A stretch of 64,000 bases of DNA from the NCBI RefSeq assembly GCF_022484265.1, contig NZ_JAKVLR010000001.1, forward strand, positions 1,126,783 through 1,190,782, in the 5' to 3' direction. Shown here piece after piece: positions 1 through 64,000 of this stretch. The position numbers and the translations under genes are program-made. Origin of the DNA: Companilactobacillus sp. (GTDB lineage Bacteria; Bacillota; Bacilli; Lactobacillales; Lactobacillaceae). The notes beneath the pieces were generated by a model. It made no database searches and had not been told where the DNA came from. It saw only the letters and a list, made by a program, of their open reading frames with translations. The first letter of the stretch is position 1; the number at the start of each line of letters is the position of its first letter.

Positions 1-1
1 C

Positions 2-715
2 ATTCCTTTCATTCAAAAAATCTATCCAGTCAGCTTGGCAATGAATCCGCTCAAGCTTCCCGACTACTCGATCATTACTAAGGATAATGCTGATGTACGA
101 GCTAGTCTGACTCTCAATTATCATGTAACTGATGCGGTTAAATATCGTTATGAAAATACTGACTCCGTTGAATCAATGTCACAACTAGTCCGTGGACACT
201 TGCGTGACATCATTGGCCGTATGGACTTGAACCAAGCCTTGGGTTCAACTTCGAAGATCAACCAAGAACTTGCCAGTGCCATCGGCGACTTAACTAACAC
301 TTACGGTATCAATGTCGATCGAATCAATATTGACGAATTAAAACCTACTGCTTCAATTCAAGATTCCATGGATAAGCAATTAAAGGCTGACCGTGAAAGA
401 ATCGCTGCAATTGCTAAAGCTGAAGGTGAAGCCAAGAGTATCGAGTTAACTACTAAGGCTAAAAATGACGCTTTGATCGCCACCGCCAATGCCCAAGCTA
501 AAGCAACTAGAACTAAAGCTGATGCTGAACGTTACCGGATCGAACAAATGAACGACAGTTTGAACAACGCTAAGGCTGGCTATTTCCAAAACCAGTCGAT
601 CAACGCATTTAGCGAATTGGCAAATTCCAGTTCTAATACAGTAGTAGTTTCTGGCGAAAATATTGGCGAATTAGGCAAAATTCCAGTAATTAAGAAAATG
701 CTTGAAAATAGCTAA
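2..715 (+). CDS. SPFH/band-7 (stomatin/prohibitin-like) domain protein, 5' end cut by window edge
   Basis: The frame is open from nt 2 (IPFIQKIYPVSLAMNPLKLPDY...). An SPFH-like core is followed by an Ala/Lys/Glu-rich coiled-coil tail. Confidence 0.7.
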   Translation: MPFIQKIYPVSLAMNPLKLPDYSIITKDNADVRASLTLNYHVTDAVKYRYENTDSVESMSQLVRGHLRDIIGRMDLNQALGSTSKINQELASAIGDLTNTYGINVDRINIDELKPTASIQDSMDKQLKADRERIAAIAKAEGEAKSIELTTKAKNDALIATANAQAKATRTKADAERYRIEQMNDSLNNAKAGYFQNQSINAFSELANSSSNTVVVSGENIGELGKIPVIKKMLENS

Positions 716-738
716 AAAAATAGCGGCTCAATGAGCTG

Positions 739-1392
739 CTATTTTTGTATCGTTAAAATTTCGTCAGTTGGTGCTCGTTTTGTTAGGATGCGGTTTAAAT
801 CACTGTCATCCGCATATCCTAAGGCAATACCGATAATTATTTTTTGGTCCTGAGGAATCTCCAAAATTTTTCGAATATCATCAGGATATTTAATTAATTG
901 ATAAGCCGGCATGGAGTCAACTCCGTATTCCTTTGCAGCTAACATCAAATTTTCCGAGAATGCTCCGGCATCAAAGATGGTAAATTCACTGGCATTAGCT
1001 TCCACTGTCACCCAAGCGACTGCTGGTGCAAAAAAGAAGTTGTGATTAGCATCCTTTAGGGCTCGATCTGCACCGTCACTAGTGATAAAAGCAGAATGGA
1101 CTGACTTCTCCCACTCTTCGATGTTTGCTTTCGACAATTCTGAGCGGTCAGAGGAATGTGGAACAGTCAATTCTGGCTCTCCCTTTTTCCCATCACGTTC
1201 ATTTTGCTTTGAGATTTCTTTGATCTGATCCAATTTATTTTCTTTAGCAACATACACGTGCCAAGGTTGCGCGTTTTGCCAAGAAGGCGCCCGTTTAGCA
1301 TCGGTGATAATTTCCTTGATCAGCTTGTCTGTAACTTCCTTATTAGTAAATGTCCTAACAGATCTGCGACGATAAATGATACTATTTTTCAT
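739..1392 (-). CDS. nitroreductase family protein (NAD(P)H-flavin oxidoreductase fold)
   Basis: 217 aa. The N-terminus RRSVRTF..., the APSWQNAQPW motif and the length are typical of the nitroreductase family. Confidence 0.7.
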   Translation of the reverse strand: MKNSIIYRRRSVRTFTNKEVTDKLIKEIITDAKRAPSWQNAQPWHVYVAKENKLDQIKEISKQNERDGKKGEPELTVPHSSDRSELSKANIEEWEKSVHSAFITSDGADRALKDANHNFFFAPAVAWVTVEANASEFTIFDAGAFSENLMLAAKEYGVDSMPAYQLIKYPDDIRKILEIPQDQKIIIGIALGYADDSDLNRILTKRAPTDEILTIQK

Positions 1393-1570
1393 TAAAAACT
1401 CATCTCTCCATTCAAAAAATGTTTAAGTTTTAAGTATTGAGGTTTTACGGTCTTAAGTATAATCGCAATTATATTATTAGCAAACTTTCGAATTGATTTC
1501 GTAATCATATTTCTGTGTTTTTTTATCAATTTACTCTATAATTATTTCGTAAAAGGAAGGTGTGAATTTT

Positions 1571-2065
1571 ATGGATGTGACATTTAAAGGCGAGGCAGTT
1601 TCTACAGTAGGTCAACCACCGCTAGTTGGTGACGTTTTCCCTGATTTTACTGTGACTGATAAGGATGGAAATAAAGTTGAGTTGTCTAGTTTGTTGGACA
1701 AGCCAGTCTTGATCAGTGTAGTTCCTGATATCAATACCAGCGTTTGCAGTCTTCAAACAAAGAAATTCAACAGTGAGGTCGATGGTCATACCGAGATCAA
1801 CTTTGTGACTATTTCAAAGAATACTGTTGAAGAGCAAAGTCATTGGTGTGCAGCCGAAGGCGTTAAGAACATGAAGATGCTTTCAGATGCTGACCATGAC
1901 TTTGGTAACAAAACTGGTCTATTGATCGATTCATTAGGTATTTTAGCTCGTTCAGTTTGGGTAGTTGATAAGAACAAACAAATCCTCTACTCAGAAATAT
2001 TGAAGGAAGAAACTAATGAACCTTCATATGACAAGGTTCTGGATCAAATCAACGAAATGAACTAA
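1571..2065 (+). CDS. tpx: thiol peroxidase (atypical 2-Cys peroxiredoxin)
   Basis: VTFKGEAV...PDINTSVCSLQTKKFN is Tpx-like. The ATG at 1571 is preferred over the GTG at 1562 because AAGGAAGG (1553-1560) abuts the GTG. Confidence 0.8.
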   Translation: MDVTFKGEAVSTVGQPPLVGDVFPDFTVTDKDGNKVELSSLLDKPVLISVVPDINTSVCSLQTKKFNSEVDGHTEINFVTISKNTVEEQSHWCAAEGVKNMKMLSDADHDFGNKTGLLIDSLGILARSVWVVDKNKQILYSEILKEETNEPSYDKVLDQINEMN

Positions 2066-2146
2066 TCAACTAAAGTTGATAAGGACTTTTTCAAAGGATC
2101 ATCCCTTGTTGGTATGATTCTTTTTCTTTTGGTAATCTCTAGATAA

Positions 2147-2174
2147 TTGATTTGAATTCCTGAATAACTATAGT
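2147..2174 (+). promoter_or_regulatory. orphan sigma-A-like promoter candidate (TTGATT-16-TATAGT)
   Basis: Read directly from the sequence. No ORF follows before the terminator at 2254-2281. Confidence 0.3.
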
Positions 2175-2253
2175 GTGTCCATAAACGGCAGAAACCACAG
2201 GTTGCACCCTGTGACCTCAATCAATCTTTCACTATATGGATAGTTTTACGGTG

Positions 2254-2281
2254 AGACTAATCTAAATGATTAGTCTTTTTT
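2254..2281 (+). terminator. rho-independent terminator
   Basis: AGACTAATC-taaat-GATTAGTCT followed by TTTTTT. Confidence 0.6.
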
Positions 2282-2332
2282 AGTACACCATAATCTTTAT
2301 CTCAAATTCTAAAGTCAAACAAACAAGACAAC

Positions 2333-2384
2333 AAAAAATGTTCAAAGTTTCCTTTTTAATAGGAAATACTTTGAACATTTTTTT
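2333..2384. terminator. bidirectional terminator (serves the 2450..3214 gene on the minus strand)
   Basis: AAAAAATGTTCAAAGTTTCC...GGAAATACTTTGAACATTTTTTT: a long stem flanked by an A-run and a T-run. Confidence 0.7.
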
Positions 2385-2449
2385 AGCCGTTTCATTTATC
2401 GCTTGTTAAATGTGATTTATCGAAATTACAATTGTGAACTTTAAATAAA

Positions 2450-3214
2450 TTATCTACGACGGTGCTTAACAAATGTTACCCAGTGCAAGATCACTGCGAG
2501 TAGAACAAAGAAGATCACCACAAAACTAACATAGCTTACCCAAAAATTATTCATTGGCATAATAGCTTTGAGTGGTATTTGAATTCCCATTGTGACCAAT
2601 GCCATAACGGCAATCATGAAGAATAGTTGAATATATCTTTTCACGGTTGAATCATCCTTTTCTTGTTTTTTCGAAATCTTATGACCAAACTTTTTGCATA
2701 GCTTGATTTTCTTTTCAGGTATTTCTTTCATACCAAACGTGTTGGGTAATACTAATTCCCCGACTTTGATAACCCCTGCTGCTGACATGACACGATCAAT
2801 GGTCTTGAAGGTCTCGTCAGTAATTCCGGTTAAAAAGTTTTCAGTCGTACTCATGTAGCACGATGAAATACTCATGTAATGCTTATCTTTGAATGGTCCA
2901 GGGATCGTATCGCCATTATCTTTGAAGTAGACGAACTTTGGACGCATGCAGTCAAAGAAATTTTTTAAAAGGCCTGGACATTCGCGCCAATAAGTTGGAG
3001 CAGAAAACACCCAAACATCGCTCTCCATTAGCTTATTTGCTAATTCATCGAGGACTGGATTTTCTTCATGATACTTGTGTGGCGTAATGTTGTAATTTTC
3101 TAAATAAATTGTTTCTGTTTCGACTCCCGAGTCAACATTATCGAGAACATGCTCTAACATTTGGGCATTAAGGCCATGTTCCTTATGTGACGCTAATATA
3201 CCTAATATTTTCAT
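2450..3214 (-). CDS. flavodoxin-like fold NAD(P)H-dependent oxidoreductase with C-terminal membrane anchor
   Basis: N-terminus MKILGILASHK... and the SAPTYW motif fit the flavodoxin_2/FMN-reductase type. The last ~60 aa form two hydrophobic helices. Confidence 0.55.
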   Translation of the reverse strand: MKILGILASHKEHGLNAQMLEHVLDNVDSGVETETIYLENYNITPHKYHEENPVLDELANKLMESDVWVFSAPTYWRECPGLLKNFFDCMRPKFVYFKDNGDTIPGPFKDKHYMSISSCYMSTTENFLTGITDETFKTIDRVMSAAGVIKVGELVLPNTFGMKEIPEKKIKLCKKFGHKISKKQEKDDSTVKRYIQLFFMIAVMALVTMGIQIPLKAIMPMNNFWVSYVSFVVIFFVLLAVILHWVTFVKHRRR

Positions 3215-3305
3215 ATTACCCTCCTAGGTTTAATTATAACGATATTCTTATTACTAGCAAAATAGAATTTTTGTTGTTAAAGTAAAGATAATGGGAGGTA
3301 TTGTT

Positions 3306-3941
3306 ATGAAAGTACTTATTATTGGAGCACATGGCAAAGTTGGACATTTATTAATTGGCGAATTACAATCACACAATATTGATTTTGTGGCGGGTTTGCG
3401 CAGCGAGGAACAAATTAAGGCTTATCAAGCTAACAACATCCCTACACAATACATCGACTTGACTGGTTCATTAGACGACATCCACGACTCGATCATCGCA
3501 TCTGGTGCGGACGTTCTCGTCTTCACTGCCGGTGCTGGTGGCGCTGGTTACGACTTAACAATGGAAATCGACCTAGATGGTGCGATCAAGACGATGATGG
3601 TTGCTGAAGCAGCTGGCATCAAACGTTATATCATGGTCAGTGCAATGTACAGCGAAGACCGCAGCAAGTGGGAAGCATCAGGCATTAGACCTTACTACAT
3701 TGCTAAACACTACGCTGATGAACATCTTCGTGGAACTGACCTCGATTACACGATCTTACATCCAGGCTTGTTAACTGATGAAGAATCAGTTGGCAAGATC
3801 AAGTTGTCTAAAGACGGCGGATCCGTACCTCGTATCGATGTTGCTAAAACTATCGTTCAAGCAATCGAAACACCTTCAACAATTAAAAAAGAATATGAAT
3901 TTGCTAGTGGCGACGAGCCAATCGCAAATGTTATCAAGTAA
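3306..3941 (+). CDS. NAD(P)H-binding atypical SDR (NmrA/YhfK-like) oxidoreductase
   Basis: MKVLIIGAHGKVG is a Rossmann motif. RBS GGGAGG lies at 3293-3299. The protein is 211 aa. Confidence 0.65.
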   Translation: MKVLIIGAHGKVGHLLIGELQSHNIDFVAGLRSEEQIKAYQANNIPTQYIDLTGSLDDIHDSIIASGADVLVFTAGAGGAGYDLTMEIDLDGAIKTMMVAEAAGIKRYIMVSAMYSEDRSKWEASGIRPYYIAKHYADEHLRGTDLDYTILHPGLLTDEESVGKIKLSKDGGSVPRIDVAKTIVQAIETPSTIKKEYEFASGDEPIANVIK

Positions 3942-4008
3942 TTAAAATAAGGCTATCTCTATTCGTCAATGACGTTTAGAAATAGCCTTTTTTGATTGAA
4001 AAATTTTT

Positions 4009-5079
4009 TTACAGTTCGATCAAGTCATGCGAGATGCTGATCATGTTTTCAAATCCATCTTCCGTAACTAATCCTTGGTCTTCCAAACGAATACCGCCCC
4101 AACCAGGAATGTAAATGCCTGGTTCGACTGTTAAAACAGTATTTGCATCGATCAGATCATCATAGTCGACAGCTAATAACGGTTCTTCGTGCACGAATAG
4201 TCCGATGCTGTGTCCAATCTTGTTATAAGTTAGTGGACCGTATTCGGTACCTTCCAATGGTTTGAGGGATTCAGGATAAGTATCTTTGTAATTGACTCCT
4301 GCCTTCAACATTTTTTCAACTGCTTCAAGGCTTTGGCGAGTATAGTTATAAACTTCCTTTTGCTTGTCAGTTGCCTTGCCGACCACAATTGTTCTTGTCA
4401 TATCTGACATATAACCCTTGTACTGGCAGCCAAAGTCCATCAAAACTAAGTCCCCATATTCAATTGCCTTGCTGTCAGAAATTCCGTGCAGCAATGAAGT
4501 CTTCGTTCCCGAAATCAGAATATTTCCGTAAGGCTGGTTGTCGGCCCCCTCTTGCGTCATGTAGAGAGCCAGTCTCATGGCCAATTCCTTTTCGGTCGCA
4601 CCAACGTGAATGTCTTCGAGAATTCTGTGATAAGCTCGACAAGAAATCTCACAAGCAATTCGAGCGTATTCGATTTCTTGTGGCGATTTGATAACTCGCA
4701 TCCGGTCAATGATGCCACCAGCTTGAACTAATTCTGCGTGAACTTTATTTTTGAAGTCGGCGTACATGTCGTAAGTCAAATAATCGTCTTCAAAAGCAAT
4801 TGACTTAATGTTATGATCAGCAACTACCTTGGCAACCGAATCGCCCACTGTTTTACCAGGAAAACGCCAGTTGATGATCTCATAATCGGGAATTTCTAAC
4901 TCAGCTTGTTCAGTGTAGCGTGGGTCGGTGAAGAAATATTGACCATCTTTAGTTAATAGCAAATAGGAATCGTCTCCAGTCCAACCACTCGTGAAACGGA
5001 TATTTTCCCGTTTAGCCATAAAGAAAGCATCCAAATTCTCTTTTTTCAAATATTCGCGGATCTTTGATTCATTTAACAT
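4009..5079 (-). CDS. M24 family Xaa-Pro aminopeptidase/dipeptidase
   Basis: 356 aa with a creatinase-like N-domain and a pita-bread domain. Metal-ligand context is DFGCQYKGYMSDMTRT...HSIGL...EPG...RLED. Confidence 0.8.
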   Translation of the reverse strand: MLNESKIREYLKKENLDAFFMAKRENIRFTSGWTGDDSYLLLTKDGQYFFTDPRYTEQAELEIPDYEIINWRFPGKTVGDSVAKVVADHNIKSIAFEDDYLTYDMYADFKNKVHAELVQAGGIIDRMRVIKSPQEIEYARIACEISCRAYHRILEDIHVGATEKELAMRLALYMTQEGADNQPYGNILISGTKTSLLHGISDSKAIEYGDLVLMDFGCQYKGYMSDMTRTIVVGKATDKQKEVYNYTRQSLEAVEKMLKAGVNYKDTYPESLKPLEGTEYGPLTYNKIGHSIGLFVHEEPLLAVDYDDLIDANTVLTVEPGIYIPGWGGIRLEDQGLVTEDGFENMISISHDLIEL

Positions 5080-5119
5080 GTTTACATATCCCCTTGGTCC
5101 AATTTTTTAAAAAACCGAT

Positions 5120-6004
5120 TTAGTCATTTTCATCTAACCACTTAGTTAAAATTTGTTCGTACTTGGCATTTTCTTCAACGAATGGCATGTGGCGGCTGTG
5201 CGCAAATAGTTCCCATTTTGAATTAGGAATACCATCATACATAGTTTTTGCAATCAACGGCGTACATAAATCGTTGATGCCACTGGTGATCAAAGTTGGT
5301 ACCTGAATATCTTTCATCTGGTCTAAATAATCATAATCTCTCAAAGTTCCTTCAGGCGAGTATTCATTCGGACCCCAAGCAGTCAGATAACTTTCGGTTC
5401 CAGCTACTTTCTTTCGTCTCAGCGGTTCAGGCGAATTTGCGGTTGGCGTAGCGGCCGCGTGTTGTTCCATATACAAGGCGTTTGCTTTGATGTATGCCGG
5501 ATCATTGTAGTTGCCAGTCTGTTCTGCTTTTTTAATGGCAGCCTTATCCTCTGGCGACATAAAATTATTGATCATTCGATGTTGCTCTTGTGCCCAGAGT
5601 TTCGCTGACGGCAACGTTCCTGACAAGATCAAGCTCTTGATACCTTTGGGGTGGTAATCACACATGTAGATGAAGGCCAACATGCCGCCCCACGACTGCC
5701 CCAACAAGTGGATCTCATCTAAATCAAGATAGTCCCTCAGTTGAATTAGTTCGTTCGCCCACGTCTCTTTTTTCCAAAGCGAAGGGTTAGACGGAACTGC
5801 CGACTTACCACAGCCTAACTGGTCATACATGATGATCTGTCGGCCGTCGACTGCCATATTATCTAAAAGTTCAAAATAATTATGAGTTGAACCTGGTCCA
5901 CCATGCAGTAAAACTAGTGGTTTCTTGTTATTTTCTTGTTTGCCAACGATCCGATAATACGTCTGGTATCCCAGATATGGCATGTAACCTTCTTGGACCT
6001 GCAA
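5120..6004 (-). CDS. proline iminopeptidase-family alpha/beta hydrolase
   Basis: 294 aa. HGGPGSTHNYFE and the GQSWGG nucleophile elbow are typical of lactobacillal PepI/PepR/PepL-type prolyl peptidases. Confidence 0.75.
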   Translation of the reverse strand: MQVQEGYMPYLGYQTYYRIVGKQENNKKPLVLLHGGPGSTHNYFELLDNMAVDGRQIIMYDQLGCGKSAVPSNPSLWKKETWANELIQLRDYLDLDEIHLLGQSWGGMLAFIYMCDYHPKGIKSLILSGTLPSAKLWAQEQHRMINNFMSPEDKAAIKKAEQTGNYNDPAYIKANALYMEQHAAATPTANSPEPLRRKKVAGTESYLTAWGPNEYSPEGTLRDYDYLDQMKDIQVPTLITSGINDLCTPLIAKTMYDGIPNSKWELFAHSRHMPFVEENAKYEQILTKWLDEND

Positions 6005-6242
6005 TTTGTCACCCTCTAAATTGGATTTCTAACAATGCTGATAATGGTGCATCTGAATTTAAGTGTACATTTTACAAATATTTTTGTAAACGATGCCAAT
6101 TTTTCAAGTATTCTGTATCATAAACGTGCAACCAAACATAAATACCTCCGCCTAACTACAAAAAGGTATCTAATTCAAAAAAACGAATTAGATACCTTCT
6201 TTAGGTTATGTTCGAGATTTGACCATGTTTTGTCGCACTCTA

Positions 6243-7094
6243 CTAGTTATCATTAAATTTACCCATAATTTCAAGCGTTGGCTGAATGTTGATAAAAGCA
6301 TTCGGATCCATTTTATTGACGGTCTTTTTAACGAAGAATAATTGATACTTGGTCAAAACCATCGTCATCGAACCGATTTGCTCGCCTGAGTATGCTCCGG
6401 TCAAATTGTAGTCGATCGTGATACCACGGTTCAAACTGTCCAACAGCTTCTTAGCTATTTCGTCGATCATGTGCGAATAAACTGTTACAGTGATCTTTTG
6501 TTGTTGGATATACATTCGGTCGATCACAATGTTTGTGATAAAAATCGAGACGATACTGTATAGTGCTAATTCCCAACCGAAGACAAATCCAGCAATCAAG
6601 ACAATGATTCCATTAACGATAAATCCTAATTGTCCAACTGTCCCACCATGATTTTTTTGAATAATCAAGGCGATAATATCAGTTCCACCAGCAGAAAATC
6701 CGTAGCGGAACACTAGTCCGGAACCAATTCCCACTAAGACTCCACCAAAGATGGAAGCTAGCATTGGGTCATGTGTGATTGGATGTAACGGTATGAATAA
6801 AATCAAGATTGAAGCTGAGGCAATCGACAGAAGCGATAGAACGGTAAATCTTTTTCCTAGTTTCAACCAAGCCAATATTATCAGCGGTACGTTAATCAAG
6901 AAATACCAGAAATAGACCTCAGTGTTAAAGTTGGTCGCTTTATAGATCAGGTTGACGACTAACTGTGCCGCACCCATTGTCCCCACGGTATAAATTTTTG
7001 ACGGCTGCAGCAAAAGCTGAACTCCTAATGCCGAAGTTAAACCGTATAAAATTGCGGCTGCAATTTTTTCTGAATAGTCTTTAAATAAGGACAT
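6243..7094 (-). CDS. YitT family membrane protein (DUF161 + DUF2179), paralog 1
   Basis: Start moved to MSLFKDYSEK (ATG 7094) behind a GGGGGTG RBS. 283 aa, collinear with the neighbouring paralog. Confidence 0.7.
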   Translation of the reverse strand: MSLFKDYSEKIAAAILYGLTSALGVQLLLQPSKIYTVGTMGAAQLVVNLIYKATNFNTEVYFWYFLINVPLIILAWLKLGKRFTVLSLLSIASASILILFIPLHPITHDPMLASIFGGVLVGIGSGLVFRYGFSAGGTDIIALIIQKNHGGTVGQLGFIVNGIIVLIAGFVFGWELALYSIVSIFITNIVIDRMYIQQQKITVTVYSHMIDEIAKKLLDSLNRGITIDYNLTGAYSGEQIGSMTMVLTKYQLFFVKKTVNKMDPNAFINIQPTLEIMGKFNDN

Positions 7095-7247
7095 ACCAGC
7101 ACCCCCATAACGAGCGAAATAATAAATATATTGTTGCCTTAAAATCAATGTATCTATTATTGACCGATAATTCAATGATAATTCAGAAAATTTACGGTTA
7201 AAAAAAAGAATCTAATCCTAATTTGGATCAGATCCTATTTTGTCTAA

Positions 7248-8099
7248 TTAATTATCGCTGAATTTACCCATAATACCAATGGTTGGCTGGATATTGATAA
7301 AGGCAGTCGGATCGACTTTTTTCACAGTTTGTTTGACAAAGAATAGTTGATACTTCGTCAAGACCATGGTCATCGAACCAATTTGTTCGCCTGAATAAGC
7401 ACCCGTCAAATTGTGATCCAAGGTAATACCACGGTTTAATGTCTTCAATAGTTCTTTGGAGATGTCATCAATGTGGTGCGAGTAGATAATGACGGTGATC
7501 TTCTGTTGCTGGATGTACATTCGGTCGATCACGATATTAGTTACAAAAATCGAGATGATTGTGTAAAGAGCTAGCTCCCAACCGAAGACGATTCCGGCAA
7601 TAAAAACGATCACGGCATTCACGGTAAATGCCACTTGTCCGACTGTTCCACCACGACTCTTTTGAATAATCAAAGCGATGATATCAGTTCCACCAGTCGA
7701 GAATCCGTAACGGAAACAGATTCCAGAACCAACACCGACCATGGCGCCACCGAAGATCGATGCTAACATTGGATCATCAGTTATTGGATGCAGCGGAATG
7801 AATAAGATAAAAATTGATGCGGCAGCAATTGAAACTAGTGATAAGACAGTAAACTTCTTGCCTAATTTTTTCCAAGATAGAATTATTAATGGCACGTTCA
7901 ACAAGAAGTACCAAAGATAAACTTCAGTATTCAGATGTGAGAATTTGTTGATCAAGTTTACGACCAACTGTGCGGCACCCATGACGCCACTGGTATAAAT
8001 CTTCGCCGGCTGCAATAGTAATTGGATACCGATTGCAGACGTTATCCCGTAAAATATCGCTGCAAAAATTTTTTTCGAATATTCTTTAAATACAGCCAT
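7248..8099 (-). CDS. YitT family membrane protein (DUF161 + DUF2179), paralog 2
   Basis: Start at MAVFKEYSKK (ATG 8099) behind a GGGGGTGG RBS. 283 aa, with most aligned positions identical to paralog 1 by eye. Confidence 0.7.
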   Translation of the reverse strand: MAVFKEYSKKIFAAIFYGITSAIGIQLLLQPAKIYTSGVMGAAQLVVNLINKFSHLNTEVYLWYFLLNVPLIILSWKKLGKKFTVLSLVSIAAASIFILFIPLHPITDDPMLASIFGGAMVGVGSGICFRYGFSTGGTDIIALIIQKSRGGTVGQVAFTVNAVIVFIAGIVFGWELALYTIISIFVTNIVIDRMYIQQQKITVIIYSHHIDDISKELLKTLNRGITLDHNLTGAYSGEQIGSMTMVLTKYQLFFVKQTVKKVDPTAFINIQPTIGIMGKFSDN

Positions 8100-8288
8100 G
8101 GCAGCCACCCCCAAAATTCAATATTAAAAATTATATAACATTACAATATTAATTCATACATAATACTTTCAAATGTCGTTAAATAACCAGTCATCAGATA
8201 TTTCTGAGTAAGCGTAATACATGTATCAGCCATTTTTCAATGTTAAACTGAAATTAATTAATCAATGATTTTATAAGGAGACATAACT

Positions 8289-9155
8289 ATGAAAAAAATT
8301 GGTTTTATTGGAACTGGCGTTATGGGCAGTGGCATTATCAATAACTTGTTAAAAGCTAACTACGATGTTTCTGTATATACGAGAACTGAATCCAAAGCTG
8401 AACCTTTACTTAAAGAAGGCGCTAAATGGTTCAACAGTCCCAAAGATCTTACGGAAAATGTTGATATCATCTTTACTATGGTTGGTTTTCCACAAGATGT
8501 CAAAGATGTTTACTTAGACCCACAGACTGGCGTTTTCACGAGCCTAAAGGCTGGGCAAATGATTGTTGATATGACGACTAGCACCCCTACTCTTGCCAAA
8601 GAATTGGGTGAAAAAGCTGAAAAAATGAACGTTGAATGTCTAGATGCTCCGGTATCAGGTGGCGACGTTGGTGCTAGAGATGGCAAACTGACCATTATGG
8701 TTGGAGGCTCTCAAAAGGCTTACGACGAATTGATTCCCTTATTTAAAGTTATCGGTCAATCTTATCACCGCTTTGGTTCATACGGCGCTGGCCAACACAC
8801 CAAAATGGCGAACCAGATCATGATTGCCGGTACCATGACCGGACTAACTGAGATGCTAGTTTATGCCAAAGCTGCTGGGCTCGACTTACCTGACGTCTTG
8901 AAGACTCTCGAAGGTGGCGGAGCCGACAACTGGAGCATGGAAAACTACGTCCCACGAATTTTAAATGGCGACTTCAAACCAGGCTTCTTCTCAAAACATT
9001 TCTTAAAAGATCTCCGAATCGCACTTGAAGAAAGCGAGAAGATGGGACTAGATTTACCAGCCACAAAACAAGCCAAAGCATTGTATGAAAAATTAGTGGA
9101 CGACAAAGGTCTCGGAAACGATGGAACTCAAGCTTTAGTTAAACTTTGGTGGTAA
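8289..9155 (+). CDS. NAD(P)-dependent beta-hydroxyacid dehydrogenase family oxidoreductase (3-hydroxyisobutyrate/2-hydroxy-3-oxopropionate reductase-like)
   Basis: 288 aa with a GFIGTGVMG Rossmann motif and a C-terminal 6PGDH-like helical domain. Confidence 0.75.
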   Translation: MKKIGFIGTGVMGSGIINNLLKANYDVSVYTRTESKAEPLLKEGAKWFNSPKDLTENVDIIFTMVGFPQDVKDVYLDPQTGVFTSLKAGQMIVDMTTSTPTLAKELGEKAEKMNVECLDAPVSGGDVGARDGKLTIMVGGSQKAYDELIPLFKVIGQSYHRFGSYGAGQHTKMANQIMIAGTMTGLTEMLVYAKAAGLDLPDVLKTLEGGGADNWSMENYVPRILNGDFKPGFFSKHFLKDLRIALEESEKMGLDLPATKQAKALYEKLVDDKGLGNDGTQALVKLWW

Positions 9156-9210
9156 AAAAATATGGAGCACATCGAATAATTGAACTATTCGAACAGTGCT
9201 CCATTTTTTT
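9154..9210. terminator. bidirectional terminator between convergent genes
   Basis: ATGGAGCAC...GTGCTCCAT outer stem with an inner TCGAATA/TATTCGA stem, flanked by an A-run and a T-run. Confidence 0.7.
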
Positions 9211-9634
9211 ATTCCACAGCAAGTGTTTTTTCAAAACGATTATTTTCTCCACGTTGTGCTAAACACATCAATATAATCAGTAAAATATAACCAACGCCAG
9301 GTACCACTAACCAGAGCATCCACCAAGCGCGTAAGTTTAAATCGTGCAAACGGCGAATTGCCGCATTATAAATTGCAATAAAATAGTAGCCAAATGCCAT
9401 CGCCATCGCTACGCCGATCACAGCACTCCAGTAAACTTCAGAGATTGGCATCAAGGTTACGACCCAGCCTAATAAGGCAATCAAGACAGCAAAGAAAATC
9501 GTTGTGCCTAAATAACCCCACCAGAAATCAGCGCGTCCCATGCGTTTGGCACCGACAAATAAGTCTTGAAAAAATAGTTTTGTTGAAGCGATTAAACCTG
9601 GTTTGTTAGTTTCATTCCAATTAGTTTTTTCCAT
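9209..9634 (-). CDS. DUF805 family membrane protein
   Basis: 141 aa with four hydrophobic segments. The RRLHDLNLRAWW motif is characteristic of DUF805/YhaH-like proteins. Confidence 0.6.
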   Translation of the reverse strand: MEKTNWNETNKPGLIASTKLFFQDLFVGAKRMGRADFWWGYLGTTIFFAVLIALLGWVVTLMPISEVYWSAVIGVAMAMAFGYYFIAIYNAAIRRLHDLNLRAWWMLWLVVPGVGYILLIILMCLAQRGENNRFEKTLAVE

Positions 9635-9643
9635 AATTACCTC

Positions 9644-9985
9644 TTAAATTATTATCCCGAGTAAAAATCCGAGTAGTCCAAATAAATATGAAGAACAGAA
9701 ATATAAGAAACACACTATGTAGCGCTTTTGAAACCACAGTTGGCTTAACTCATAGTTAAATGTTCCAAAAGTAGTAAAGCCGCCGCAAATTCCGGTTCCT
9801 AAAAAGACTAATAAGGCCTTGTTTACAATTTTAGCAGTTAACATCCCTAAAACAAATGATCCGACCACATTTATTATCAATGTCATCCAAGGAAAATCAA
9901 TTGGAATTTTTCGCGACAATCCAGTCAATTCATTTCTGGCAGTCGCCCCGATCGTTGCCCCTAAGGCAACCAGCACAATATTCAT
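9644..9985 (-). CDS. crcB: fluoride channel subunit CrcB/Fluc
   Basis: 113 aa with four TM segments and a GGFTTFGTF motif. Confidence 0.8.
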   Translation of the reverse strand: MNIVLVALGATIGATARNELTGLSRKIPIDFPWMTLIINVVGSFVLGMLTAKIVNKALLVFLGTGICGGFTTFGTFNYELSQLWFQKRYIVCFLYFCSSYLFGLLGFLLGIII

Positions 9986-10025
9986 CTAAAATGTTTCCTC
10001 CTTGAGTACTTTTAGGTACCTATCC

Positions 10026-10037
10026 CACTTTAAAGTG
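10026..10037. promoter_or_regulatory. perfect 12-bp palindrome CACTTTAAAGTG upstream of the MFS promoter, candidate HxlR operator
   Basis: It lies 5 bp upstream of a TTGTGA-16-TATAAT promoter (10043-10070) in the crcB/MFS divergent region. Confidence 0.3.
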
Positions 10038-10107
10038 CGTAATTGTGAAAAAATTTTGTGCCCGTATAATTGGTTTTTGTCGAATAGATAATTAATCAAT
10101 TAGGGGA

Positions 10108-11301
10108 GTGAATAACTTGCAAAATACAAAAATTTCATCAACATGGACTTTAGCTGCATTGGCCATCAGCGCCTTTGCAATCGGTAGTGCCGAATTTATC
10201 AGTGTCGGGATCATGCCACTGATCATCAAATCATTTAATATCACCATCGCTCAAGCAGGATTGACTGTTTCATTATATGCGATGGGCGTAATGTTAGGAG
10301 CTCCGATCCTAACGACCTTGACCACCAGAATCGACCGTAAAAAATTATTGATTGGTATCATGGTCAGTTTCATTATTGGAAATACAGTTTCAGCTTTTGC
10401 ACCAACATTTGTCATCCTATTATTAGGAAGAATCATCACTGCTTTATCACACGGATTGTTTATGACGATTGCTTCTGTTGTTGCAGCAGATGTCGTTGCT
10501 CCTAACAAGCGTGCTTCGGCAATCGCCATCATGTTCACTGGATTAACAGTCGCTACAGTGACTGGCGTTCCACTTGGAACTTATATTGGGCAAGCCTTGA
10601 ACTGGCGAAGCTCATTTATCTTCTTGATCTTACTAGGAATCGTCGGAATGATCGGCAGCTTTATCTTAGTACCAAACAACCTTTCAAAGGCAACTCCTAG
10701 CAACCTCAAAGGTTTTGTTCGGATCATGAAACAACCTAAGTTGATCTTGATCATTTTGATCACAGCTTTGGGATATGGCGCAACTTATCCAGTCTACACT
10801 TATATCTCAACGATCCTTAACCAACAAATGGGCTGGTCAGATGGCGCAATCGTCATCATCTTGATTGTCTACGGTTTGGCGGTCGCAATTGGAAATACCA
10901 TGGGCGGACGCCTTGCCAATGTTAAGCCTTTGAACGCCCTGTTAAAAATGTTTATTGGCTTAGCTGCAACTTTGTTCCTAGTCTGGGTAACATTGAATAC
11001 GCATTACTTTGGATTAGTTGCCGTAATGCTAATGGGATTGTTCGCATTTATGAACGTTCCCGGCTTGCAGCTTTATATGTTGCAATTGGCAGAAGAATTA
11101 ACTCCAAGTGAAGTTAATTTAGCATCATCACTAAACATTTCGGCTTTTAACATTGGTATCATCATCGGTTCAACTATGGGTGGATTTGCAGCCTCAAATA
11201 ACATGATTGCCATCACACCATGGTTAGGAATCGCAATGTTGCTACTCGGCGTTATCTTAATTTTTTACTTGATGAGAAGCGTTTCTGCTCAAAAACGATA
11301 A
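10108..11301 (+). CDS. MFS transporter (DHA1/YdhP-like efflux permease)
   Basis: About 12 TM segments, 397 aa. The start is ambiguous: GTG 10108 abuts the AGGGGAG RBS, and TTG 10117 is better spaced. Confidence 0.7.
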   Translation: MNNLQNTKISSTWTLAALAISAFAIGSAEFISVGIMPLIIKSFNITIAQAGLTVSLYAMGVMLGAPILTTLTTRIDRKKLLIGIMVSFIIGNTVSAFAPTFVILLLGRIITALSHGLFMTIASVVAADVVAPNKRASAIAIMFTGLTVATVTGVPLGTYIGQALNWRSSFIFLILLGIVGMIGSFILVPNNLSKATPSNLKGFVRIMKQPKLILIILITALGYGATYPVYTYISTILNQQMGWSDGAIVIILIVYGLAVAIGNTMGGRLANVKPLNALLKMFIGLAATLFLVWVTLNTHYFGLVAVMLMGLFAFMNVPGLQLYMLQLAEELTPSEVNLASSLNISAFNIGIIIGSTMGGFAASNNMIAITPWLGIAMLLLGVILIFYLMRSVSAQKR

Positions 11302-11382
11302 TTCTGTTATTTTCCTTATTAACATGTTAATATTGATTGCGATTATTAAATCAATTTAGCCGTTAATAAGGGGGAATCAGCG

Positions 11383-11766
11383 TTGGAACAATGCATTTAT
11401 AACATTGGAGTCGAAGCTACGATCGATGTCATTGGTGGCAAATGGAAACCTTTGATCCTGTGCCACTTGAAAAAAGGTACGATGCGTACCGGTCAATTAC
11501 GACGTGTAATTCCTAATATTACGCAAAAAGTTTTAACGCAGCAATTACGCGAATTAGAAGCTAGTGGTATCGTCAATCGAAAAATCTATGAACAAGTACC
11601 GCCAAAAGTAGAATACTCATTGACTGATTACGGCAAGACTCTCAACAACCTGCTCTATGAGTTGTGCAAATGGGGAGAAGAAGATATTTGCCGTCGTCGT
11701 GAAAAAGGCGAATCGATCTTATTATTAGATGAAAAGCCTGAAATACCAGAAGTACAAGCAAATTAG
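11383..11766 (+). CDS. HxlR family winged-helix transcriptional regulator
   Basis: IDVIGGKWKPLILCHL...VEYSLTDYG is the canonical HxlR signature. TTG start with an AAGGGGGAA RBS. Confidence 0.8.
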   Translation: MEQCIYNIGVEATIDVIGGKWKPLILCHLKKGTMRTGQLRRVIPNITQKVLTQQLRELEASGIVNRKIYEQVPPKVEYSLTDYGKTLNNLLYELCKWGEEDICRRREKGESILLLDEKPEIPEVQAN

Positions 11767-11803
11767 CGAATGAAGTGCAGTGCACATCATTCGCTATTTT
11801 TTT
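11765..11803 (+). terminator. rho-independent terminator after hxlR-family gene
   Basis: AGCGAATGA...TCATTCGCT followed by a T-run. Confidence 0.7.
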
Positions 11804-11806
11804 GTC

Positions 11807-12208
11807 TTAATTTTTTTCCAATTCCTTGTCAGCAAAATATACTGCCAAATAATTGCCGAATAGTGCTAACAAAAATCCACCTACCATTGTAATAATTAAA
11901 TACAGTCCAAAAGCTAAATAGTCGCTGTTCAAAAATAGTTTCACTGCATCAGCCGACATCGTCGAAAATGTCGTATATGAGCCTAACAATCCAGTCGTCA
12001 AAGACAAGACTGTCCCAGCAGATAAGTGGAAACGATCATGCAAGTAATGGATCAATAACGGTAAAACAAACGCGCCAGTCAAATTGACAAAGATCGTGCC
12101 CCAAGGAAAGCTTGAGTAATTTATAAAAAGCAGACTGATCAAATATCTCAAGATTCCGCCAATTGATGCGCCGATAAAAATAATGCCGAATGTTCTCAAT
12201 TTTTTCAT
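11807..12208 (-). CDS. crcB: fluoride channel subunit CrcB/Fluc (second copy)
   Basis: 133 aa with four TM segments and a GSYTTFSTM motif. Confidence 0.8.
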   Translation of the reverse strand: MKKLRTFGIIFIGASIGGILRYLISLLFINYSSFPWGTIFVNLTGAFVLPLLIHYLHDRFHLSAGTVLSLTTGLLGSYTTFSTMSADAVKLFLNSDYLAFGLYLIITMVGGFLLALFGNYLAVYFADKELEKN

Positions 12209-12261
12209 AAGTCATCCCCGTGATTCGTATCCTAATAGGATAACATTTTTTCCAGGTATTC

Positions 12262-12287
12262 AAAAAGGACCGACATTTGCCGGTCCT
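12262..12287 (-). terminator. rho-independent terminator after gntP
   Basis: The minus strand reads AGGACCGGCAAATGTCGGTCCTTTTT. Confidence 0.7.
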
Positions 12288-12302
12288 TATTTATGAACTA
12301 TT

Positions 12303-13655
12303 TTACAAAACTAAACTTAGTAGCAAGACACCGATCAGACCAACTACGGCGATCAATGTTTCAAGTACTGTCCAAGTGAGCAGCGTTTCTTTAATAGTTA
12401 GATCAAAGTACTCTCTAAACATCCAGAAACCAGCATCGTTGACGTGAGATGCGGCAAGTGAACCGGCACCAACTGCCAATACCATCAAGGCTGGATTTAC
12501 ACCAGCTGATTGCATTAGTGGAAGTACTAGACCAGCAGCTGTTAACGAAGCAACTGTGGCGGAACCTAGAGCAATTCTCTAGACTACTGCGATTACCCAA
12601 CCTAGGATAAGTGGTGAAAGATTTGTACCTGAGAAGAGTTTCATAACTGCATCACCAACGCCACCATCAATTAAAACTTGTTTGAAGGCACCGCCACCAC
12701 CGATAACTAGTAGCAACATAGCGATTGATTTAACAGCTTCTTCAACTGTGTGCATGATTTGTGGAGTTTTGAATCTTCTAGCCCAACCCATCGTGTACAT
12801 TGCAACTAGCAATGAAATTGTCATTGAAATTGCTGGTGTTCCGATGAAGGCAATAATTGAATCTAAAGTCGATGGATTCTTTGGTAAATGTCCACCATTA
12901 AATAGCAATTGATAAATTGTGGTAATTGCCATCAAAATAACTGGGAACAATGAAGTAATAACGGAAATTCCAAAGCCAGGTGTATCTTCAAGCTTAAATT
13001 CCTTTTGAGGACCTAAAGCTGACAAGTTACCTTTTCTATCAAAGGCATCTGGAACGATTTTTCTAGCCACACGTGTGTAAAGTGGTCCGGCGATAATAAC
13101 CGCAGGAATAGCCACGATAATACCGTAAAGCAAAACGTGTCCAGCATTGGCGCCTAATACGGCACTAATGGCAGTTGGAGCTGGATGTGGTGGCAAGAAT
13201 CCATGAGTAACGGACAGTGCTGCTGCCATTGGAATTCCTAAATACAGAATTGAAACTCCAGCTTCCATAGCAATGGCGAAGACGATTGGTACTAACAGAA
13301 CCATACCTACTTCAAAGAATAGTGCAATACCGATAATAAATGATGCTAAAACGATTGCTAACTGTAGTCTCTTTTTTCCAAATTTCTGGATCAAGGTGTG
13401 GGCAATTCGATATGCACCACCGGCATCAGCAACCAAACGACCAAGCATGGCACCAAAACCGAAGACAATTGACAACTCGCCTAACTGACTTCCGATACCA
13501 TCTTGGATACTGGTGGCGATTTTGGTCAGTGGCAATCCCAAACCAACACCAACAGCAATTGAAGTAACGACTAATGAAACAAAAGTATTTAATTTTACTT
13601 TGATGATCAAGAACAACAATAGAGCTATTCCTAAGATCAGCACAACAAATGGCAT
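12303..13655 (-). pseudogene. gntP: gluconate:H+ symporter GntP interrupted by one in-frame TAG
   Basis: ORFs 12579..13655 and 12303..12515 share one frame. Reading through the TAG at 12579-12581 gives ...GWVIAVV*RIALGSATVASLTAAGLVLPLMQSAG..., a continuous GntP-like 450-codon frame. Confidence 0.8.
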
Positions 13656-13724
13656 AAGTATTTCCTCCCTAAATTACGTAATCGCTTTCACGTATCCTCT
13701 TATTAAAACTCGTCGTGAGACGAG

Positions 13725-15275
13725 TTATTTTTCTTGGTGCTCTTTCATATGTTTCTTCTGAAATTCAGCGATACTCTTATATTCTGGTGCTAGAATCTTA
13801 GAAACTCTGATCCAGATTGGTAGTAATTCACGGTAAACTTCAAAATTCTTTTCTTCTGGATGGTGGACGTTAGTAACCCCGACCATGTTCTTAACTTCTG
13901 ATAGATCATCGATGTAGCCTAATGAGTACATTCCTAGAACTGCGGCACCTAAACATGAGCTTTCAAAACTTTCGGGAATCGTAACATCTTGTTCAAAAAT
14001 ATCAGCTAACATTTGTCTCCAAAGAGCTGAACGAGCAAAACCACCAGTAGCTTGAATACTCTTAGGCTTTCCAGCAACTCCTTCGATCATCAACATAACC
14101 ATGTACAAGTTATAAACGATACCTTCTAGAGCGGCACGAACCATGTGGGCACGTGTATGTTGACGTGTTAGTCCAAAGAATGAACCTCTAGCATAAGCGT
14201 TCCAAATTGGTGCACGTTCTCCACCTAGATATGGATGGAATAGTAAGCCATCAGAACCAGCTGGGATTTTTTCAGCAATCTGCGTCAAAATGTCGTAAGA
14301 AGAAACTTGCATTTGTTCGGCAGTGATCTTTTCAGGTGCGAACAATTGATCGCGGACCCAACGGAAGACGATACCACCGTTATTGACTGGGCCACCAACG
14401 ACCCATTTGTCCTTGGTCAAGGCATAACAGAATAATCTACCATTTGGGTCAACGACTGGCTTGTCAACAACTACACGAACGGCACCAGATGTACCGATCG
14501 TAACGGCAACAACACCAGGGTCGATAGCGTTAACGCCTAAGTTTGATAGGACACCGTCAGATGCACCAAAGATAAATGGTACATCTTCGCCAATGCCGAG
14601 CAATTCACCATAGTTTTTGTTGATACCTTTGATTTGGTCAGTTGGTTCAACTAATTCTGGCAAACGGTCTTCAGTCACATCTAATAAATCAAGTGCTTGT
14701 GGTTCCCACTTTAATTTAAAAATGTTGAACATCCCGGTAGCTGATGCAATTGAATATTCCATCTGATAAACGCCAAAGAATCTGTAGAAAACATAAGTCT
14801 TTAAGTCGATAAACTTTTTCGCCTTATTATAAAGGTCTGGCTTTTCATTCTTTAACCAAAGCATCTTTGATAGAGGTGCCATTGGATGGATTGGCGTACC
14901 AGTCTTGGCATAGATCTCTGCACCTAAGCCATTGTTCTTCAAGTCTTCACTGTATTGAGCAGCACGGTTATCAGCCCATGTGATCGCACGTGTGAGTGGT
15001 TGGTCGTTTTCATCCATCAAAATCAAACTGTGCATTGCTGATGAGAATGAAACACCCTTGAGTTCGCCAGGTTTAACCTTACCCTTGCGCATAACTTGTC
15101 CTAATACTTCAACCACAGCGTCAAAGATATCTTCTGGATCTTCTTCAGCCATATCAGGAGTATCTTGATACAATTGGTATCCACTATTGGCATATGCAAT
15201 AACTTTACCCTTCATATCGTATAAAACTGCTTTTGTACTTGTTGTACCAATGTCGGCACCAATCATATAATCCAT
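13725..15275 (-). CDS. gntK: gluconokinase (FGGY carbohydrate kinase family)
   Basis: 516 aa with FGGY N- and C-domains (GADIGTTSTKAVL...). It lies between gnd and gntP. Confidence 0.8.
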   Translation of the reverse strand: MDYMIGADIGTTSTKAVLYDMKGKVIAYANSGYQLYQDTPDMAEEDPEDIFDAVVEVLGQVMRKGKVKPGELKGVSFSSAMHSLILMDENDQPLTRAITWADNRAAQYSEDLKNNGLGAEIYAKTGTPIHPMAPLSKMLWLKNEKPDLYNKAKKFIDLKTYVFYRFFGVYQMEYSIASATGMFNIFKLKWEPQALDLLDVTEDRLPELVEPTDQIKGINKNYGELLGIGEDVPFIFGASDGVLSNLGVNAIDPGVVAVTIGTSGAVRVVVDKPVVDPNGRLFCYALTKDKWVVGGPVNNGGIVFRWVRDQLFAPEKITAEQMQVSSYDILTQIAEKIPAGSDGLLFHPYLGGERAPIWNAYARGSFFGLTRQHTRAHMVRAALEGIVYNLYMVMLMIEGVAGKPKSIQATGGFARSALWRQMLADIFEQDVTIPESFESSCLGAAVLGMYSLGYIDDLSEVKNMVGVTNVHHPEEKNFEVYRELLPIWIRVSKILAPEYKSIAEFQKKHMKEHQEK

Positions 15276-15300
15276 TAGAAATTCCTCCTACTACTAATTG

Positions 15301-16200
15301 CTACTTCTTGTCGACGTCGTGGCCGCCGAATTCATTTCTAAGTGCTGCAACAACTTTACCAGTGAAAGTGTCGTCCTCCATTGAACGGTAACGCATCATC
15401 AATGACAATGCGATCACAGGTGTTGGCACTTGTTGTTTCAAGGCTTCTTCCAGCGTCCATTTACCTTCGCCAGAAGAATGCATAACGCCCTTAATTGCAT
15501 CAAGGTCAGGGTCTTTTGAAAAAGCCGATTGGGCTAATTCCATCAACCAGCCGCGGATAACTGAACCGTTTGACCAAACTTTAGCAACTGCTTCATTATC
15601 ATAATCAAAATCGCTGTGTTCCAAAACATCGAATCCTTCAGCAATTGATTGCATCATTCCGTATTCGATACCGTTATGGACCATCTTCAAGTAATGGCCG
15701 CTACCAGCTTTGCCGGTATACAAGTAACCATCTTTTTGAGCAATACCTTCAAAAATTGGTTCGATCTGCTTGAATGTTTCAGCATCGTCGCCACCAATCA
15801 TGAAGTTTCCGTCATGATTAGCACCGCTCATACCACCTGAAGTACCAGCATCGAAGAACTTGATACCTTTGGCAGTCAAAATTTCGTTGTGTCTCAATGA
15901 GTCTTCATAAAAAGTATTTCCACCGTCAATCACGATGTCGTCTTTATTCAATAATTCACTCAACGTATCGATTGTCATATTTGTAGGCTTGCCAGCTGGC
16001 AACATTACCCAAACGATCTTAGGTTTATTTAACTTTGCAACTGCATCTTCCAAACTATCAGCCACTTCGGCTCCAAGTTTACCTGCGTTGGCTTTTGATT
16101 CCTCATTCAAATCAAAGGCTACGACTTCATTGTCATTTCTAATAAGGTTTTCCGTGAGGTTGATCCCCATTTTACCTAAACCTATCATGGCTAACTTCAT
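15301..16200 (-). CDS. gnd: decarboxylating 6-phosphogluconate dehydrogenase, short (~300 aa) type
   Basis: MKLAMIGLGKMG...HNGIEYGMMQ. Start set at ATG 16200 behind CAGGAGA; the 10-codon upstream extension in the ORF track lacks an RBS. Confidence 0.8.
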   Translation of the reverse strand: MKLAMIGLGKMGINLTENLIRNDNEVVAFDLNEESKANAGKLGAEVADSLEDAVAKLNKPKIVWVMLPAGKPTNMTIDTLSELLNKDDIVIDGGNTFYEDSLRHNEILTAKGIKFFDAGTSGGMSGANHDGNFMIGGDDAETFKQIEPIFEGIAQKDGYLYTGKAGSGHYLKMVHNGIEYGMMQSIAEGFDVLEHSDFDYDNEAVAKVWSNGSVIRGWLMELAQSAFSKDPDLDAIKGVMHSSGEGKWTLEEALKQQVPTPVIALSLMMRYRSMEDDTFTGKVVAALRNEFGGHDVDKK

Positions 16201-16215
16201 TAATAACATCTCCTG

Positions 16216-16229
16216 TGTAATTGCTTTCA
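16216..16229. promoter_or_regulatory. cre-like site upstream of gnd (one mismatch in the central CG)
   Basis: TGTAATTGCTTTCA compared with the CcpA consensus TGWAANCGNTNWCA. Confidence 0.25.
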
Positions 16230-16333
16230 ACAGAATTCATTATACGAAAATATTTTTCAACAATCAACTAATATGATGAAAAAAGTTTTCTTATATGCAA
16301 ATATGTGTTATTTTATAATCACGAGGTAAAACT

Positions 16334-17194
16334 ATGGCAAAAAACATTAATTACGTAATTCAGAGTTACTACCATAATTTAAAAGGTACTTATAAAGAAA
16401 TAGCTGATTATATTTTGCACACCGAATCGTTTGATTCCGCTTTGACAATCAGCTCGTTGGCTGAAGAAGTGAATGTATCGATCTCTTCGATCTCACGATT
16501 TGCTAAAATTTTAGGTTTTTCCAGCTTCCAAGATTTTAAACTCAGTTTGATCACGTCTAGTTCAGACTCATCAGATTCGTTGTTCCAAGATATCACTGCC
16601 AACGATTCTTACATGACGATGACTCAAAAGATTTTTAATGGAAACATCTCGACCCTCAAAGCTACTGAAAAAGTGTTGACTGAGCGACAGTTAGAACAAG
16701 CTTCTACCATCATTGAAGAATCTGACTGCGTCGCCTTTTTTGGACTAGGAGCTTCGGGAATCGTTGCCCAAGACGGATTCCACAAATTCCTCCGTTCTGA
16801 TAAAAAGCCTTATTTCACCACTGACTTCCACATGCAATTGATGATGGCCACCAAACTGACTGAAAAAGATTGTGCCATTGTAATCTCCCATAGTGGCGAG
16901 AACCAGGACACCTTGCAGATCGTGTCAGAACTAAGAAAAAACCACGTTAAGATCATCGGAATCACCAGTTACGGCAATTCCAGTCTGACCCACTTAGTCG
17001 ACGTCTGCCTGCTGTCGATCTCAGATGAAACGCAGTACCAAAACGAAGCGTTGCACGCCATCATTGCTCAGATCAGTTTAGTCGATACACTATTCATGAT
17101 CACAGCCGTCCATGACGAACAACAAACTAGTACCGTCTTTAAAGAAATCAGAAGCACCATCAATCTCACTAGAAAAACCGCTGAAAAAAAATAG
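16334..17194 (+). CDS. MurR/RpiR family transcriptional regulator (HTH + SIS), divergent from the gluconate operon
   Basis: 286 aa with an N-terminal HTH_6 (ISSLAEEVNVSISSISRFAK) and a SIS domain (FFGLGASG). Confidence 0.75.
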   Translation: MAKNINYVIQSYYHNLKGTYKEIADYILHTESFDSALTISSLAEEVNVSISSISRFAKILGFSSFQDFKLSLITSSSDSSDSLFQDITANDSYMTMTQKIFNGNISTLKATEKVLTERQLEQASTIIEESDCVAFFGLGASGIVAQDGFHKFLRSDKKPYFTTDFHMQLMMATKLTEKDCAIVISHSGENQDTLQIVSELRKNHVKIIGITSYGNSSLTHLVDVCLLSISDETQYQNEALHAIIAQISLVDTLFMITAVHDEQQTSTVFKEIRSTINLTRKTAEKK

Positions 17195-17228
17195 AGGATG
17201 TCTGCATATGCAGATATCCTCTTATTTT
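17193..17228 (+). terminator. rho-independent terminator after RpiR-family gene
   Basis: AGAGGATGTCTGCA-TAT-GCAGATATCCTCT followed by a T-rich tail. Confidence 0.75.
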
Positions 17229-17238
17229 GATTTGACGG

Positions 17239-17460
17239 ACAAACTCTTCCGCTTAACTACTGAATGAAATGATTGCACAGTACGCAATCCTTCCATTCTT
17301 ACGTTAATGCTCGGAAATTACCCGCTTTTGACACTCTCTAATCTGAAACGAGCTTATAAAAACAGACTTTTCCGCTTGCCACGGATATGGCTGATTGCAT
17401 AAACCGCAATAAGTCATATCCTGAGCAATGCTCGAAGTCTAACCGTTTTTAACGCTCTCT
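17239..17460. repeat. two tandem ~100-nt hairpin repeat units (U1 17239-17339, U2 17362-17460)
   Basis: The units share flanks (TTCCGCTT... and ...AATGCTCGRA...CTCTCT). The central stems differ but stay complementary: GAATGAAATGATTGC/GCAATCCTTCCATTC in U1 and GGATATGGCTGATTGC/GCAATAAGTCATATCC in U2. Confidence 0.75.
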
Positions 17461-18105
17461 TTATTTTATAAATCTGTTCCACCAATGTTCTTTTTTCTCG
17501 TCTGTTACTTGCATGTTGACGAGCGTATTTAGGTTGGCATCCTTGCCGGCTTCTTTTTTACTCTTATCATCGTCTTTGTTAGCTTCATCAGCCTTGGCTT
17601 TTTTCTCTTTAGCCTGACGAACTGTCTTTAGATATTCTTGATACTTCTTATCTTTTTCAAGTTTCTCATCAGTTTCTTCAGCCCCTGTTTCTTCCTGAAG
17701 TTTGATGATCTTCTTGCTCAAGTTTTGAATAACGCGGTCTTGTTGCTCAATGTTAGCACGCAACTCTTTGATAGTATTTTCCAAATTAGCTACCTGCGCG
17801 TTATGAGTACCATTGCTAGCATCCGTTGTGCCGTCATTGTTAGCTTCAGACACTGGATAAATTTGCTTAGCTGCTGATTCCAAAGTCATTTTGGGACCAT
17901 GTCCAAGTTCAACCATTTTATTGAAATCATCAATGTTCTTTTGAGTATACAAACGGTTATTCTGCTTGTTACGTTCGAAGTATCCACCGTTATTAGTTGA
18001 ATGTTCGACAATTAAAGAGTATTTCCGTAGCGTGGCAACGCTGATCCCCAAAATTTCGGCTGCCTGAGCCGGTGTTAAAAATTTAGTATTCTTCGTATTT
18101 GTCAA
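17461..18105 (-). CDS. MerR/excisionase-like HTH protein with coiled-coil and Lys/Glu-rich tail
   Basis: LTPAQAAEILGISVATLRKY is an HTH. The central region is heptad-like and the C-terminus is charged. TTG start behind GGGGGA. Confidence 0.45.
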   Translation of the reverse strand: MTNTKNTKFLTPAQAAEILGISVATLRKYSLIVEHSTNNGGYFERNKQNNRLYTQKNIDDFNKMVELGHGPKMTLESAAKQIYPVSEANNDGTTDASNGTHNAQVANLENTIKELRANIEQQDRVIQNLSKKIIKLQEETGAEETDEKLEKDKKYQEYLKTVRQAKEKKAKADEANKDDDKSKKEAGKDANLNTLVNMQVTDEKKEHWWNRFIK

Positions 18106-18285
18106 AACGATTCCCCCAACCTATATGTCATTTTAATTATAAAAATTATGTAACGTTTTATCAACTAAATAAAAACAAATATTCTGATAAAATGAAAATA
18201 TTTATATGTTGACCGTGCTAATATATAATTCTACACATTTATTGGTTATAATATAAGAGGAAACGTCAATTATAGGAGATAAACT

Positions 18286-19389
18286 ATGAAACATAATCGA
18301 TTGATCACCGGGATAGTAGTTGCATTGGCTTTAGCAACTGCCAGTTCTCCTTTACAAGTTAGTTATGCTGCAACAGAACAAGCTGGTTCTTCCGCCACTG
18401 CTGTTCCTACTACTGAGGACAAAACTGTTTACACAGCAGATGAACAGGCGCAGATTCAAGCATTTCAACAAAAGTACGCTCAGTTAACTGACTCAGATAA
18501 TTCGATCTACAATTTATTTCAAACTGAACCTAATTTAACTGACCCATTCGATATCGGCGTTTTGAATCCTCGTGTCATTACTAGAACGGTCGACTGGATC
18601 AATTATTATCGTTCATTGTCTGGATTACCAGCAATTGACAATAACGCAAATTCAAATAATTTAGCACAAATTGCTTCAGCCGTTATGGCTGCTGCCCAAT
18701 CCGATCCTCAAAAAGACCAACACGGTTTAAAAAATACGACTCAACCGGATAGCGTTTCAGCGCTAAATTGGAATAAAGCTGTCTTGGGTACTAATGAAAG
18801 CAACTTGTACTTTGGCTATCCTACTTCACTTGGGTCAATGATCAAGGCGTTAATGCTTGATAACACAAATATCTCAGGATTAGATGCTGGCCATAGAGCT
18901 TGGTTCTTATCTCCATACTTGTCAAAAGTTGGCGTTGGACTCGCGATAGCTCAAAACGGACGCCATTACGAGAGCGTTTTAGTCAACAATCCACCAGATG
19001 CTAATCGGACTCCTAGTACTCAAATCATTAATTATCCGGCCAATGGACTTTTTCCAGTAGAAGAACTAGTCGGCAGTCAATCTCATCCAATCGTCCCTTG
19101 GTCAATTTCATTTGCAAAGGGATCTAATTTAGTTGATGACAATACTACGATCACCGTCACTAATTTGACTAACGGAACAACTGGTACGGTCAGCCCTAGT
19201 TATTATGGTAGCCAAGCCTACAGTGAAACATTCTTAAGCTTTGCTCCACCAACTAATGTAACTATTAATGATCATTCAGAATATAAAGTAACTGTCAGTG
19301 GACTAAAATCCGATAGTATGACAAGCTATAGTTATACATTCAAAACATTCTCAGAAAATGCTACTGAAAACGTAACAAATAGCAAATAA
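18286..19389 (+). CDS. secreted CAP (SCP/PR-1-like) domain protein
   Basis: Signal peptide (ALALATASSPLQVSYA). CAP-like motifs are INYYRSLSGLPAI and GHRAWFLSPYLSKVGVG. Confidence 0.6.
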   Translation: MKHNRLITGIVVALALATASSPLQVSYAATEQAGSSATAVPTTEDKTVYTADEQAQIQAFQQKYAQLTDSDNSIYNLFQTEPNLTDPFDIGVLNPRVITRTVDWINYYRSLSGLPAIDNNANSNNLAQIASAVMAAAQSDPQKDQHGLKNTTQPDSVSALNWNKAVLGTNESNLYFGYPTSLGSMIKALMLDNTNISGLDAGHRAWFLSPYLSKVGVGLAIAQNGRHYESVLVNNPPDANRTPSTQIINYPANGLFPVEELVGSQSHPIVPWSISFAKGSNLVDDNTTITVTNLTNGTTGTVSPSYYGSQAYSETFLSFAPPTNVTINDHSEYKVTVSGLKSDSMTSYSYTFKTFSENATENVTNSK

Positions 19390-19460
19390 TTCCTTAAGCC
19401 GACTGAAGTCGGCTTTTCTTTGGTGTATAATCCTTCTTAACTAGAAAAGAGGTTCATTAA

Positions 19461-20876
19461 TTGTCAAGTTCAACGATAACAGGTAATTTTATAATCATTC
19501 TAATTACCTTTATATTTGCTTTCTTCTGTGTTGCCGCCGAGTTTGCTTTGGTTCAAACCAGACCAAGTCTTCTGGAAGATGCCATTGAAAAAGGCGATGG
19601 TAATCCCAAGAAGTTACAACGTGCATTAAATATGGTCAACAATCTGAACGAATACTTATCAACTACTCAAGTTGGTACTAGTATCGCTGGTATTATCTTA
19701 GGTTGGATTGGTGAAGGAACCATTGAATATTTGCTGGTTGAACTCTTCGGTATGACCCATGCTATCAATAGCAGCGGTCTTCATATCATTGGTTCGATTG
19801 TTGGTGTTCTTCTACTAACATACTTTGAAGTGGTCCTAACTGAAATCGTTCCTAAGAACATTTCAATCGATCGTCCATTGCAAATGTTAATGTTAGTCGT
19901 AAATCCATTAAGATTTTTCCATCTAGCTGTTTACCCATTCGTTTGGTTGTTGAACAGTTCATCAAACGGAATCGTTCGTTTGATGGGTATGAAACCTGCC
20001 GATTCAGAAAACCAAGTTTTTTCTCAATCTGAAATTTTGAACTTATCGAAGTCTTCAATCAAAGGCGGAGATATGGATCAAAACGATGTTGTCTTCATGG
20101 AACGTGCATTTGAATTAAACGATAAAGTTGCCAAAGACATCATGGTCGATAGAACTAGTCTTTATGTCGTCGACATCACTGATAAAGTTAGCGATGTCAT
20201 CAAAGACTACTTGCAACAAGGTTTTTCAAGATTTCCAGTCGTTGCGGACAACGATAAGGATAAGGTCCTAGGATACGTTTATGCCTACGATATCGTTCGT
20301 CAAAACCAAGTTGACGGATCAGTCGGAATCAGTCGGATCTTGAGATCAGTCAACACAGTTCCTGAAACAATGCCAATTCAAGATATCCTATCAAAAATGA
20401 TCAAGAAGCAAACTCCAATCGTCATCGTTGTCGATGAGTACGGTGGGACTTCTGGTATCGTGACTGATAAAGATATTTACGAAGAATTATTCGGAACTGT
20501 TAAGGATGAAATCGATGTCGTTTCTGATGAATATATCATCAAAAACGAAGACAAGTCTTACAACGTATCTGGTAAGACTACACTTTATGATTTTGAAAGA
20601 TACTTTAGAACTGATATTAAAGCCTTTCAAGAGTCAGATATTATTACTGTTGGTGGTTATATCTTAGAGAAATTCCCTAATATCCAGCTGAATTCAGAAT
20701 TTAATCTCGATAACTTCCACTTTAAGGTGGCGGAATTCGATCATGGTTTTGCTAACTGGTTCAAGGTCACGATCGATGATGATGAGGTTACCAAGAGTGG
20801 CAATCTTGCATCGCTAACTGAGGTTGATGATTTGAAGGAAGAGTCGGATGATACGAAAGGTAAAGATGATAAGTAA
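19461..20876 (+). CDS. CNNM/HlyC-CorC family transporter (DUF21 + CBS pair + CorC_HlyC)
   Basis: 471 aa with an N-terminal four-TM DUF21, tandem CBS domains and a C-terminal transporter-associated domain. TTG start with an AAGAGG RBS. Confidence 0.75.
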   Translation: MSSSTITGNFIIILITFIFAFFCVAAEFALVQTRPSLLEDAIEKGDGNPKKLQRALNMVNNLNEYLSTTQVGTSIAGIILGWIGEGTIEYLLVELFGMTHAINSSGLHIIGSIVGVLLLTYFEVVLTEIVPKNISIDRPLQMLMLVVNPLRFFHLAVYPFVWLLNSSSNGIVRLMGMKPADSENQVFSQSEILNLSKSSIKGGDMDQNDVVFMERAFELNDKVAKDIMVDRTSLYVVDITDKVSDVIKDYLQQGFSRFPVVADNDKDKVLGYVYAYDIVRQNQVDGSVGISRILRSVNTVPETMPIQDILSKMIKKQTPIVIVVDEYGGTSGIVTDKDIYEELFGTVKDEIDVVSDEYIIKNEDKSYNVSGKTTLYDFERYFRTDIKAFQESDIITVGGYILEKFPNIQLNSEFNLDNFHFKVAEFDHGFANWFKVTIDDDEVTKSGNLASLTEVDDLKEESDDTKGKDDK

Positions 20877-20906
20877 AGGAAGACCGTTGGGTCTTCCTTT
20901 TTTTGT
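20877..20906 (+). terminator. rho-independent terminator after CNNM gene
   Basis: AGGAAGACC-gttg-GGTCTTCCT followed by TTTTTTT. Confidence 0.8.
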
Positions 20907-20915
20907 TTTTTTTGT

Positions 20916-21150
20916 AGGCGGTATGAGGGCCGACTCCGGACGAAAATTGCTTTCGGGGATCCGTGACATGCTGGGCACAACTTTAAGCCAAGTGTCACTG
21001 CGTGACGGCTTGTCTTAAAGCTTGGCCTCATCCTAAGCAATAAATTGCTAAGGATGATTTCAGCATTTGGTCCCCACGCGATTTTCGTCCTCCGTCTAAA
21101 CAGCGTTACTTCAAAATCTCTGTGTATATTGAAATATGGTATGCGAACTC
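20916..21150 (-). repeat. structured modular repeat, copy A (inverted orientation, diverged interior)
   Basis: The reverse complement reads linker (GTTCGCATACCATATTTCAATATACACAGAGATTTTGA...) + GGAGGACGAAAATCGCGTGGGG ... CCCCGAAAGCAATTTTCGTCCGGAG + GGCCCTCATACC. The outer stem and linker match copies B, C and D. Confidence 0.7.
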
Positions 21151-21203
21151 TGCTGGCAAGAACTTTAGTTTTAAACCTTCAAGCCCTTAAGACCATATCA
21201 ATT

Positions 21204-21244
21204 AAAAAGGAGAAAGCCCAACTTCTTGGCTTTCTCCTTTTTTC
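21204..21244. terminator. bidirectional terminator
   Basis: AAGGAGAAAGCC...GGCTTTCTCCTT flanked by an A-run and a T-run. Confidence 0.8.
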
Positions 21245-21284
21245 TGTCTGGAAACATATTTGATTTTGGTTGTCCTTATATTGG

Positions 21285-21800
21285 TTAGTCTTCGTTCTTC
21301 GCATTTACGTATGTTAGTAGATCTTTGTTTACGTTGTCGTCTAACATGTCGAAGAATAGCTTGTCGGTGTCGATTCCTAGTGCCTTTGCACAAACTTTTA
21401 CCACTAAGCTTTCATGTCGCTGGTTCAGCTCTTCGGTTCTCTCCATTGTTTGGACGTCCTCCGTTTGAAACTTCAGACTATATTGATCTAGAAAATTCAT
21501 AGCCTCGGCTGAAATCTCGTTTGTATCCAGCTGATCACGCATGTCAGATGATTCATTTACGATATTGATAATCGTCGTCAAATGTTCATCGACCATTGCT
21601 TGGAACCACTCCAATGGATACTCGCGTGGCTTTCTCTTGGAAGAATTTTCCACTCTAAAGCGAGATTCACCATATTGTTGAGCATGCTTTTCCGTATCAA
21701 AGTCTCGAACCCAGTTGGAAACAGTCCGAACCGTAACGCCAACATCCCCTTCATCAAAAATAACTTGCATATCATTCACAGTTAAAAATTTTGATTCCAT
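21285..21800 (-). CDS. hypothetical protein with possible N-terminal HTH
   Basis: 171 aa with a strong AAGGAG RBS. VTVRTVSNWVRDF is HTH-like. No family recognised. Confidence 0.4.
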   Translation of the reverse strand: MESKFLTVNDMQVIFDEGDVGVTVRTVSNWVRDFDTEKHAQQYGESRFRVENSSKRKPREYPLEWFQAMVDEHLTTIINIVNESSDMRDQLDTNEISAEAMNFLDQYSLKFQTEDVQTMERTEELNQRHESLVVKVCAKALGIDTDKLFFDMLDDNVNKDLLTYVNAKNED

Positions 21801-22151
21801 AATAGAACTCCTTCTAGGTCACTTGAATTTTGAAGTGGTACTCGCAACCTCTTTGACAATCACAAATTACCATACGAAAAAGCCGTAAACAAATGGAAAA
21901 AGCCCAAATAATTTCTACTTTAAATCGGAAGAATCTTCAACAATTGAAGCAACTAAAGAATAGAAACAAACTAGAATCGTTTCATTTAATCAGAACAATC
22001 GCCTTTTTAAAAAGTCGAGGATTACTGATAAATCAGGATTCCCAATATTTCATTTTATTTTCTTTTAAAAAATTTTTGTTTCTTTTAAAAATTGAATACC
22101 ATGTACCAAACTGCTAAATTACAGACGAACAGCAATAGGAGGGAACGCATT

Positions 22152-22760
22152 ATGATATTCAGATTTATAAAAGATTGCATCAAATACATATTTAACTGGT
22201 CATTTTTCGGTTACTTTTCAATCGTAGGAATCCTCGGTTTGATATTCGGACTACAATCAGCACACCAAGTAAATGTTGATCTGCAACAAACCATCCAAAT
22301 AAACGGCATCCAACATTATACGAATGCGGCAATATTTAAATTCCACATGGGAGAAATCCGAAGCTACCTATTCGTGCTATTGAATTTACTATACTTCCCA
22401 TCAGTCATGAGATTAGTAGCAAATATTCCATTTCTAGGAAAATTTTTTAACAACTTCGGCCAGCCAGCAAATGCATTGATCAAAGCAAGCAATTTTGCAA
22501 AAGGCGCTTATAACAATACCGATACAGGACAACGTCCAGTTGTAAGAAGACAAGGATCGTTTCTAGTATTCGGATTATTGAATAATCCAATTTATAACGG
22601 AGCGGCCTCAGCAAATGCACTAGTAGCATTCATAATTTCCTTAGTAGTATCACTAATAGCATTAGCCGGAATGCTGTACATATGGAACTACGCATTTTAC
22701 GCAGGATTAATAATCGTCCCATTGTCAGTAATCTGGGATAACATTATACAGACAAACTAG
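22152..22760 (+). CDS. hypothetical membrane protein
   Basis: Start at ATG 22152 behind AGGAGGGAA. 202 aa with 3-4 hydrophobic segments. No family recognised. Confidence 0.45.
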   Translation: MIFRFIKDCIKYIFNWSFFGYFSIVGILGLIFGLQSAHQVNVDLQQTIQINGIQHYTNAAIFKFHMGEIRSYLFVLLNLLYFPSVMRLVANIPFLGKFFNNFGQPANALIKASNFAKGAYNNTDTGQRPVVRRQGSFLVFGLLNNPIYNGAASANALVAFIISLVVSLIALAGMLYIWNYAFYAGLIIVPLSVIWDNIIQTN

Positions 22761-22763
22761 ACG

Positions 22764-22794
22764 GGAGAATCTGAAATTAAGATTCTCTTTTTTT
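22764..22794 (+). terminator. rho-independent terminator
   Basis: GAGAATC...GATTCTC followed by TTTTTTT. Confidence 0.75.
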
Positions 22795-22808
22795 ATTTAT
22801 ATAAAATT

Positions 22809-23160
22809 GGTGACTCCGAAGGAGGAACAAATCGGCATCAGTGACTCCGAAAGGAGGAGCGAAATTGAACCGACCACCCCAGATTTTTCACCAACAAAAC
22901 TGGCATACCCTCTTTCACCAAACAAAAGAGAATTTGACTTGACTCAACCCAGGCGGAGGACGGAAAGCGATGCCCGGCTCAGTAGAGACATTTTCGTTAG
23001 CCGGCGACAACGCCAGCTTACGAAAAGAGGCAGATTTGAGATTTTTTCGGGCTTTGAAAAAAGCTCAAAGTGTCTCCTCTACGTTCCAGACGAAAGGCAA
23101 TCACTTTTCGTCCGGAGCCGGCAGTGAACCACCAATCCAAGAATCCACCACAAACAAAAA
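22809..23160 (+). repeat. structured modular repeat, copy B (degenerate half-sites + linker 22900-22951 + module 22952-23122 + tail)
   Basis: GGCGGAGGACGGAAAGCGATGCC...GGCAATCACTTTTCGTCCGGAGCC is the outer stem. Internal hairpins lie at 22991-23026 and 23035-23069. Two 30-nt direct half-site repeats start at 22810 and 22841. Confidence 0.8.
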
Positions 23161-23209
23161 CAAAATAAAAAAGGACTCGCCCAGCGAGTCCTGTCCATCA
23201 ATTCTCTAA

Positions 23210-23563
23210 TTAAGCTTTAACAGAATCAAAATCAATAATATTCACGCTATTATCAATAGTTTCAAAATCATTCTTAAACACTAAAAGTTGAGTTTTGGGA
23301 TTAACATGAAGTTGAATACCAGGCTTGAGAAATTCCTCAGCACTCTCCTTGTAATAAATCGGACCCATAACACTGTCCAACTTAATAGAATAGTCTGAAA
23401 GATCCTCGTCCTTGTCCACCATAATAATACGGAACTTAGTGATCAAGGCACAGTCACCCTCACCAGAAAAACGACCCAAACCATCATCAAGATCCAAAAT
23501 AATATTCTTGTCGTTAAACTTTGCTAATTTTGCTTGTGCTTCTGGAGTAATTTCTATCTTCAT
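23210..23563 (-). CDS. HesB/Fe-S_biosyn-like small protein
   Basis: 117 aa. The MKIEITPEAQAKL... N-terminus resembles lactobacillal proteins annotated as iron-sulfur cluster biosynthesis family. RBS GAGGAG. Confidence 0.45.
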   Translation of the reverse strand: MKIEITPEAQAKLAKFNDKNIILDLDDGLGRFSGEGDCALITKFRIIMVDKDEDLSDYSIKLDSVMGPIYYKESAEEFLKPGIQLHVNPKTQLLVFKNDFETIDNSVNIIDFDSVKA

Positions 23564-23579
23564 ACCAAAAATCTCCTCA

Positions 23580-24395
23580 TCAGTTATATTTGTATTTCCC
23601 GGTACTTCCCCAATCCAAAATACTTACGATAAAGACCATAAATACGATCGATATGTAACTTGTGAAAATACCATTGAGTATATTATACAAAACATCCCTG
23701 ATATTGTATTCTACATTGCTTGTGATTAAGTTAGCAATTGGGTAATACATCACTACCAAAGCGATGGCAAGCAAGATAGCTGTAATGATTCCGACCGTTC
23801 CCATATGATGTAAAAATATCATATTTGAGCCAACTTTAGCTCTCAACCTAATCGCCAACAGTATAAAAATCACGCTGGCAACGATGATGACCGTTTTCAC
23901 AAGCTGTTTAACTTCTTTAATGTGCTGCAAGGATTCATCAATTGGACCAATGTCATTGTTGACGATCTGGTCCATGATTCCCTTGTTGCTGCTAACAGTT
24001 TGATCAACTTCAGTATCAATATTTAATCCGTCAGACTTCGCTTGCTTTTTTAAATTATCGCCAATCGTAGCTAGTACTACTGAGCCAATTGTCAAATTAG
24101 GGTCTCCATCATATAGTTCATCAACAGAAGTGTCGATGATCGATTTGACTTGTTTCGTACTCAATTGCGTTGCCGCCATATTCTTAAGGGGAGAATAGCT
24201 GTCGACAACGCTACCTAATTTCTGATTAGTATAATTCTTGATCAACGAAACATTACTGTCGCTAGTGACGACCTTCTTGACATAGTTACCGTTTAACACA
24301 GTCGAGAGAGTTATTCCTAGAAAAACAATGATCATTAAACAAAGCGATAATAAAATAAGTGTGAATCCGTGACGATTATATACTGATTTACTCAT
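23580..24395 (-). CDS. hypothetical membrane protein (N-terminal TM, extracytoplasmic domain, C-terminal TM bundle)
   Basis: 271 aa, tightly packed between the HAD gene and the HesB-like gene, which suggests an operon. Confidence 0.45.
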   Translation of the reverse strand: MSKSVYNRHGFTLILLSLCLMIIVFLGITLSTVLNGNYVKKVVTSDSNVSLIKNYTNQKLGSVVDSYSPLKNMAATQLSTKQVKSIIDTSVDELYDGDPNLTIGSVVLATIGDNLKKQAKSDGLNIDTEVDQTVSSNKGIMDQIVNNDIGPIDESLQHIKEVKQLVKTVIIVASVIFILLAIRLRAKVGSNMIFLHHMGTVGIITAILLAIALVVMYYPIANLITSNVEYNIRDVLYNILNGIFTSYISIVFMVFIVSILDWGSTGKYKYN

Positions 24396-24398
24396 TAA

Positions 24399-25061
24399 TT
24401 ACTTCTCCAAAGCTATTTTTGCGATTTCTAAAGGTTTGTTGACGATCCAATCAGACTTAGCCTTGCTTAATTCGTCTTTATCCCCAAAACCGTATGTTAC
24501 TCCTATGGCCTTTAGATTATTCTTATGAGCCCCAACGATATCGCTGCTACGATCCCCCACCATAACAAGATTATCTGAGTTTAAACTGACTGACGTTTTG
24601 TCCATACCATATGAAATAACATCTTCTTTAAGAGAACGCGTTACTTCATCATCGCTGGCACCAAATACGTGTCGAATGTACGGTGCCATGCCAAAATGGT
24701 TTACAATATTCTTAGCGTGAATTTCAGGTTTTGACGTAGCAACGAAAATTTCCTTGCCACTATCCTTTAGTTGTTCCAGCATCTCATAAACGCCGTCGAT
24801 AACAGTTAATTCCTTCCAGCCTTCAACATCATAATACTCGCGAAAACTCTTCATGCGAGCTTTTGCAATTGGATCATTAACGTCGATGTTGTCGTACTTT
24901 TTAAAGGAATAACTAAATGTTGGTCCAATAAATTTTCTCAATGTTGCATCATCATGCGGAACATAGCCTAAAGTATCGTTGTACATGTATTTTAAGCCTT
25001 TCATGATACCCTTTTCAGAGTTCACTAAAGTTCCATCTAGGTCAAAAAATAAATTATTCAA
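24399..25061 (-). CDS. HAD superfamily hydrolase (phosphoglycolate phosphatase/5'-nucleotidase-like)
   Basis: FFDLDGTL is motif I and GDRSSD is motif IV. 220 aa. Confidence 0.75.
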   Translation of the reverse strand: MNNLFFDLDGTLVNSEKGIMKGLKYMYNDTLGYVPHDDATLRKFIGPTFSYSFKKYDNIDVNDPIAKARMKSFREYYDVEGWKELTVIDGVYEMLEQLKDSGKEIFVATSKPEIHAKNIVNHFGMAPYIRHVFGASDDEVTRSLKEDVISYGMDKTSVSLNSDNLVMVGDRSSDIVGAHKNNLKAIGVTYGFGDKDELSKAKSDWIVNKPLEIAKIALEK

Positions 25062-25159
25062 AAATTAGTCATCCTTTTATGTTAAGTTTTAGTTAGTATT
25101 TAGAGTATAAGACATTTACCAAAAAAATGCCTAATCAAATCATTGCAGGTAAATAGATA

Positions 25160-27496
25160 ATGAAAGTTAAACAACCAGAAGTATATACCAATATAAATTC
25201 TGGTCTGACAAATCAAGAAGTTACGAAAAAAATTGCTGCTGGTCTCACTAACGTCCAGATCAAAAAACTCTCACGTTCGATTCCGCAGATCTTAGCTGAT
25301 AACATATTTACTCTGTTCAATTTTTTAAACTTAGTGATTGCGCTTTTAATAGGTTGGACTGGATCATATCGAAATCTATTCTTCCTCGGACCCGTGCTGG
25401 CCAATATTATAATTGGAAGTTTCCAACAGATCCGTGCAAAATTGACCGTCGATAAAATCAATTTGGTCAACGAACAAGAATTTACCGTCATCCGTGATAA
25501 TAAAGAAGTCCAAGTCCCCATAGAGGACCTGGTGCAAGATGACATCGTGATCTTAAAGCGTGGAAATACCATCCCTGCTGATGGAATCATTCGCTCTAGT
25601 AACGGTCTGCAAACTAATGAATCAAGCATCACCGGTGAAGCCGACACGATTGAAAAATTCGAAAATGACTCGGTCTACTCAGGTAGTTTTGCCATCGCTG
25701 GTCAAGCCAAGATTCAATTGACCCAAGTCGGAATGAATAGTTTTGTCTCCAAGCTTTCAAACGCCGTTAGTCAGGAAAAAGGCTCTGAAAGTATCTTGAT
25801 GAAGATAATTAACAACATTATCAAGATTTTAACATATACTATCGTTCCAATCGGCTTAATTTTGTTTTTCCGCTCATTCTTAAAAAATGGCGATGTCGCT
25901 CAATCGATTTTAGGCACTTCAGCCTCAGTCATCGGAATGATTCCTGAAGGATTGGTACTCTTGACTGCGGTCGCCCTAGCTACTGGTGCTTACAATCTTT
26001 CTAAAAAGAAAATTTTGGTCCGGTCGCTGAACGCCATTGAGACTTTAGCACGTGTTGATACGCTATGTCTAGACAAGACCGGTACGATCACCACAGGTAA
26101 ATTAACCGTCAAAAAGATTCACCCTGAAGCAAGCTTTGATGAAAAATTTGTTAAACAAGTAGCTGCAACTATCGTTGAGGTCACTCAAGAGACTAACGCG
26201 ACTGCTCAAGCTATCAAGAAACTTAAATCTGAGACCTTTAAAGAAAAAGTTTCTGAAGTATTGCCATTCTCATCCGAAACCAAATATTCAGGCTATATTG
26301 GAGAATCTGGCACTAAATATATGATGGGTGCTCCAGAATTCATCATCGACAATCCAACGGCTGAAACAAAAGACGCTGTTGAAAAAGCTGCTGAAAAGGG
26401 CTTTCGTGTGATTGCTGTCTTGCGTTGTGTCAACGATAAACAAGAATTGCTTGGTCTAATATTTATTTCCGACGAAGTTAGAAAGCAAGCTAAATCGACT
26501 TTTTCATACTTAAAGAACCAAGGTATTGACCTGAAGATCATTTCCGGTGACAATCCGGTCACAGTTTCAAACGTTGCCTCGCAAGCTGGAATTGATAAGA
26601 CTGATAATTACATCGATATGAGCACTGTTCCTGAAGATGCCGACTACACAAAATTAGTCGACAAGTATCGGGTCTTTGGACGAGTTCGTCCCAAGGAAAA
26701 ATCCGACCTGATCGCTGCGATGCAAAAAAACGGACTGACCGTTGGTATGACAGGCGATGGTGTCAATGATGTTTTGGCTATGCGCCAATCTGACTGTAGT
26801 ATCGCTATCGCTGGCGAAAGTGATGCCGCCGAATCCTCAGCTGATTTCGTACTATTAAATAGAAACTTTGACTCAATGATCTTCATGCTTAACGAAGGAC
26901 GTCGAGTAATCAATAACGTTGAAAGAGTTGCTTCACTATATTTGATCAAGACGATTTATTCAGTTGTCTTATCGATCGTCTTTATCTTCTTAGGTTCAGG
27001 CTACCCATTTCAACCTTCGCAATTGACCCCAGTTAACGCTCTAACCGTTGGTATCCCAACTTTCATTCTTGCCTTAGAGCCTAACTATCGTCCACCAGCA
27101 GGTCGATTCATGCGAAATGTTATGGAAATCGCCCTACCTGCAGCCATTTGCAACATCATTTTGATCTTGTCGATCAATGGGATCGGCAGTTGGGCAAACT
27201 TATCGTTTAAGAGCACCTCGACCATGTCAGTCTTTGCCATCGGAATCATCGGCTACTGTGCCTTAATTTCAATCAGTAACCCATTGATAATTCGGAAAAA
27301 AATTATGATAGCCGCATCGATGCTACTGTTCGTGATTGCCTTTACCTATTCAGATAAACTATTTGGATTGCAAAGCATCTTTGATCTAAGATTTACCTTC
27401 ATTTACATCTCCATCCTATTACTCGCCTGGCCTTTATTCATGTTTATGCGTGAGGTACTAGGACGTCGAGTATTCTCAAAAATAAATTGGAAATAA
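25160..27496 (+). CDS. cation-translocating P-type ATPase (HAD-IC type)
   Basis: 778 aa with TGE-like ITGEAD, the DKTGTIT phosphorylation site, TGDGVNDV and about 8-10 TM segments. Confidence 0.8.
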   Translation: MKVKQPEVYTNINSGLTNQEVTKKIAAGLTNVQIKKLSRSIPQILADNIFTLFNFLNLVIALLIGWTGSYRNLFFLGPVLANIIIGSFQQIRAKLTVDKINLVNEQEFTVIRDNKEVQVPIEDLVQDDIVILKRGNTIPADGIIRSSNGLQTNESSITGEADTIEKFENDSVYSGSFAIAGQAKIQLTQVGMNSFVSKLSNAVSQEKGSESILMKIINNIIKILTYTIVPIGLILFFRSFLKNGDVAQSILGTSASVIGMIPEGLVLLTAVALATGAYNLSKKKILVRSLNAIETLARVDTLCLDKTGTITTGKLTVKKIHPEASFDEKFVKQVAATIVEVTQETNATAQAIKKLKSETFKEKVSEVLPFSSETKYSGYIGESGTKYMMGAPEFIIDNPTAETKDAVEKAAEKGFRVIAVLRCVNDKQELLGLIFISDEVRKQAKSTFSYLKNQGIDLKIISGDNPVTVSNVASQAGIDKTDNYIDMSTVPEDADYTKLVDKYRVFGRVRPKEKSDLIAAMQKNGLTVGMTGDGVNDVLAMRQSDCSIAIAGESDAAESSADFVLLNRNFDSMIFMLNEGRRVINNVERVASLYLIKTIYSVVLSIVFIFLGSGYPFQPSQLTPVNALTVGIPTFILALEPNYRPPAGRFMRNVMEIALPAAICNIILILSINGIGSWANLSFKSTSTMSVFAIGIIGYCALISISNPLIIRKKIMIAASMLLFVIAFTYSDKLFGLQSIFDLRFTFIYISILLLAWPLFMFMREVLGRRVFSKINWK

Positions 27497-27498
27497 CC

Positions 27499-27534
27499 GA
27501 AAGATATCAAGTAATTGCTTGATATCTTTTTTTT
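27499..27534 (+). terminator. rho-independent terminator after P-type ATPase
   Basis: AAAGATATCAAG-taat-tGCTTGATATCTTT followed by a T-run. Confidence 0.8.
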
Positions 27535-27575
27535 GATATAATGTGGGCTTATCAAAATAAAGTTTAATTCAGGTC

Positions 27576-27605
27576 TTGACAATTGATACGGTACCGAACT
27601 ATAAT
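27576..27605 (+). promoter_or_regulatory. sigma-A promoter of ABC exporter gene (TTGACA-18-TATAAT)
   Basis: Consensus hexamers read directly, 55 nt upstream of the ATG at 27661. Confidence 0.6.
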
Positions 27606-27631
27606 TCATTTCGCAATATAGTTCGGTACCG
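27589..27631. promoter_or_regulatory. perfect 15-bp inverted repeat overlapping the -10 (candidate operator)
   Basis: CGGTACCGAACTATA-N13-TATAGTTCGGTACCG. The left arm contains the -10 hexamer. Confidence 0.5.
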
Positions 27632-27660
27632 AAATAAATAAAATATACGAGGATATTAAT

Positions 27661-29436
27661 ATGCGTGAAGGTGCAACAATTGAACGTGGTTTGCCTAAAA
27701 CTAACAAACCAACTAGCAAATTTAAGTTCAAAGATTTTTTGCAATTGATCAATAGCGTTAATCCCAAGAAATCGCTATTTCTATTAGGAATGCTCTTGAG
27801 TTTGGTCACCAGTGGCGCCAGCTTGATCGTTCCACAATTGACCAAGGGACTAGTTGATACTAGTGGACTTTCAAAAATTGACGGTAAGATGCTAGCCGTT
27901 TTGATACTAGCCTTCGTCATCCAACTAGGGTTTGGAACCATCGGTGGTTTCATTCTACGATACGTCGGTGAAAGTTCTGTGAAGACTTTGCGAGAAAAAC
28001 TCTGGGCTCACCTGCTAAGACTTCCCGTCGATTATTTCGATGACCACAAGTCTGGTGAGAGCAGTTCTCGAGTAGTCAACGATACTAGCGTTATCAAAGA
28101 TCTGATAACATCGCAGTTCCCTAACTTCATCACCGGAGCCATCCAATTAGTCGGTTCAATGATAATTTTATTTTTCATGGACTGGAAGATGGCATCATTA
28201 ATGTTCAGCATCGTTCCAATCGTTGTTTTGATCCTATTCCCAATCGGAAAAATCATGGCACGTTTAGGTAGAAAGCTTCAAGCTGCGACAGCTGACTTTA
28301 ACGCTGATGTCAGTGAAAAATTATCAGAAGTACGTTTGATCAAGGCCAGCAATGGTGAAGAATTTGAAAAAGTAACCGGTCGCGGATTTATCGACAAGAT
28401 CTTTAAAGTTGGTATCAAAGATGCCAAAGTTGAAGCTGTCCTCAGCCCCATCATGACAACCGTGATGCTAGGTGTCTTCGTTGGTATCTTAGGATACGGT
28501 GCAGTGAGAATCCAACAAGGAACACTTTCAAGTGGTTCCTTAGTAGCATTCTTACTTTACTTGTTCAACATCATCACCCCAGTAGCAAGCTTTGCGACAT
28601 TCTTCTCGCAAGTCCAAAAAGCAATGGGTTCAACAGAACGTATCCAAGAAATTCTCCACACAGAACCAGAAGTAACTACAACCGGTGAAGCAGTTGATGT
28701 AGAAGGAAAAGAAATCACAGCCGCACACTTGAACTTCAGCTATGATCCCGACCATCAAATCCTGCACGACGTTTCATTTGAAGCTAAACCAAACACAGTA
28801 GTAGCCTTCGCGGGACCAAGTGGCGGAGGTAAATCAACAATTTTTTCATTATTGGAAAGATTTTACCAGCCAGACAACGGTTCAATCCTAATCGGAGAAC
28901 ATGACATCAAAGACATCGACTTAGCCAACTGGCGTTCCCAAATCGGTTACGTTTCCCAAGACAGCGCAGTATTCGCCGGAAGCATCCGCGAAAACTTGCA
29001 ATACGGACTAGGCAAAAAGTTGACCGACGAACAATTGTGGAACGGATTATCCTTAGCGTATGCAGACGGATTCGTCAAAGACTTCCCAGAACAATTAGAC
29101 ACGCAAATCGGCGAGCACGGCGTCAAGCTATCCGGAGGACAAAAACAAAGAATAGCAATCGCCAGAGCCTTCTTGAGAGATCCAAAAATCCTAATGCTAG
29201 ACGAAGCCACAGCCAGCTTGGACTCAGAATCAGAAGAAAAAGTCCAACTAGCACTAGATCAACTAATGGTAGGAAGAACCACCCTAGTAATAGCCCACAG
29301 ACTATCAACAATAGTCGATGCCGACCAAATCTACTTCATTGAAAAAGGAGCAGTAACAGGTCATGGAACACATAAAGAACTAATGACAACACATCAGCTA
29401 TACAAACAATATGTAAATGAGCAGATGGTAAATTAA
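27661..29436 (+). CDS. ABC transporter, fused permease/ATP-binding (type I exporter, multidrug-like)
   Basis: 591 aa with six N-terminal TM segments. Walker A is GPSGGGKST, the signature is LSGGQKQR and Walker B is LMLDEATA. Confidence 0.85.
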   Translation: MREGATIERGLPKTNKPTSKFKFKDFLQLINSVNPKKSLFLLGMLLSLVTSGASLIVPQLTKGLVDTSGLSKIDGKMLAVLILAFVIQLGFGTIGGFILRYVGESSVKTLREKLWAHLLRLPVDYFDDHKSGESSSRVVNDTSVIKDLITSQFPNFITGAIQLVGSMIILFFMDWKMASLMFSIVPIVVLILFPIGKIMARLGRKLQAATADFNADVSEKLSEVRLIKASNGEEFEKVTGRGFIDKIFKVGIKDAKVEAVLSPIMTTVMLGVFVGILGYGAVRIQQGTLSSGSLVAFLLYLFNIITPVASFATFFSQVQKAMGSTERIQEILHTEPEVTTTGEAVDVEGKEITAAHLNFSYDPDHQILHDVSFEAKPNTVVAFAGPSGGGKSTIFSLLERFYQPDNGSILIGEHDIKDIDLANWRSQIGYVSQDSAVFAGSIRENLQYGLGKKLTDEQLWNGLSLAYADGFVKDFPEQLDTQIGEHGVKLSGGQKQRIAIARAFLRDPKILMLDEATASLDSESEEKVQLALDQLMVGRTTLVIAHRLSTIVDADQIYFIEKGAVTGHGTHKELMTTHQLYKQYVNEQMVN

Positions 29437-29447
29437 AAAAAGAGCGT

Positions 29448-29553
29448 AAAAGCACCCGGGTGAGGCAATAATATAAGATTGCACAATACGGTGGGGACCA
29501 TTTGGCCCCAGAGTGTTGGGCAAGCGAATATCCCCTGCCTCAGGGTGCTTTTT
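29448..29553 (+). repeat. 106-nt long hairpin element acting as terminator of the ABC gene
   Basis: AAAAGCACCCGGGTGAGGCA ... TGCCTCAGGGTGCTTTTT, with an inner GGGGACC-attt-GGCCCC hairpin. Confidence 0.6.
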
Positions 29554-29693
29554 CGTGTTTCCACTATAAAGATAGAAGCGACCAATCCAAAAAGGTAAAT
29601 CAGGCAATGAGGGCAAACAAGCGAAGCGAGTTTGACCGGCAAATTAGAAGAGAATAAATGTCGATAGACATAAACTAAATTTTTGAGAAAACA

Positions 29694-29940
29694 CCGCCAT
29701 CATACCCTCATTCAATAATATATAGAGATTTTGACTCGAACAAGATTAGGCGGAGGACGGAAATCGATGCCCGGCTCAGTAGGGACATTTTCGTTAGCCG
29801 GCGACGACGCCAGCTTACGAAAAGAGGCAGCTTTGAGATGTTTTCGGTTTGTGAAAATAGCTCAAAGTGTCTCCCCTACGTTCCAGACGAAAGGCAATCG
29901 ATTTCCGTCCGGAGCCGGCCCGCATACCACAAACAAATCA
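29694..29940 (+). repeat. structured modular repeat, copy C (linker 29694-29748 + module 29749-29918 + partial linker)
   Basis: Near-identical to copy B, with paired substitutions in the stems. It ends with GGCCCGCATACCAC. Confidence 0.85.
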
Positions 29941-29988
29941 GTCAACATCAAAAAAGACGACTTCCCAATCATCCAAGAAATCGTCTTT

Positions 29989-30201
29989 TTACTTATCCAA
30001 ATGCAGCTTCCGAGCCTTCTTATGATGCTCAGCCAACAAATCAGTAATCTTGAAATACAAATAAATCAAGGCCACCGCAATAGTAGCCGCACCCGAGATA
30101 AAAGCTTCACGCATATTTCTACTAAAAATTAAGATCATAGTCGCAATCAACAAAACCACAATCGCTGCGACAAATGATACATATCTATGTTGATACCTCA
30201 T
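29989..30201 (-). CDS. small two-TM membrane protein
   Basis: 70 aa behind a GGGGAGG RBS, with two hydrophobic helices and a basic tail. Confidence 0.45.
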   Translation of the reverse strand: MRYQHRYVSFVAAIVVLLIATMILIFSRNMREAFISGAATIAVALIYLYFKITDLLAEHHKKARKLHLDK

Positions 30202-30271
30202 AATAATGCCTCCCCGCGGGCATTTAGAACTCCCAAACTTATTATGGTCACTTTCTCAATTATAAGCAAAC

Positions 30272-30306
30272 AAAAAGGATAGACGTTGGATGGAGACGTC
30301 TATCCT
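30272..30306 (-). terminator. rho-independent terminator after Ntn-hydrolase gene
   Basis: The minus strand reads AGGATAGACGT...ACGTCTATCCTTTTT. Confidence 0.75.
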
Positions 30307-30382
30307 ATTTAAAAAGACTGACACTAGTATCAAGTATCGATGGAATTTTTTATTCTTGGGAGGAATTACGAAATTAATTGTC

Positions 30383-31534
30383 TTAATTGATACTATATGT
30401 GCGTTGTGTGTCGTAGTCTCTGCCAATGACCGCGTTGACGGTACCATTGGACTTGTTGTAGATCATGGACCAGCGAGTCCATGACTTGGTTGAAGCTTTT
30501 CCGTATTGGGCAACTTCGTGAAGTAAGTTCATTGCCTGTACGTCGGTCAAGGTGTCATTAGATTTAGTAAGTTCGTTCGATAGGGTTTCGTAGCGATCTT
30601 GACCGTGCCCAGTCCCAAATACGGAAGGTGAAACCATAAAGTTGGTTGCGTGATTAGTGTCAACCACGCTCATCTTGTTGTTGATGTATTCAACAACGAC
30701 AGATTTACCGCTAGCATCGGAGATCTGGTAATGGAATTCTCCCATGCTAGGATCATGCATGTTGTATTGGTTCAACAATGCAAGCGCTGAATCAACAGAA
30801 TCGGCTTTATCAAGGACCATTCTGATAGCACTAGTTGTCGTGATATCGTTTTTTGAACTATCAGTTTGATTTGTTGGTGAACCGTCCAACTGTAGAACTG
30901 CCATCGTTAAGCCCTTTTCGTTCATACCATCAAGAGGAGTGTATGGTACTGCCAACGTCTTTAGGCTATTTAACTTGTTTGTCGGCAAGTCCTGGTTGGT
31001 ATACTTCAAAAATCCTAGATCGACCATGGAAATTGAAGCATACCCGTTAGTTGGATGAGTTCTGACCAACATCGCCGGTGAATCAGAGTTTTCGTCAAAG
31101 TTACGTCCAAAAAGCTGTTGCCCATCAGGCGTAGCTGCCGAGAAGGTGCTGCATCCAAATGCCGGTATGTTCAATTTTAAGGTCCGACCGATATTTGGAA
31201 AACCAGTGATGTAACTGCCAACAAATGAAATCAGTTGCGTGGTATTTGCAGCACCTTGTTGCATGAATTTATCCAGCTTATAGTCAGCTGTGTAATCCAT
31301 GGTGAAAAATGGAGCGTTGGAGTCGCTAGAGACATTCTTGATACTGTTTAAAGAATTGATCTCTTCTCCATACTGCGAAAAAATACCGGACTGCGTATTA
31401 GCAATCGTGGCGGCATTGCTAGCTGTCGCTGCATTAGCAGTTTCAGCTTGAGCTATCCCAGATATACCGGGACTGAGCAACAATGCGGTTGAAAAAATAA
31501 GAGTTCCCCAAAAACTAGACTTATTCTTCTTCAT
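30383..31534 (-). CDS. secreted Ntn-hydrolase (choloylglycine hydrolase / peptidase C45-like linear amide hydrolase)
   Basis: Signal peptide plus a long pro-region. FGCSTFSA...LFGRNFD fits the Cys-nucleophile context of these families. The exact family is not resolvable by eye. Confidence 0.55.
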   Translation of the reverse strand: MKKNKSSFWGTLIFSTALLLSPGISGIAQAETANAATASNAATIANTQSGIFSQYGEEINSLNSIKNVSSDSNAPFFTMDYTADYKLDKFMQQGAANTTQLISFVGSYITGFPNIGRTLKLNIPAFGCSTFSAATPDGQQLFGRNFDENSDSPAMLVRTHPTNGYASISMVDLGFLKYTNQDLPTNKLNSLKTLAVPYTPLDGMNEKGLTMAVLQLDGSPTNQTDSSKNDITTTSAIRMVLDKADSVDSALALLNQYNMHDPSMGEFHYQISDASGKSVVVEYINNKMSVVDTNHATNFMVSPSVFGTGHGQDRYETLSNELTKSNDTLTDVQAMNLLHEVAQYGKASTKSWTRWSMIYNKSNGTVNAVIGRDYDTQRTYSIN

Positions 31535-31880
31535 AAATTAACCCCCTTTGCTAATCCCTTATTAGTTTATGTGTTACATATTACCGTTGATATTATTAAA
31601 TGTAAATTAAATTTTATCTAATTTTTAATTTCACAAAATTACCAAATCAATATAAAACCCGAAGAAAGCCCGTTTCAATCGGTTGCATTACATTTGAATT
31701 TTTTTATTATGATTAAATAAACACTAATTTTTCACATCAGAACTACTCTATTTTTTGAATATTTATTTTAAAAAAGTGAATCAAACTCAGAATTTCATTT
31801 TTTCAACAATTAAATTATTTTCTTCAAATTTTGGACACAAAAAAAGCCAAGGGACAATCCCCTTAGCTTCACGCTAATAA

Positions 31881-32864
31881 TTAGCTTAATTTTGTATATT
31901 CATCTCTGACTTCAAACAATGAACCGATTGATTCGTCGCTTTCGATCATTTCAATAGCATCGCCGACTAATCCTGTCACTGACAAGATCGTTAACTTGTC
32001 AAATTTGCATTCTTCAGGTACCACGATCGAATCTGTAACAACAATCTCTTCAAGATCAGAATTTTGCAATCTTTCAGTTGCACGTTCTGAGAAGATTGGA
32101 TGAGTAGCTGCACCAATAACACGAGTTGCACCAGCAACCTTAAGTGCGTGAGCACTGTTGATCATTCTAGTACCAGTATCGATCAAGTCATCAACAATAA
32201 CGCAAACCTTACCGTCGACCTCACCGATGATATTAGGAACAACATCATCAACTTCAGTTGAACGTTGATCAACAATAGCAATTTGTGAACCAAATACTTC
32301 AGCTAAGGCTCTAGCACGCTTAGTTGAGTTGTGATCAGGAGCAACGAAAACAACGTCATCAGCTGGTTCCGAAATAGTGTCACGGAAGTAACTGGCAAAA
32401 ATTGGCATTGCACGCAAGTGATCAACAGGGATATCAAAGAATCCTTGAATTTGTTCAGCATGCATATCTAGTGCAATAACACGGTCAACCTTACCCATTT
32501 CCAACATATTAGCAAAAAGCTTAGCTGAAATAGGTTCTCTGGCACGTGACTTTCTATCTGAACGTGTATAAGCGAAATATGGCAATACACACGTAATTTG
32601 ATGTGTGCTGGCTCTTCGAAGAGCATCAACAGCAATCATTAATTCCATAAAATTATCATTCACAGGATCTGAAACAGAATGAATAATATAAACATCCTTA
32701 CCACGGATACTTTCGTTGATCTGGATATTGATTTCTCCGTCGCTAAAGTGAGAAACAGAGGCATCTAGCAATGGGATTCCCATATATTTAGAAATACGTT
32801 CTGCAACTGGCTTGTTTCCATTTAAAGCTAGTAAAGCAATTTTATCTAATGGCTTATTAGACAT
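31881..32864 (-). CDS. prs: ribose-phosphate pyrophosphokinase
   Basis: The PRPP synthase signature DLHAEQIQGFF-like (DMHAEQIQGFFDIPVDH) and the PRPP-binding VDDLIDTGT are present. Start at ATG 32864 behind GGAGGA. Confidence 0.9.
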   Translation of the reverse strand: MSNKPLDKIALLALNGNKPVAERISKYMGIPLLDASVSHFSDGEINIQINESIRGKDVYIIHSVSDPVNDNFMELMIAVDALRRASTHQITCVLPYFAYTRSDRKSRAREPISAKLFANMLEMGKVDRVIALDMHAEQIQGFFDIPVDHLRAMPIFASYFRDTISEPADDVVFVAPDHNSTKRARALAEVFGSQIAIVDQRSTEVDDVVPNIIGEVDGKVCVIVDDLIDTGTRMINSAHALKVAGATRVIGAATHPIFSERATERLQNSDLEEIVVTDSIVVPEECKFDKLTILSVTGLVGDAIEMIESDESIGSLFEVRDEYTKLS

Positions 32865-32882
32865 ATTTTCCTCCAAAAAAAA

Positions 32883-33263
32883 TTATAGAATTACAGGTGA
32901 ATTGATTGGCTTACTTTCATCTGCTATGACTAAACCCATATCACTGTCAGTAACTTTCTTACGACCATTTCGAACAGGTGCTGACATAACGATGGTAAAC
33001 TTATACTTCAATTTTACACTTAATTTAAGATATTCGTCCATTAAATAACTATCAATTTTACCATTTAGATATAAATGATATGATGGATACCTTTTCATTA
33101 CGGTTTCAACCGTTTTCACGTTATCTAAATTTTTTATTTGAGCTACCGTTAACGCAATCGCCACACGTTCAGCAAAATTTCCCAAAAATTTATTTTGTTC
33201 ATCGGGCTTAACTTGCGGTTTCCCAAAGATATTCTTCTTAATGTAGTCTTCGACACTACTCAT
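32883..33263 (-). CDS. YueI/DUF1694 family protein
   Basis: 126 aa. The N-terminal ...KPDEQNKFLGNFAERV resembles the YueI family. It is co-oriented with prs, 19 nt away. Confidence 0.5.
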   Translation of the reverse strand: MSSVEDYIKKNIFGKPQVKPDEQNKFLGNFAERVAIALTVAQIKNLDNVKTVETVMKRYPSYHLYLNGKIDSYLMDEYLKLSVKLKYKFTIVMSAPVRNGRKKVTDSDMGLVIADESKPINSPVIL

Positions 33264-33349
33264 ATGGCACCCCTTTCAAAAATTTTTAAATAGCTACCCG
33301 AAAAGTCTAATAAAATGTATAATTAAATTAACGAAAGGATGTGTTGGTC

Positions 33350-33589
33350 ATGGATGAAATGGTATTTTTCAATCCGGGAGACGCAATTGCAAACTCACGT
33401 GATTTCGGGGAGGCAGTTCGTGGCGCTCAAATATACAAAGCAAAAGATCCTTATGAATCATCCTTAATTATCGCTGAAGATGCGACAAATAAAAAGAGCT
33501 TTGCAGTATATTTTGCTTCCGACGAAAAGAGTGACGTAAAAGATACTGACAAAAGCGTTGTTCCTTATCATATTAAGAAGAAACTCTAA
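33350..33589 (+). CDS. hypothetical small protein
   Basis: 79-82 aa with an uncertain start (GTG 33341 / ATG 33350) after GAAAGGA. A strong terminator follows. Confidence 0.35.
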   Translation: MDEMVFFNPGDAIANSRDFGEAVRGAQIYKAKDPYESSLIIAEDATNKKSFAVYFASDEKSDVKDTDKSVVPYHIKKKL

Positions 33590-33616
33590 AAAAATGAGAC
33601 CGTTAGGTCTCTTTTT

Positions 33617-34474
33617 TTATACAAATTTTGAGATTGCTCCGTATAATTGGGCTTTATCTGTTAACTTAGCAATTTTTAACTCGGTTTGGAAAAGTCCCTT
33701 TGGAATCAATTGACTCATTTGCTTTCTCAAAATATCTAATAGGAATTCGCCTTGTTGCGACACCGCTCCACCAATGACGAGTATTTCGGGATCAAATAGC
33801 AAGACTACTTCAGCTAATCCTCGAGCGACTTCATAAGCCCAATTTTCGATAACAGCTAAATAGTGCTCATCATTTTGTTTAGCTTTTTCAAAAGCATCGA
33901 TCACGCTGATGCCATCGGATTTTAAACTATCTTCCAAGGCTAAAGTTGAGGCACGTTGTTCAAAATAAGTCTTTGATTCTTGGTCATACAAAATATATCC
34001 TATTGAATTAGCGTATGAATGAGTCCCACTGTCTAATTTTCCATCTAATAAGTAAGCTCCACCGATTCCAGTTCCCAAGGCCACGCAATAAGCTGTCTCC
34101 ACATTCTTAGCCACGCCATCGACGGTTTCTCCTAAAAGTGCTGCATCAACATCATTGACTACAAAGACTGGCAAATTAGTTTCCTCTGCCAATTTTTCTT
34201 GGATCGGGGTTCCTTGATAACCAGGGATAGTTGGTCCTGCATATAGTATTCCCCCGTCTGCGCCGACAATTCCAGCTGTACTGACTCCGATGGCATCAAT
34301 TTGGTAATTGCCTTGAAATTCAGCTGCAATATCCAACAGCTCATTTAAAATGTGGCCATCCTTGTTTTGTTCGGTGGCAACTTTTCCGGTATGAGAAAGA
34401 TTTAATTGCTCATCTACTAAAGCATATTTAATAGTGGTGCCGCCAATGTCAAAGGCTAAGAATTGTTTTGACAT
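33617..34474 (-). CDS. nanK: ROK family sugar kinase, likely N-acetylmannosamine kinase
   Basis: FDIGGTTIKYALV and the ROK glycine-rich motifs are present. It sits in the nan cluster. Confidence 0.7.
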   Translation of the reverse strand: MSKQFLAFDIGGTTIKYALVDEQLNLSHTGKVATEQNKDGHILNELLDIAAEFQGNYQIDAIGVSTAGIVGADGGILYAGPTIPGYQGTPIQEKLAEETNLPVFVVNDVDAALLGETVDGVAKNVETAYCVALGTGIGGAYLLDGKLDSGTHSYANSIGYILYDQESKTYFEQRASTLALEDSLKSDGISVIDAFEKAKQNDEHYLAVIENWAYEVARGLAEVVLLFDPEILVIGGAVSQQGEFLLDILRKQMSQLIPKGLFQTELKIAKLTDKAQLYGAISKFV

Positions 34475-34491
34475 AATTATTTCCCCGTTTC

Positions 34492-34534
34492 AGTAATTAT
34501 TATTGTATTTTGTTAACATAATATTTATTATTGT
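34492..34534. promoter_or_regulatory. two AATTATTATTGTA-like boxes in the nanK / RpiR-regulator divergent region
   Basis: GTAATTATTATTGTA (34492-34506) and TATTTATTATTGTA (34521-34534). A related motif recurs at the nanA promoter. Confidence 0.3.
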
Positions 34535-34563
34535 AGCTAAAGAAGTATAAGGAGTGCAATATC

Positions 34564-35385
34564 ATGACCATTTTGAAGAAAATTGAAGAAGATTTACCAA
34601 CGCTTTCACGTCAAGAACGCAAAGTCGCTTTGCAGATCATTCAAAATCCTCAAGAAGTTCAGCAAATGAATATCACGACCTTAGCTAGTAAGGTTGAGGT
34701 CAGTAATGCCACCATCACCCGCTTTGTTAAAAAAATGGACTGCCATGACTTTTACGAATTAAAATTGAAGCTAGCCAGCGATCGACCTAACCAATCTAAA
34801 GAGATCAGTAAAGGATCGATTGCCGATGAAGTATTTACTTTTTACAAAAACGTCCTTGGAGACACCGCTGAAAGAATCGACCTGGATGAATTGCGAAAAA
34901 TCGTTGACGTTATCTCAAATTGTCGGAGAATTTATGTCTTCGGTATCGGAAGTTCCGGCTACACCGCTCAAGAAATGGCTCAACGTTTAATCAGAATGGG
35001 CATTGCCGCCTATCCAATGACTGAAAGCCACATCATGTACATCACCAGTGGAATCATCAATAAAGACGACGTCATCTTGGCTCTGTCGACTTCTGGAAGC
35101 ACGACTGATTTGAATAAAGCTGCCTCATTAGCCCAAGTCAATGGTGCAAAGGTCATCGGAATCACAGGTGTTGAAAAAAGCCGACTGTTTGAATTATGCG
35201 ATTATCCAGTTCTCGTTAAGAACAGTGATTTCATCGATAACACACACTTCGTGAACTCTCAATTTGCCATTACTTACGTTCTCGATATTATCACGACTCT
35301 GCTTTTAGAAAACGATACCTTCAGCAAACGTCTCAGTCACACTGTCGAGATCGTGATGGACAATAAATTTAGAAATAATAACTAA
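34564..35385 (+). CDS. MurR/RpiR family regulator (HTH + SIS), candidate nan regulator
   Basis: 273 aa with an HTH_6 (ITTLASKVEVSNATITRFVKK) and a SIS domain (VFGIGSSG). Divergent from nanK. Confidence 0.7.
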   Translation: MTILKKIEEDLPTLSRQERKVALQIIQNPQEVQQMNITTLASKVEVSNATITRFVKKMDCHDFYELKLKLASDRPNQSKEISKGSIADEVFTFYKNVLGDTAERIDLDELRKIVDVISNCRRIYVFGIGSSGYTAQEMAQRLIRMGIAAYPMTESHIMYITSGIINKDDVILALSTSGSTTDLNKAASLAQVNGAKVIGITGVEKSRLFELCDYPVLVKNSDFIDNTHFVNSQFAITYVLDIITTLLLENDTFSKRLSHTVEIVMDNKFRNNN

Positions 35386-35418
35386 AAAACTCAGGAGAAC
35401 TTAATCTCCTGAGTTTTT

Positions 35419-36120
35419 TTAGGCTTTAATTGCATTAACAGTATTGATAAATTTTGAAGCGATCTCCAATGGACGTGTGATTGCTCCACCTACGACCACT
35501 GCGTGACAACCCAATTCAATGCAACGACGAGCTTTTTCAGGAGTATCGACTTTACCTTCAGCGATTACTGGAACGTTTGAAGTTTGTAGTACTTGTTTCA
35601 AGTATTCAAAATCGTTATCGGCAACGTTCATCCCTGTTGTATCAGGAGTATAGCCGTGCATGGTTGTTCCGACGATGTCGAATCCTAATTCATTAGCTTC
35701 TTCAACATTTTCTAAAGTTGCCGTGTCTGCCATCAATAATGTGTCAGGAAATTCTTCCCGCATTTGAGCGACGATGTCGGCTAATTTTTCGTCATGAGGA
35801 CGTTTTTGACCTGTCACGTCACAGGCAACAACTTCTGCACCCGTGCTGGCAACGGCACGCATCTCCTTAATAGTTGGCGTGATGTAAACTGGCGAATCAT
35901 CGTAATCAACTTTATCAAGTCCGATGATTGGCAAACCAGTCTCATCTTGGATAGCCTGAATATCCACGACTGAATTACATCTGATAGCAACTGATCCAGC
36001 TTCTTTAGCAGCACGTGCCATGCGCGACATAATAAACGAACTATGTAGCGGTTCGTTTGGCAATGCTTGGCAAGATACGATCAAGTGCCCTTTGACAGTT
36101 TCTAAAAATTTGTTTTCCAT
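35419..36120 (-). CDS. nanE: N-acetylmannosamine-6-phosphate 2-epimerase
   Basis: 233 aa. LIVSCQALPNEPLH and VVVGGAITRP are hallmarks of NanE. Confidence 0.85.
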   Translation of the reverse strand: MENKFLETVKGHLIVSCQALPNEPLHSSFIMSRMARAAKEAGSVAIRCNSVVDIQAIQDETGLPIIGLDKVDYDDSPVYITPTIKEMRAVASTGAEVVACDVTGQKRPHDEKLADIVAQMREEFPDTLLMADTATLENVEEANELGFDIVGTTMHGYTPDTTGMNVADNDFEYLKQVLQTSNVPVIAEGKVDTPEKARRCIELGCHAVVVGGAITRPLEIASKFINTVNAIKA

Positions 36121-36121
36121 A

Positions 36122-37006
36122 TTATTTCACTTCTTCAGTTTGAAAGTAGTCTTGATAAATCTTCTTTGCTCCAGCAATCATTTCTGGAGTTGGTTTTGCC
36201 ATTGGTGCCTTTGTAACTCCGGCGTTAACACCCATTTCCTTGAAGACAAGTTTGAGTGATGGATAAATATCATTAGCAATCAATGCTGTGATTGCATCGT
36301 TACTTACTTTTTGCAATTCTCTAGCAGTGTCGATGTCGCCTGCTTCAAAGGCATCCATTTCGGCTCTAACACGTGGTGCATTCAAGTTGTATGTTGAACC
36401 AATTGCACCATCAACATTAAGTGCTAAGGCTGGCAAGAGCATTTCGTCAAATCCTGACAAGATCAATTTGTCTGGGAAACGATTGCGAACTCTTTCTAAT
36501 AGATAGAAGTCAGCATTTGTATACTTGATACCGATGATCTTTGGATTTTCGAATAGTTCAGCAAATTGATCGATTGATAAACCAACACCAGTTAGAGCTG
36601 GAATTGAATAGATGATCAACTTGTTATCAACGTCTTTAACAATTTCGTTGTAGTAATCTTTGATTTGTTCAAATGAGTATTTATAGTAGAAAGGAGTAAC
36701 AGCTGAGATCTTAGGATAGCCAAGATCTGTTACATATTTTGCCAAAGCTTTAGATTCGTTAAGATCAAGCGAACCAACTTGAGCAATTAAATCAACATCG
36801 TTTTTTGCTTCATCCATAGCAATTTTGAAAATATCGCGTTTTTGTTCTGGACTCATTAAGAAGTTTTCACCAGTACTACCACCAACGTACAAACCATCAA
36901 CTTTATTAACGTCAATGTTGTAACGGATCATTTCGCGTGTCCCAGCTTCATTGATAGTTCCGTCTTCGTTAAATGCAGTCATTAATGCAGAATATAATTT
37001 TTTCAT
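36122..37006 (-). CDS. nanA: N-acetylneuraminate lyase (DHDPS/NAL family)
   Basis: MKKLYSALMTAFNEDGTIN...VGGSTGE. Start set at ATG 37006 behind GAGG; the longer ORF-track version adds 25 unsupported codons. Confidence 0.8.
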   Translation of the reverse strand: MKKLYSALMTAFNEDGTINEAGTREMIRYNIDVNKVDGLYVGGSTGENFLMSPEQKRDIFKIAMDEAKNDVDLIAQVGSLDLNESKALAKYVTDLGYPKISAVTPFYYKYSFEQIKDYYNEIVKDVDNKLIIYSIPALTGVGLSIDQFAELFENPKIIGIKYTNADFYLLERVRNRFPDKLILSGFDEMLLPALALNVDGAIGSTYNLNAPRVRAEMDAFEAGDIDTARELQKVSNDAITALIANDIYPSLKLVFKEMGVNAGVTKAPMAKPTPEMIAGAKKIYQDYFQTEEVK

Positions 37007-37067
37007 GTTAAACCTCGATATATGATTTTTATTTTGTAATAGTTTCCAATCCCCTACCGCTGCCATT

Positions 37068-37096
37068 AATGTACAATACAATAATTAATATTTCAA
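37068..37096 (-). promoter_or_regulatory. candidate nanA-nanE promoter (TTGAAA-17-TACATT)
   Basis: Read on the minus strand. The spacer contains AATTATTGTA. Confidence 0.45.
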
Positions 37097-37105
37097 TCCC
37101 ATTTT

Positions 37106-37122
37106 ACGATAATTATTATCGT
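37106..37122. promoter_or_regulatory. perfect 17-bp palindrome ACGATAATTATTATCGT next to the nanA -35
   Basis: Self-complementary around the central T. It shares the ATTATTATCGT core with the boxes at 34.5 kb. Confidence 0.4.
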
Positions 37123-37293
37123 TATCAGCTGTACATCCTGATGTATGTGCAATGTGTCACAATAAAATATTTTTTTAAGTTTAAATTCTCGAAATACGGT
37201 CAAATAAAACCGGTCTGAAAGCTTTTTGCTGACAATAATAGGAAGTCTTCCGTTAATTATTTTCATTAAACCAAAATATTTGTAAAAAATATC

Positions 37294-37330
37294 AGAAAAC
37301 GTTTACATTCGAATTTTTACATGCTATATT
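37294..37330 (+). promoter_or_regulatory. promoter (TTTACA-17-TATATT) overlapped by cre-like site AGAAAACGTTTACA
   Basis: The cre-like 14-mer (37294-37307) matches TGWAANCGNTNWCA except at the first base and covers the -35. Confidence 0.45.
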
Positions 37331-37360
37331 GTTCAACGTAATAGTTACTCCAATCATTCT

Positions 37361-37410
37361 AACCGCTACCGAAGGTGCCTTTTGGCGCATCCTTTGGTGA
37401 CGGTTTTTTT
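37361..37410 (+). terminator. intrinsic terminator inside the 5' leader of the TIM-barrel/antiporter/symporter/esterase operon (attenuator candidate)
   Basis: AACCGCTACCGAAGG-N15-CCTTTGGTGACGGTT followed by TTTTTTT. It lies about 30 nt downstream of the -10 and 20 nt upstream of the RBS. Confidence 0.6.
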
Positions 37411-37431
37411 GTTTGAGAGGTGGAAAAAATA

Positions 37432-38178
37432 ATGAATGTATCGATTAACACGGCTGTGTTTCTCCACAATATTGAAGCTGGAGAAAGTCAGCTGGATTGT
37501 TTAAAGAGATTATCTGGTTCTTCAATCGACAACATCGAAGTTCGTGGGGAAATGTTCGATGACGATACGAAAGATGAAGAATTAAAACGAATCAACCTGC
37601 TCTGTGCAGATAACGATTGGAAATTCTTTTATTCAGTTCCAGAACAACTTTTTAATACTAATGAAATCAATTCAAATTTAAGTGCTCATTTAGAAATGGC
37701 TGATAAATATCACATTGATCATTTAAAAATCAGCTTGGGCAATATGAGTCAGATCACGGAAAATCAACTGGTCGATTTAAAACGATTATTAGATCAACAC
37801 ACCGTTAAAGTTACGATTGAAAATCAACCTAATGATGACGGTATTGTCGATGTTGTTCAAAAGTCGTTAGCAAAATTGAAAAACTTCGACATCCCGCTCG
37901 GCTACACCTACGATGCTGGAAATTGGTATTGGATCTTTGAAACGCCAACTGATGCTTTTAATCACGTTAAAAACTACATCAGCGTCTTTCATCTAAAAGA
38001 TATCAAACGCAAACAAACAGTTATGTTGGACGATGGTGCCACCGACTGGCGGACGATCGTAAAACAATTAAAAGACGACACACCTATTTTCTTGGAATAT
38101 GACATCCCTGATAACATGCTTCAAAACCAAATCGATTTAGTCAACGAACTAATCAACGACAGTGTTGTTGAAGTATGA
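37432..38178 (+). CDS. sugar phosphate isomerase/epimerase (xylose isomerase-like TIM barrel)
   Basis: About 248 aa with the alternating beta/alpha pattern of the AP_endonuc_2 fold. RBS GAGAGGTGG. Its stop overlaps the next start. Confidence 0.55.
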   Translation: MNVSINTAVFLHNIEAGESQLDCLKRLSGSSIDNIEVRGEMFDDDTKDEELKRINLLCADNDWKFFYSVPEQLFNTNEINSNLSAHLEMADKYHIDHLKISLGNMSQITENQLVDLKRLLDQHTVKVTIENQPNDDGIVDVVQKSLAKLKNFDIPLGYTYDAGNWYWIFETPTDAFNHVKNYISVFHLKDIKRKQTVMLDDGATDWRTIVKQLKDDTPIFLEYDIPDNMLQNQIDLVNELINDSVVEV

Positions 38179-39380
38179 GCTACTTAGTTCAATTAGTTAT
38201 CATTTTAATTCTGACTAAAATTGGTGCGCATTTATCAAACATGTTGAATTTTCCCAGCGTGATCGGTGAATTATTGGTCGGTGTTGTCGCTGGACCGGCC
38301 GTGTTAAATATCTTAACGGGTACGACCTTCATTCAATATTTTTCCGAAATCGGCGTAATTGTCTTGATGTTTATCGCCGGACTTGAAGGCGATCTACACT
38401 TGCTAATGAAATTTTGGAAACCAGCCTTAACGGTTGCCATATTGGGAGTTATCTTCCCAACTATCACGGCTGCTGGGCTATGTGCTTTATTCTTTGGTTT
38501 CAAATGGACCACTGCCATCTTTATCGGCTTAGTCTTAAGTGCCACTTCTGTCAGCATTTCCGTTCAAGTGTTGAAAGAGATGGGCAAGATGAATACCAAA
38601 GAAGGTGCAATTATCTTAGGCGCTGCGGTAGCTGACGATATCATCTGCGTTATTTTGCTTGGTATCTGCGTAGCCTTCTTTGGCTCAGCTGCCAGCAGCA
38701 ATCAGCCATTATGGTTGATGATCTCCACTAAGTTATTGTTCTTCGTCTTGATGCTAGTTTTGGGAAGATACTTTGTCCCTCGATTTATGAACTTCTTCTC
38801 TAAATTGAACACTAGCGAAAATGAAGCTACAGGTGCCGTGATCCTTTGCTTTGGTTTTGCTGCCATTGCAGTTGCTTTAGGTATGAGCGATGTCTTAGGT
38901 GCATATTTTGCCGGGATCGCCTTATCAGAAACTAAGTACCAAAAGAGTTTGGCTCAAAAAATAGAGCCGATCGGTTATGCAATCTTCATTCCAGTCTTTT
39001 TTGTCAGTATTGGACTCAACATTACTTTCAAAGGACTCCAAAACGATATCGTCTTTATCATTGCTCTAATCGTCATCGCCATCTTAGGAAAACAAATTGG
39101 CGGTGCCCTAGGTGCAAAGATGTTTGGACTAAATTGGTCTGAATCAAATATCGTGGGCGCGGGAATGGTCTCACGTGGCGAGATGGCTTTAGTTGTCGCA
39201 AACGTAGCCTTAGGCGCTAAACTGATCGACCAAAATCACTACACAGCAATGATCTTAGTCACAGTAGTTACTACCATCATTGCTCCACTAATTTTGAAAT
39301 TCTTTATTCAAAGATCGACAAGTAATTCTGCAGTAAAAAAATCTATTAGTTCCCAATCAATTAATGAGGTGAAAATATGA
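38175..39380 (+). CDS. cation:proton antiporter (CPA2, Na_H_Exchanger family)
   Basis: 401 aa with about 11-12 TM segments. The LGAHLSNMLNFPSVIGELLVGVVAGP N-terminus is typical. ATGA overlap with the upstream gene. Confidence 0.75.
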   Translation: MSYLVQLVIILILTKIGAHLSNMLNFPSVIGELLVGVVAGPAVLNILTGTTFIQYFSEIGVIVLMFIAGLEGDLHLLMKFWKPALTVAILGVIFPTITAAGLCALFFGFKWTTAIFIGLVLSATSVSISVQVLKEMGKMNTKEGAIILGAAVADDIICVILLGICVAFFGSAASSNQPLWLMISTKLLFFVLMLVLGRYFVPRFMNFFSKLNTSENEATGAVILCFGFAAIAVALGMSDVLGAYFAGIALSETKYQKSLAQKIEPIGYAIFIPVFFVSIGLNITFKGLQNDIVFIIALIVIAILGKQIGGALGAKMFGLNWSESNIVGAGMVSRGEMALVVANVALGAKLIDQNHYTAMILVTVVTTIIAPLILKFFIQRSTSNSAVKKSISSQSINEVKI

Positions 39381-40891
39381 CAAAAGTTGGTTTTGGAACG
39401 GTCAATTGGATCGTCCTAGTCGTCTATCTACTTGCAATGCTTGGCGTTGGTGTTTACTTTACGAAAAAAGCTAGTAAAAATACCGATGCTTTCTTTAAAG
39501 CCAAAAGCAGCATTCCTGCTTGGGCTGCCGGATTTAGTATTTACGCTACAACTTTAAGTGCCATTACATTTATGTCAACGCCAGAACAAGCCTATCTCAA
39601 GGACTGGGCTTACGGCGTTGGTTCACTTAGTATCATTTTGATCGTGCCATTATTGATCAAATACTATGTTCCATTTTTTAGAAAATTAAAAGTTACTACA
39701 GCTTACGAATATCTAGAAGAACGTTTTAGTCCTGTCATGCGTGTCATTGGTAGTTTACTATTCATCCTCTACCATATCGGACGTGTTGCAATCGTTATTT
39801 ATCTACCAATCATCGCTATCACGACGGTCTCTAACATCAATCCGATTTTAATCGCCTGCGTTGTCGGTGGACTATGTATCATTTATACCTTCATGGGTGG
39901 TATCGAAGGTGTTATCTGGAGCGATGTTATCCAAGGAATCTTACTTCTTGGTGGAGCTCTCTTAGTTGTTATCGTGGGTATTGTTTCTATTAAAGGTGGT
40001 TTTGGAACAGTTATCAACGATGCCGTTACTAACCACAAGATCTTATCAAGCCAAGACTTAAACGTCGGCGACTTAACTAAGTTCATTCCATTGATCTTTG
40101 CCGGACAATTCTTCAACACCCTTTATCAATACACTGGTAGTCAAGATGTTGTTCAACGTTACCAAACAACTGCTACTCAAAAAGAAACTAACAAATCTCT
40201 TTGGACTAACGGAATCCTTGCCTTGATCACAATCCCATTGTTCTTCGGAATGGGTACAGTTCTCTTCAGTTTCTACAAGAACACAGGCTCATTGCCACAT
40301 GGATTCAATACTAGTGCTATCGTGCCTTACTTCGTTATCACAGAGATCCCTGCTGGTGTCGCTGGTTTGGTTATCGCTGCTATCTTTGCCGCAGCTCAAT
40401 CAACTATAGCTTCAAGTTTGAACGCTATTTCATCTTGTGTCGTAACAGACTTTAAGCAACGTTTCTTCGACCACAAGTTTAAAAATGTTTCTGACGTTAC
40501 TTTAGCTCGTATTATCATCATCATTACTGGACTCTTTGGGCTTGGCATGTCGATCTACTTATTGATTGGTAATGCTTCAAAGACTTGGGACTTATTCTTA
40601 ACGGTTACTGGACTCTTTGGTGTTCCAATTGCTGGAATTTTCGCAGCCGGAATCTTTACCAAACGTTCAAATACATTCGGAGCCGTGATTGGATTGATTC
40701 TTTGTGTTATTGTGACAGTGTTCGTCCAACAAAACAGCGATTCATCATTGATCGTTGCTACAGTTTCATTCATCACTTCATTCGTATTCACATACATCAT
40801 CAGTTTCTTTGCTCCAAAGAAATACACTCACAATATCGTCGGCTTAACAGCATCAACAGTTAACGAAAAATACGTTAAAGCTGCTAAATAA
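39377..40891 (+). CDS. sodium:solute symporter (SSS family), candidate sialic acid transporter
   Basis: 504 aa with about 13 TM segments and SSS motifs (GGIEGVIWSDVIQ). It overlaps the upstream stop and lies next to the nan genes. Confidence 0.7.
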   Translation: MTKVGFGTVNWIVLVVYLLAMLGVGVYFTKKASKNTDAFFKAKSSIPAWAAGFSIYATTLSAITFMSTPEQAYLKDWAYGVGSLSIILIVPLLIKYYVPFFRKLKVTTAYEYLEERFSPVMRVIGSLLFILYHIGRVAIVIYLPIIAITTVSNINPILIACVVGGLCIIYTFMGGIEGVIWSDVIQGILLLGGALLVVIVGIVSIKGGFGTVINDAVTNHKILSSQDLNVGDLTKFIPLIFAGQFFNTLYQYTGSQDVVQRYQTTATQKETNKSLWTNGILALITIPLFFGMGTVLFSFYKNTGSLPHGFNTSAIVPYFVITEIPAGVAGLVIAAIFAAAQSTIASSLNAISSCVVTDFKQRFFDHKFKNVSDVTLARIIIIITGLFGLGMSIYLLIGNASKTWDLFLTVTGLFGVPIAGIFAAGIFTKRSNTFGAVIGLILCVIVTVFVQQNSDSSLIVATVSFITSFVFTYIISFFAPKKYTHNIVGLTASTVNEKYVKAAK

Positions 40892-40924
40892 TTTTTGAAA
40901 GAAGCGATTACCTTGCGAGATCCA

Positions 40925-41893
40925 ATGCCATTAGCTGAAATGAAAAACTATCTAGGACGTCAGGAAGTACCATCAGATTTCGATGAATTTTGGAACCAGC
41001 AAATTTCTGAACTTCCCTCCTCCTTTAATTACACTTTGACTCCACAAAACTTTGGCCTAACTAATATCGACTGTTACGAGTTGTCATTTCAAGGTACTAA
41101 CCATTCAACCGTATACGCTAAGTGCCTTTTCCCAAAAAATTCGACTAATATTCCGACTGTCTTCAACTTCCATGGCTACATGGGACAATCAAGCGATTGG
41201 TCCGATTTACTCCAATACCCTGCCGTAGGATACGGAATCGTAGCGATGGACGTTCGTGGACAATCCGGTAAGTCGACTGACGAACGCTCAGTCACTGGCA
41301 ACACAGTCAAAGGACAAATCGTGCGTGGAGTAACTTCCGGAAGAGACAATCTCTTCTTCAAAGACGTTTACTTAGATGTTTATTCACTGATCGAGATCAT
41401 CGCCCAACAAGACTTTGTCGACAGCGATAATCTGGCGGTGTTTGGAGGCTCGCAAGGCGGTGCTTTATCGTTAGTGGCAGCAGCCTTAAATCCTCGAATT
41501 AAAAAAACTGCTGTCATCTATCCGTTCTTGTCTGATTTCAAACGAGTTTTGGAAATCGGCAACAGGGACGAGCCCTATGACGAGTTATTCCGTTACTTCA
41601 AGTTTTCTGATCCGCTTCATTTGACCGAAGATAAGATCTTAGACACACTTTCTTATATTGACGTTAAAAACATGGCGCATCGAATCAAGTCACCGGTTAA
41701 ACTATTTACTGGTCTAGAGGACCAGGTTTGCTTCCCTTCGACTCAATTTGCGATGTTTAACCGTTTAAACTGCGACAAAAAAATGTATCCCCTACCTGAA
41801 TATGGACATGAGGAAATGCACGTGCACGTTAACGACATGATTTTTAATTGGTTAACTGACAGTAAGATCCAGATCAAAACGCAGATGGAATAA
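40925..41893 (+). CDS. CE7 acetyl esterase (acetylxylan esterase/cephalosporin-C deacetylase family), candidate sialate O-acetylesterase
   Basis: The GGSQGG nucleophile motif and the MPLAEMKNY...PSDFDEFW N-terminus resemble the Axe1/Cah family. The ATG at 40925 matches family N-termini better than the TTG at 40895. Confidence 0.65.
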   Translation: MPLAEMKNYLGRQEVPSDFDEFWNQQISELPSSFNYTLTPQNFGLTNIDCYELSFQGTNHSTVYAKCLFPKNSTNIPTVFNFHGYMGQSSDWSDLLQYPAVGYGIVAMDVRGQSGKSTDERSVTGNTVKGQIVRGVTSGRDNLFFKDVYLDVYSLIEIIAQQDFVDSDNLAVFGGSQGGALSLVAAALNPRIKKTAVIYPFLSDFKRVLEIGNRDEPYDELFRYFKFSDPLHLTEDKILDTLSYIDVKNMAHRIKSPVKLFTGLEDQVCFPSTQFAMFNRLNCDKKMYPLPEYGHEEMHVHVNDMIFNWLTDSKIQIKTQME

Positions 41894-41917
41894 TTTCTGA
41901 CGTGTGTAACATCAAAT

Positions 41918-41955
41918 AAGACCGACTAATATTCTGATTAGTCGGTCTTATTTTG
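41918..41955 (+). terminator. rho-independent terminator after esterase gene
   Basis: AAGACCGACTAAT...ATTAGTCGGTCTT followed by ATTTTG. Confidence 0.8.
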
Positions 41956-42055
41956 ATTTTATTAATAAAATATTGTCTCAATACAAATAAAGCGCTTACT
42001 TCAATGGTTATTTTGCTAAAATGTAACTTGGAGCCAAAAAAATAAGCCTTGCGGC

Positions 42056-42835
42056 TTAGTCTTTAGTTTCTGCACGTTGTTCACGTTCCTCTTTAGAATT
42101 TTGGTGGATCGTCTTGTAAACCTTCATCGTCGCCATACCAATGTTCTTGGTATTTTCCATATCGAATTTCTTGGTGATGCTGTCTTTTCGAGAAACATAA
42201 TGATACAACGGAATATCATTTAAATAAAATCCCTTGGCGACTGTGGCATACTCAACATTGAACACCTGGTCTTCCATCAGAGCTAGATCAGTTAAAAAAC
42301 TGAGCTTGTGTTCATCGATAATTGACCGACGATACATCTTGTTCCAAGTGTAACCCATCACTGAACCGCTCATCTTGATGATCTGCTTGATGGCGTCGTC
42401 TCGATCGACTAGACCCAATCCCTTTTTTTCAGTCTGAGCTTTGCTCTTGCCGTTCTTGGAATCGATAAAGAAACCGCAACTGACTAAGTCCAGAGTAGGA
42501 TTTTCGGCAAATTGGGTTAAAAAATATTCAACGTAATTAGGCTCGACCCAGTCATCGCCGTCGACAAATGTGATGAACTGACTAGACGTCAATTGCATAC
42601 CAGTATTGCGGGCAGCCGATACTCCAGCATTTTGAGCATGACAAACAACCCGCAAGAAGCTATACTTTGCTTCTAATTCTTTTAGTATTTGTAGGGTATT
42701 ATCTGTGGAATGGTCGTCAACAGCCACAACTTCAAAATCCTTAACCGTTTGGTTGGCCAAGGATTCAATTGTTTTAGCAATGTATTGTTCAACATTGTAA
42801 GCTGACAAAATTATTGACAGTTTTATATTTATCAT
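42056..42835 (-). CDS. family 2 glycosyltransferase
   Basis: LSIILSAYNVEQYI...VDDHSTD...DGDD fits GT-A fold/DXD motifs. Confidence 0.8.
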   Translation of the reverse strand: MINIKLSIILSAYNVEQYIAKTIESLANQTVKDFEVVAVDDHSTDNTLQILKELEAKYSFLRVVCHAQNAGVSAARNTGMQLTSSQFITFVDGDDWVEPNYVEYFLTQFAENPTLDLVSCGFFIDSKNGKSKAQTEKKGLGLVDRDDAIKQIIKMSGSVMGYTWNKMYRRSIIDEHKLSFLTDLALMEDQVFNVEYATVAKGFYLNDIPLYHYVSRKDSITKKFDMENTKNIGMATMKVYKTIHQNSKEEREQRAETKD

Positions 42836-42898
42836 TAAATCACCTTAATAGCATTTTATCGCGAATGACCTAAAATGCGCAACAAGGGGGGAGCAAAC

Positions 42899-43651
42899 AT
42901 GAAACGAATTTTAGACCTCAAAGGCGCAATCAATCTGCGTGAACTCGGTGGCTATAAAACTACCACCGGTAAACAAGTTAAATACAAAAAGCTGCTCCGC
43001 TCAGGAGATATCAGCAACCTTACCCCGACTACTTTAGATTTCCTTAAGGACTACGGTCTAAAATACGTCGTAGACTTCCGGTCGATGAACGAGCAAAAAA
43101 TGTGGCCTGACGTCGAGTCGGATTTTTACAAAGTCTATCCTGACCCAGTCTATCCACTAAAGGGAAATGGCGAAAAACTAGCTAATATCTTGCCGCAAAA
43201 TTACGATTCATATCTGGGCATGGTCTATCAGACAATGGTGCTAGATTCCCACGCTCAGCAGTCGTATTCATTGCTGTTCCAATTGCTATTAAAAAACGAC
43301 CAGCCAGACCAATCAGTGCTATTTCACTGTGCAGCAGGCAAAGATCGGACCGGAGTCGGTGCTATTTTGATTTTAAAGGCCCTTCAAGTCGACACAGAGA
43401 CGATTGTTAAGGATTATCTACTAACTAACTTGATGTACGAAGATCACGCTACAATCGACAAAATACTCAATGACAAGCATGGCAATCAAACGCGAAATAA
43501 TATGAATATGACCAAGGCCGACATTCAAAGTATCGAGTCTGTCTTTGAAGCAATAAAACATTATTACGGAAATTTTGATAATTATTTAAATAACGCTTTA
43601 GGAGTAGACGCTAACGACCTAAAAGCCTTACGTGCCATTTACTTGGAATAA
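42899..43651 (+). CDS. tyrosine-protein phosphatase (Y_phosphatase3-like)
   Basis: HCAAGKDRTG is the CX5R active site. Start at ATG 42899 behind GGGGGGAG. Confidence 0.75.
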   Translation: MKRILDLKGAINLRELGGYKTTTGKQVKYKKLLRSGDISNLTPTTLDFLKDYGLKYVVDFRSMNEQKMWPDVESDFYKVYPDPVYPLKGNGEKLANILPQNYDSYLGMVYQTMVLDSHAQQSYSLLFQLLLKNDQPDQSVLFHCAAGKDRTGVGAILILKALQVDTETIVKDYLLTNLMYEDHATIDKILNDKHGNQTRNNMNMTKADIQSIESVFEAIKHYYGNFDNYLNNALGVDANDLKALRAIYLE

Positions 43652-43706
43652 TAAAACCTTTATAATCACTATATTCAAAAATAATTTTTTAGGAATGGAG
43701 ACGTCT

Positions 43707-45656
43707 ATGAGTTTTCTTGAGCTTAAAAATGTTCAAAAATCCTTTTTCCTAGGCAAAAAGAAATTCCCAGTCTTAAAGGGAATCGACTTAAGCCTTGATC
43801 GCGGAGAATTTGTATCAATTCTTGGTGAGTCCGGTGGTGGTAAAACTACTTTACTTAACACTATCGGTGGACTAGATTCGCAGTTTGAGGGCGATATCTT
43901 AGTCGATGGGAAATCGCTCAAAAAAGGTTCCGATAAGGCACTCGACAATTATCGTAGCCATACCGTAGGATTTGTTTTCCAAAGTTTTCATCTGATCAGT
44001 CACCTGACTGTTTTGGAAAACGTCTTAGTACCGCTTGAAATGTCAACGTTAAACCGACACGACCGCATAAAACGTGCCAAATCATTACTTGAAAAAGTTG
44101 GTTTGACTGAGCATATCGACAAGCATCCCAACCAATTATCTGGTGGTCAAAAGCAGCGTGTCGCAATCGCCCGTGCTTTAGCAAATGACCCCGATATCAT
44201 TATTGCCGATGAACCTACAGGTGCTCTTGATGCGCAAAACACCGAGGAAGTTTTACGTATCTTGAACGAAATCGCTGAAGAAGGCAAACTGGTTATCGCT
44301 GTTACTCATTCGCAAACAGTTGCTGACTACGGAACACGAATCGTTCACTTAGCAAATGGTGTGATCGACTCAGATACCAACATCCGCAATCACTATCCAG
44401 CACGTCCTTCAAGACGCGACCGCAAGATCACTCACTTGAACTTTGGAGATACTTTCCGACTAGCTTGGGAGCACATGCTTTACACTAAAGGTCGTAACAT
44501 TCTGATTATCCTTGGTGCCGCAATTGGTATTTTTTCAGTTATCTTCATGCTCGGTCTTGGTTCTGGTATTACTGGCTATATCAACAAGCAAATGTCTGAT
44601 CAAGTTAATCCTAATGCCATCCAAGTTACCAAAAACGCTGCCAGCAGTCAGGTAAATAGTTCAACTGACACGTCTGACATCACGATGACAAATGCCGATA
44701 TGAAACGTTTTGCTAAGATCGACCACGTCAAAAAAATTGAAAAAGCTTACTTTGCTCAAGCACCTAAGATCACTATGGGCAAGAAGAATATCTCAGTCCC
44801 TTACTTCCAAACTTGGAATGCCACTGAAAAATCTGGCGACATCGTTGCCGGTCACAAACCTGGTAAAAATGAGATCATCTTGCTCAAGTCTGATGCTACT
44901 AGACTTAACAAGAAGCATTACAAAGACTTAGTTGGTAAAACAATTACTATCTACGTACCTTCTCAAGATAGTAACAAGCAACCTGTCAATGTTAAGAAAA
45001 AATTGAAGATTTCCGGTATCATCAAATCTGGTTCAACCGCCATCACATTTGATACTTTGAAATCTGCTTCAGCTAAATACAACGTTTCGATCAAACCAAA
45101 CTTTGTTACTTTGACGGCTGATAGCACGCTTAACGTTAAGAAGATCCAAGACAAGATCAAGAGTTTTAAACATACTGTTAAAGGTAAACAAGTAGCTGTC
45201 TACACAATTACCGGTGTCGGAGCTATTATCGATTCGCTTAACACTTACTTGAAACTTGCCTTTGATGTTCTAGCTGCAATCGCAGGTATTTCCTTGATCG
45301 TTTCAGCTATCATGATCATCGTAGTTCTCTACATCAGTGTTTCAGAACGTACCCAAGAAATTGGTATCCTACGTGCCATTGGTGCTAGAAAGAAAGATAT
45401 CAGAAACATGTTTATTTCTGAGTCATTCTTGATTGGTTTATCCTCCGGTGTCTTTGCCGTCATAATTGCATACCTAGTCGAATGGGCGGCAAATTCGGCA
45501 GCACAGAACGCATTTAAGGCAACCATCGTAGCAATTTCACCAGGAAACGCAATTTTTGGAATCGTCGTAAGTATCTTGATCAGTTTAGTCGCCGCACTCG
45601 CACCATCAAGACGTGCCGCTAAACTAGATCCACGCGACTCATTAACAGATGAATAA
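43707..45656 (+). CDS. fused ABC ATPase + FtsX/MacB-type permease
   Basis: Walker A is GESGGGKTT, the signature is LSGGQKQR. A TM segment, a large extracytoplasmic domain and a C-terminal FtsX TM bundle follow. Start at ATG 43707 behind GGAG. Confidence 0.8.
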   Translation: MSFLELKNVQKSFFLGKKKFPVLKGIDLSLDRGEFVSILGESGGGKTTLLNTIGGLDSQFEGDILVDGKSLKKGSDKALDNYRSHTVGFVFQSFHLISHLTVLENVLVPLEMSTLNRHDRIKRAKSLLEKVGLTEHIDKHPNQLSGGQKQRVAIARALANDPDIIIADEPTGALDAQNTEEVLRILNEIAEEGKLVIAVTHSQTVADYGTRIVHLANGVIDSDTNIRNHYPARPSRRDRKITHLNFGDTFRLAWEHMLYTKGRNILIILGAAIGIFSVIFMLGLGSGITGYINKQMSDQVNPNAIQVTKNAASSQVNSSTDTSDITMTNADMKRFAKIDHVKKIEKAYFAQAPKITMGKKNISVPYFQTWNATEKSGDIVAGHKPGKNEIILLKSDATRLNKKHYKDLVGKTITIYVPSQDSNKQPVNVKKKLKISGIIKSGSTAITFDTLKSASAKYNVSIKPNFVTLTADSTLNVKKIQDKIKSFKHTVKGKQVAVYTITGVGAIIDSLNTYLKLAFDVLAAIAGISLIVSAIMIIVVLYISVSERTQEIGILRAIGARKKDIRNMFISESFLIGLSSGVFAVIIAYLVEWAANSAAQNAFKATIVAISPGNAIFGIVVSILISLVAALAPSRRAAKLDPRDSLTDE

Positions 45657-45666
45657 TTTAAGCAAA

Positions 45667-45701
45667 CAAAAACATCGAGATTTTAGTCTCGATGTTTTTT
45701 T
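45667..45701. terminator. bidirectional terminator between convergent ABC and Sel1 genes
   Basis: AAACATCGAGA...TCTCGATGTTT flanked by an A-run and a T-run. Confidence 0.8.
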
Positions 45702-45705
45702 GTGT

Positions 45706-46488
45706 TTAGCTAGCATCTGCCATTGCTTGATAAGCTTTTTTATAATAGCTTTCTGCTGTTGCTATATTTTTAGTTACTCCATATCCATGCTCATATAAGT
45801 TACCTAAAGCTGCCATCGCTGGTGCAGCGATGTTGTCGCCACGTGCAGCCGATTCTTTGTAATATTCATATGCTTTAGCGTAATCTTGCGTAACTCCATT
45901 GCCAGTTTCATAGATCTTGCCTAGTTCATATTGACTAGTAATATCGCCCTGTTCGGCACCTTTTTCAAAATATTTGATGGCGGTCGTCATATTCTTGGTC
46001 ACGCCTTTTCCTTGTTCGTAAATGTATCCAAGATATCGATATGCCTTCATATCAGTCTTTGATGCAGATTGGAAATACTTCATAGCCTTAGAATAATCAG
46101 CCTTAGTTGAACCATATCCATATAAGTAAACTATTCCAGCAATTTCTTCAGGAACACCAGTCTGTCCTTGATCGATTGCCTTTAATGCATATTCGAGTGC
46201 TTGATCGTAATTGACTGATACGCCACCTGTACCATGAAGCAATGCGGAACACCACAGTGCTTGAGCTGGACCATAGCCTTCTTCAGCTAATTTTTCGATA
46301 GTTTCCTTTTGACTGCTGAAATCGCCTTTTTTAGTACTCGACATTGCAGCATCAAATTCTTTTTTCATTGTTGAAGTGGAGACATTTTCGGTACTTGTAC
46401 CGGTAGTTGCTGCCTGAACTGAGGTTGAACCCGCAAACATGACTGTCGCAACTGCCATCACATTTATGAGTGAAATAAACTTTTTCAT
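45706..46488 (-). CDS. secreted Sel1-like (TPR-type) repeat protein
   Basis: Signal peptide, then 5-6 repeats of the Sel1 pattern (e.g. A.KYFEKGAEQGD..SQYELGKIYE.G.GV..D). Confidence 0.7.
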   Translation of the reverse strand: MKKFISLINVMAVATVMFAGSTSVQAATTGTSTENVSTSTMKKEFDAAMSSTKKGDFSSQKETIEKLAEEGYGPAQALWCSALLHGTGGVSVNYDQALEYALKAIDQGQTGVPEEIAGIVYLYGYGSTKADYSKAMKYFQSASKTDMKAYRYLGYIYEQGKGVTKNMTTAIKYFEKGAEQGDITSQYELGKIYETGNGVTQDYAKAYEYYKESAARGDNIAAPAMAALGNLYEHGYGVTKNIATAESYYKKAYQAMADAS

Positions 46489-46658
46489 TGAGTTCTCCTT
46501 TATAAAATCATTATTATAGTTAAATCATAGTGTTGCTATCTTAAAATAATGATAAAAATTTCAAGAATTTATAAATAATGATATATACGTCTTTTTATTA
46601 ATATATTTATTATATATAATTGAATCTATATTTAATTATAGAGGGGAAACAAATATAA

Positions 46659-47843
46659 ATGAAATGTCCAAACTGTGGTGCCGACATCGTTGCAGGCCAA
46701 AAGTTCTGCAATAAGTGTGGGTTCCCAATCGAAAAATATGCTAACAAAACTGCAGGTAATCAAAATCCAGCAGCTCAAAGCAATCCTAATCCTGCTCCAC
46801 AACAACCGGTTAACCAACAACCAGTTCAAAATAATGGGGTAAATCAACAACCTCAACAAAATTATCAACCAGTTCAACCAACTCAAAACATGGGTGCACA
46901 ACCAATTATGGGAAATGTGCAAAACAATATGAATAGACAACCAGTAAATCAAAATTTTAACGGTCAAGATAATAATGGCAATCAATATTCATACCAAGCT
47001 CAACCACAAGTTGCTAATAATGGTAATGGTCAAAGTTTTTCTGATGTACTTCATAAAATGATTCCATTTGCAAACGCTAATTATGGTACTAGTATTCTCG
47101 CTATTATCATTTTAGTAGCCTTATGGATGTATGCTCCAGATCCATTAACGATCATTGTGTTAATCGCCATGATCGTTGGCTGGTACTTTGGTGCTTCTAA
47201 ATTTGGAGATACTAGCATTAACTTCAATAACGGACTAGAAGGCGTTTTCCTTGCCCGCAATAACCAAAATCAACGTAAACTTTCCGATATCGTTAAATGG
47301 ACTAGCATCATTGCTGCAGCAGTTACGCTTATTTTCGTCTTTGTTGGAACATACTTTACCATCACAGGAATCGATACTATAAAACAATTACTAGGGTTGG
47401 CTGGTGGAAACGCTGATTTTCTCAAGAGCGATTATACATTGTTTGGTGGTTTAACTGATGCCAAAAAGGTAGTTGCTTTAATTCTAGGATTAACTAGTGA
47501 TTTTAGTGCAGATGAACTACAAACATTCCATCAAGCAAGAACCTTCTTAAATCTGACTTTATATGCTGCCCTACTCGGCCCAATCATTACAGTAGTGTTC
47601 AGCTTTGTTAAAATTAAGTTTAGTAGACTTTTACGTGTGCTTGGCGGAATCATTTCATCTGCTGCATTCTTATTTATTTTTGAAATGTTCAAGATGATGA
47701 CAGACTCAACGGACTCAACTTTCCATAACGTTGCTCAATACTTGACTCTTGGCTTTTCTAGTTATATCACTCCAATTGCAGCAGTTATTTCTCTAATTGC
47801 AGTTTATGCTTGGGCAATCCGTGAAAAAAGAAATTTCCAATAA
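46659..47843 (+). CDS. zinc-ribbon membrane protein with Gln/Asn/Pro-rich linker
   Basis: MKCPNCGADIVAGQKFCNKCG is a zinc ribbon. About 110 aa of Q/N/P-rich low complexity follow, then multiple TM helices. Confidence 0.6.
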   Translation: MKCPNCGADIVAGQKFCNKCGFPIEKYANKTAGNQNPAAQSNPNPAPQQPVNQQPVQNNGVNQQPQQNYQPVQPTQNMGAQPIMGNVQNNMNRQPVNQNFNGQDNNGNQYSYQAQPQVANNGNGQSFSDVLHKMIPFANANYGTSILAIIILVALWMYAPDPLTIIVLIAMIVGWYFGASKFGDTSINFNNGLEGVFLARNNQNQRKLSDIVKWTSIIAAAVTLIFVFVGTYFTITGIDTIKQLLGLAGGNADFLKSDYTLFGGLTDAKKVVALILGLTSDFSADELQTFHQARTFLNLTLYAALLGPIITVVFSFVKIKFSRLLRVLGGIISSAAFLFIFEMFKMMTDSTDSTFHNVAQYLTLGFSSYITPIAAVISLIAVYAWAIREKRNFQ

Positions 47844-47850
47844 CAAACTA

Positions 47851-47876
47851 AGAGTGCCTAATGGCACTCTTTTTTT
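47851..47876 (+). terminator. rho-independent terminator
   Basis: AGAGTGCC-taat-GGCACTCT followed by TTTTTT. Confidence 0.8.
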
Positions 47877-48016
47877 CGGTCTGATTACTAGTTTGTGACC
47901 TTTTTGTGAACTTTAAGTCGGATTCTTTTTATTAATTATTTTGTCTTGTATAATTGTTAATGTATAGATTTTTTGAAAAGCGATGTTTATTGCATTGCGA
48001 CAATGGAGGTAAACAC

Positions 48017-49465
48017 ATGGTATGTCCAAATTGTGGGCACGAGATCAAACCAGGTCAGAATTTTTGTGATAACTGTGGTCTCCCATTAAAAAAAGATATT
48101 AATGTTAGCAAAAAAACTGAGCAACCTGTCAGAGATGATGCGGTTCGCTCATTATCAGATTTAGAAAATGAATTAGATGCTCAAGACAAAGCCGCCCAAG
48201 CTAAAAAGGAGAAAATGGCCGCTGAACAATCAGAAGAGGAAGCTCGAAAAGCTGCTGACGCTAAACGTATTGCGGTCGAAAAAGCCTACGCCGAAAAAAT
48301 GGCTGCTAAACGTGCTCAAGAAGAAGCTCACGCACAACCATCAGAAGATGTAGATGACAAGACACGCGTTTTCGACTTTCGTGACCAAGTCAAACAAGCT
48401 GCACCAACTCAACCTAAGCAAAAACCTCAGGTCGATCCTAGAATGGAAATGGCCCCTGCTCAACGAGCTGAATTCGAACGTCAGGCTCACTTAAACAGTC
48501 AGCCAAAAGCACCTGACAATCTGAATTTGGACCAACCTGTTCATTTGGATCCTAAAACTGGATTGCCAGTTTATCCTGACGACAAGCCCGTTCATCATCA
48601 AGAAAAAACGGATGAAGAACAAAACGATGGCTTATTAGCCAACATGATCAATTTTTTAAAAAATAATATTTACGTTGACGTGATTGCTATCGTATTAGTC
48701 GTCATCACATTCTTTATCAAACGTAATTATGCTTGGATCTTGTTAGCTATTTTCCTTGTGGCATGGTTCTTAACTTCTCAAATCATTCATGGTAAAGAGA
48801 TTCGTTTGAATAAATTGATGAGTCATCATGATACTAAAGCTGATTCTGAAAATAATCAGTCTCATCAAAATAACCCTCAGCACAATACCAACCATCAACG
48901 AGAATCCTATCAACAGCAAGCTTATAATCAACAGCCTTATCAGCAACAACAGTCTCAACCAAGACAACAACCGCAAGCTCAGAAGCAAGCGAAACCAGAA
49001 AATCGCCATCATCGTAACTGGCGTCAAAATTTAATTATCATTGCTTCAATCGTCGCCTTTATCGCAACGATTACTGGACCATTTGTTAACGGCGTTTCCC
49101 TATCGTCAACAATTGCTCATGCAGCCACCGTTTCATCATATTTCGGTGCTCAAACTAATTTGATCATGAATCTTTCTTCAGCTGTTCGCTTTATCTGCTT
49201 TATTTCGCCAGTCATCGTATTGATTGCAGCGAACTTCAGAAGTCGCGGAAGTATCAGATTGATCAAAATATTATCACTGCTATCATCAGCAATTTATATC
49301 GTCGCATTTGCGTTATTTAGAACAAACGTGATTAATGCTGCGCTAGTTACCGGACAATATGCAGAAAACAATGCTCAAATCGGTACTAGTTTCTATGTCT
49401 TAATCGTTGCATCAGTATTATCATTGCTCTTAGCTTACACATTAAAGCCTCGAGTTAAAGATTAG
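48017..49465 (+). CDS. zinc-ribbon membrane protein with charged coiled-coil and Gln-rich segments
   Basis: MVCPNCGHEIKPGQNFCDNCG is a zinc ribbon (start ATG 48017 behind GGAGG). An A/E/K-rich region, 2 TM, a Q/N/H-rich segment and 4 TM follow. Confidence 0.6.
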   Translation: MVCPNCGHEIKPGQNFCDNCGLPLKKDINVSKKTEQPVRDDAVRSLSDLENELDAQDKAAQAKKEKMAAEQSEEEARKAADAKRIAVEKAYAEKMAAKRAQEEAHAQPSEDVDDKTRVFDFRDQVKQAAPTQPKQKPQVDPRMEMAPAQRAEFERQAHLNSQPKAPDNLNLDQPVHLDPKTGLPVYPDDKPVHHQEKTDEEQNDGLLANMINFLKNNIYVDVIAIVLVVITFFIKRNYAWILLAIFLVAWFLTSQIIHGKEIRLNKLMSHHDTKADSENNQSHQNNPQHNTNHQRESYQQQAYNQQPYQQQQSQPRQQPQAQKQAKPENRHHRNWRQNLIIIASIVAFIATITGPFVNGVSLSSTIAHAATVSSYFGAQTNLIMNLSSAVRFICFISPVIVLIAANFRSRGSIRLIKILSLLSSAIYIVAFALFRTNVINAALVTGQYAENNAQIGTSFYVLIVASVLSLLLAYTLKPRVKD

Positions 49466-49466
49466 C

Positions 49467-49504
49467 AAAAAGTCCGTCTAGACTAATCTAGGCGGACTTT
49501 TTTG
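49467..49504 (+). terminator. rho-independent terminator
   Basis: AAAGTCCGTCTAG...CTAGGCGGACTTT followed by TTT. Confidence 0.8.
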
Positions 49505-49602
49505 TATGGTCGATTTTGTAAAAAATCAAATTAAATTATCGAAGGTATATACCAAACAATATTTTAAATACAAATTACAAAATATTAGTATATGCGTATT
49601 TG

Positions 49603-49630
49603 TTTACTAGCTAACTATTCAGCCTATAAT
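49603..49630 (+). promoter_or_regulatory. orphan promoter candidate (TTTACT-16-TATAAT) at the head of an ORF-free region
   Basis: Hexamers read directly. No ORF of 60 aa or more lies downstream on either strand until glpQ. Confidence 0.35.
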
Positions 49631-50175
49631 GAATAAATAGATAGTCAGTTATGGAGATGTGAACAAGTTCAGCAATTGAGCTAAAACGCTTCTGAAGGCG
49701 ACCATGTCTGATATGGTCGCATCAGAAGCACCAGCCAACTTCTGAACCTGCAGACTCTGTAGTCTCACCAGTTAAAAGTACTGCCTCTATGGTATCTGCA
49801 GGCAAAGTACTTGGTGCATCTTCAACGGTTTCTTTAGAAACAAGTTGTGACTGCAAGCACATCAAGCAAGATGTTCAAACAACTGCAGTGGTATTTGAAC
49901 ATGGCTGAATATCATATCTGTAATTTGGGTTAAACCATCCCAAAGTTCTTATCTCATATCGAATGGGAATTTGTTCATAGACACTCTATCTTGATGATTG
50001 GACGAAGCATCCCTTTTAGGGACATTAATAAAAATTAGACTCGTCCATAAAATTAAGTATTTGCCGGATACAAATACTAAAAGTATTTAAAACACTAAAT
50101 CAATTATACGTATACGTTAAAGATCGGTGAGATTTTAACATATATTCAAAGAAAACTTTTTCTTTGTTCATGCAA

Positions 50176-50212
50176 CTCTTCTAATTCATTCACAGGATTA
50201 GGAGAGTTTTTT
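50176..50212 (+). terminator. plus-strand rho-independent terminator closing the ORF-free unit
   Basis: CTCTTCTAAT-N11-ATTAGGAGAG followed by TTTTTT, with one T-G pair. The T-run exists only on the plus strand. Confidence 0.55.
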
Positions 50213-50954
50213 AGTCCAACAAGTCCTTCATTTGATCAGCCTTGTTAGTAAAGATTCCATCAACGCCCCAGTCCAACAATTGTTTAGCACGTTCTTTATC
50301 GTCAACGGTCCAAACATTGATCTGGTAATGATATTTTTTCATCATCGCAATCTTTTGTTGAGTCAAGTCAGTATCATCTGGATGAATTATCTTAGCGTTG
50401 CATGCTTGCATGACTAAATTCCAGTCATCTTGGATAGCTTGATGTTCGAATAAGACAGCGTATTTTAGTTCAGGATTTAACTTGTTCATTTTTTCGAGCA
50501 TGATCGGACTAAAACTAGAAATGATCAAGTCGATATCAGGATCCAAGTTATCTAATGCTTTAGAAAATTTAAGACATAATTTATCTGCTAAATAATTAGC
50601 GTCATCGCCAACGACACCCTTTAATTCAATGTTAGCGTTGATCTTATTATCATTTAAAAATTTGATCAGTTGGTCTAACGTTGGCACCTTTTCACCGACG
50701 AATTTGTCAGAATACCAAGAACCAGCATCAGCTTTTTCAACAACTTCGGTGTCGACAGTTTCAATTGAACCTGTTTGGTCAGTTGTTCGATCAAGCTTGT
50801 CATCATGAATTATAAAAACATCTTCATCTTTAGTGATACTTAAATCAGTTTCGATCCATTTCAAACCATTACTGACCACTGCTTCAAAGGCCGGCATAGT
50901 GTTTTCTGGTGCTAAAGTTGGGATACCACGATGTGCAAAGATTTTTTTAGTCAT
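50211..50954 (-). CDS. glpQ: glycerophosphodiester phosphodiesterase
   Basis: FAHRG...ENT...IETDL...HDD are GDPD motifs. Start at ATG 50954 behind GGAGGA. Confidence 0.8.
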   Translation of the reverse strand: MTKKIFAHRGIPTLAPENTMPAFEAVVSNGLKWIETDLSITKDEDVFIIHDDKLDRTTDQTGSIETVDTEVVEKADAGSWYSDKFVGEKVPTLDQLIKFLNDNKINANIELKGVVGDDANYLADKLCLKFSKALDNLDPDIDLIISSFSPIMLEKMNKLNPELKYAVLFEHQAIQDDWNLVMQACNAKIIHPDDTDLTQQKIAMMKKYHYQINVWTVDDKERAKQLLDWGVDGIFTNKADQMKDLLD

Positions 50955-51035
50955 AATTTCCTCCAAATTTACTTCAATTATAAATCTTGGGGTACAAAAA
51001 GAGCAATCCAGATACTGAATTGCTCTACGTTTAAA

Positions 51036-52193
51036 TTAAGCTTGGTATCTTGAAACACCATCAAGATAAGTTTCTGACAATGTCATATCGTCATCAAGCA
51101 CGATAAAGTCAGCATCGCGACCTTCGGCGATCATTCCACACTTATCGAGAACTTTTGAACTCTTGGCAGCAGTGTAACTGGCCATTTCAATTGCTTCTTC
51201 ATCAGTAGCAATGTTCCAGTCAACGACGTTTTTAATAGCGTCTTTAAGCAATAGGATCGAACCAGCAAGGTTGTGTGTTTCATCCTTCAATCTAGCAGTA
51301 CCATCAGCAACGACAACAGGTAATTCACCAAGAACGTAGTCACCATCAGGCATCAAACCGGCACGCATACAGTCAGTGATCAAAGCAACGTGTTCAGCAG
51401 TTTTCTTTTCGATAACAACACGAGCAGCGTATGGATTAACGTGGTGGCCATCACAGATAAGTTCGTCATCAACTAAGTGCATTGAAAGAGCAGCACCAAC
51501 CATACCAGGTTGACGGTGGTTTAAACCACTCATTCCGTTGTAAGTATGTGTAAATCCAGAAGCACCAGCTTCAACACAAGCCTTAGCTTGTTCAAAAGTA
51601 GCGTCAGAGTGACCTAAAGTAACCGCAACATCATCAGATGCAACAGCTTGTGTAAATTCAACTGAACCTTTTCTTTCAGGAGCAATTGAGATTTTCTTGA
51701 TCATGCCGTGAGCAGCTTCTTGCCAGTCAACAAATTCACTAGCATCAGGGTCACGCATATATTTAGGGTTTTGAGCACCCTTGTGTTTTTCAGTATAGAA
51801 AGGACCTTCAAAATGAATACCTTGGATCTTGGCACCAGTAGCCTTTTGGTAGTTATCACCAATCGTGGCACAAATATGTCTAAGTTGATCATGAGATGCA
51901 GTCAAAGTAGTTGGCAACCAAGAAGTAACACCAGCTTTTAAAAGACCTTCTGACATTTCGTTTAATTTCTCGAAATCGTCATCCATAACATCATGACCAA
52001 CGAGACCATGAATATGAGTATCAACAAGACCAGGAGCAATAAACTTGTCAGAATAATCCACGATCTTACCTTCAGGCTTGTTATCTTCAGTGAAGAAACT
52101 ACCAAATTTGTTGTCATCAGTAATTTCAAGATAACCACCGTTTTCAGTCGTGTTAGGTAAAAAGAACTTTTTAGCATGAATGTAATATGTCAT
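51036..52193 (-). CDS. nagA: N-acetylglucosamine-6-phosphate deacetylase
   Basis: GLVDTHIHG...HFEGP...LGHSDAT...THTYNGM are NagA motifs. Start at ATG 52193 behind GGAGGA; the 30-codon upstream extension in the ORF track is unsupported. Confidence 0.85.
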   Translation of the reverse strand: MTYYIHAKKFFLPNTTENGGYLEITDDNKFGSFFTEDNKPEGKIVDYSDKFIAPGLVDTHIHGLVGHDVMDDDFEKLNEMSEGLLKAGVTSWLPTTLTASHDQLRHICATIGDNYQKATGAKIQGIHFEGPFYTEKHKGAQNPKYMRDPDASEFVDWQEAAHGMIKKISIAPERKGSVEFTQAVASDDVAVTLGHSDATFEQAKACVEAGASGFTHTYNGMSGLNHRQPGMVGAALSMHLVDDELICDGHHVNPYAARVVIEKKTAEHVALITDCMRAGLMPDGDYVLGELPVVVADGTARLKDETHNLAGSILLLKDAIKNVVDWNIATDEEAIEMASYTAAKSSKVLDKCGMIAEGRDADFIVLDDDMTLSETYLDGVSRYQA

Positions 52194-52220
52194 TTTCAAT
52201 CCTCCAATAAATATGAATAT

Positions 52221-52250
52221 AGTATAGCAAAAATAATTGGTATATACCAA
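52221..52250 (-). promoter_or_regulatory. nagA promoter (TTGGTA-18-TATACT) with perfect 14-bp palindrome TTGGTATATACCAA (52237-52250), dre/NagR-like operator
   Basis: The palindrome overlaps the -35. It resembles the GntR/HutC-type TGGTCTAGACCA dre core known for NagR/DasR regulons. Confidence 0.5.
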
Positions 52251-52426
52251 GAAAAAGGACAAAAAATCGACACAAATTAACATTCAATAAAAAATAAAAT
52301 TCAATCCCCGACAAGCACGAAGTGCTGGGAGGACAACCTTACCAGAAGAATATAATTCCCAAGTGATCACAAATACAAAAAAACAAATTTTAAAAATTAT
52401 ATTTTCCGATAAAAAAGCAGGAGATA

Positions 52427-53010
52427 GCAAGCAACCCATATTCCAACAAATATAGAGGCTTTTGAATGGTTAAATCTGAGTTCATGCGAAAGATGCAAGC
52501 ATACCTTATTTCAACAAACATAAAGGTTCTTGGTTCGTTTTAAATTAAAGTTTAAACAAAGGCTGCAAGCATACCTTCTTTCAACAAACATAGAGGTATT
52601 TGACTTAAACCAGACTAGCCGTACGGTTGGGATTGCGTTGGCCCAAGTAGAGAAGAAAGGAACGTACGTCGCCCTTGGCGCATGCGCCACTGTCTAAAAT
52701 GTTGGCTACGCCAACGAACAACCAAGGATGACGAAGCCAACAAAGCAATCCCAATAATACGGCGGCCCGCATACCTTCTTTCAACAAATATAGAGGTATT
52801 TGACTTAAACCAGACCAGCCGGAGGACGGAAATCGATGCCCCGGCCCAATGGTGGCGTTTATGTTAGTCGACGATGACGGCGACTTACATAAAAAGGCAG
52901 CTTTGAGATTTTTTCGGTCTTTGAAAAAAGCTCAAAGTGTCTTCACCATGTTCCGGCCGACAAGGGCAATTGATTTCCGTCCGGAGGAGGCCCGCATACC
53001 ACCAACAAAA
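52427..53010 (+). repeat. array of the structured modular repeat: linkers L1-L4 (52427, 52495, 52565, 52764), modules D1 (52618-52766) and D2 (52818-52989), terminal partial linker
   Basis: GCAAGCATACCTTCTTTCAACAAACATAGAGGTATTTGACTTAAACCAGAC-type linker is repeated four times. D2 matches copies B and C. D1 has a different sequence but the same stem layout. Confidence 0.85.
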
Positions 53011-53037
53011 AAAGGCTAAGCCACAAATGGCTTAACC
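53007..53037 (-). terminator. rho-independent terminator after ddl
   Basis: The minus strand reads GGTTAAGCC-atttgt-GGCTTAGCC followed by TTTTTTT. Confidence 0.6.
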
Positions 53038-53042
53038 CCTGA

Positions 53043-54101
53043 TTACTTAGCTAATTCTTCGTAATATCTCAACTTACTCTTAATGATCTTATCGCAAAGC
53101 TCAGGATAACTAATCCCAACAGCTTCCGCCTCACGAGGCATCAATGAACGAGGAGTCATACCCGGAAGAGTATTAGCCTCCATCACGAAAATATCGCGAT
53201 CACGGACCAAGAAGTCCACACGACCATAACTAGTCATACTCAAAGCTTCAAAAGTCTGCAATGCAACTTCTTGCATTTCCAAATGAATATCTTCATCGAG
53301 ATTTTCAGGAGGAGTTGTGAAGTGAGTAGTAGTATTCTCAGTAAACTTGTGTTGGAAGTCGTACCAACCAGTATCAACAGTAACTTCGATAGCTGGAAGA
53401 ACTTGACCATCAACCACAGCCACAGAGAATTCACGACCCTTGATATATTCTTCGATCAAGGCTTCTTTATCGAATCTCAATGCATCAGCAACCATTGCTT
53501 GCAATTCAGATTCATCGTTGATGATATGAGTACCAACACTTGATCCACCATTAGAAGGCTTAACAACCATTGGGAAACGGAATGGAATTTCTTCCTTTGT
53601 GATCTTGCTAGTCTTAGTAGCAACGAACTTGGCAGTTTTGATGTTGTTTTGAACAAAAACTTCTTTAGAGAATTTCTTATCCATAGTAACTGCAGATGCT
53701 AAAGTACCGCTACCTGTGTAGCGAATATCAAAGACATCAAGGACGGCTTGCATCTTACCGTTTTCTCCGTCTTCACCGTGAAGACCTAAGTAAACCATGT
53801 CTGCATGTTGGCAAACTTTCAAGACGTTCTTGCCAAGCAATCCACGAGTTCCGTCTGTACGTAAAGCATTGATCTTTTCGTCAGTCAAAACTTCATCGTC
53901 AATGATCAATTTTGATTCATCTTCGGCTTCAGTCTTAAATAATGAATCGATTTGATCATCTTCAACATCGATACCTAAAAATGAATCAATATTAGCTACT
54001 TCGTAGCCTTTGCTTCTTAAGGCGTTAGAAATCTTAACACCGGATGATAATGAAACGTTTCTTTCGGTACTTCTACCACCTGAGAGGACAACAATTTTCA
54101 T
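53043..54101 (-). CDS. ddl: D-alanine--D-alanine (or D-alanine--D-lactate) ligase
   Basis: 352 aa with the ATP-grasp Ddl signature (MKIVVLSGGRSTERNVSLSSG...EANTLPGMT). The omega-loop reads WYDFQHKF. Confidence 0.85.
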   Translation of the reverse strand: MKIVVLSGGRSTERNVSLSSGVKISNALRSKGYEVANIDSFLGIDVEDDQIDSLFKTEAEDESKLIIDDEVLTDEKINALRTDGTRGLLGKNVLKVCQHADMVYLGLHGEDGENGKMQAVLDVFDIRYTGSGTLASAVTMDKKFSKEVFVQNNIKTAKFVATKTSKITKEEIPFRFPMVVKPSNGGSSVGTHIINDESELQAMVADALRFDKEALIEEYIKGREFSVAVVDGQVLPAIEVTVDTGWYDFQHKFTENTTTHFTTPPENLDEDIHLEMQEVALQTFEALSMTSYGRVDFLVRDRDIFVMEANTLPGMTPRSLMPREAEAVGISYPELCDKIIKSKLRYYEELAK

Positions 54102-54376
54102 AGTTGTTTACCTATCTTTCTTTTGATTTTTCGAATTTAAGCGTGTTCCTAGAACCTATAGGATAGCATAAATTATCGTATCAAACTAGAAAAAAATACT
54201 GTCATGGCACGAATTTAAGCGTTATACGTGCGCTATTTTTTAAAAAATCTATCTAACAATACTGTCACATCTAGTTTTTTTCATCTGATTAAGTGCTAGG
54301 ATATTGTTTAGATTTACGAATATTCTCGAATTTTTCATAATTATTTGGTTTAATTACTTTTAAGGAGGGCTTTATT

Positions 54377-55333
54377 GTGAAAAAGCTAAAAGTATTACTA
54401 TTAAGCGTTATTTCTTTAGTAGCGATAGGGATTTTCGCTTCATCGTCAAACGTCGCTAAAGCCGACGATACACTTGACCAACCAGTTATGACACTGGGTA
54501 CTTCACTAACATCTGATCAACGACAAGGTACGATAGATGCCTTGTCAGGACAAATGAGTAACAGCAACAATAATTACAACACCATCACCGTGACCGGCGA
54601 TACATTAGTAAAATATTTGAATCCAAGTGGTAGCAACTTTAACAGTGGCTCTGGCGTTTGGTCATCTGCTTTGATCGAACCTACTTCAAGCGGTTCAGGT
54701 ATCAACGTTAACATCGTCAATTACAATGGTAAAAATAATATTACGACGATCACTGCGGATCAATACAGGAATGCTGCACTAACAGCCGGTATTTCAGATG
54801 CTAATATCTACGTTACTTCTGCAACACCAATTGATGGTTCTGGTGCCTTAGCTGGTATCTACGCAGCCTATTCAAAACAAGGTAACTCTTTGAACCAAAG
54901 CCAAGTTAACGCCGCTCAAAACGAAATGAATGTTTTAAGTGGTATCACTCAAGACAACAAGGGTACTCAAGGATATACTGACCAACAATTAAACAATGCT
55001 GTTGCTGGTATGAAAGCTGATTTAGCTAAACAAGGTACTAACGCATCAAAACAAGAAATTACTAATATCGTAAACAACAACTTGCAACAAAACAATCTCC
55101 AAAATATCATCAACAATAATCAAAAGACTCAATTGATCAATTTGATGGTCCAAATTAGAGATTCTGGTGCTCTGAAAAATGGTAACTTCCAACAACAAGC
55201 TCAGAAATTAAGTAGCGATATCACTAGCAAAGCTAAGAATATTTTTAACAAATTAAATACTCAAGAAAATCGTAATCTGGTCCAAAGAATTTGGGACAGT
55301 ATCGTTTCATTCTTCAGTAACTTATTCAAATAA
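54377..55333 (+). CDS. secreted DUF1002 family protein
   Basis: Signal peptide, then LGTSLTSDQRQGT...ITVTGDTLVKYL, which is typical of DUF1002. GTG start behind AAGGAGG. Confidence 0.55.
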   Translation: MKKLKVLLLSVISLVAIGIFASSSNVAKADDTLDQPVMTLGTSLTSDQRQGTIDALSGQMSNSNNNYNTITVTGDTLVKYLNPSGSNFNSGSGVWSSALIEPTSSGSGINVNIVNYNGKNNITTITADQYRNAALTAGISDANIYVTSATPIDGSGALAGIYAAYSKQGNSLNQSQVNAAQNEMNVLSGITQDNKGTQGYTDQQLNNAVAGMKADLAKQGTNASKQEITNIVNNNLQQNNLQNIINNNQKTQLINLMVQIRDSGALKNGNFQQQAQKLSSDITSKAKNIFNKLNTQENRNLVQRIWDSIVSFFSNLFK

Positions 55334-55461
55334 GACTAATAGGCAAGCTTTCGGGTTTGTCTATTTTTGTGCCTTTTTTTTATAAAAATTTCAGTTTTGA
55401 TTGAATCGTTTAATATTCTGCACTATGGTAATTTCATAGGATTTATATGGGGGAGCAATCA

Positions 55462-56802
55462 ATGAAAACAATCAGATCATATAGTAGTACGTGGCTTGGA
55501 ATCGGTGGATTTGCCATCAATTTGATACCATTTCTACTGTTCGTATTTTTAATCAAACACAACGGCGATATCATCACCGAAGTACTGCCATTTGGCCTAT
55601 TTTATGCTTTCAGAAGAACATCCCTATACTTGTTTCGTGGATCGAATGTCCAGTTAGAATTTTTTGGCTGGTTTGGAATCTTTTCAGCCATTTGTGCTTA
55701 CTTCTTGGGAATGTTCGGACAATTCTCACCTGTCCTAGTGGATGTATCAGCCATTGGAGCAGGTGTTGGAGCAGCACTTTTTCCATCTGTTCAAAAAACC
55801 TACAGTTTACACGCCACTGATGAATCCACGAATAAATTTGTTAGTCTATTGATCTGGATCCTGGCAATTGTTTTACTAGTCTTCATCATATTTACCACTG
55901 CCAAAAGCAAGACTTATCTTTCATTTTTAGCCATGCTAATTTACAGTTTGATTGGTTTATTAGGCTTTTACTGGAACCCGCAACGTAAGAAATTGTCCAA
56001 AGATTACAATTGGCCAACATTAAGTTTTCCCAACGTTTTGTTGTCGTTAGCCCTATTCTTATCAGTCTTGCTAGTTCGGATCGGCCGCAGTTTGGGCGTT
56101 GGCCAACCGACTTACTGGGGAGTCTTCATCCTCGGTGGCGTTCTGCTGGTGATTTTATTAGATTTAATTTTTAACCGCACAATGCATTCGCAAATGAACA
56201 ATCGCTTGAGAACTCGCTTAATGCTGTTCGGTATTTGTGCCGACTTTTGTGCGATCTTCAGTGCCATCTACGTGGGCGTAACTTACGGTATCAACTCTTA
56301 CATGTGGATCATCGCAGCTTTTGCAGCCGGGATTGCTTTGGGAAAACCACTAGTAGATCTCTGTGCAAAAATTTTTAAAAAGGCATCGCCTCTTAACATC
56401 GAGTTAATTGGAATCATCGTTGGCCTATTGTTGACCTTCAATATTTACACTTACTTTATTGGGATCTTCTTCATTCGGGCATTTGCGACCCAACAAAATC
56501 AATCGGCAATCAAAGAATACGATCAAACTCCTTTGGCCAAGACGAATAACTCCTTCATGGTCAGCTATCGATTGATGAGTATCGCTGGATTGACTACCCA
56601 ATTTATTTTGTGGATCAGCTTGATAACTTTGACTAAAACCTCTCAAACCGATCTGACCCAAATTTTACTCGACTTTACTTACCACAAGACTAGCAACGCT
56701 TTTGCATTGCCAATCTTAATTACCCAAATAATATTAGTTACCTGCATGTCCATCTTCGTGATCTATACAGGTATTATCAATTCAAAAAAGGCCAATTCAT
56801 AG
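55462..56802 (+). CDS. polytopic membrane protein of unknown family
   Basis: 446 aa with about 12 hydrophobic segments. ATG 55462 follows GGGGGAG. No transporter signature recognised. Confidence 0.5.
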   Translation: MKTIRSYSSTWLGIGGFAINLIPFLLFVFLIKHNGDIITEVLPFGLFYAFRRTSLYLFRGSNVQLEFFGWFGIFSAICAYFLGMFGQFSPVLVDVSAIGAGVGAALFPSVQKTYSLHATDESTNKFVSLLIWILAIVLLVFIIFTTAKSKTYLSFLAMLIYSLIGLLGFYWNPQRKKLSKDYNWPTLSFPNVLLSLALFLSVLLVRIGRSLGVGQPTYWGVFILGGVLLVILLDLIFNRTMHSQMNNRLRTRLMLFGICADFCAIFSAIYVGVTYGINSYMWIIAAFAAGIALGKPLVDLCAKIFKKASPLNIELIGIIVGLLLTFNIYTYFIGIFFIRAFATQQNQSAIKEYDQTPLAKTNNSFMVSYRLMSIAGLTTQFILWISLITLTKTSQTDLTQILLDFTYHKTSNAFALPILITQIILVTCMSIFVIYTGIINSKKANS

Positions 56803-56827
56803 TGAATTAGCCTTTTTTACTCGTGAT

Positions 56828-57511
56828 TTACATTTTATCCATCGTTTCGTTCAACAATGCATCGACGCGATTGTTGCCTTCATCTTGGGCATGTCCCTTA
56901 GTCCAGCTGAATGCTTTATTAGTAACTGTTGGTAACAATCCATCTAGTTCTTGCCACAGTTCGACATTAGCTGGCGCGGTTCCGTCAGCCTTCTTGTAGC
57001 CGCGGCGTTTCCAACCGTTTAGCCATCCCTTAGTAATAGCGTTTAAGACGTACTGCGAATCTAATACGAAAATAATTTTTTTATCATTCAGATTCAGTTC
57101 ATTTAGACGCTTGATACTTTCGATCAAAGCCATGATCTCCATGCGATTGTTAGTCGCACCAAATTCGTCATCTGTACCTTCAAAAATCTCGCCTTGATGG
57201 TTGATGTGAAATGCCCAGGCCGCCTTATCAGAAGATTTCACGTGGCCACCTTTATAATTGCCATGATTTCGTGAACCGCCGTCCGTATAGACAACAATCT
57301 CATAATCATCTAAATTTTCTGATTCTTTTTTCGAAGTTTTATTTTTGGTAGGATAATCGTCTTTGCCTTTTAAAAATTCTTCGGCTTCGGTCTGACTAGT
57401 AAAGCTTTTGTAGCGGGCGTTTTCGAATCCATTGACCTGCTTTTGACATTCCGGCCAAGAGCGATAAATTCCTGGTTTACGTCCACGTCGAACTGCATAA
57501 TATTTTTGCAA
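56828..57511 (-). CDS. rnhA: ribonuclease HI with N-terminal hybrid-binding (viroplasmin-like) domain
   Basis: The N-terminus YYAVRRGRKPGIYRSWPECQKQV is the HBD. The C-terminal RNase H core is VYTDGGS...NNRMEIMA...DSQY...GH..D. TTG start behind GTGAGG. Confidence 0.75.
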   Translation of the reverse strand: MQKYYAVRRGRKPGIYRSWPECQKQVNGFENARYKSFTSQTEAEEFLKGKDDYPTKNKTSKKESENLDDYEIVVYTDGGSRNHGNYKGGHVKSSDKAAWAFHINHQGEIFEGTDDEFGATNNRMEIMALIESIKRLNELNLNDKKIIFVLDSQYVLNAITKGWLNGWKRRGYKKADGTAPANVELWQELDGLLPTVTNKAFSWTKGHAQDEGNNRVDALLNETMDKM

Positions 57512-57590
57512 AATGAATACCTCACTTAAATTACTTTGAATGAAAATAACTATTAGATATATTATAATATAGTGTTGATAGGGTGAAAAA

Positions 57591-58340
57591 ATGGAAAATA
57601 AACAACGACCTGTATTGTATGTCCATGGTTTCCGCGGGGGAGACTATACAACTGAAGAAATGGTCAAATCAGGCTTAAAGTATACTGGAAAAAAAGAATT
57701 TCTCAAAGTATTGATCAACTGGCGTGGTCAAATCACTTATGAAGGTAAATGGACGGATGACGAATGTCCGATCATTCAAGTAGTTTTTAAAAATAAATTG
57801 ATCAGCGAAAATCAAATTGCACATTGGCTGATCCACCTACTGATCCAGTTAAGAAAAGAACATAAATTTAACGAATACGATGCCGTCGGCCATTCACTTG
57901 GAGCGGTCTCTTTAGTGTTGGTCAATCTGCACGAAAAACGCCATCAATACATGCCAAAGATGAATCATTTAGTTACGATTGCTGGTCCTTTCAATGGCGT
58001 GTTAGGCTTGAATGACTTGCCTAATATCAATCGAATTAACCCAAGTGGGAAACCGGCTTTCATGAGCCCTACTTATTTTCGAATTTATCTAAGTCGCAAT
58101 AATATCTCGCCAAACTTAAAAGTTTTAAACATCTATGGAAATGTCGAAGACCATTCCAACAGCGATAAATACATCTCAGTAACATCAGCTAAATCAATTG
58201 GCTACGTCTTACAACCAAGAGTCAAAGAATTTTACGACATGCCAGTCAGCGGTTCAAAAGCTGAACATTCCTTGATGCATGACGACTCGGATATTCTGCA
58301 AAAAATCAATTTATTTATTTACGCACCTTATTCTGCATAA
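57591..58340 (+). CDS. alpha/beta hydrolase (DUF915-like)
   Basis: PVLYVHGFRGG and a GHSLGA nucleophile elbow. 249 aa. Confidence 0.6.
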   Translation: MENKQRPVLYVHGFRGGDYTTEEMVKSGLKYTGKKEFLKVLINWRGQITYEGKWTDDECPIIQVVFKNKLISENQIAHWLIHLLIQLRKEHKFNEYDAVGHSLGAVSLVLVNLHEKRHQYMPKMNHLVTIAGPFNGVLGLNDLPNINRINPSGKPAFMSPTYFRIYLSRNNISPNLKVLNIYGNVEDHSNSDKYISVTSAKSIGYVLQPRVKEFYDMPVSGSKAEHSLMHDDSDILQKINLFIYAPYSA

Positions 58341-58360
58341 CAATTATGCAGAATTTTTTT
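58330..58360 (+). terminator. rho-independent terminator
   Basis: ATTCTGCATAA-caa-TTATGCAGAAT followed by TTTTTTT. Confidence 0.75.
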
Positions 58361-58472
58361 ATCTAAAATATAATTCTTATTACTTCGCATTTAACAATCA
58401 GATTATCTATACTGTATTAAGGACGTATAAAGTTTTCAAAATGCGTCAGGATGCAAACAAAGGAGAACTGAA

Positions 58473-58916
58473 ATGATCAAAGTTAAGTCTTATCGTCCAT
58501 TTATCACTGAAAATCTCATTTGGGATTTCCCATCGAGATTCAAACTAAAGACAGTCAGCGACTTTTTGCAAAAAGATATTGCTGACATCACTGACTTTAT
58601 TAGTGAAACTGCCAAAGAGACGATGAGCAACAAAAGCGTATATTGGTTCATCGAAGACAAGCGGAACCACCAGATTGTCGCACTAGTGGCCATTCGTTCG
58701 ATTGATTTTGATCACAATTCAGCTACCTTGCAAATTTCTTTTGATGACAATATTTCCGACGAGTTTATTCAAGAGATCGTTGAGCGATTATTCATTTTCG
58801 TTAATGATCAAATTTCTTTGAGTGAACTCAAAGTTGACAAAATTCCATCAAAAGTTAGCAATTTCTTCACATTAAATGGATATAATTTAAACAATAATAA
58901 ATTAATAAAGGGGTAA
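58473..58916 (+). CDS. GNAT-like acetyltransferase fold protein
   Basis: 147 aa. The size and beta/alpha pattern (WFIEDKRNHQIVALVAIRSID...) are consistent with GNAT, but no clear Q/RxxGxG/A motif is present. Confidence 0.4.
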   Translation: MIKVKSYRPFITENLIWDFPSRFKLKTVSDFLQKDIADITDFISETAKETMSNKSVYWFIEDKRNHQIVALVAIRSIDFDHNSATLQISFDDNISDEFIQEIVERLFIFVNDQISLSELKVDKIPSKVSNFFTLNGYNLNNNKLIKG

Positions 58917-58919
58917 AAA

Positions 58920-59618
58920 ATGTACGGATATGGATTTTTTGGTGGTCCCACGATTATTCTAGTGCTGATTGGTATGGCCTTGAGTATGTGGGCTTCTTGG
59001 TATGTTAATCATACATTCAGCCGTTATAACCAATACAATAGTCACCGTGGAATTACCGGTGCTGATGCAGCCCGCTATATCTTGGATAAAGCAGGCCTGC
59101 AAAACATCGTTATTAAACAGATTAGTGGAAAATTGACCGATAACTACAATCCAGGCGATAAAACTCTGAACTTATCAGAGTCCACTTATGGCGTTGCTTC
59201 AGTTGCTGCTATAGGAGTTGCCGCTCACGAATGTGGTCACGCAATTCAAGATCAAAAGAATTATTTTCCAATGCGCATCAGATCAGCCATCGTTCCAGCT
59301 GTTAACTTAGGATCAAGTGCCTCGATGCCATTGATCCTTCTAGGTATTATCTTAGGAATGAACAAAACATTGATCATGATCGGTATTTGGATGTTCGCTT
59401 TAGTCGTTTTATTCCAAGTTGTCACATTACCGGTCGAATTTAACGCTTCCAGACGTGCTGTTAGCATCCTAGCATCCGGTGATCTACTCGATGCTGACGA
59501 GGTTCCAATGGTCAAACATGTGCTAGTTTCTGCCGCATTAACTTATGTAGCAGCAGCACTTTCCACAGCGTTACAACTCTTACGTTTGATCCTAATTTTC
59601 GGAAATAATCGCGATTAA
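58920..59618 (+). CDS. YugP-type zinc metallopeptidase (Zn_peptidase_2)
   Basis: HECGHAIQ zinc motif with flanking TM helices. 232 aa. Confidence 0.7.
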   Translation: MYGYGFFGGPTIILVLIGMALSMWASWYVNHTFSRYNQYNSHRGITGADAARYILDKAGLQNIVIKQISGKLTDNYNPGDKTLNLSESTYGVASVAAIGVAAHECGHAIQDQKNYFPMRIRSAIVPAVNLGSSASMPLILLGIILGMNKTLIMIGIWMFALVVLFQVVTLPVEFNASRRAVSILASGDLLDADEVPMVKHVLVSAALTYVAAALSTALQLLRLILIFGNNRD

Positions 59619-59634
59619 TTAACTAACAACCACT

Positions 59635-59663
59635 AAGTTCGAGCCCAGCGTTCGAACTTTTTG
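59635..59663 (+). terminator. rho-independent terminator after yugP-like gene
   Basis: AAGTTCGA...TCGAACTT followed by TTTT. Confidence 0.75.
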
Positions 59664-59675
59664 TATGAAAATTAT

Positions 59676-59704
59676 TTGACAAACTATTTCTTCAAGTCTA
59701 GTAT
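59676..59704 (+). promoter_or_regulatory. trp promoter 1 (TTGACA-17-TAGTAT)
   Basis: Read directly, immediately upstream of T-box leader 1. Confidence 0.55.
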
Positions 59705-59711
59705 CATTCTC

Positions 59712-60010
59712 AATTAAACATTTCGCCCAAAACCGATGAGGTGGAGATAACAATTATTGTGCACGCACAGAGAGTTGCCGTAGCTGAGAATGCAATCGAA
59801 CGCAGATAATTAAATGGACCGCCGAGGGTTCTCCTGAATTTAGTACGGAGAAACGTACAGACATACGTCAGTTGTCAGAGGAGTGATAGCTCCTTGTTAA
59901 GCGTGATATGTTGACGACTATTTGTCATAGTCTCTCAACTGTCGAATTAAGGTGGCACCGCGGATAATCCGTCCTTAACTTCTAAATGAAGTTTTGGGCG
60001 GATTTTTTTT
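59712..60010 (+). promoter_or_regulatory. T-box riboswitch leader, Trp (UGG) specifier, upstream of trpE
   Basis: Stem I elements are GATGAG, AGAGA and GCTGAGAA. The specifier context is AAA-TGG-A (TGG 59815-59817). The T-box sequence is AATTAAGGTGGCACCGCGG (59946-59964). The terminator is AATCCGTCC...GGGCGGATTTTTTTT (59966-60010). Confidence 0.85.
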
Positions 60011-60023
60011 GTTGGAGGACATT

Positions 60024-60053
60024 ATGGCAATCAAACGATGGCAACACACCTAA
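60024..60053 (+). CDS. 9-codon mini-ORF MAIKRWQHT between the T-box terminator and trpE (hypothetical leader peptide)
   Basis: GGAGGA RBS at 60014-60019 and a single Trp codon at 60039-60041. A similar mini-ORF follows the second T-box. Confidence 0.3.
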   Translation: MAIKRWQHT

Positions 60054-60086
60054 ATTACGCAAATTAAAAATTTAAAGGTGAGCAAT

Positions 60087-61550
60087 ATGAAAATTAACGA
60101 CTTAAAAAAATATACTAACGACTACCCTGCTGTCCCTGTGACAATCAGCTTCAAGCTAGAGGACTTCGACCCAATCGACTTGACGCAAAATCTCAATCAA
60201 AGCCAAGGCCCCTGCTTTTTATTCACCGGCCAACCTAAGCCTGATGAAGATGGCTATAGTTTTATCGGATTAAATCCTGATGAGACAATCGTCTATAAAG
60301 ACGGAACCTTAACGGTTGAAAAAGCTGGTAAAATCACGCAGACAAAGACCGCACTCAAACCTTATTTGGAATCGATCTTGACCAAGTATCGGACACCAAA
60401 ATTCGACGATTTACCACCATTTTTGGGTGGCTTGGCAGGATATCTAAGTTACGATTACGCCAGGTTTGCCAATCCCACTTTGCCACAAAAATTAGCTGAC
60501 CCATATGGTCTAAATGATGCTGACTTCTTGTTGATCCACAAAGTCATTGCCTACAATCATAAAACCCAAACTGTGACTTTATCGAAAATTGTTTCTTCAA
60601 AAGCCTTAGAAACTGATTACGATGACGCAATCTCAGAATTGAATGAACTCAAAGAAATCGTAATTGCCAATAATCATCCGAGCCAATTGCCTGGTTTTAA
60701 AATGTTATCCAAACCTGAATTGCACTTTGACCGTGAAGAATTCGCCGAAAAAGTTGCCGATACGAAAAAACACATCGTCGATGGCGACATATTCCAATTG
60801 ATCCTTTCAAATCCTCAACACGGAACTATGAGTGGCAGTCTCTATGCAGTCACGAAAAATCTCTTCAAAGATAGTCCTGCACCGTATCAATTTTTTTACA
60901 AGCATAACGACTTTGAGACCGTTGGCTCATCTCCAGAGACCTTGATTTCTAAACATGATGACAAATTATTCACCTATCCGCTAGCTGGAACGAGACGTCG
61001 TGGCAAAACGCCTGAAGAAGACGCTCAATTAGCATATGAACTAACTCACAGTACTAAAGAATTATCTGAACACAACATGCTGATCGACTTAGGTCGAAAT
61101 GACTTGGGACGTGTCAGCAAGTTTGGGACTGTCAAAGTCACAAGAACTCGCAAACTGCTTCACTTCAGCAATGTCATGCACATGGGTTCAACCGTCGAAA
61201 GTATCGCAGATCCTCAAGAGTCCGCCGTTGATATCGTCGAGTCTCTTATGCCTGCCGGCACTTTATCTGGTGCCCCAAAGATCAGTGCAATGAAGATCAT
61301 CTCAAATATTGAAGGCCAAAAACGTGGCATCTATGGTGGATGCTTAGGCTACTTCGATTTTTCTGGAGACTTAGATTTCTGTATCGGAATTCGTTTAGCT
61401 TATCGTCAAAATGAAAACTTAGTCGTCCACTCAGGTGCCGGCATCGTCGCCGACAGTATTGCCAAAAATGAATATCAAGAATTTAACAATAAGGCAAGAA
61501 ATGTCGTAGATGCTCTCAACAAGACTAATCAAACGGAGGTTCTATCATGA
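60087..61550 (+). CDS. trpE: anthranilate synthase component I
   Basis: Chorismate-binding domain motifs are present (LSNPQ..., SPETL, GAGIVADS). ATG 60087 follows AAAGGTGAG. Confidence 0.9.
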   Translation: MKINDLKKYTNDYPAVPVTISFKLEDFDPIDLTQNLNQSQGPCFLFTGQPKPDEDGYSFIGLNPDETIVYKDGTLTVEKAGKITQTKTALKPYLESILTKYRTPKFDDLPPFLGGLAGYLSYDYARFANPTLPQKLADPYGLNDADFLLIHKVIAYNHKTQTVTLSKIVSSKALETDYDDAISELNELKEIVIANNHPSQLPGFKMLSKPELHFDREEFAEKVADTKKHIVDGDIFQLILSNPQHGTMSGSLYAVTKNLFKDSPAPYQFFYKHNDFETVGSSPETLISKHDDKLFTYPLAGTRRRGKTPEEDAQLAYELTHSTKELSEHNMLIDLGRNDLGRVSKFGTVKVTRTRKLLHFSNVMHMGSTVESIADPQESAVDIVESLMPAGTLSGAPKISAMKIISNIEGQKRGIYGGCLGYFDFSGDLDFCIGIRLAYRQNENLVVHSGAGIVADSIAKNEYQEFNNKARNVVDALNKTNQTEVLS

Positions 61551-62125
61551 TTTATTTGATCGACAACTATGACAGTTTTACCTATAACTTGTATCAATTG
61601 ATCGGTACTAATAGCAACGAACCCATCACTGTGGTCAAAAATGACGAATTGACTGTTGAAGAATTAGAATCGCTTCATCCCACTGGATTAGTTTTTTCAC
61701 CAGGACCTGGTCGACCTGAAGATGCTGGCAACATGATGGAATTGCTAAAACACTTCATCGGAAAAGTGCCCATCCTAGGTGTTTGCTTAGGTGAACAAGC
61801 CATCGGCGAAGTTTACGGGGCTAAAGTAGTTCACGCACCAGTTTTGATGCACGGCCGGCCTTCAGAAGTCGAAGTCACTGACAAGACTCAACTATTCTCT
61901 GATTGTCCTAAAACTTTTGAAGCCGCTAGATATCATTCATTGATCGTTGATCCACAAACAATTCCTGATGAATTATCGATCACTGCGATAACTAAAGATG
62001 GTGAGATCATGGCTCTGTGCGATGAAAAACAAAAAGTTTTTGGAGTTCAATTTCATCCCGAGTCAATCATGACTGAGCCCAGTGTTGGCAAGCAGATCAT
62101 CGAAAATTATCTGGCACTGATTTAA
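61547..62125 (+). CDS. trpG: anthranilate synthase component II (glutamine amidotransferase)
   Basis: The GATase1 triad context is present (GVCLGEQ, FHPES). ATGA overlap with trpE. Confidence 0.9.
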   Translation: MIYLIDNYDSFTYNLYQLIGTNSNEPITVVKNDELTVEELESLHPTGLVFSPGPGRPEDAGNMMELLKHFIGKVPILGVCLGEQAIGEVYGAKVVHAPVLMHGRPSEVEVTDKTQLFSDCPKTFEAARYHSLIVDPQTIPDELSITAITKDGEIMALCDEKQKVFGVQFHPESIMTEPSVGKQIIENYLALI

Positions 62126-62154
62126 TTAAATTAAAAACAAATTAAATATTTTTG

Positions 62155-62183
62155 TTGACAAAGACGTTTTTCAGACTTATTCT
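62155..62183 (+). promoter_or_regulatory. internal trp promoter 2 (TTGACA-17-TATTCT)
   Basis: Read directly, 30 nt downstream of the trpG stop. Confidence 0.5.
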
Positions 62184-62189
62184 CTTATC

Positions 62190-62523
62190 AACAAATAAAT
62201 TCGTCCATAAACCAATGAGATGGAAGTCAAGATTATCGTGCACGCCCAGAGAGTTGCCGGTGCTGAGAATGGCAATCGAACGCAGATAGTTAAATGGACC
62301 ATCGAGGGTCTCTCCGAAAGGTTACGAGTACGGGAGAACGTTAGACATACGTAAGTTGTCGGGAGGGTGTTAGCCCTTCGCTAAGAGTAATGGACGATAG
62401 AATATTTGAGGTAGTATTTTTGCTACACTCTCTTTCTATCAGTCTATTGAAATTAAGGTGGCACCGCGGAATATGATCCGTCCTTAAACGTTAAGTAAAA
62501 CGTTTATGGACGGATTTTTTTTA
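62190..62523 (+). promoter_or_regulatory. second T-box riboswitch leader, Trp (UGG) specifier, between trpG and trpD
   Basis: It has the same element order as leader 1. The specifier is AAA-TGG-A (TGG 62295-62297). The T-box sequence is AAATTAAGGTGGCACCGCGG (62450-62469). The terminator is ATCCGTCC...GGACGGATTTTTTTT (62474-62523). Confidence 0.85.
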
Positions 62524-62543
62524 TTCTCTAGGAGGTTTCACTA

Positions 62544-62579
62544 ATGATCAAAATAATCCGATGGCAATTCTCAAATTAA
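62544..62579 (+). CDS. 11-codon mini-ORF MIKIIRWQFSN between T-box 2 terminator and trpD (hypothetical leader peptide)
   Basis: AGGAGG RBS at 62530-62535 with 8-nt spacing, and a single Trp codon at 62562-62564. Confidence 0.3.
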   Translation: MIKIIRWQFSN

Positions 62580-62627
62580 TCAATTTCAACACTACTAACT
62601 AGTTAAATTAATTTGGAGGATTCAATT

Positions 62628-63647
62628 ATGATTGAAAATGCAATTAAAAAATTAACCGAAGGTCAAGACTTAACATTTGACGAAACAAACCAAGTGATCG
62701 ACGAAATTATGACAGGCAACACAACCTCAGTTCAAATCTCAAGTTTCTTAACAGCTTTGAGTGTAAAAAAAGAAACAGTCGATGAAATCGCTGGAGCTGC
62801 TGATGCAATGAGAGCACACGCTTTAGATTTCAAAGCTGACGAACCAGTTCTTGAAATTGTTGGTACTGGTGGCGACCATTCCAACTCATTCAACATTTCA
62901 ACTACTTCAGCATTAGTCGTTGCAGCTAGTGGCATCCCTGTCGCAAAGCATGGTAATCGTGCAGCTTCATCAAAAAGCGGTGCAGCTGACGTGCTTGAAT
63001 CATTAGGAGTTCAAATCAACTTAGATCCAAAGCGTAGCGAAGAGATCTTAAACCAAATTGGTATTTGCTTCTTATTCGCCCAAGAATATCACAAGGCTAT
63101 GAAATACGTTGCACCAGTTAGAAAAGAATTAGGTATCCGAACATTGTTCAATGTCTTAGGACCTCTTGCTAATCCAGCTCATGCATCCAGCCAAGTACTG
63201 GGTGTCTATGATGAAAGCTTAGTTGAACCAATGGCTAAAGTACTCGATCAAATTGGCGTTAAAGATGCCGCAGTTATTCATGGACAAGATGGATTTGATG
63301 AAGCTTCAATCTCTGCTCCTACCATAGTTATGGAAGTTCATAACGGAGAATTCACTAAATATGAAATAACTCCTGAACAATTCGGTTTAAAACGTGCCAA
63401 TAAATCAGACATCATCGGTGGAACTCCTGATGAGAATGCTGAGATCACTATGAACATCCTTAAAGGAAATAAGGGACCTCAACGTGATGTGATCTTGGTC
63501 AATTCCGCGCTAGCAATCCACACTGCTAAACCAGAAATCAGTTTAGACGATGCAATTAAGCTAGCTGCTAAAACAATTGACGACGGAAAAGCTTTAGAAG
63601 AATTAAACCAATTCATCAAATTGACTGAAGCAGGTGTTGCAGCTTGA
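62628..63647 (+). CDS. trpD: anthranilate phosphoribosyltransferase
   Basis: VGTGGD...HGNRAASSKSGAADVLE. ATG 62628 follows GGAGGA. Confidence 0.9.
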   Translation: MIENAIKKLTEGQDLTFDETNQVIDEIMTGNTTSVQISSFLTALSVKKETVDEIAGAADAMRAHALDFKADEPVLEIVGTGGDHSNSFNISTTSALVVAASGIPVAKHGNRAASSKSGAADVLESLGVQINLDPKRSEEILNQIGICFLFAQEYHKAMKYVAPVRKELGIRTLFNVLGPLANPAHASSQVLGVYDESLVEPMAKVLDQIGVKDAAVIHGQDGFDEASISAPTIVMEVHNGEFTKYEITPEQFGLKRANKSDIIGGTPDENAEITMNILKGNKGPQRDVILVNSALAIHTAKPEISLDDAIKLAAKTIDDGKALEELNQFIKLTEAGVAA

Positions 63648-64000
63648 TCTTAGACGACTTAGTAGCAGCCACAACTAAGCGTATCGAACGTGAAAAATTG
63701 GCTACTCCCCTATCAGAACTTAAAAACAAGGCTAACAAAATACCTAACAAAGATCCTCAAGTAATTATCGATAAATTTCTTGAACCAGGACTTCACTTCA
63801 TTGCTGAAATAAAGAAAGCTTCTCCTTCAAAAGGAATTATCGTTAAAGACTTTCCTTACTTACAAATTGCTCAAGAATATACCGATGCCAAAATCGATGC
63901 GATCTCTGTTTTGACTGAACCTGATTACTTCCAAGGCAATTTGCAGTATTTAAACGACATCGCACAAACAGTGCAAACTCCTCTTCTCAGAAAAGATTTT
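63644..64000 (+). CDS. trpC: indole-3-glycerol phosphate synthase, 3' end beyond window
   Basis: The TTG at 63644 overlaps the trpD stop (cTTGAtc). The translation ILDDLVAATTKRIE...FIAEIKKASPSKG...SVLTEPDYFQG is TrpC-like. The frame is open to the window end. Confidence 0.8.
   Translation, partial: MILDDLVAATTKRIEREKLATPLSELKNKANKIPNKDPQVIIDKFLEPGLHFIAEIKKASPSKGIIVKDFPYLQIAQEYTDAKIDAISVLTEPDYFQGNLQYLNDIAQTVQTPLLRKDF

Follow-up and report, generated by a model that had tools for sequence, protein, structure and literature searches.

A composite repeat in the window

The window, by which we mean the whole 64,000-nt stretch of Companilactobacillus sp. DNA analysed here, contains ordinary chromosomal genes and no transposase, and between these genes it holds four bodies of a repeated module (A, B, C and D2) together with a unit, D1, that carries the same leader in front of a different cargo. 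A full unit consists of a leader of ~48 nt, a body of ~170 nt and a short tail, and totals ~230 nt. The 5′ leader before each module can be written as GCATACC..TTTGACTT.. or as GCATACC..TTCAACAAA..AGAGG.ATTTGACTT.., the 3′ tail behind each module ends in ..CGGCCCGCATACC or ..CGGCAGTGAAC, and CATACC is present at both ends of most units.

Copy B lies between the gene at 22092-22760 and the convergent gene at 23210-23563. Its body (22951-23121, plus strand), delineated by sequence, fold and a covariance-model score of 188 bits, comprises P0, a GGA/GGA loop, P1, P1b and a three-way junction of P2, P3 and P4. The leader of B (22903-22950, plus strand; GCATACCCTCTTTCACC...TTTGACTTGACTC..) was recognized as repeat family D4, by pattern matches and by an nhmmer match spanning 22903-23133, and the extent of that match also delimits a type 2 tail (23122-23133, plus strand; CAGTGAACC..), which recurs in copies I, J and L022m from outside the window. 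Copy B is flanked by intrinsic terminators on both sides, that of the upstream gene at 22763-22789 (plus strand) and that of the convergent gene at 23172-23192 (minus strand), the latter with its T-tract toward the B tail and 50 nt from the B body. A small repeated hairpin module, GACTCC-GAAA-GGAGGAGC (complement GGAGGAGCAACCGCGACTCC), is also found beside leaders; it occurs twice upstream of B (22805-22870) and again at ~9790-9830 of locus L024 and ~9800-9840 of locus L026. Several kinds of short repeat module seem to make up the intergenic DNA of this species in mosaic fashion.

Copy C has its leader at 29700-29747 (repeat family and nhmmer), its body at 29748-29918 (sequence, fold and 199.8 bits with the covariance model) and a type 1 tail at 29919-29931 (CCCGCATACC..), all on the plus strand, and the terminator hairpin of the neighbouring convergent gene lies at 29955-29986 on the minus strand, 36 nt from the body. 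Copies B and C share 81-93% identity over 120-258 nt. The spacer from the stop codon of the ABC-transporter gene to the C leader (29434-29684) is the most diverged stretch between two strains of the species, with 19 differences in 250 nt versus 2-10 per 250 nt elsewhere, and may contain the remains of a repeat module.

In the D region, four units of 62-228 nt, each opened by GCATACC, form a tandem array. From its start at 52437 (plus strand; 52437-52568, repeat family D5) it runs through a degenerate leader (~52437-52470) and a leader-only unit (52499-52568) to D1 (52569-52768, plus strand), in which the same leader is followed by a cargo with its own outer stem (CCGTACGGTTGGGATTGCGTTGGC / GCCAACAAAGCAATCCCAATAATACGG), and ends with the leader (52769-52816), body (52817-52990; sequence, fold and 181 bits) and tail (52991-53003; CCCGCATACC..) of D2, all on the plus strand. 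The terminator of the convergent gene 53043-54101 follows 3′ of the D2 tail at 53011-53040. The D1 cargo core is also present in the chimeric copies H and K. As a second cargo core (GGAACGTACGTCGCC.TTGGCGC.TG.GC.ACTG..AAAATGTTGGCTACGCCAACGAAC) it is found in three units, two of them chimeras, at 52617-52768 in the window (D1), ~9600-9680 of L026 (minus strand) and 18880-18950 of L028, and it has no Rfam match. A likeness to group II intron domain V in D1 (GCCGTACGGTT) was rejected, as it had no Rfam support.

Copy A belongs to a divergent subfamily and lies on the minus strand, with its body at 20930-21097 (90 bits with the first covariance model and 128 bits with the second), its leader at 21098-21144 and its tail (CCCTCATACC..) at 20917-20929, where it adjoins the terminator (20875-20900) of the convergent gene 19461-20876. 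Its layout is that of B, C and D2, and yet its P2, P3 and P4 sequences are all different, P2 being ATGCTG/CAGCAT. Copies A and B face each other (20917-23133) across 1.85 kb holding three genes (21285-21800, 21893-22117 and 22092-22760), none of which has a Pfam domain. We considered and rejected the idea that the enclosed genes are transposase cargo; they lack Pfam domains, and by inspection their products resemble a small DNA-binding protein and a membrane protein.

The sequence-only reading had described the modules of B, C and D2, and when checked in the sequence all of the coordinates and motifs it gave for them were correct. It had overlooked the ~48-nt 5′ leader, the short 3′ tail and the fourth copy, A (minus strand, 20917-21144).

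The fold and its paired differences

The body, 160-190 nt long across copies, is built from P0, a symmetric GGA/GGA internal loop, a P1 of 14-17 bp, P1b and the three-way junction P2/P3/P4. In module C, P0 and the GGA/GGA loop are followed by a 14-bp P1 with a bulged A, a short P1b, a P2 of 6 bp, P3 and P4; the free energy of this fold is −86.1 kcal/mol versus −55.2 ± 5.0 kcal/mol for dinucleotide shuffles (z = −6.2), and 0 of 200 shuffles were as good. The G+C content of the copies is ~51%, against 39% for the genome. Differences between the window copies come in matched pairs, as had been claimed: P2 is GTAGAG/CTCTAC in B (22982-22987/23077-23082), GTAGGG/CCCTAC in C and ATGGTG/CACCAT in D2; for P3, B and C have TTTTCGT..ACGAAAA where D2 has TTTATGT..ACATAAA; and the stem adjoining P2 reads CGGCT/AGACG in copies B and C, CGGCC/GGCCG in D2.

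Larger sets of copies bear out the proposal of a common junction fold kept by paired changes. Among ten close copies, 97.1% of the pair cells can pair and 17 pairs have changed on both sides; these pairing values were matched by 0 of 500 shuffles, and controls with slid partners pair at ~40%. With four divergent subfamilies included, 96.4% of the cells pair in 16 copies and 52 of 65 pairs have changed on both sides, in an alignment that was fitted to the covariance model. RNAalifold, making its own structure prediction on this model-fitted alignment, returned the same architecture. Between subfamilies, paired columns are 35-56% identical versus 47-78% for unpaired columns, and 23-31 of the 65 pairs differ on both sides with pairing kept. 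The subfamilies have the architecture and the unpaired nucleotides in common and not the sequences of the stems, as the aligned copies show. That the fold is under constraint is solid.

The claim that multi-nucleotide compensatory changes maintain the fold held in part. In the 98%-identical strain GCA_030150535.1, a patch in the orthologue of copy C turns its P3 into the exact P3 of copy F, which is located elsewhere in the genome relative to copy C, and variants of P2, P3 and P1b occur in differing combinations among copies. Copies trade hairpins by gene conversion between paralogues, so that the multi-nucleotide paired differences among close copies are at least partly whole-hairpin swaps rather than independent compensatory substitutions. 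Because cell counts therefore inflate the number of independent events within the B-type subfamily, it is the between-subfamily comparisons that carry the argument, and there the structure-preserving divergence is real, with the deeper subfamilies differing in their stems and keeping the fold.

A set of non-Watson-Crick features varies little or not at all: the GGA/GGA loop, a T/T mismatch within TTAG/CTTA in P3, the CA before P2, an A/G mismatch together with a bulged G in P4, and the GTTCC after P2. Four of the subfamilies other than the B type have C-GNA-G triloops at their hairpin tips, and a single GNRA tetraloop was seen. The C-GNA-G triloop is a motif characteristic of unusually stable DNA hairpins; these tips are a hint, not proof, of DNA hairpins. 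A hairpin loop of the form CG-NN(C/T)TT-TG recurs on varying arms, namely P4 in the B-type copies (in the window at 23044-23064 and 29841-29861), P3 in L016 and P5 in the L021 copies, and may represent a shared binding motif. A T-loop reading of GTTCCAGAC was rejected by inspection, position 58 being G in D2-type copies.

The wobble pairs had been taken as a hint of pairing at the RNA level. They do point to one strand over the other: 45 cells are G-T and 9 are A-C, a contrast that weakens when counted by column (13 pairs contain a G-T at least once, 6 an A-C). In folding calculations the named strand came out as the more stable of the two in 14 of 15 copies under RNA parameters and in 17 of 17 under DNA parameters, the latter preference holding in all eight subfamilies and species variants. 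The wobble pairs do not imply RNA, since G-T also favours single-stranded DNA. One strand is clearly preferred, in a manner compatible with RNA and single-stranded DNA alike.

Spread, position and mosaicism

By way of a flanking ABC transporter, the window was assigned to the Companilactobacillus species represented by GCA_022483845.1 (2.67 Mb). Copies were gathered well beyond the window by nhmmer and covariance models, in the same species, a sister species and C. heilongjiangensis. In 117 kb from the same species we found 11 further bodies or chimeras. Because gene callers translate the modules as spurious ORFs, a translated-frame search with a focused 62-aa alignment returned nine ORFs called in modules, all from this species, and the DNA around them yielded copies E, F, G, I, J, K, M and N, as well as four minus-strand partners placed head-to-head a few hundred bases upstream of plus-strand copies. 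A covariance model from the close copies recovered the divergent subfamilies A, L022m, L029m, the partial L024m and L016, the last of which comes from a sister species and lies 3′ of the orthologue of the ABC-transporter gene. A second model added three copies in C. heilongjiangensis, each with an extra hairpin, and found none in 21 kb of C. musae. In the DNA examined the density is approximately one copy per 13-20 kb. Copies B and C occupy the same places in the two 98%-identical strains, and short-read contigs of the second strain, GCA_030150535.1, end inside copies. Head-to-head pairs are frequent and mix subfamilies, with the minus copy upstream of the plus copy and 220-250 nt between the bodies (L022 9571-10166; L024 9565-10166; L026 9525-10156; L029 9564-10155; L021 8546-9109).

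The module had not been recognized as any named Rfam family, and that assessment stands. Rfam 15 at the gathering threshold gave 0 matches in the window, with only chance-level matches at E < 10 around B, and none for the D array, the L021 copies or the copies in five other loci. Neither 72,556 plasmids, enterococcal ones included, nor a phage collection contained a match to the element motifs, and a scan of viral contigs with two of the motifs gave 0 matches. The P1 arm GGAGGACGGAAANCGATGCC produced three chance matches in unrelated phyla in a genome collection that apparently lacks this species, and GAAAANAGCTCAAAGTGTCT produced seven in a metagenome scan, with the module in none of them. 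Literature searches for a described Lactobacillaceae repeat brought up nothing.

The elements are placed with regard to terminators. In 10 of the 15 copies from this species, the tail adjoins the T-tract of an intrinsic terminator that ends a convergent gene, at a distance of 18-50 nt from the body, the order on the gene strand being hairpin, T-tract and then the element in antisense. L029m probably obeys the same rule by way of a long-loop hairpin that the scan overlooked; L022m, H, I and N are exceptions.

Instead of conserved RNA genes, what emerged is a mosaic, dispersed repeat whose units occur singly, head-to-head and in tandem arrays, with leader-only units present. In the chimeras H and K a D1-type cargo takes the place of the junction, and their P1 arms cannot pair, as they derive from different subfamilies. 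One copy is disrupted by an insertion sequence: an IS3-family element with HTH_28 and rve ORFs (L024 ~7850-9560, record ~1.69 Mb) lies inside the minus-strand copy L024m, where it splits model positions 30-137 from the tail (GGCCCGCATACC at 7835-7846). This IS3 transposase, the sole one seen, interrupts a copy and flanks none.

Signs of movement were sought at several levels. The sister species (L016-18) has a copy in the spacer between the ABC-transporter and adh_short genes, a spacer that is empty in both C. musae and C. heilongjiangensis, at a divergence too great for exact junctions to be drawn; no exact empty site was recovered among the loci compared. No recent movement was seen between the two strains, both of which carry B and C. 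In 13 copies, flank alignments in search of a target-site duplication were no better than shuffles (z < 2.5), and the repeated CATACC belongs to the element itself and is invariant between copies. Long flanking direct repeats, or a Campbell-type duplication, were not significant and were rejected. No mobilizing enzyme or parent insertion sequence, and no TnpA or TnpB gene, was seen in the ~250 kb examined.

Interpretation, alternatives and known repeat families

Module B belongs to a family of dispersed non-coding repeats in Companilactobacillus that keeps its Y-shaped single-strand fold while the stems change, and its behaviour is that of a small, selfish insertion element beside terminators rather than that of an established RNA gene. 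With a probability of about 0.55, we propose that this is a new, shape-defined family of miniature insertion or repeat elements of the BOX/ERIC/EFAR kind that is recognized as a folded single strand, DNA being likelier than RNA. Such a family would be genus-level and non-autonomous, and what defines it would be the shape of one strand rather than a sequence. A trans-acting enzyme, for which a transposase or recombinase acting on single-stranded DNA is the candidate and machinery acting on a transcript the less likely one, would take the folded sense strand as its substrate and insert units next to terminator hairpins; selection on recognition by this enzyme would then maintain the fold, and effects on neighbouring genes, such as transcript stabilization or back-up termination, would be secondary. 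Copy number, spread, fold and covariation, strand asymmetry, the lack of a promoter at a fixed position, proximity to terminators, mosaicism, the hairpin swap between paralogues, interruption by an insertion sequence, the ABC-transporter spacer occupied in one species and empty in two others and the DNA-like triloop tips all speak for the repeat reading. Against it, mismatches and junction bases conserved across species would be expected of a functional RNA or recombination site more than of an ordinary MITE, the preferred strand is mostly not the one predicted by the single-strand model of IS200/IS605, and the ~250 kb examined yielded no mobilizing enzyme, the flanks no target duplication and the compared loci no exact empty site.

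We considered whether the copies might instead be an expressed, structured non-coding RNA family, either a multicopy small RNA or a cis-acting stabilizer or terminator at gene 3′ ends, with the fold selected as RNA. Strong covariation, loops more conserved than stems, the excess of G-U pairs, a sense strand that folds better, a G+C content of ~51% in a 39% genome and conservation across species despite the turnover of stems would all fit such a family, and ERIC, BOX, EFAR and bcr1 are reportedly co-transcribed and RNA-stabilizing. The transcription context, however, argues against it. There is no sigma-70-type promoter at a conserved position on either strand, upstream of leader or body: the leader itself offers TTGACT with no −10 box at 16-19 nt, and an upstream nGACT-19/20-wAwAnT arrangement was rejected as too weak and too widely spaced. 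None of the copies has a sense-strand terminator after the tail, save for one bidirectional hairpin at copy A, and an independent small-RNA gene, with a promoter at conserved distance and a terminator on the same strand, is thus not what the copies resemble. Copies A and B are each enclosed by a pair of terminators from convergent genes, and D2, E, F, G, J and K are oriented against both neighbouring genes, as are most copies, so that it is not obvious what would transcribe the sense strand; most copies appear to sit in gaps that are not transcribed. Polymerase reading through the adjacent terminator would yield the antisense strand, which folds worse. Moreover, chimeras that cannot fold and leader-only units persist, and the hairpin tips are mostly GNA triloops rather than GNRA or UNCG. 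We therefore regard an RNA family as unlikely, if the first alternative to be kept in mind.

Somewhat more doubtful still is a stronger form of the mobile-element idea, namely that the body is a large branched single-strand substrate, built on a three-way junction of ~170 nt, that a Lactobacillaceae enzyme reads by its shape, much as attC or IS200/IS605 ends are recognized by structure, and that homes to intrinsic terminators, or else an RNA-mediated, SINE-like element. Either would amount to a mechanism of mobility or recombination undescribed for this group.

A folded single-strand recombination site, similar to integron attC or to a forked-hairpin phage attachment site, would make the body the site and the leader and short modules its 'cassettes', and would explain tandem arrays bounded by a recurring GCATACC..CAACAAA motif. 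The preservation of structure over sequence, the conserved unpaired and mismatched bases, the strand preference, the mosaic modules, the D array with its four GCATACC-led units of 62-228 nt and the CATACC at both unit ends are all in keeping with it. However, no integrase or recombinase gene lies beside any copy or array examined, there are no cassette ORFs between units, the alignment contains no GTTRRRY/RYYYAAC core and the flanking repeats are without statistical support; integrons are also not known to be a feature of Lactobacillaceae. This we consider improbable.

A recent segmental duplication, a chance palindrome without maintained structure and a small protein-coding gene, for which one can cite the 81-93% identity of B and C over 120-258 nt and a frame that is open through both and called by gene callers, are excluded: other species and divergent subfamilies keep the fold at 35-56% stem identity, the fold has z = −6.2, D2 and A have stops or frameshifts in that frame (as had been noted, the ORF from the ATG within P1 ends after 13 codons in D2), and a HMMER pass over 1.84 billion representative proteins found relatives of the frame in this species only, with no Pfam domain.

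Among the closest named repeats are the EFAR elements of Enterococcus faecalis, also a lactic acid bacterium, which, as reportedly described by Venditti et al. in 2007, are palindromic miniature insertion sequences of ~170 bp that are said to consist of variable assemblies of modules with two-hairpin structures, to be inserted at unrelated stem-loops, probably terminators, near gene 3′ ends, and to be co-transcribed with flanking genes. The ~170-nt body, the mosaic modules and the terminator-proximal position recall this description; the Y-shaped three-way junction on a long stem and the 5′ leader do not, and here the orientation to the terminator is fixed and the better-folding strand is usually the untranscribed one.

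BOX (boxA-boxB(n)-boxC), together with RUP and SPRITE, is known from Streptococcus pneumoniae (PMC3184786). Like BOX, the present family is a modular, intergenic, multicopy, non-coding repeat of Lactobacillales with complementary ends closing a stem and no associated transposase. Its inner part is a conserved three-way junction with covarying hairpins instead of a variable number of boxB, its subfamilies share shape and not sequence, and no sequence relation to BOX emerged in a comparison that covered plasmid and phage collections. ERIC, YPAL, Correia (NEMIS) and bcr1 are structured, MITE-like intergenic repeats, imperfect palindromes of 100-170 bp (PMC2229807, PMC3184786). They share with our family a multicopy, intergenic distribution and a long stem-loop as a single strand. 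In contrast to it, they are defined by a sequence consensus, and Correia elements have in addition a TA duplication and IS-like terminal repeats; in the family described here no target duplication was found, and what is conserved is the unpaired bases and the helix geometry. Compensatory changes have reportedly been noted for some of these repeats as well. As for MITEs in general, the elements are small (<300 bp), non-coding, devoid of a conserved ORF and present in more than 15 copies, with P0/P1 arms forming an imperfect inverted repeat of ~20 bp, and no target-site duplication was recovered.

Structure kept over sequence, conserved mismatches and strand preference are features the family shares with attC sites, REP/REPIN-RAYT systems and IS200/IS605 ends, and the head-to-head pairs resemble REPINs. 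Unlike these, its units are three to eight times larger and branched, have no GTTRRRY core or fixed GTAG/CGTC tag and have no integrase, RAYT or TnpA gene seen nearby, and the preferred strand is mostly the leading-strand template. Specifically, for REP/REPIN, with palindromes of 20-40 nt, the body of 160-190 nt is too large and too branched, and GTAG occurs in P2 of some copies only; for attC there are no GTTRRRY core, no ORFs between units and no integrase among the neighbours; and in comparison with IS200/IS605-derived elements (PATE), whose active strand lies on the lagging-strand template, no duplication was found, position and orientation to terminators are biased, and in 7 of 8 loci it is the C-rich strand, the template of leading-strand synthesis, that folds better. 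As most genes are on the other strand, this last bias is the terminator-orientation bias seen from another angle. For a remnant of a group IIC intron, there is no Rfam group II match, the unit is too short and it lies antisense to the terminator. The family is set apart from the named repeats by a branched body with a leader, by shared geometry and not sequence, by strand asymmetry and by a fixed orientation to the terminator.

If the shape-defined repeat reading is right, Companilactobacillus genomes would carry on the order of a hundred or more fold-selected copies, and there would be a trans-acting factor for a branched single strand as well as targeting of insertion to the sides of terminators, both of which would help in studying how lactic acid bacteria handle single-stranded DNA. 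In practical terms, the family disrupts short-read assemblies, gives rise to spurious ORF calls of 50-130 aa in public databases of annotated genomes, causes gene conversion between loci that lie far apart and could influence 3′-end processing of dozens of genes. It also offers a caution, in that strong covariation and conserved loops are insufficient to call an RNA gene.

Other features were recorded in the same DNA. Two T-box leaders on the plus strand, at 59727-59979 (89.8 bits) and 62206-62488 (89.2 bits), precede the genes 60078-61550 and 62613-63647 and account for repeat family D7; the default scan missed them because their scores fall just under the Rfam gathering score of 93. Repeat family D1 of the window repeat search is explained by tandem paralogous genes for YitT/DUF2179 membrane proteins (6243-7175 and 7248-8114, minus strand), which are 77% identical over 300 nt. 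A GntP permease ORF at 12579-13655 (minus strand) covers only positions 1-348 of the 440-position profile and is followed by ~370 nt of unassigned sequence and then crcB, and the gene may be truncated or frameshifted. In the second strain, GCA_030150535.1, locus L030 contains unrelated tandem repeats of ~140-290 nt (2366-3121 and 16463-17594), each called as minus-strand ORFs of 35-40 aa; a neighbouring small ORF matches Pfam RsaX20, and the family is distinct from the one described here. Finally, L022 contains a match to the Rfam cspA thermoregulator at 14158-14512 (minus strand), scoring 83 bits where the gathering score is 78, upstream of a cold-shock gene at 14203-14403.

Follow-up and report, generated by a model that had tools for sequence, protein, structure and literature searches.

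The window analyzed here, a stretch of 64,000 nucleotides, is a piece of the 2.67-Mb chromosome of a Companilactobacillus sp. (GCA_022483845.1; JGI 3300061692). Within it, ddl and nagA lie on the minus strand and flank, as the upstream and downstream gene, respectively, a repeat array situated in a gap of 849 nt (Table 1). In plus-strand order, this gap comprises a nagA promoter-like site, ~170 nt of AT-rich DNA, the array itself (52427-53010), and the ddl terminator; the position between terminator and promoter given in a first-pass annotation of this DNA thus agrees with our scans, which located both signals. The T-run of the ddl terminator adjoins the 3' tail of the array. At the other end, the nagA promoter-like site overlaps an operator-like palindrome, TTGGTATATACCAA, and in relatives, a related motif, GGTCTATACC, is found at the equivalent position before nagA. 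The array probably has little effect on ddl and nagA, except that it spaces the terminator from the promoter by ~700 nt.

Table 1. Features of the ddl-nagA locus and further elements in the 64,000-nucleotide window
Feature	Position	Strand	Evidence
E1, same linker type, divergent module with the same fold	20905..21150	-	Covariance-model match, 93.4 bits at 20929-21099 (-)
E2, D2-type, alternative tail GGCAGTGAACC	22899..23150	+	Covariance-model match, 187 bits
E3, D2-type	29696..29942	+	Covariance-model match, 200 bits
nagA, N-acetylglucosamine-6-phosphate deacetylase	51036..52193	-	Translation; exact match to named proteins
nagA promoter-like site, TTGGTA-18-TATACT	52221..52250	-	Promoter scan
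Linker L1, module-less, most diverged copy	52427..52494	+	Repeat search; nhmmer, E=2e-10
Linker L2, module-less	52495..52564	+	Repeat search; nhmmer, E=1.5e-11
Linker L3	52565..52620	+	Repeat search; nhmmer
Module D1 (E4), own outer stem and ~95-nt core	52618..52766	+	Inverted repeat I1; minimum-energy fold
Linker L4, 92% identical to L3	52764..52820	+	Repeat search; nhmmer, E=1e-15
Module D2 (E5), Y-shaped hairpin of the D2-type family	52815..52991	+	Covariance-model match, 191.9 bits, E=1e-47
Truncated linker/3' tail GGAGGCCCGCATACCACCAACAAAA	52986..53010	+	Direct-repeat families D3 and D7
ddl intrinsic terminator	53011..53040	-	Terminator scan: 13 pairs, then TTTTGTTGGT; second terminator script agrees
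ddl, D-alanine--D-alanine ligase	53043..54101	-	Translation; exact match to named Companilactobacillus sp. proteins; Pfam Dala_Dala_lig domains

The array spans ~600 bases and consists of two empty and two occupied repeat copies. The four linkers first annotated as starting at 52427, 52495, 52565, and 52764, together with a truncated fifth at 52991, were all recovered by a repeat search, in which a 35-nt linker core recurred at 52431, 52499, 52569, and 52769 with 74-80% identity to the reference copy and a 61-nt version recurred at 52491, 52561, and 52761 with 67-92% identity; GGCNGCNNGCATACC is present at 52561, 52761, and 52986. A 35-mer and a 37-mer each occurred twice at ≤3 mismatches, compared with 0.00 occurrences expected from 100 shuffles. 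The spacing of the linker copies is uneven (68, 70, and 200 nt), and Tandem Repeats Finder did not report the array, as the similarity of L1 and L2 to L3 and L4 amounts to only 67-80%. L1 and L2 are old, diverged linker copies. L1 and L2, and likewise L2 and L3, had been described as nearly adjacent, as if their modules were lost; the run L1-L2-L3 is better read as linker units that have no module.

A linker, or pad, has a length of ~55-100 nt and is made up of a leader, GCATACC..TTTGA..TTTAGNC, and a tail, which reads GNC-GGC-CCGCATACC.. or GNC-GGC-AGTGAACC.. The ends of a whole unit, from leader to tail, are direct repeats with GCATACC at both ends. In many copies, the leader reaches ~40 nt further upstream (AGTGAnCCGAC...CAAACAAAAGTC). 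This extension is similar to the alternative tail GGCAGTGAACC..., so that each element appears to comprise a little over one unit of a (module-linker)n series. The 3' tail at the end of the array aligns with the tails of elements E1, E3, E6-E9, and E12. It had been stated that every site ends in GGCCCGCATACC, but E2 ends in the alternative tail instead.

The two occupied copies carry modules D1 and D2, with lengths of ~150 nt for D1 and ~170 nt for modules of the D2 type. Folding energies are -98 kcal/mol (z=-7.3) for the D2 unit and -66 kcal/mol (z=-3.1) for the D1 unit, and the repeat search recovered each outer stem as an inverted repeat (I1 for D1 and I2 for D2). The inner stem and the two small hairpins described for D1 are present in its minimum-energy fold. 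The suggestion that D1 and D2 have the same layout holds for the outer part only, where a short outer stem is followed by a 3x3 internal loop and then by a long stem; the core differs, and D1 was not detected by a covariance model of D2-type modules. Conversely, D2 is not the unrelated sequence that it was taken for, but belongs to one structural superfamily with the modules named A, B, and C in the first-pass annotation. The core of D1 recurs with ~87-91% identity at two further places (L123, 18879-18965; L122, 9572-9657).

Nine D2-type copies yielded a consensus structure in which a 3-bp outer stem, a symmetric 3x3 loop (GGA/GGA), and a ~20-bp stem lead, via a 5-nt bulge (GTTCC) and a 6-bp stem, to a three-way junction with hairpins A and B. 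In a MAFFT alignment of these nine close copies alone, 18 of 64 pairs already covary. Using a covariance model built on the nine copies, divergent module types scored 52-108 bits on one strand only, with the reverse strand reaching at most 27 bits. When 15 modules were aligned to the model, 96.1% of the cells were paired, compared with 74% after shuffling and with only about 40% in controls in which the 3' partner was shifted by 1-3 columns, and 55 of the 64 pairs changed on both sides (matched in 0 of 500 shuffles), counts that are somewhat inflated by fitting the alignment to the model structure but that exceed the controls by a very large margin. Single-sequence folds of E1, F2, F3, and Cg, which were made independently, gave the same Y shape with the same spacing.

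Several unpaired or mismatched features are kept while the stems around them change, i.e., the 3' GGA of the internal loop and an A-G mismatch seven pairs into hairpin B, and the same is true for the GTTAG...CTTAC base of hairpin A. The hairpin-B loop GGTCTTT is common to D2, Cg, F1, and F3 despite the change in the stem. G-T cells number 42 versus 9 A-C cells. The plus strand is the more stable one in 12 of 14 modules with RNA parameters and in 13 of 14 with DNA parameters; because nine of the 14 modules are close relatives, the independent support for this strand preference is smaller than the counts suggest, and among the divergent types, three of five have it by RNA energies. Altogether, the D2, E1, and F types share one Y-shaped fold, which compensatory changes preserve and which has its greater stability on one strand.

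The array is not the only site of the linker, which is found elsewhere in the genome and in a sister species. Within the window, as the first-pass annotation had it, further modules with this linker ahead of them lie at 20.9 kb (minus strand), 22.9 kb, and 29.7 kb, always in the order leader-module-tail. In total, the 64-kb window holds seven linker copies, for which a linker HMM found exactly seven leaders, and five full elements, compared with a chance expectation of 0. At least 10 further copies were found in ~100 kb of additional DNA from the source genome (L117, L119, L122, and three in L123) and from a sister species (L121 and L124); these copies were reached via spurious ORFs called inside D2-type modules. 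Several of them are accompanied by a second, divergent element in head-to-head orientation (F1, F2, F3, and R122), and an IS3-family element in L119 truncates one copy (F1). C. ginsenosidimutans has two distant members. Taken together, ~250 kb of Companilactobacillus DNA, of which ~145 kb is from the source genome, contains at least 16 copies of elements of ~215-250 nt. Leaving out the copies used to fetch each locus, the density is ~1 element per 13-15 kb, from which we estimate, by extrapolation from a biased sample, ~180-200 copies per 2.7-Mb genome. This estimate fits a survey of conserved MITEs (PMC11602168) that counts C. heilongjiangensis, in which 211 of 241 elements are different, among the genomes of greatest known MITE diversity. 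Whole elements are pairwise 72-93% identical, and because even the best pairs do not exceed 93%, there is no sign of very recent bursts.

Scans of public DNA collections returned nothing but chance matches. The leader pattern GCATACCNTNTTTCAMCAAA gave 99 single chance matches from unrelated taxa in a contig collection from which the source species is evidently absent, and none of these matches was accompanied by the rest of the element. A scan of metagenome contigs with CGTCCGGAGNNGGCCCNCATACC gave two chance matches in high-GC DNA, a scan of viral contigs for the conserved hairpin B gave none, and blastn of the array against plasmids and phages gave no match. When the spurious ORFs were used for a profile search against 1.84 billion representative proteins, no more than two small ORFs were gained, and one of them was located in the sister species.

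Linkers and modules reassort. The modules of E5 and E9 (L122, 9967-10143) are 95.9% identical, whereas their leaders are only 59% identical and their tails differ, and the switch in identity falls at the module ends. By contrast, the leaders of E4 and E5 are 92% identical, yet their modules, D1 and D2, are unrelated. Leader and tail types are paired whatever module lies between them: E2, E10, and E11 have the type ...AGGC/GCC-GGC-AGTGAAC; E1, E6, E7, E9, and E12 the type ...TTTAGAC/GTC-GGC-CCGCATACC; and E4 and E5 the type ...AGCC/GGC-CCGCATACC. The three bases on each side of a module form its outermost 3-bp stem and are at the same time the halves of a GNC-GNC palindrome of the pad, the middle base of which covaries (pair 5/230). 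Reassortment extends into the modules: the ~95-nt D1 core, ~90% identical throughout, occurs in three outer contexts, i.e., with its own stem (E4), with a D2-type 5' arm (E12), and with an F-type 5' arm and a D2/E1-type 3' arm (R122), and R122 is unable to close an outer stem. Accordingly, the earlier description of a mosaic organization rather than a simple MITE stands insofar as the elements are multi-copy, reassort linkers and modules, and are BIME- or NIME-like, but the repeat-spacer or cassette array offered alongside does not: the apparent spacers are repeated elsewhere, there are no ORF cassettes, and attC-type core motifs are not visible in the aligned copies.

The elements have a preferred genomic position. 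In 12 of 16 elements, an intrinsic terminator on the opposite strand lies just past the tail, with its T-tail ending 9-37 nt from the 3' boundary of the module; these elements are therefore arranged tail-to-tail with a converging gene and directly after its terminator. All nine D2-type copies of the source genome are on the C-rich strand, a bias from which we draw no conclusion because it is inseparable from the tail-to-tail arrangement with co-oriented genes. In C. ginsenosidimutans and C. versmoldensis, ddl and nagA are 100 nt and 179 nt apart, respectively, with no element in between; in a third relative, the distance is 311 nt, and an unrelated ~150-nt palindrome occupies the equivalent place. 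With gaps of only 100-311 nt in related species, the array is a lineage-specific gain. Short-read contigs of the same or a sister species stop at ddl or inside elements (L102, L113, and L116), as expected from the effect of repeats on assemblies. Every assembly with an identical ddl or ATPase protein has an equal arrangement; among the strains sampled, no site was found in both an empty and a filled version, so mobility is inferred rather than directly seen. In the aligned copies, neither the modules nor the whole units have a target-site duplication on their flanks.

Based on these observations, the explanation that we favor, and consider probable with some reserve, is that a mosaic, structure-constrained, and non-autonomous repeat family of the MITE/REPIN/BIME/NIME kind, specific to this lineage, has piled up locally to form the array. 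We infer that an enzyme recognizing the folded single strand copies modules, and probably whole pad-plus-module units, between sites. This enzyme might be of the HUH/Y1 type or another hairpin-binding protein and would be encoded elsewhere, and the target of insertion would be the DNA that immediately follows the T-run of an intrinsic terminator. In the ddl-nagA gap, the pad was probably multiplied in tandem (L1-L4), such that two of the four pads now have different modules, D1 and D2; either modules entered two pads or they were lost from the other two, and long palindromes are known to be deletion-prone. A more specific, two-tier version of mobility is rather unlikely in our judgment. According to it, a ~170-nt Y-shaped module, as single-stranded DNA or RNA, would enter the GNC-GNC centre of a ~100-nt landing-pad repeat just past terminator T-runs, driven by a candidate hairpin-recognizing enzyme (HUH/Y1, recombinase, or reverse transcriptase), which would recognize the module by its GGA/GGA loop, A-G mismatch, and GGTCTTT loop. 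A gene of the RAYT or IS200/IS605 type, which the first-pass annotation proposed to look for, was not found in the window or the fetched loci: none of the window proteins is a transposase, recombinase, or reverse transcriptase; RAYT, IS200-type, Y1_Tnp, TnpB, reverse transcriptase, and integrase are all missing from the Pfam lists for window and fetched loci; and the sole transposable element in the extra loci is the IS3-family element that cuts F1.

The main rival to a mobile repeat family is that the modules are the genes or cis-acting parts of a new ~170-nt structured RNA family on the plus strand, with the linker providing processing or expression signals and with spread and mosaicism being secondary. 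We regard this as possible, if unlikely. Much of the structural evidence fits a transcribed RNA equally well, including the very strong covariation, the conserved GGA/GGA 3x3 loop, A-G mismatch, GTTCC bulge, and GGTCTTT loop, the excess of what would be G-U pairs over A-C mismatches, the greater stability of the plus strand, and the strand-specific model scores. However, G-T pairs and tandem G-A mismatches are stable in single-stranded DNA too, and the strand preference holds with DNA parameters. Moreover, signals for expression are scarce: a promoter scan of 52150-53100 found none in or before the leaders, other aligned leaders, inspected by eye, have no sigma-70-like promoter, and the conserved TTTGAC in the leaders is, also by eye, not followed by a -10 box on either strand. 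Plus-strand terminators are not consistently present in the 3' flanks, in which, by inspection, only E3 has a suitable T-run. Rfam gave no match for the whole window at gathering thresholds, and at E≤10 the region 52200-53100 gave only a 16.5-bit microRNA match that we attribute to chance. In addition, 12 of 16 elements have their plus strand antisense to the gene that converges on them, and the chimeric copies R122 and E12 are unable to form the outer stem. Alternatively, the copies could be inert relics of old duplications, in which intrastrand template switching produced the compensatory changes and homologous recombination the mosaicism, without a dedicated enzyme or any function. The age of the copies, with whole elements 72-93% identical, the degenerate and chimeric copies, the module-less L1 and L2, and the failure to see a mobilizing gene in the window and fetched loci are in line with such relics. 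Nevertheless, we find them improbable, because mismatches, bulge, and loop sequence are kept where the stems have diverged almost completely, whereas arm-to-arm correction would be expected to remove them. Between E5 and E9, identity drops from 96% to 59% at the module ends, in flanks that look too diverged for homologous recombination, and 12 of 16 elements are placed and oriented consistently with respect to terminators.

Taken literally, the alternation of conserved with variable units, with folded units that keep their structure while varying in sequence, could also suggest an integron-like cassette array or a CRISPR-like repeat-spacer array. We consider this very improbable because the variable units recur elsewhere, the linkers are only 67-92% alike and irregularly spaced, no conserved ORFs lie between the units, where the only ORFs are frame-broken, and neither cas nor intI was found among the window proteins scanned. 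It is even harder to credit that the D2-type module encodes a small protein, annotated as hypothetical proteins of 56-121 aa. A GGAGGA-N9-ATG start context does lie within the outer stem, and gene callers predicted a same-frame ORF in several copies. However, the frame is disrupted in one sub-lineage by a 1-nt indel directly behind the ATG and by a 2-nt indel close to the 3' arm, the ORFs extend past the element into unrelated flanks, the differences between E2 and E3 mostly change the amino acid, the divergent types E1 and Cg have no ORF by inspection, and only ~10 such ORFs were found among the 1.84 billion representative proteins.

We found no published description of the family; only a bulk MITE count hints at it. 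Among known systems, it resembles the REP/BIME and REPIN repeats of proteobacteria, for which the RAYT protein is a Y1/HUH transposase: like these, the elements are extragenic and multi-copy, have a hairpin kept by compensatory change, cluster as mosaics together with linker motifs, are often located behind terminators or between converging genes, and persist for a long time per lineage. However, REPs and REPINs are simple palindromes of 20-40 nt or doublets of ~100 nt, whereas the modules described here are ~150-170 nt long and, in the D2 type, branched; REPs carry a GTAG head, which was not apparent on reading the aligned copies; and the host is a Firmicute in which no RAYT gene was seen in the DNA sampled. 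In the NIMEs of Neisseria (RS repeats flanked by dRS3), a short repeat likewise alternates with diverse intergenic modules of 50-150 bp that reassort, but the NIME linker, an inverted repeat of 20 bp, serves a phage integrase, whereas the linker described here is a directional unit of 55-100 nt with long-hairpin modules, and the two systems are unrelated in sequence. BOX elements, known from Streptococcus pneumoniae (boxA-boxB(n)-boxC), are also modular, structured intergenic repeats of the Lactobacillales with a variable number of internal modules; by description, they are set apart by a fixed set of three module sequences, compared with many types with one fold here.

MITEs such as Correia, RUP, and bcr1 are similarly small, non-coding, present in many copies, equipped with inverted-repeat arms, and assembly-breaking, and Companilactobacillus has been flagged as exceptionally MITE-diverse (PMC11602168). 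In contrast to MITEs, we found no target-site duplication, and the ends of the whole unit are direct rather than inverted repeats, with the long inverted repeats being the module arms; ordinary MITEs also lack an internal fold that is conserved across families, which the elements described here have. The comparison with PATEs derived from IS200/IS605, which have small subterminal hairpins at both ends, neither a terminal inverted repeat nor a target-site duplication, strand-specific insertion 3' of a fixed short target, and a Y1 transposase, points both ways: the elements described here have no target-site duplication, a strand-biased fold, and CATACC at both ends; however, they have one large branched hairpin instead of two small ones, a CATACC that stays the same next to so many terminators can hardly have been a target present before insertion, and no Y1 gene was seen. 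Group IIC introns and other terminator-targeting elements are alike in their orientation-specific placement right after the terminator T-run, yet the elements are only ~250 nt long and no reverse transcriptase is nearby. A group II intron, considered because GTGCG follows the T-run in some copies, was rejected based on size and the lack of Rfam matches in the window at gathering thresholds and in the array to E=10, from which it follows that no group II intron family was detected. As analogies only, attC sites and the Y-shaped telomeres of parvoviruses are folded single-stranded DNAs with conserved structure and purine-rich bubbles or extrahelical bases, which are recognized by tyrosine or HUH enzymes. 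However, attC sites have the core motifs RYYYAAC/GTTRRRY, which by eye are not visible at the aligned stem bases, and neither ORF cassettes nor, among the window proteins scanned, an integrase was seen; in the case of parvoviruses, there is no viral context and nothing was found in phage and viral collections. CRISPR arrays have near-identical, regularly spaced repeats with unique spacers, unlike the diverged and irregular repeats with recurring modules at ddl-nagA.

The family is new to Rfam, and its kind, i.e., extragenic structured mosaic repeats, is already known; what sets it apart is the branched fold across families, the separation of pad and module, and the placement adjacent to terminators. 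In proteobacteria, structured extragenic repeats of the REP/REPIN/BIME kind have been studied extensively, in Firmicutes far less. The elements described here provide an unusually clean case, with one fold across almost fully diverged sequences, reassorting linkers and modules, and a terminator-adjacent placement in fixed orientation. In practical terms, they break short-read assemblies and yield spurious hypothetical proteins in annotation, and they may account for the genus topping a published ranking of MITE diversity (PMC11602168). Should there be a partner enzyme, lactic acid bacteria would offer, in this family, a tractable system in which to study DNA or RNA mobility directed by hairpins.

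The public annotation (JGI gene calls) places three hypothetical proteins within the hairpin elements of the window (see the table); these ORFs are artefacts that arise from the GC-rich hairpins, and we used such spurious ORFs as handles to locate other copies of the repeat. Shortly upstream of the full element E2, two copies of GTGACTCCGAA(A)GGAGGA are present (window 22810-22858). They are similar to the 3' arm of the module of the E1 type (GACTCCGGACGAAAAT), and this similarity suggests that they may be leftovers of an older element at the E2 site. The AT-rich DNA adjoining elements at two loci (window 52306-52322; L117, from the same genome, ~9855-9870) contains a small recurring hairpin, either as GCAC-GAA-GTGC or in complementary form. 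In L119, another locus of this genome, the divergent element F1 is cut short by an IS3-family element inserted in it, and a stray piece of a 3' tail from the linker/module family is present on the opposite side of the insertion (7821-7854).

We also observed a second family of structured intergenic repeats, unrelated to the linker/module family, in the window (17240-17445) and in L122 of the same genome (8163-8438). It consists of tandem units of ~100-120 nt each (sample segment, TTCCGCTTGCCACGGATATGGCTGATTGC...GCAATAAGTCATATCC), and the copies at the two loci share 73-84% identity. A terminator-like palindrome (17187-17228) directly precedes the repeats of the window, a placement that again matches that of the first family.

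Features in and around the repeat loci
Feature	Location	Strand	Remarks
Hypothetical protein, 56 aa	window 52849-53019	+	JGI gene call
Hypothetical protein, 79 aa	window 22970-23209	+	JGI gene call
Hypothetical protein, 121 aa	window 29767-30132	+	JGI gene call
IS3-family element	L119 7923-9502		HTH_Tnp_1/HTH_28 and rve ORFs
T-box leader	window 59727-59979	+	Rfam T-box match
Anthranilate synthase component I gene	window 60078-61550		one T-box leader of the pair in front
T-box leader	window 62206-62488	+	Rfam T-box match
Anthranilate phosphoribosyltransferase-like gene	window 62613-63647		other T-box leader of the pair in front
YitT/DUF2179 paralogue	window 6243-7175	-	adjacent to next
YitT/DUF2179 paralogue	window 7248-8114	-	adjacent to previous
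CrcB gene	window 9644-9985	-	
CrcB gene	window 11807-12208	-	

The two T-box leaders resemble each other in sequence, with 83-92% agreement across portions of the leader. Both score 89-90 bits, slightly below the Rfam gathering score of 93, and were for this reason missed by the default Rfam search of the window. The YitT/DUF2179 paralogues share 77% identity across 300 nt; the two CrcB genes are separated by genes for an MFS transporter and an HxlR regulator, and Rfam reported no fluoride riboswitch in the window. In the sister species (L124), clustered tandem ORFs of 35-40 aa on a single strand (2366-3089 and 16465-17591), near a gene with a Pfam RsaX20 match, could represent arrays of small toxin-like peptides.

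At the ddl-nagA gap itself, a palindrome, TTGGTATATACCAA (window 52237-52250), overlaps the promoter-like site of nagA, and relatives have a related motif, GGTCTATACC, at the same position (L103 ~5100-5112; L105 ~5195-5210). Palindrome and motif look like a candidate operator for a GntR/NagR-type repressor. In another Companilactobacillus sp. (L109 4100-4330), this gap holds a different GC-rich palindrome of ~150 nt, which is similar to neither of the modules of the ddl-nagA array, D1 and D2. The ddl-nagA site seems to draw hairpin elements in several species.
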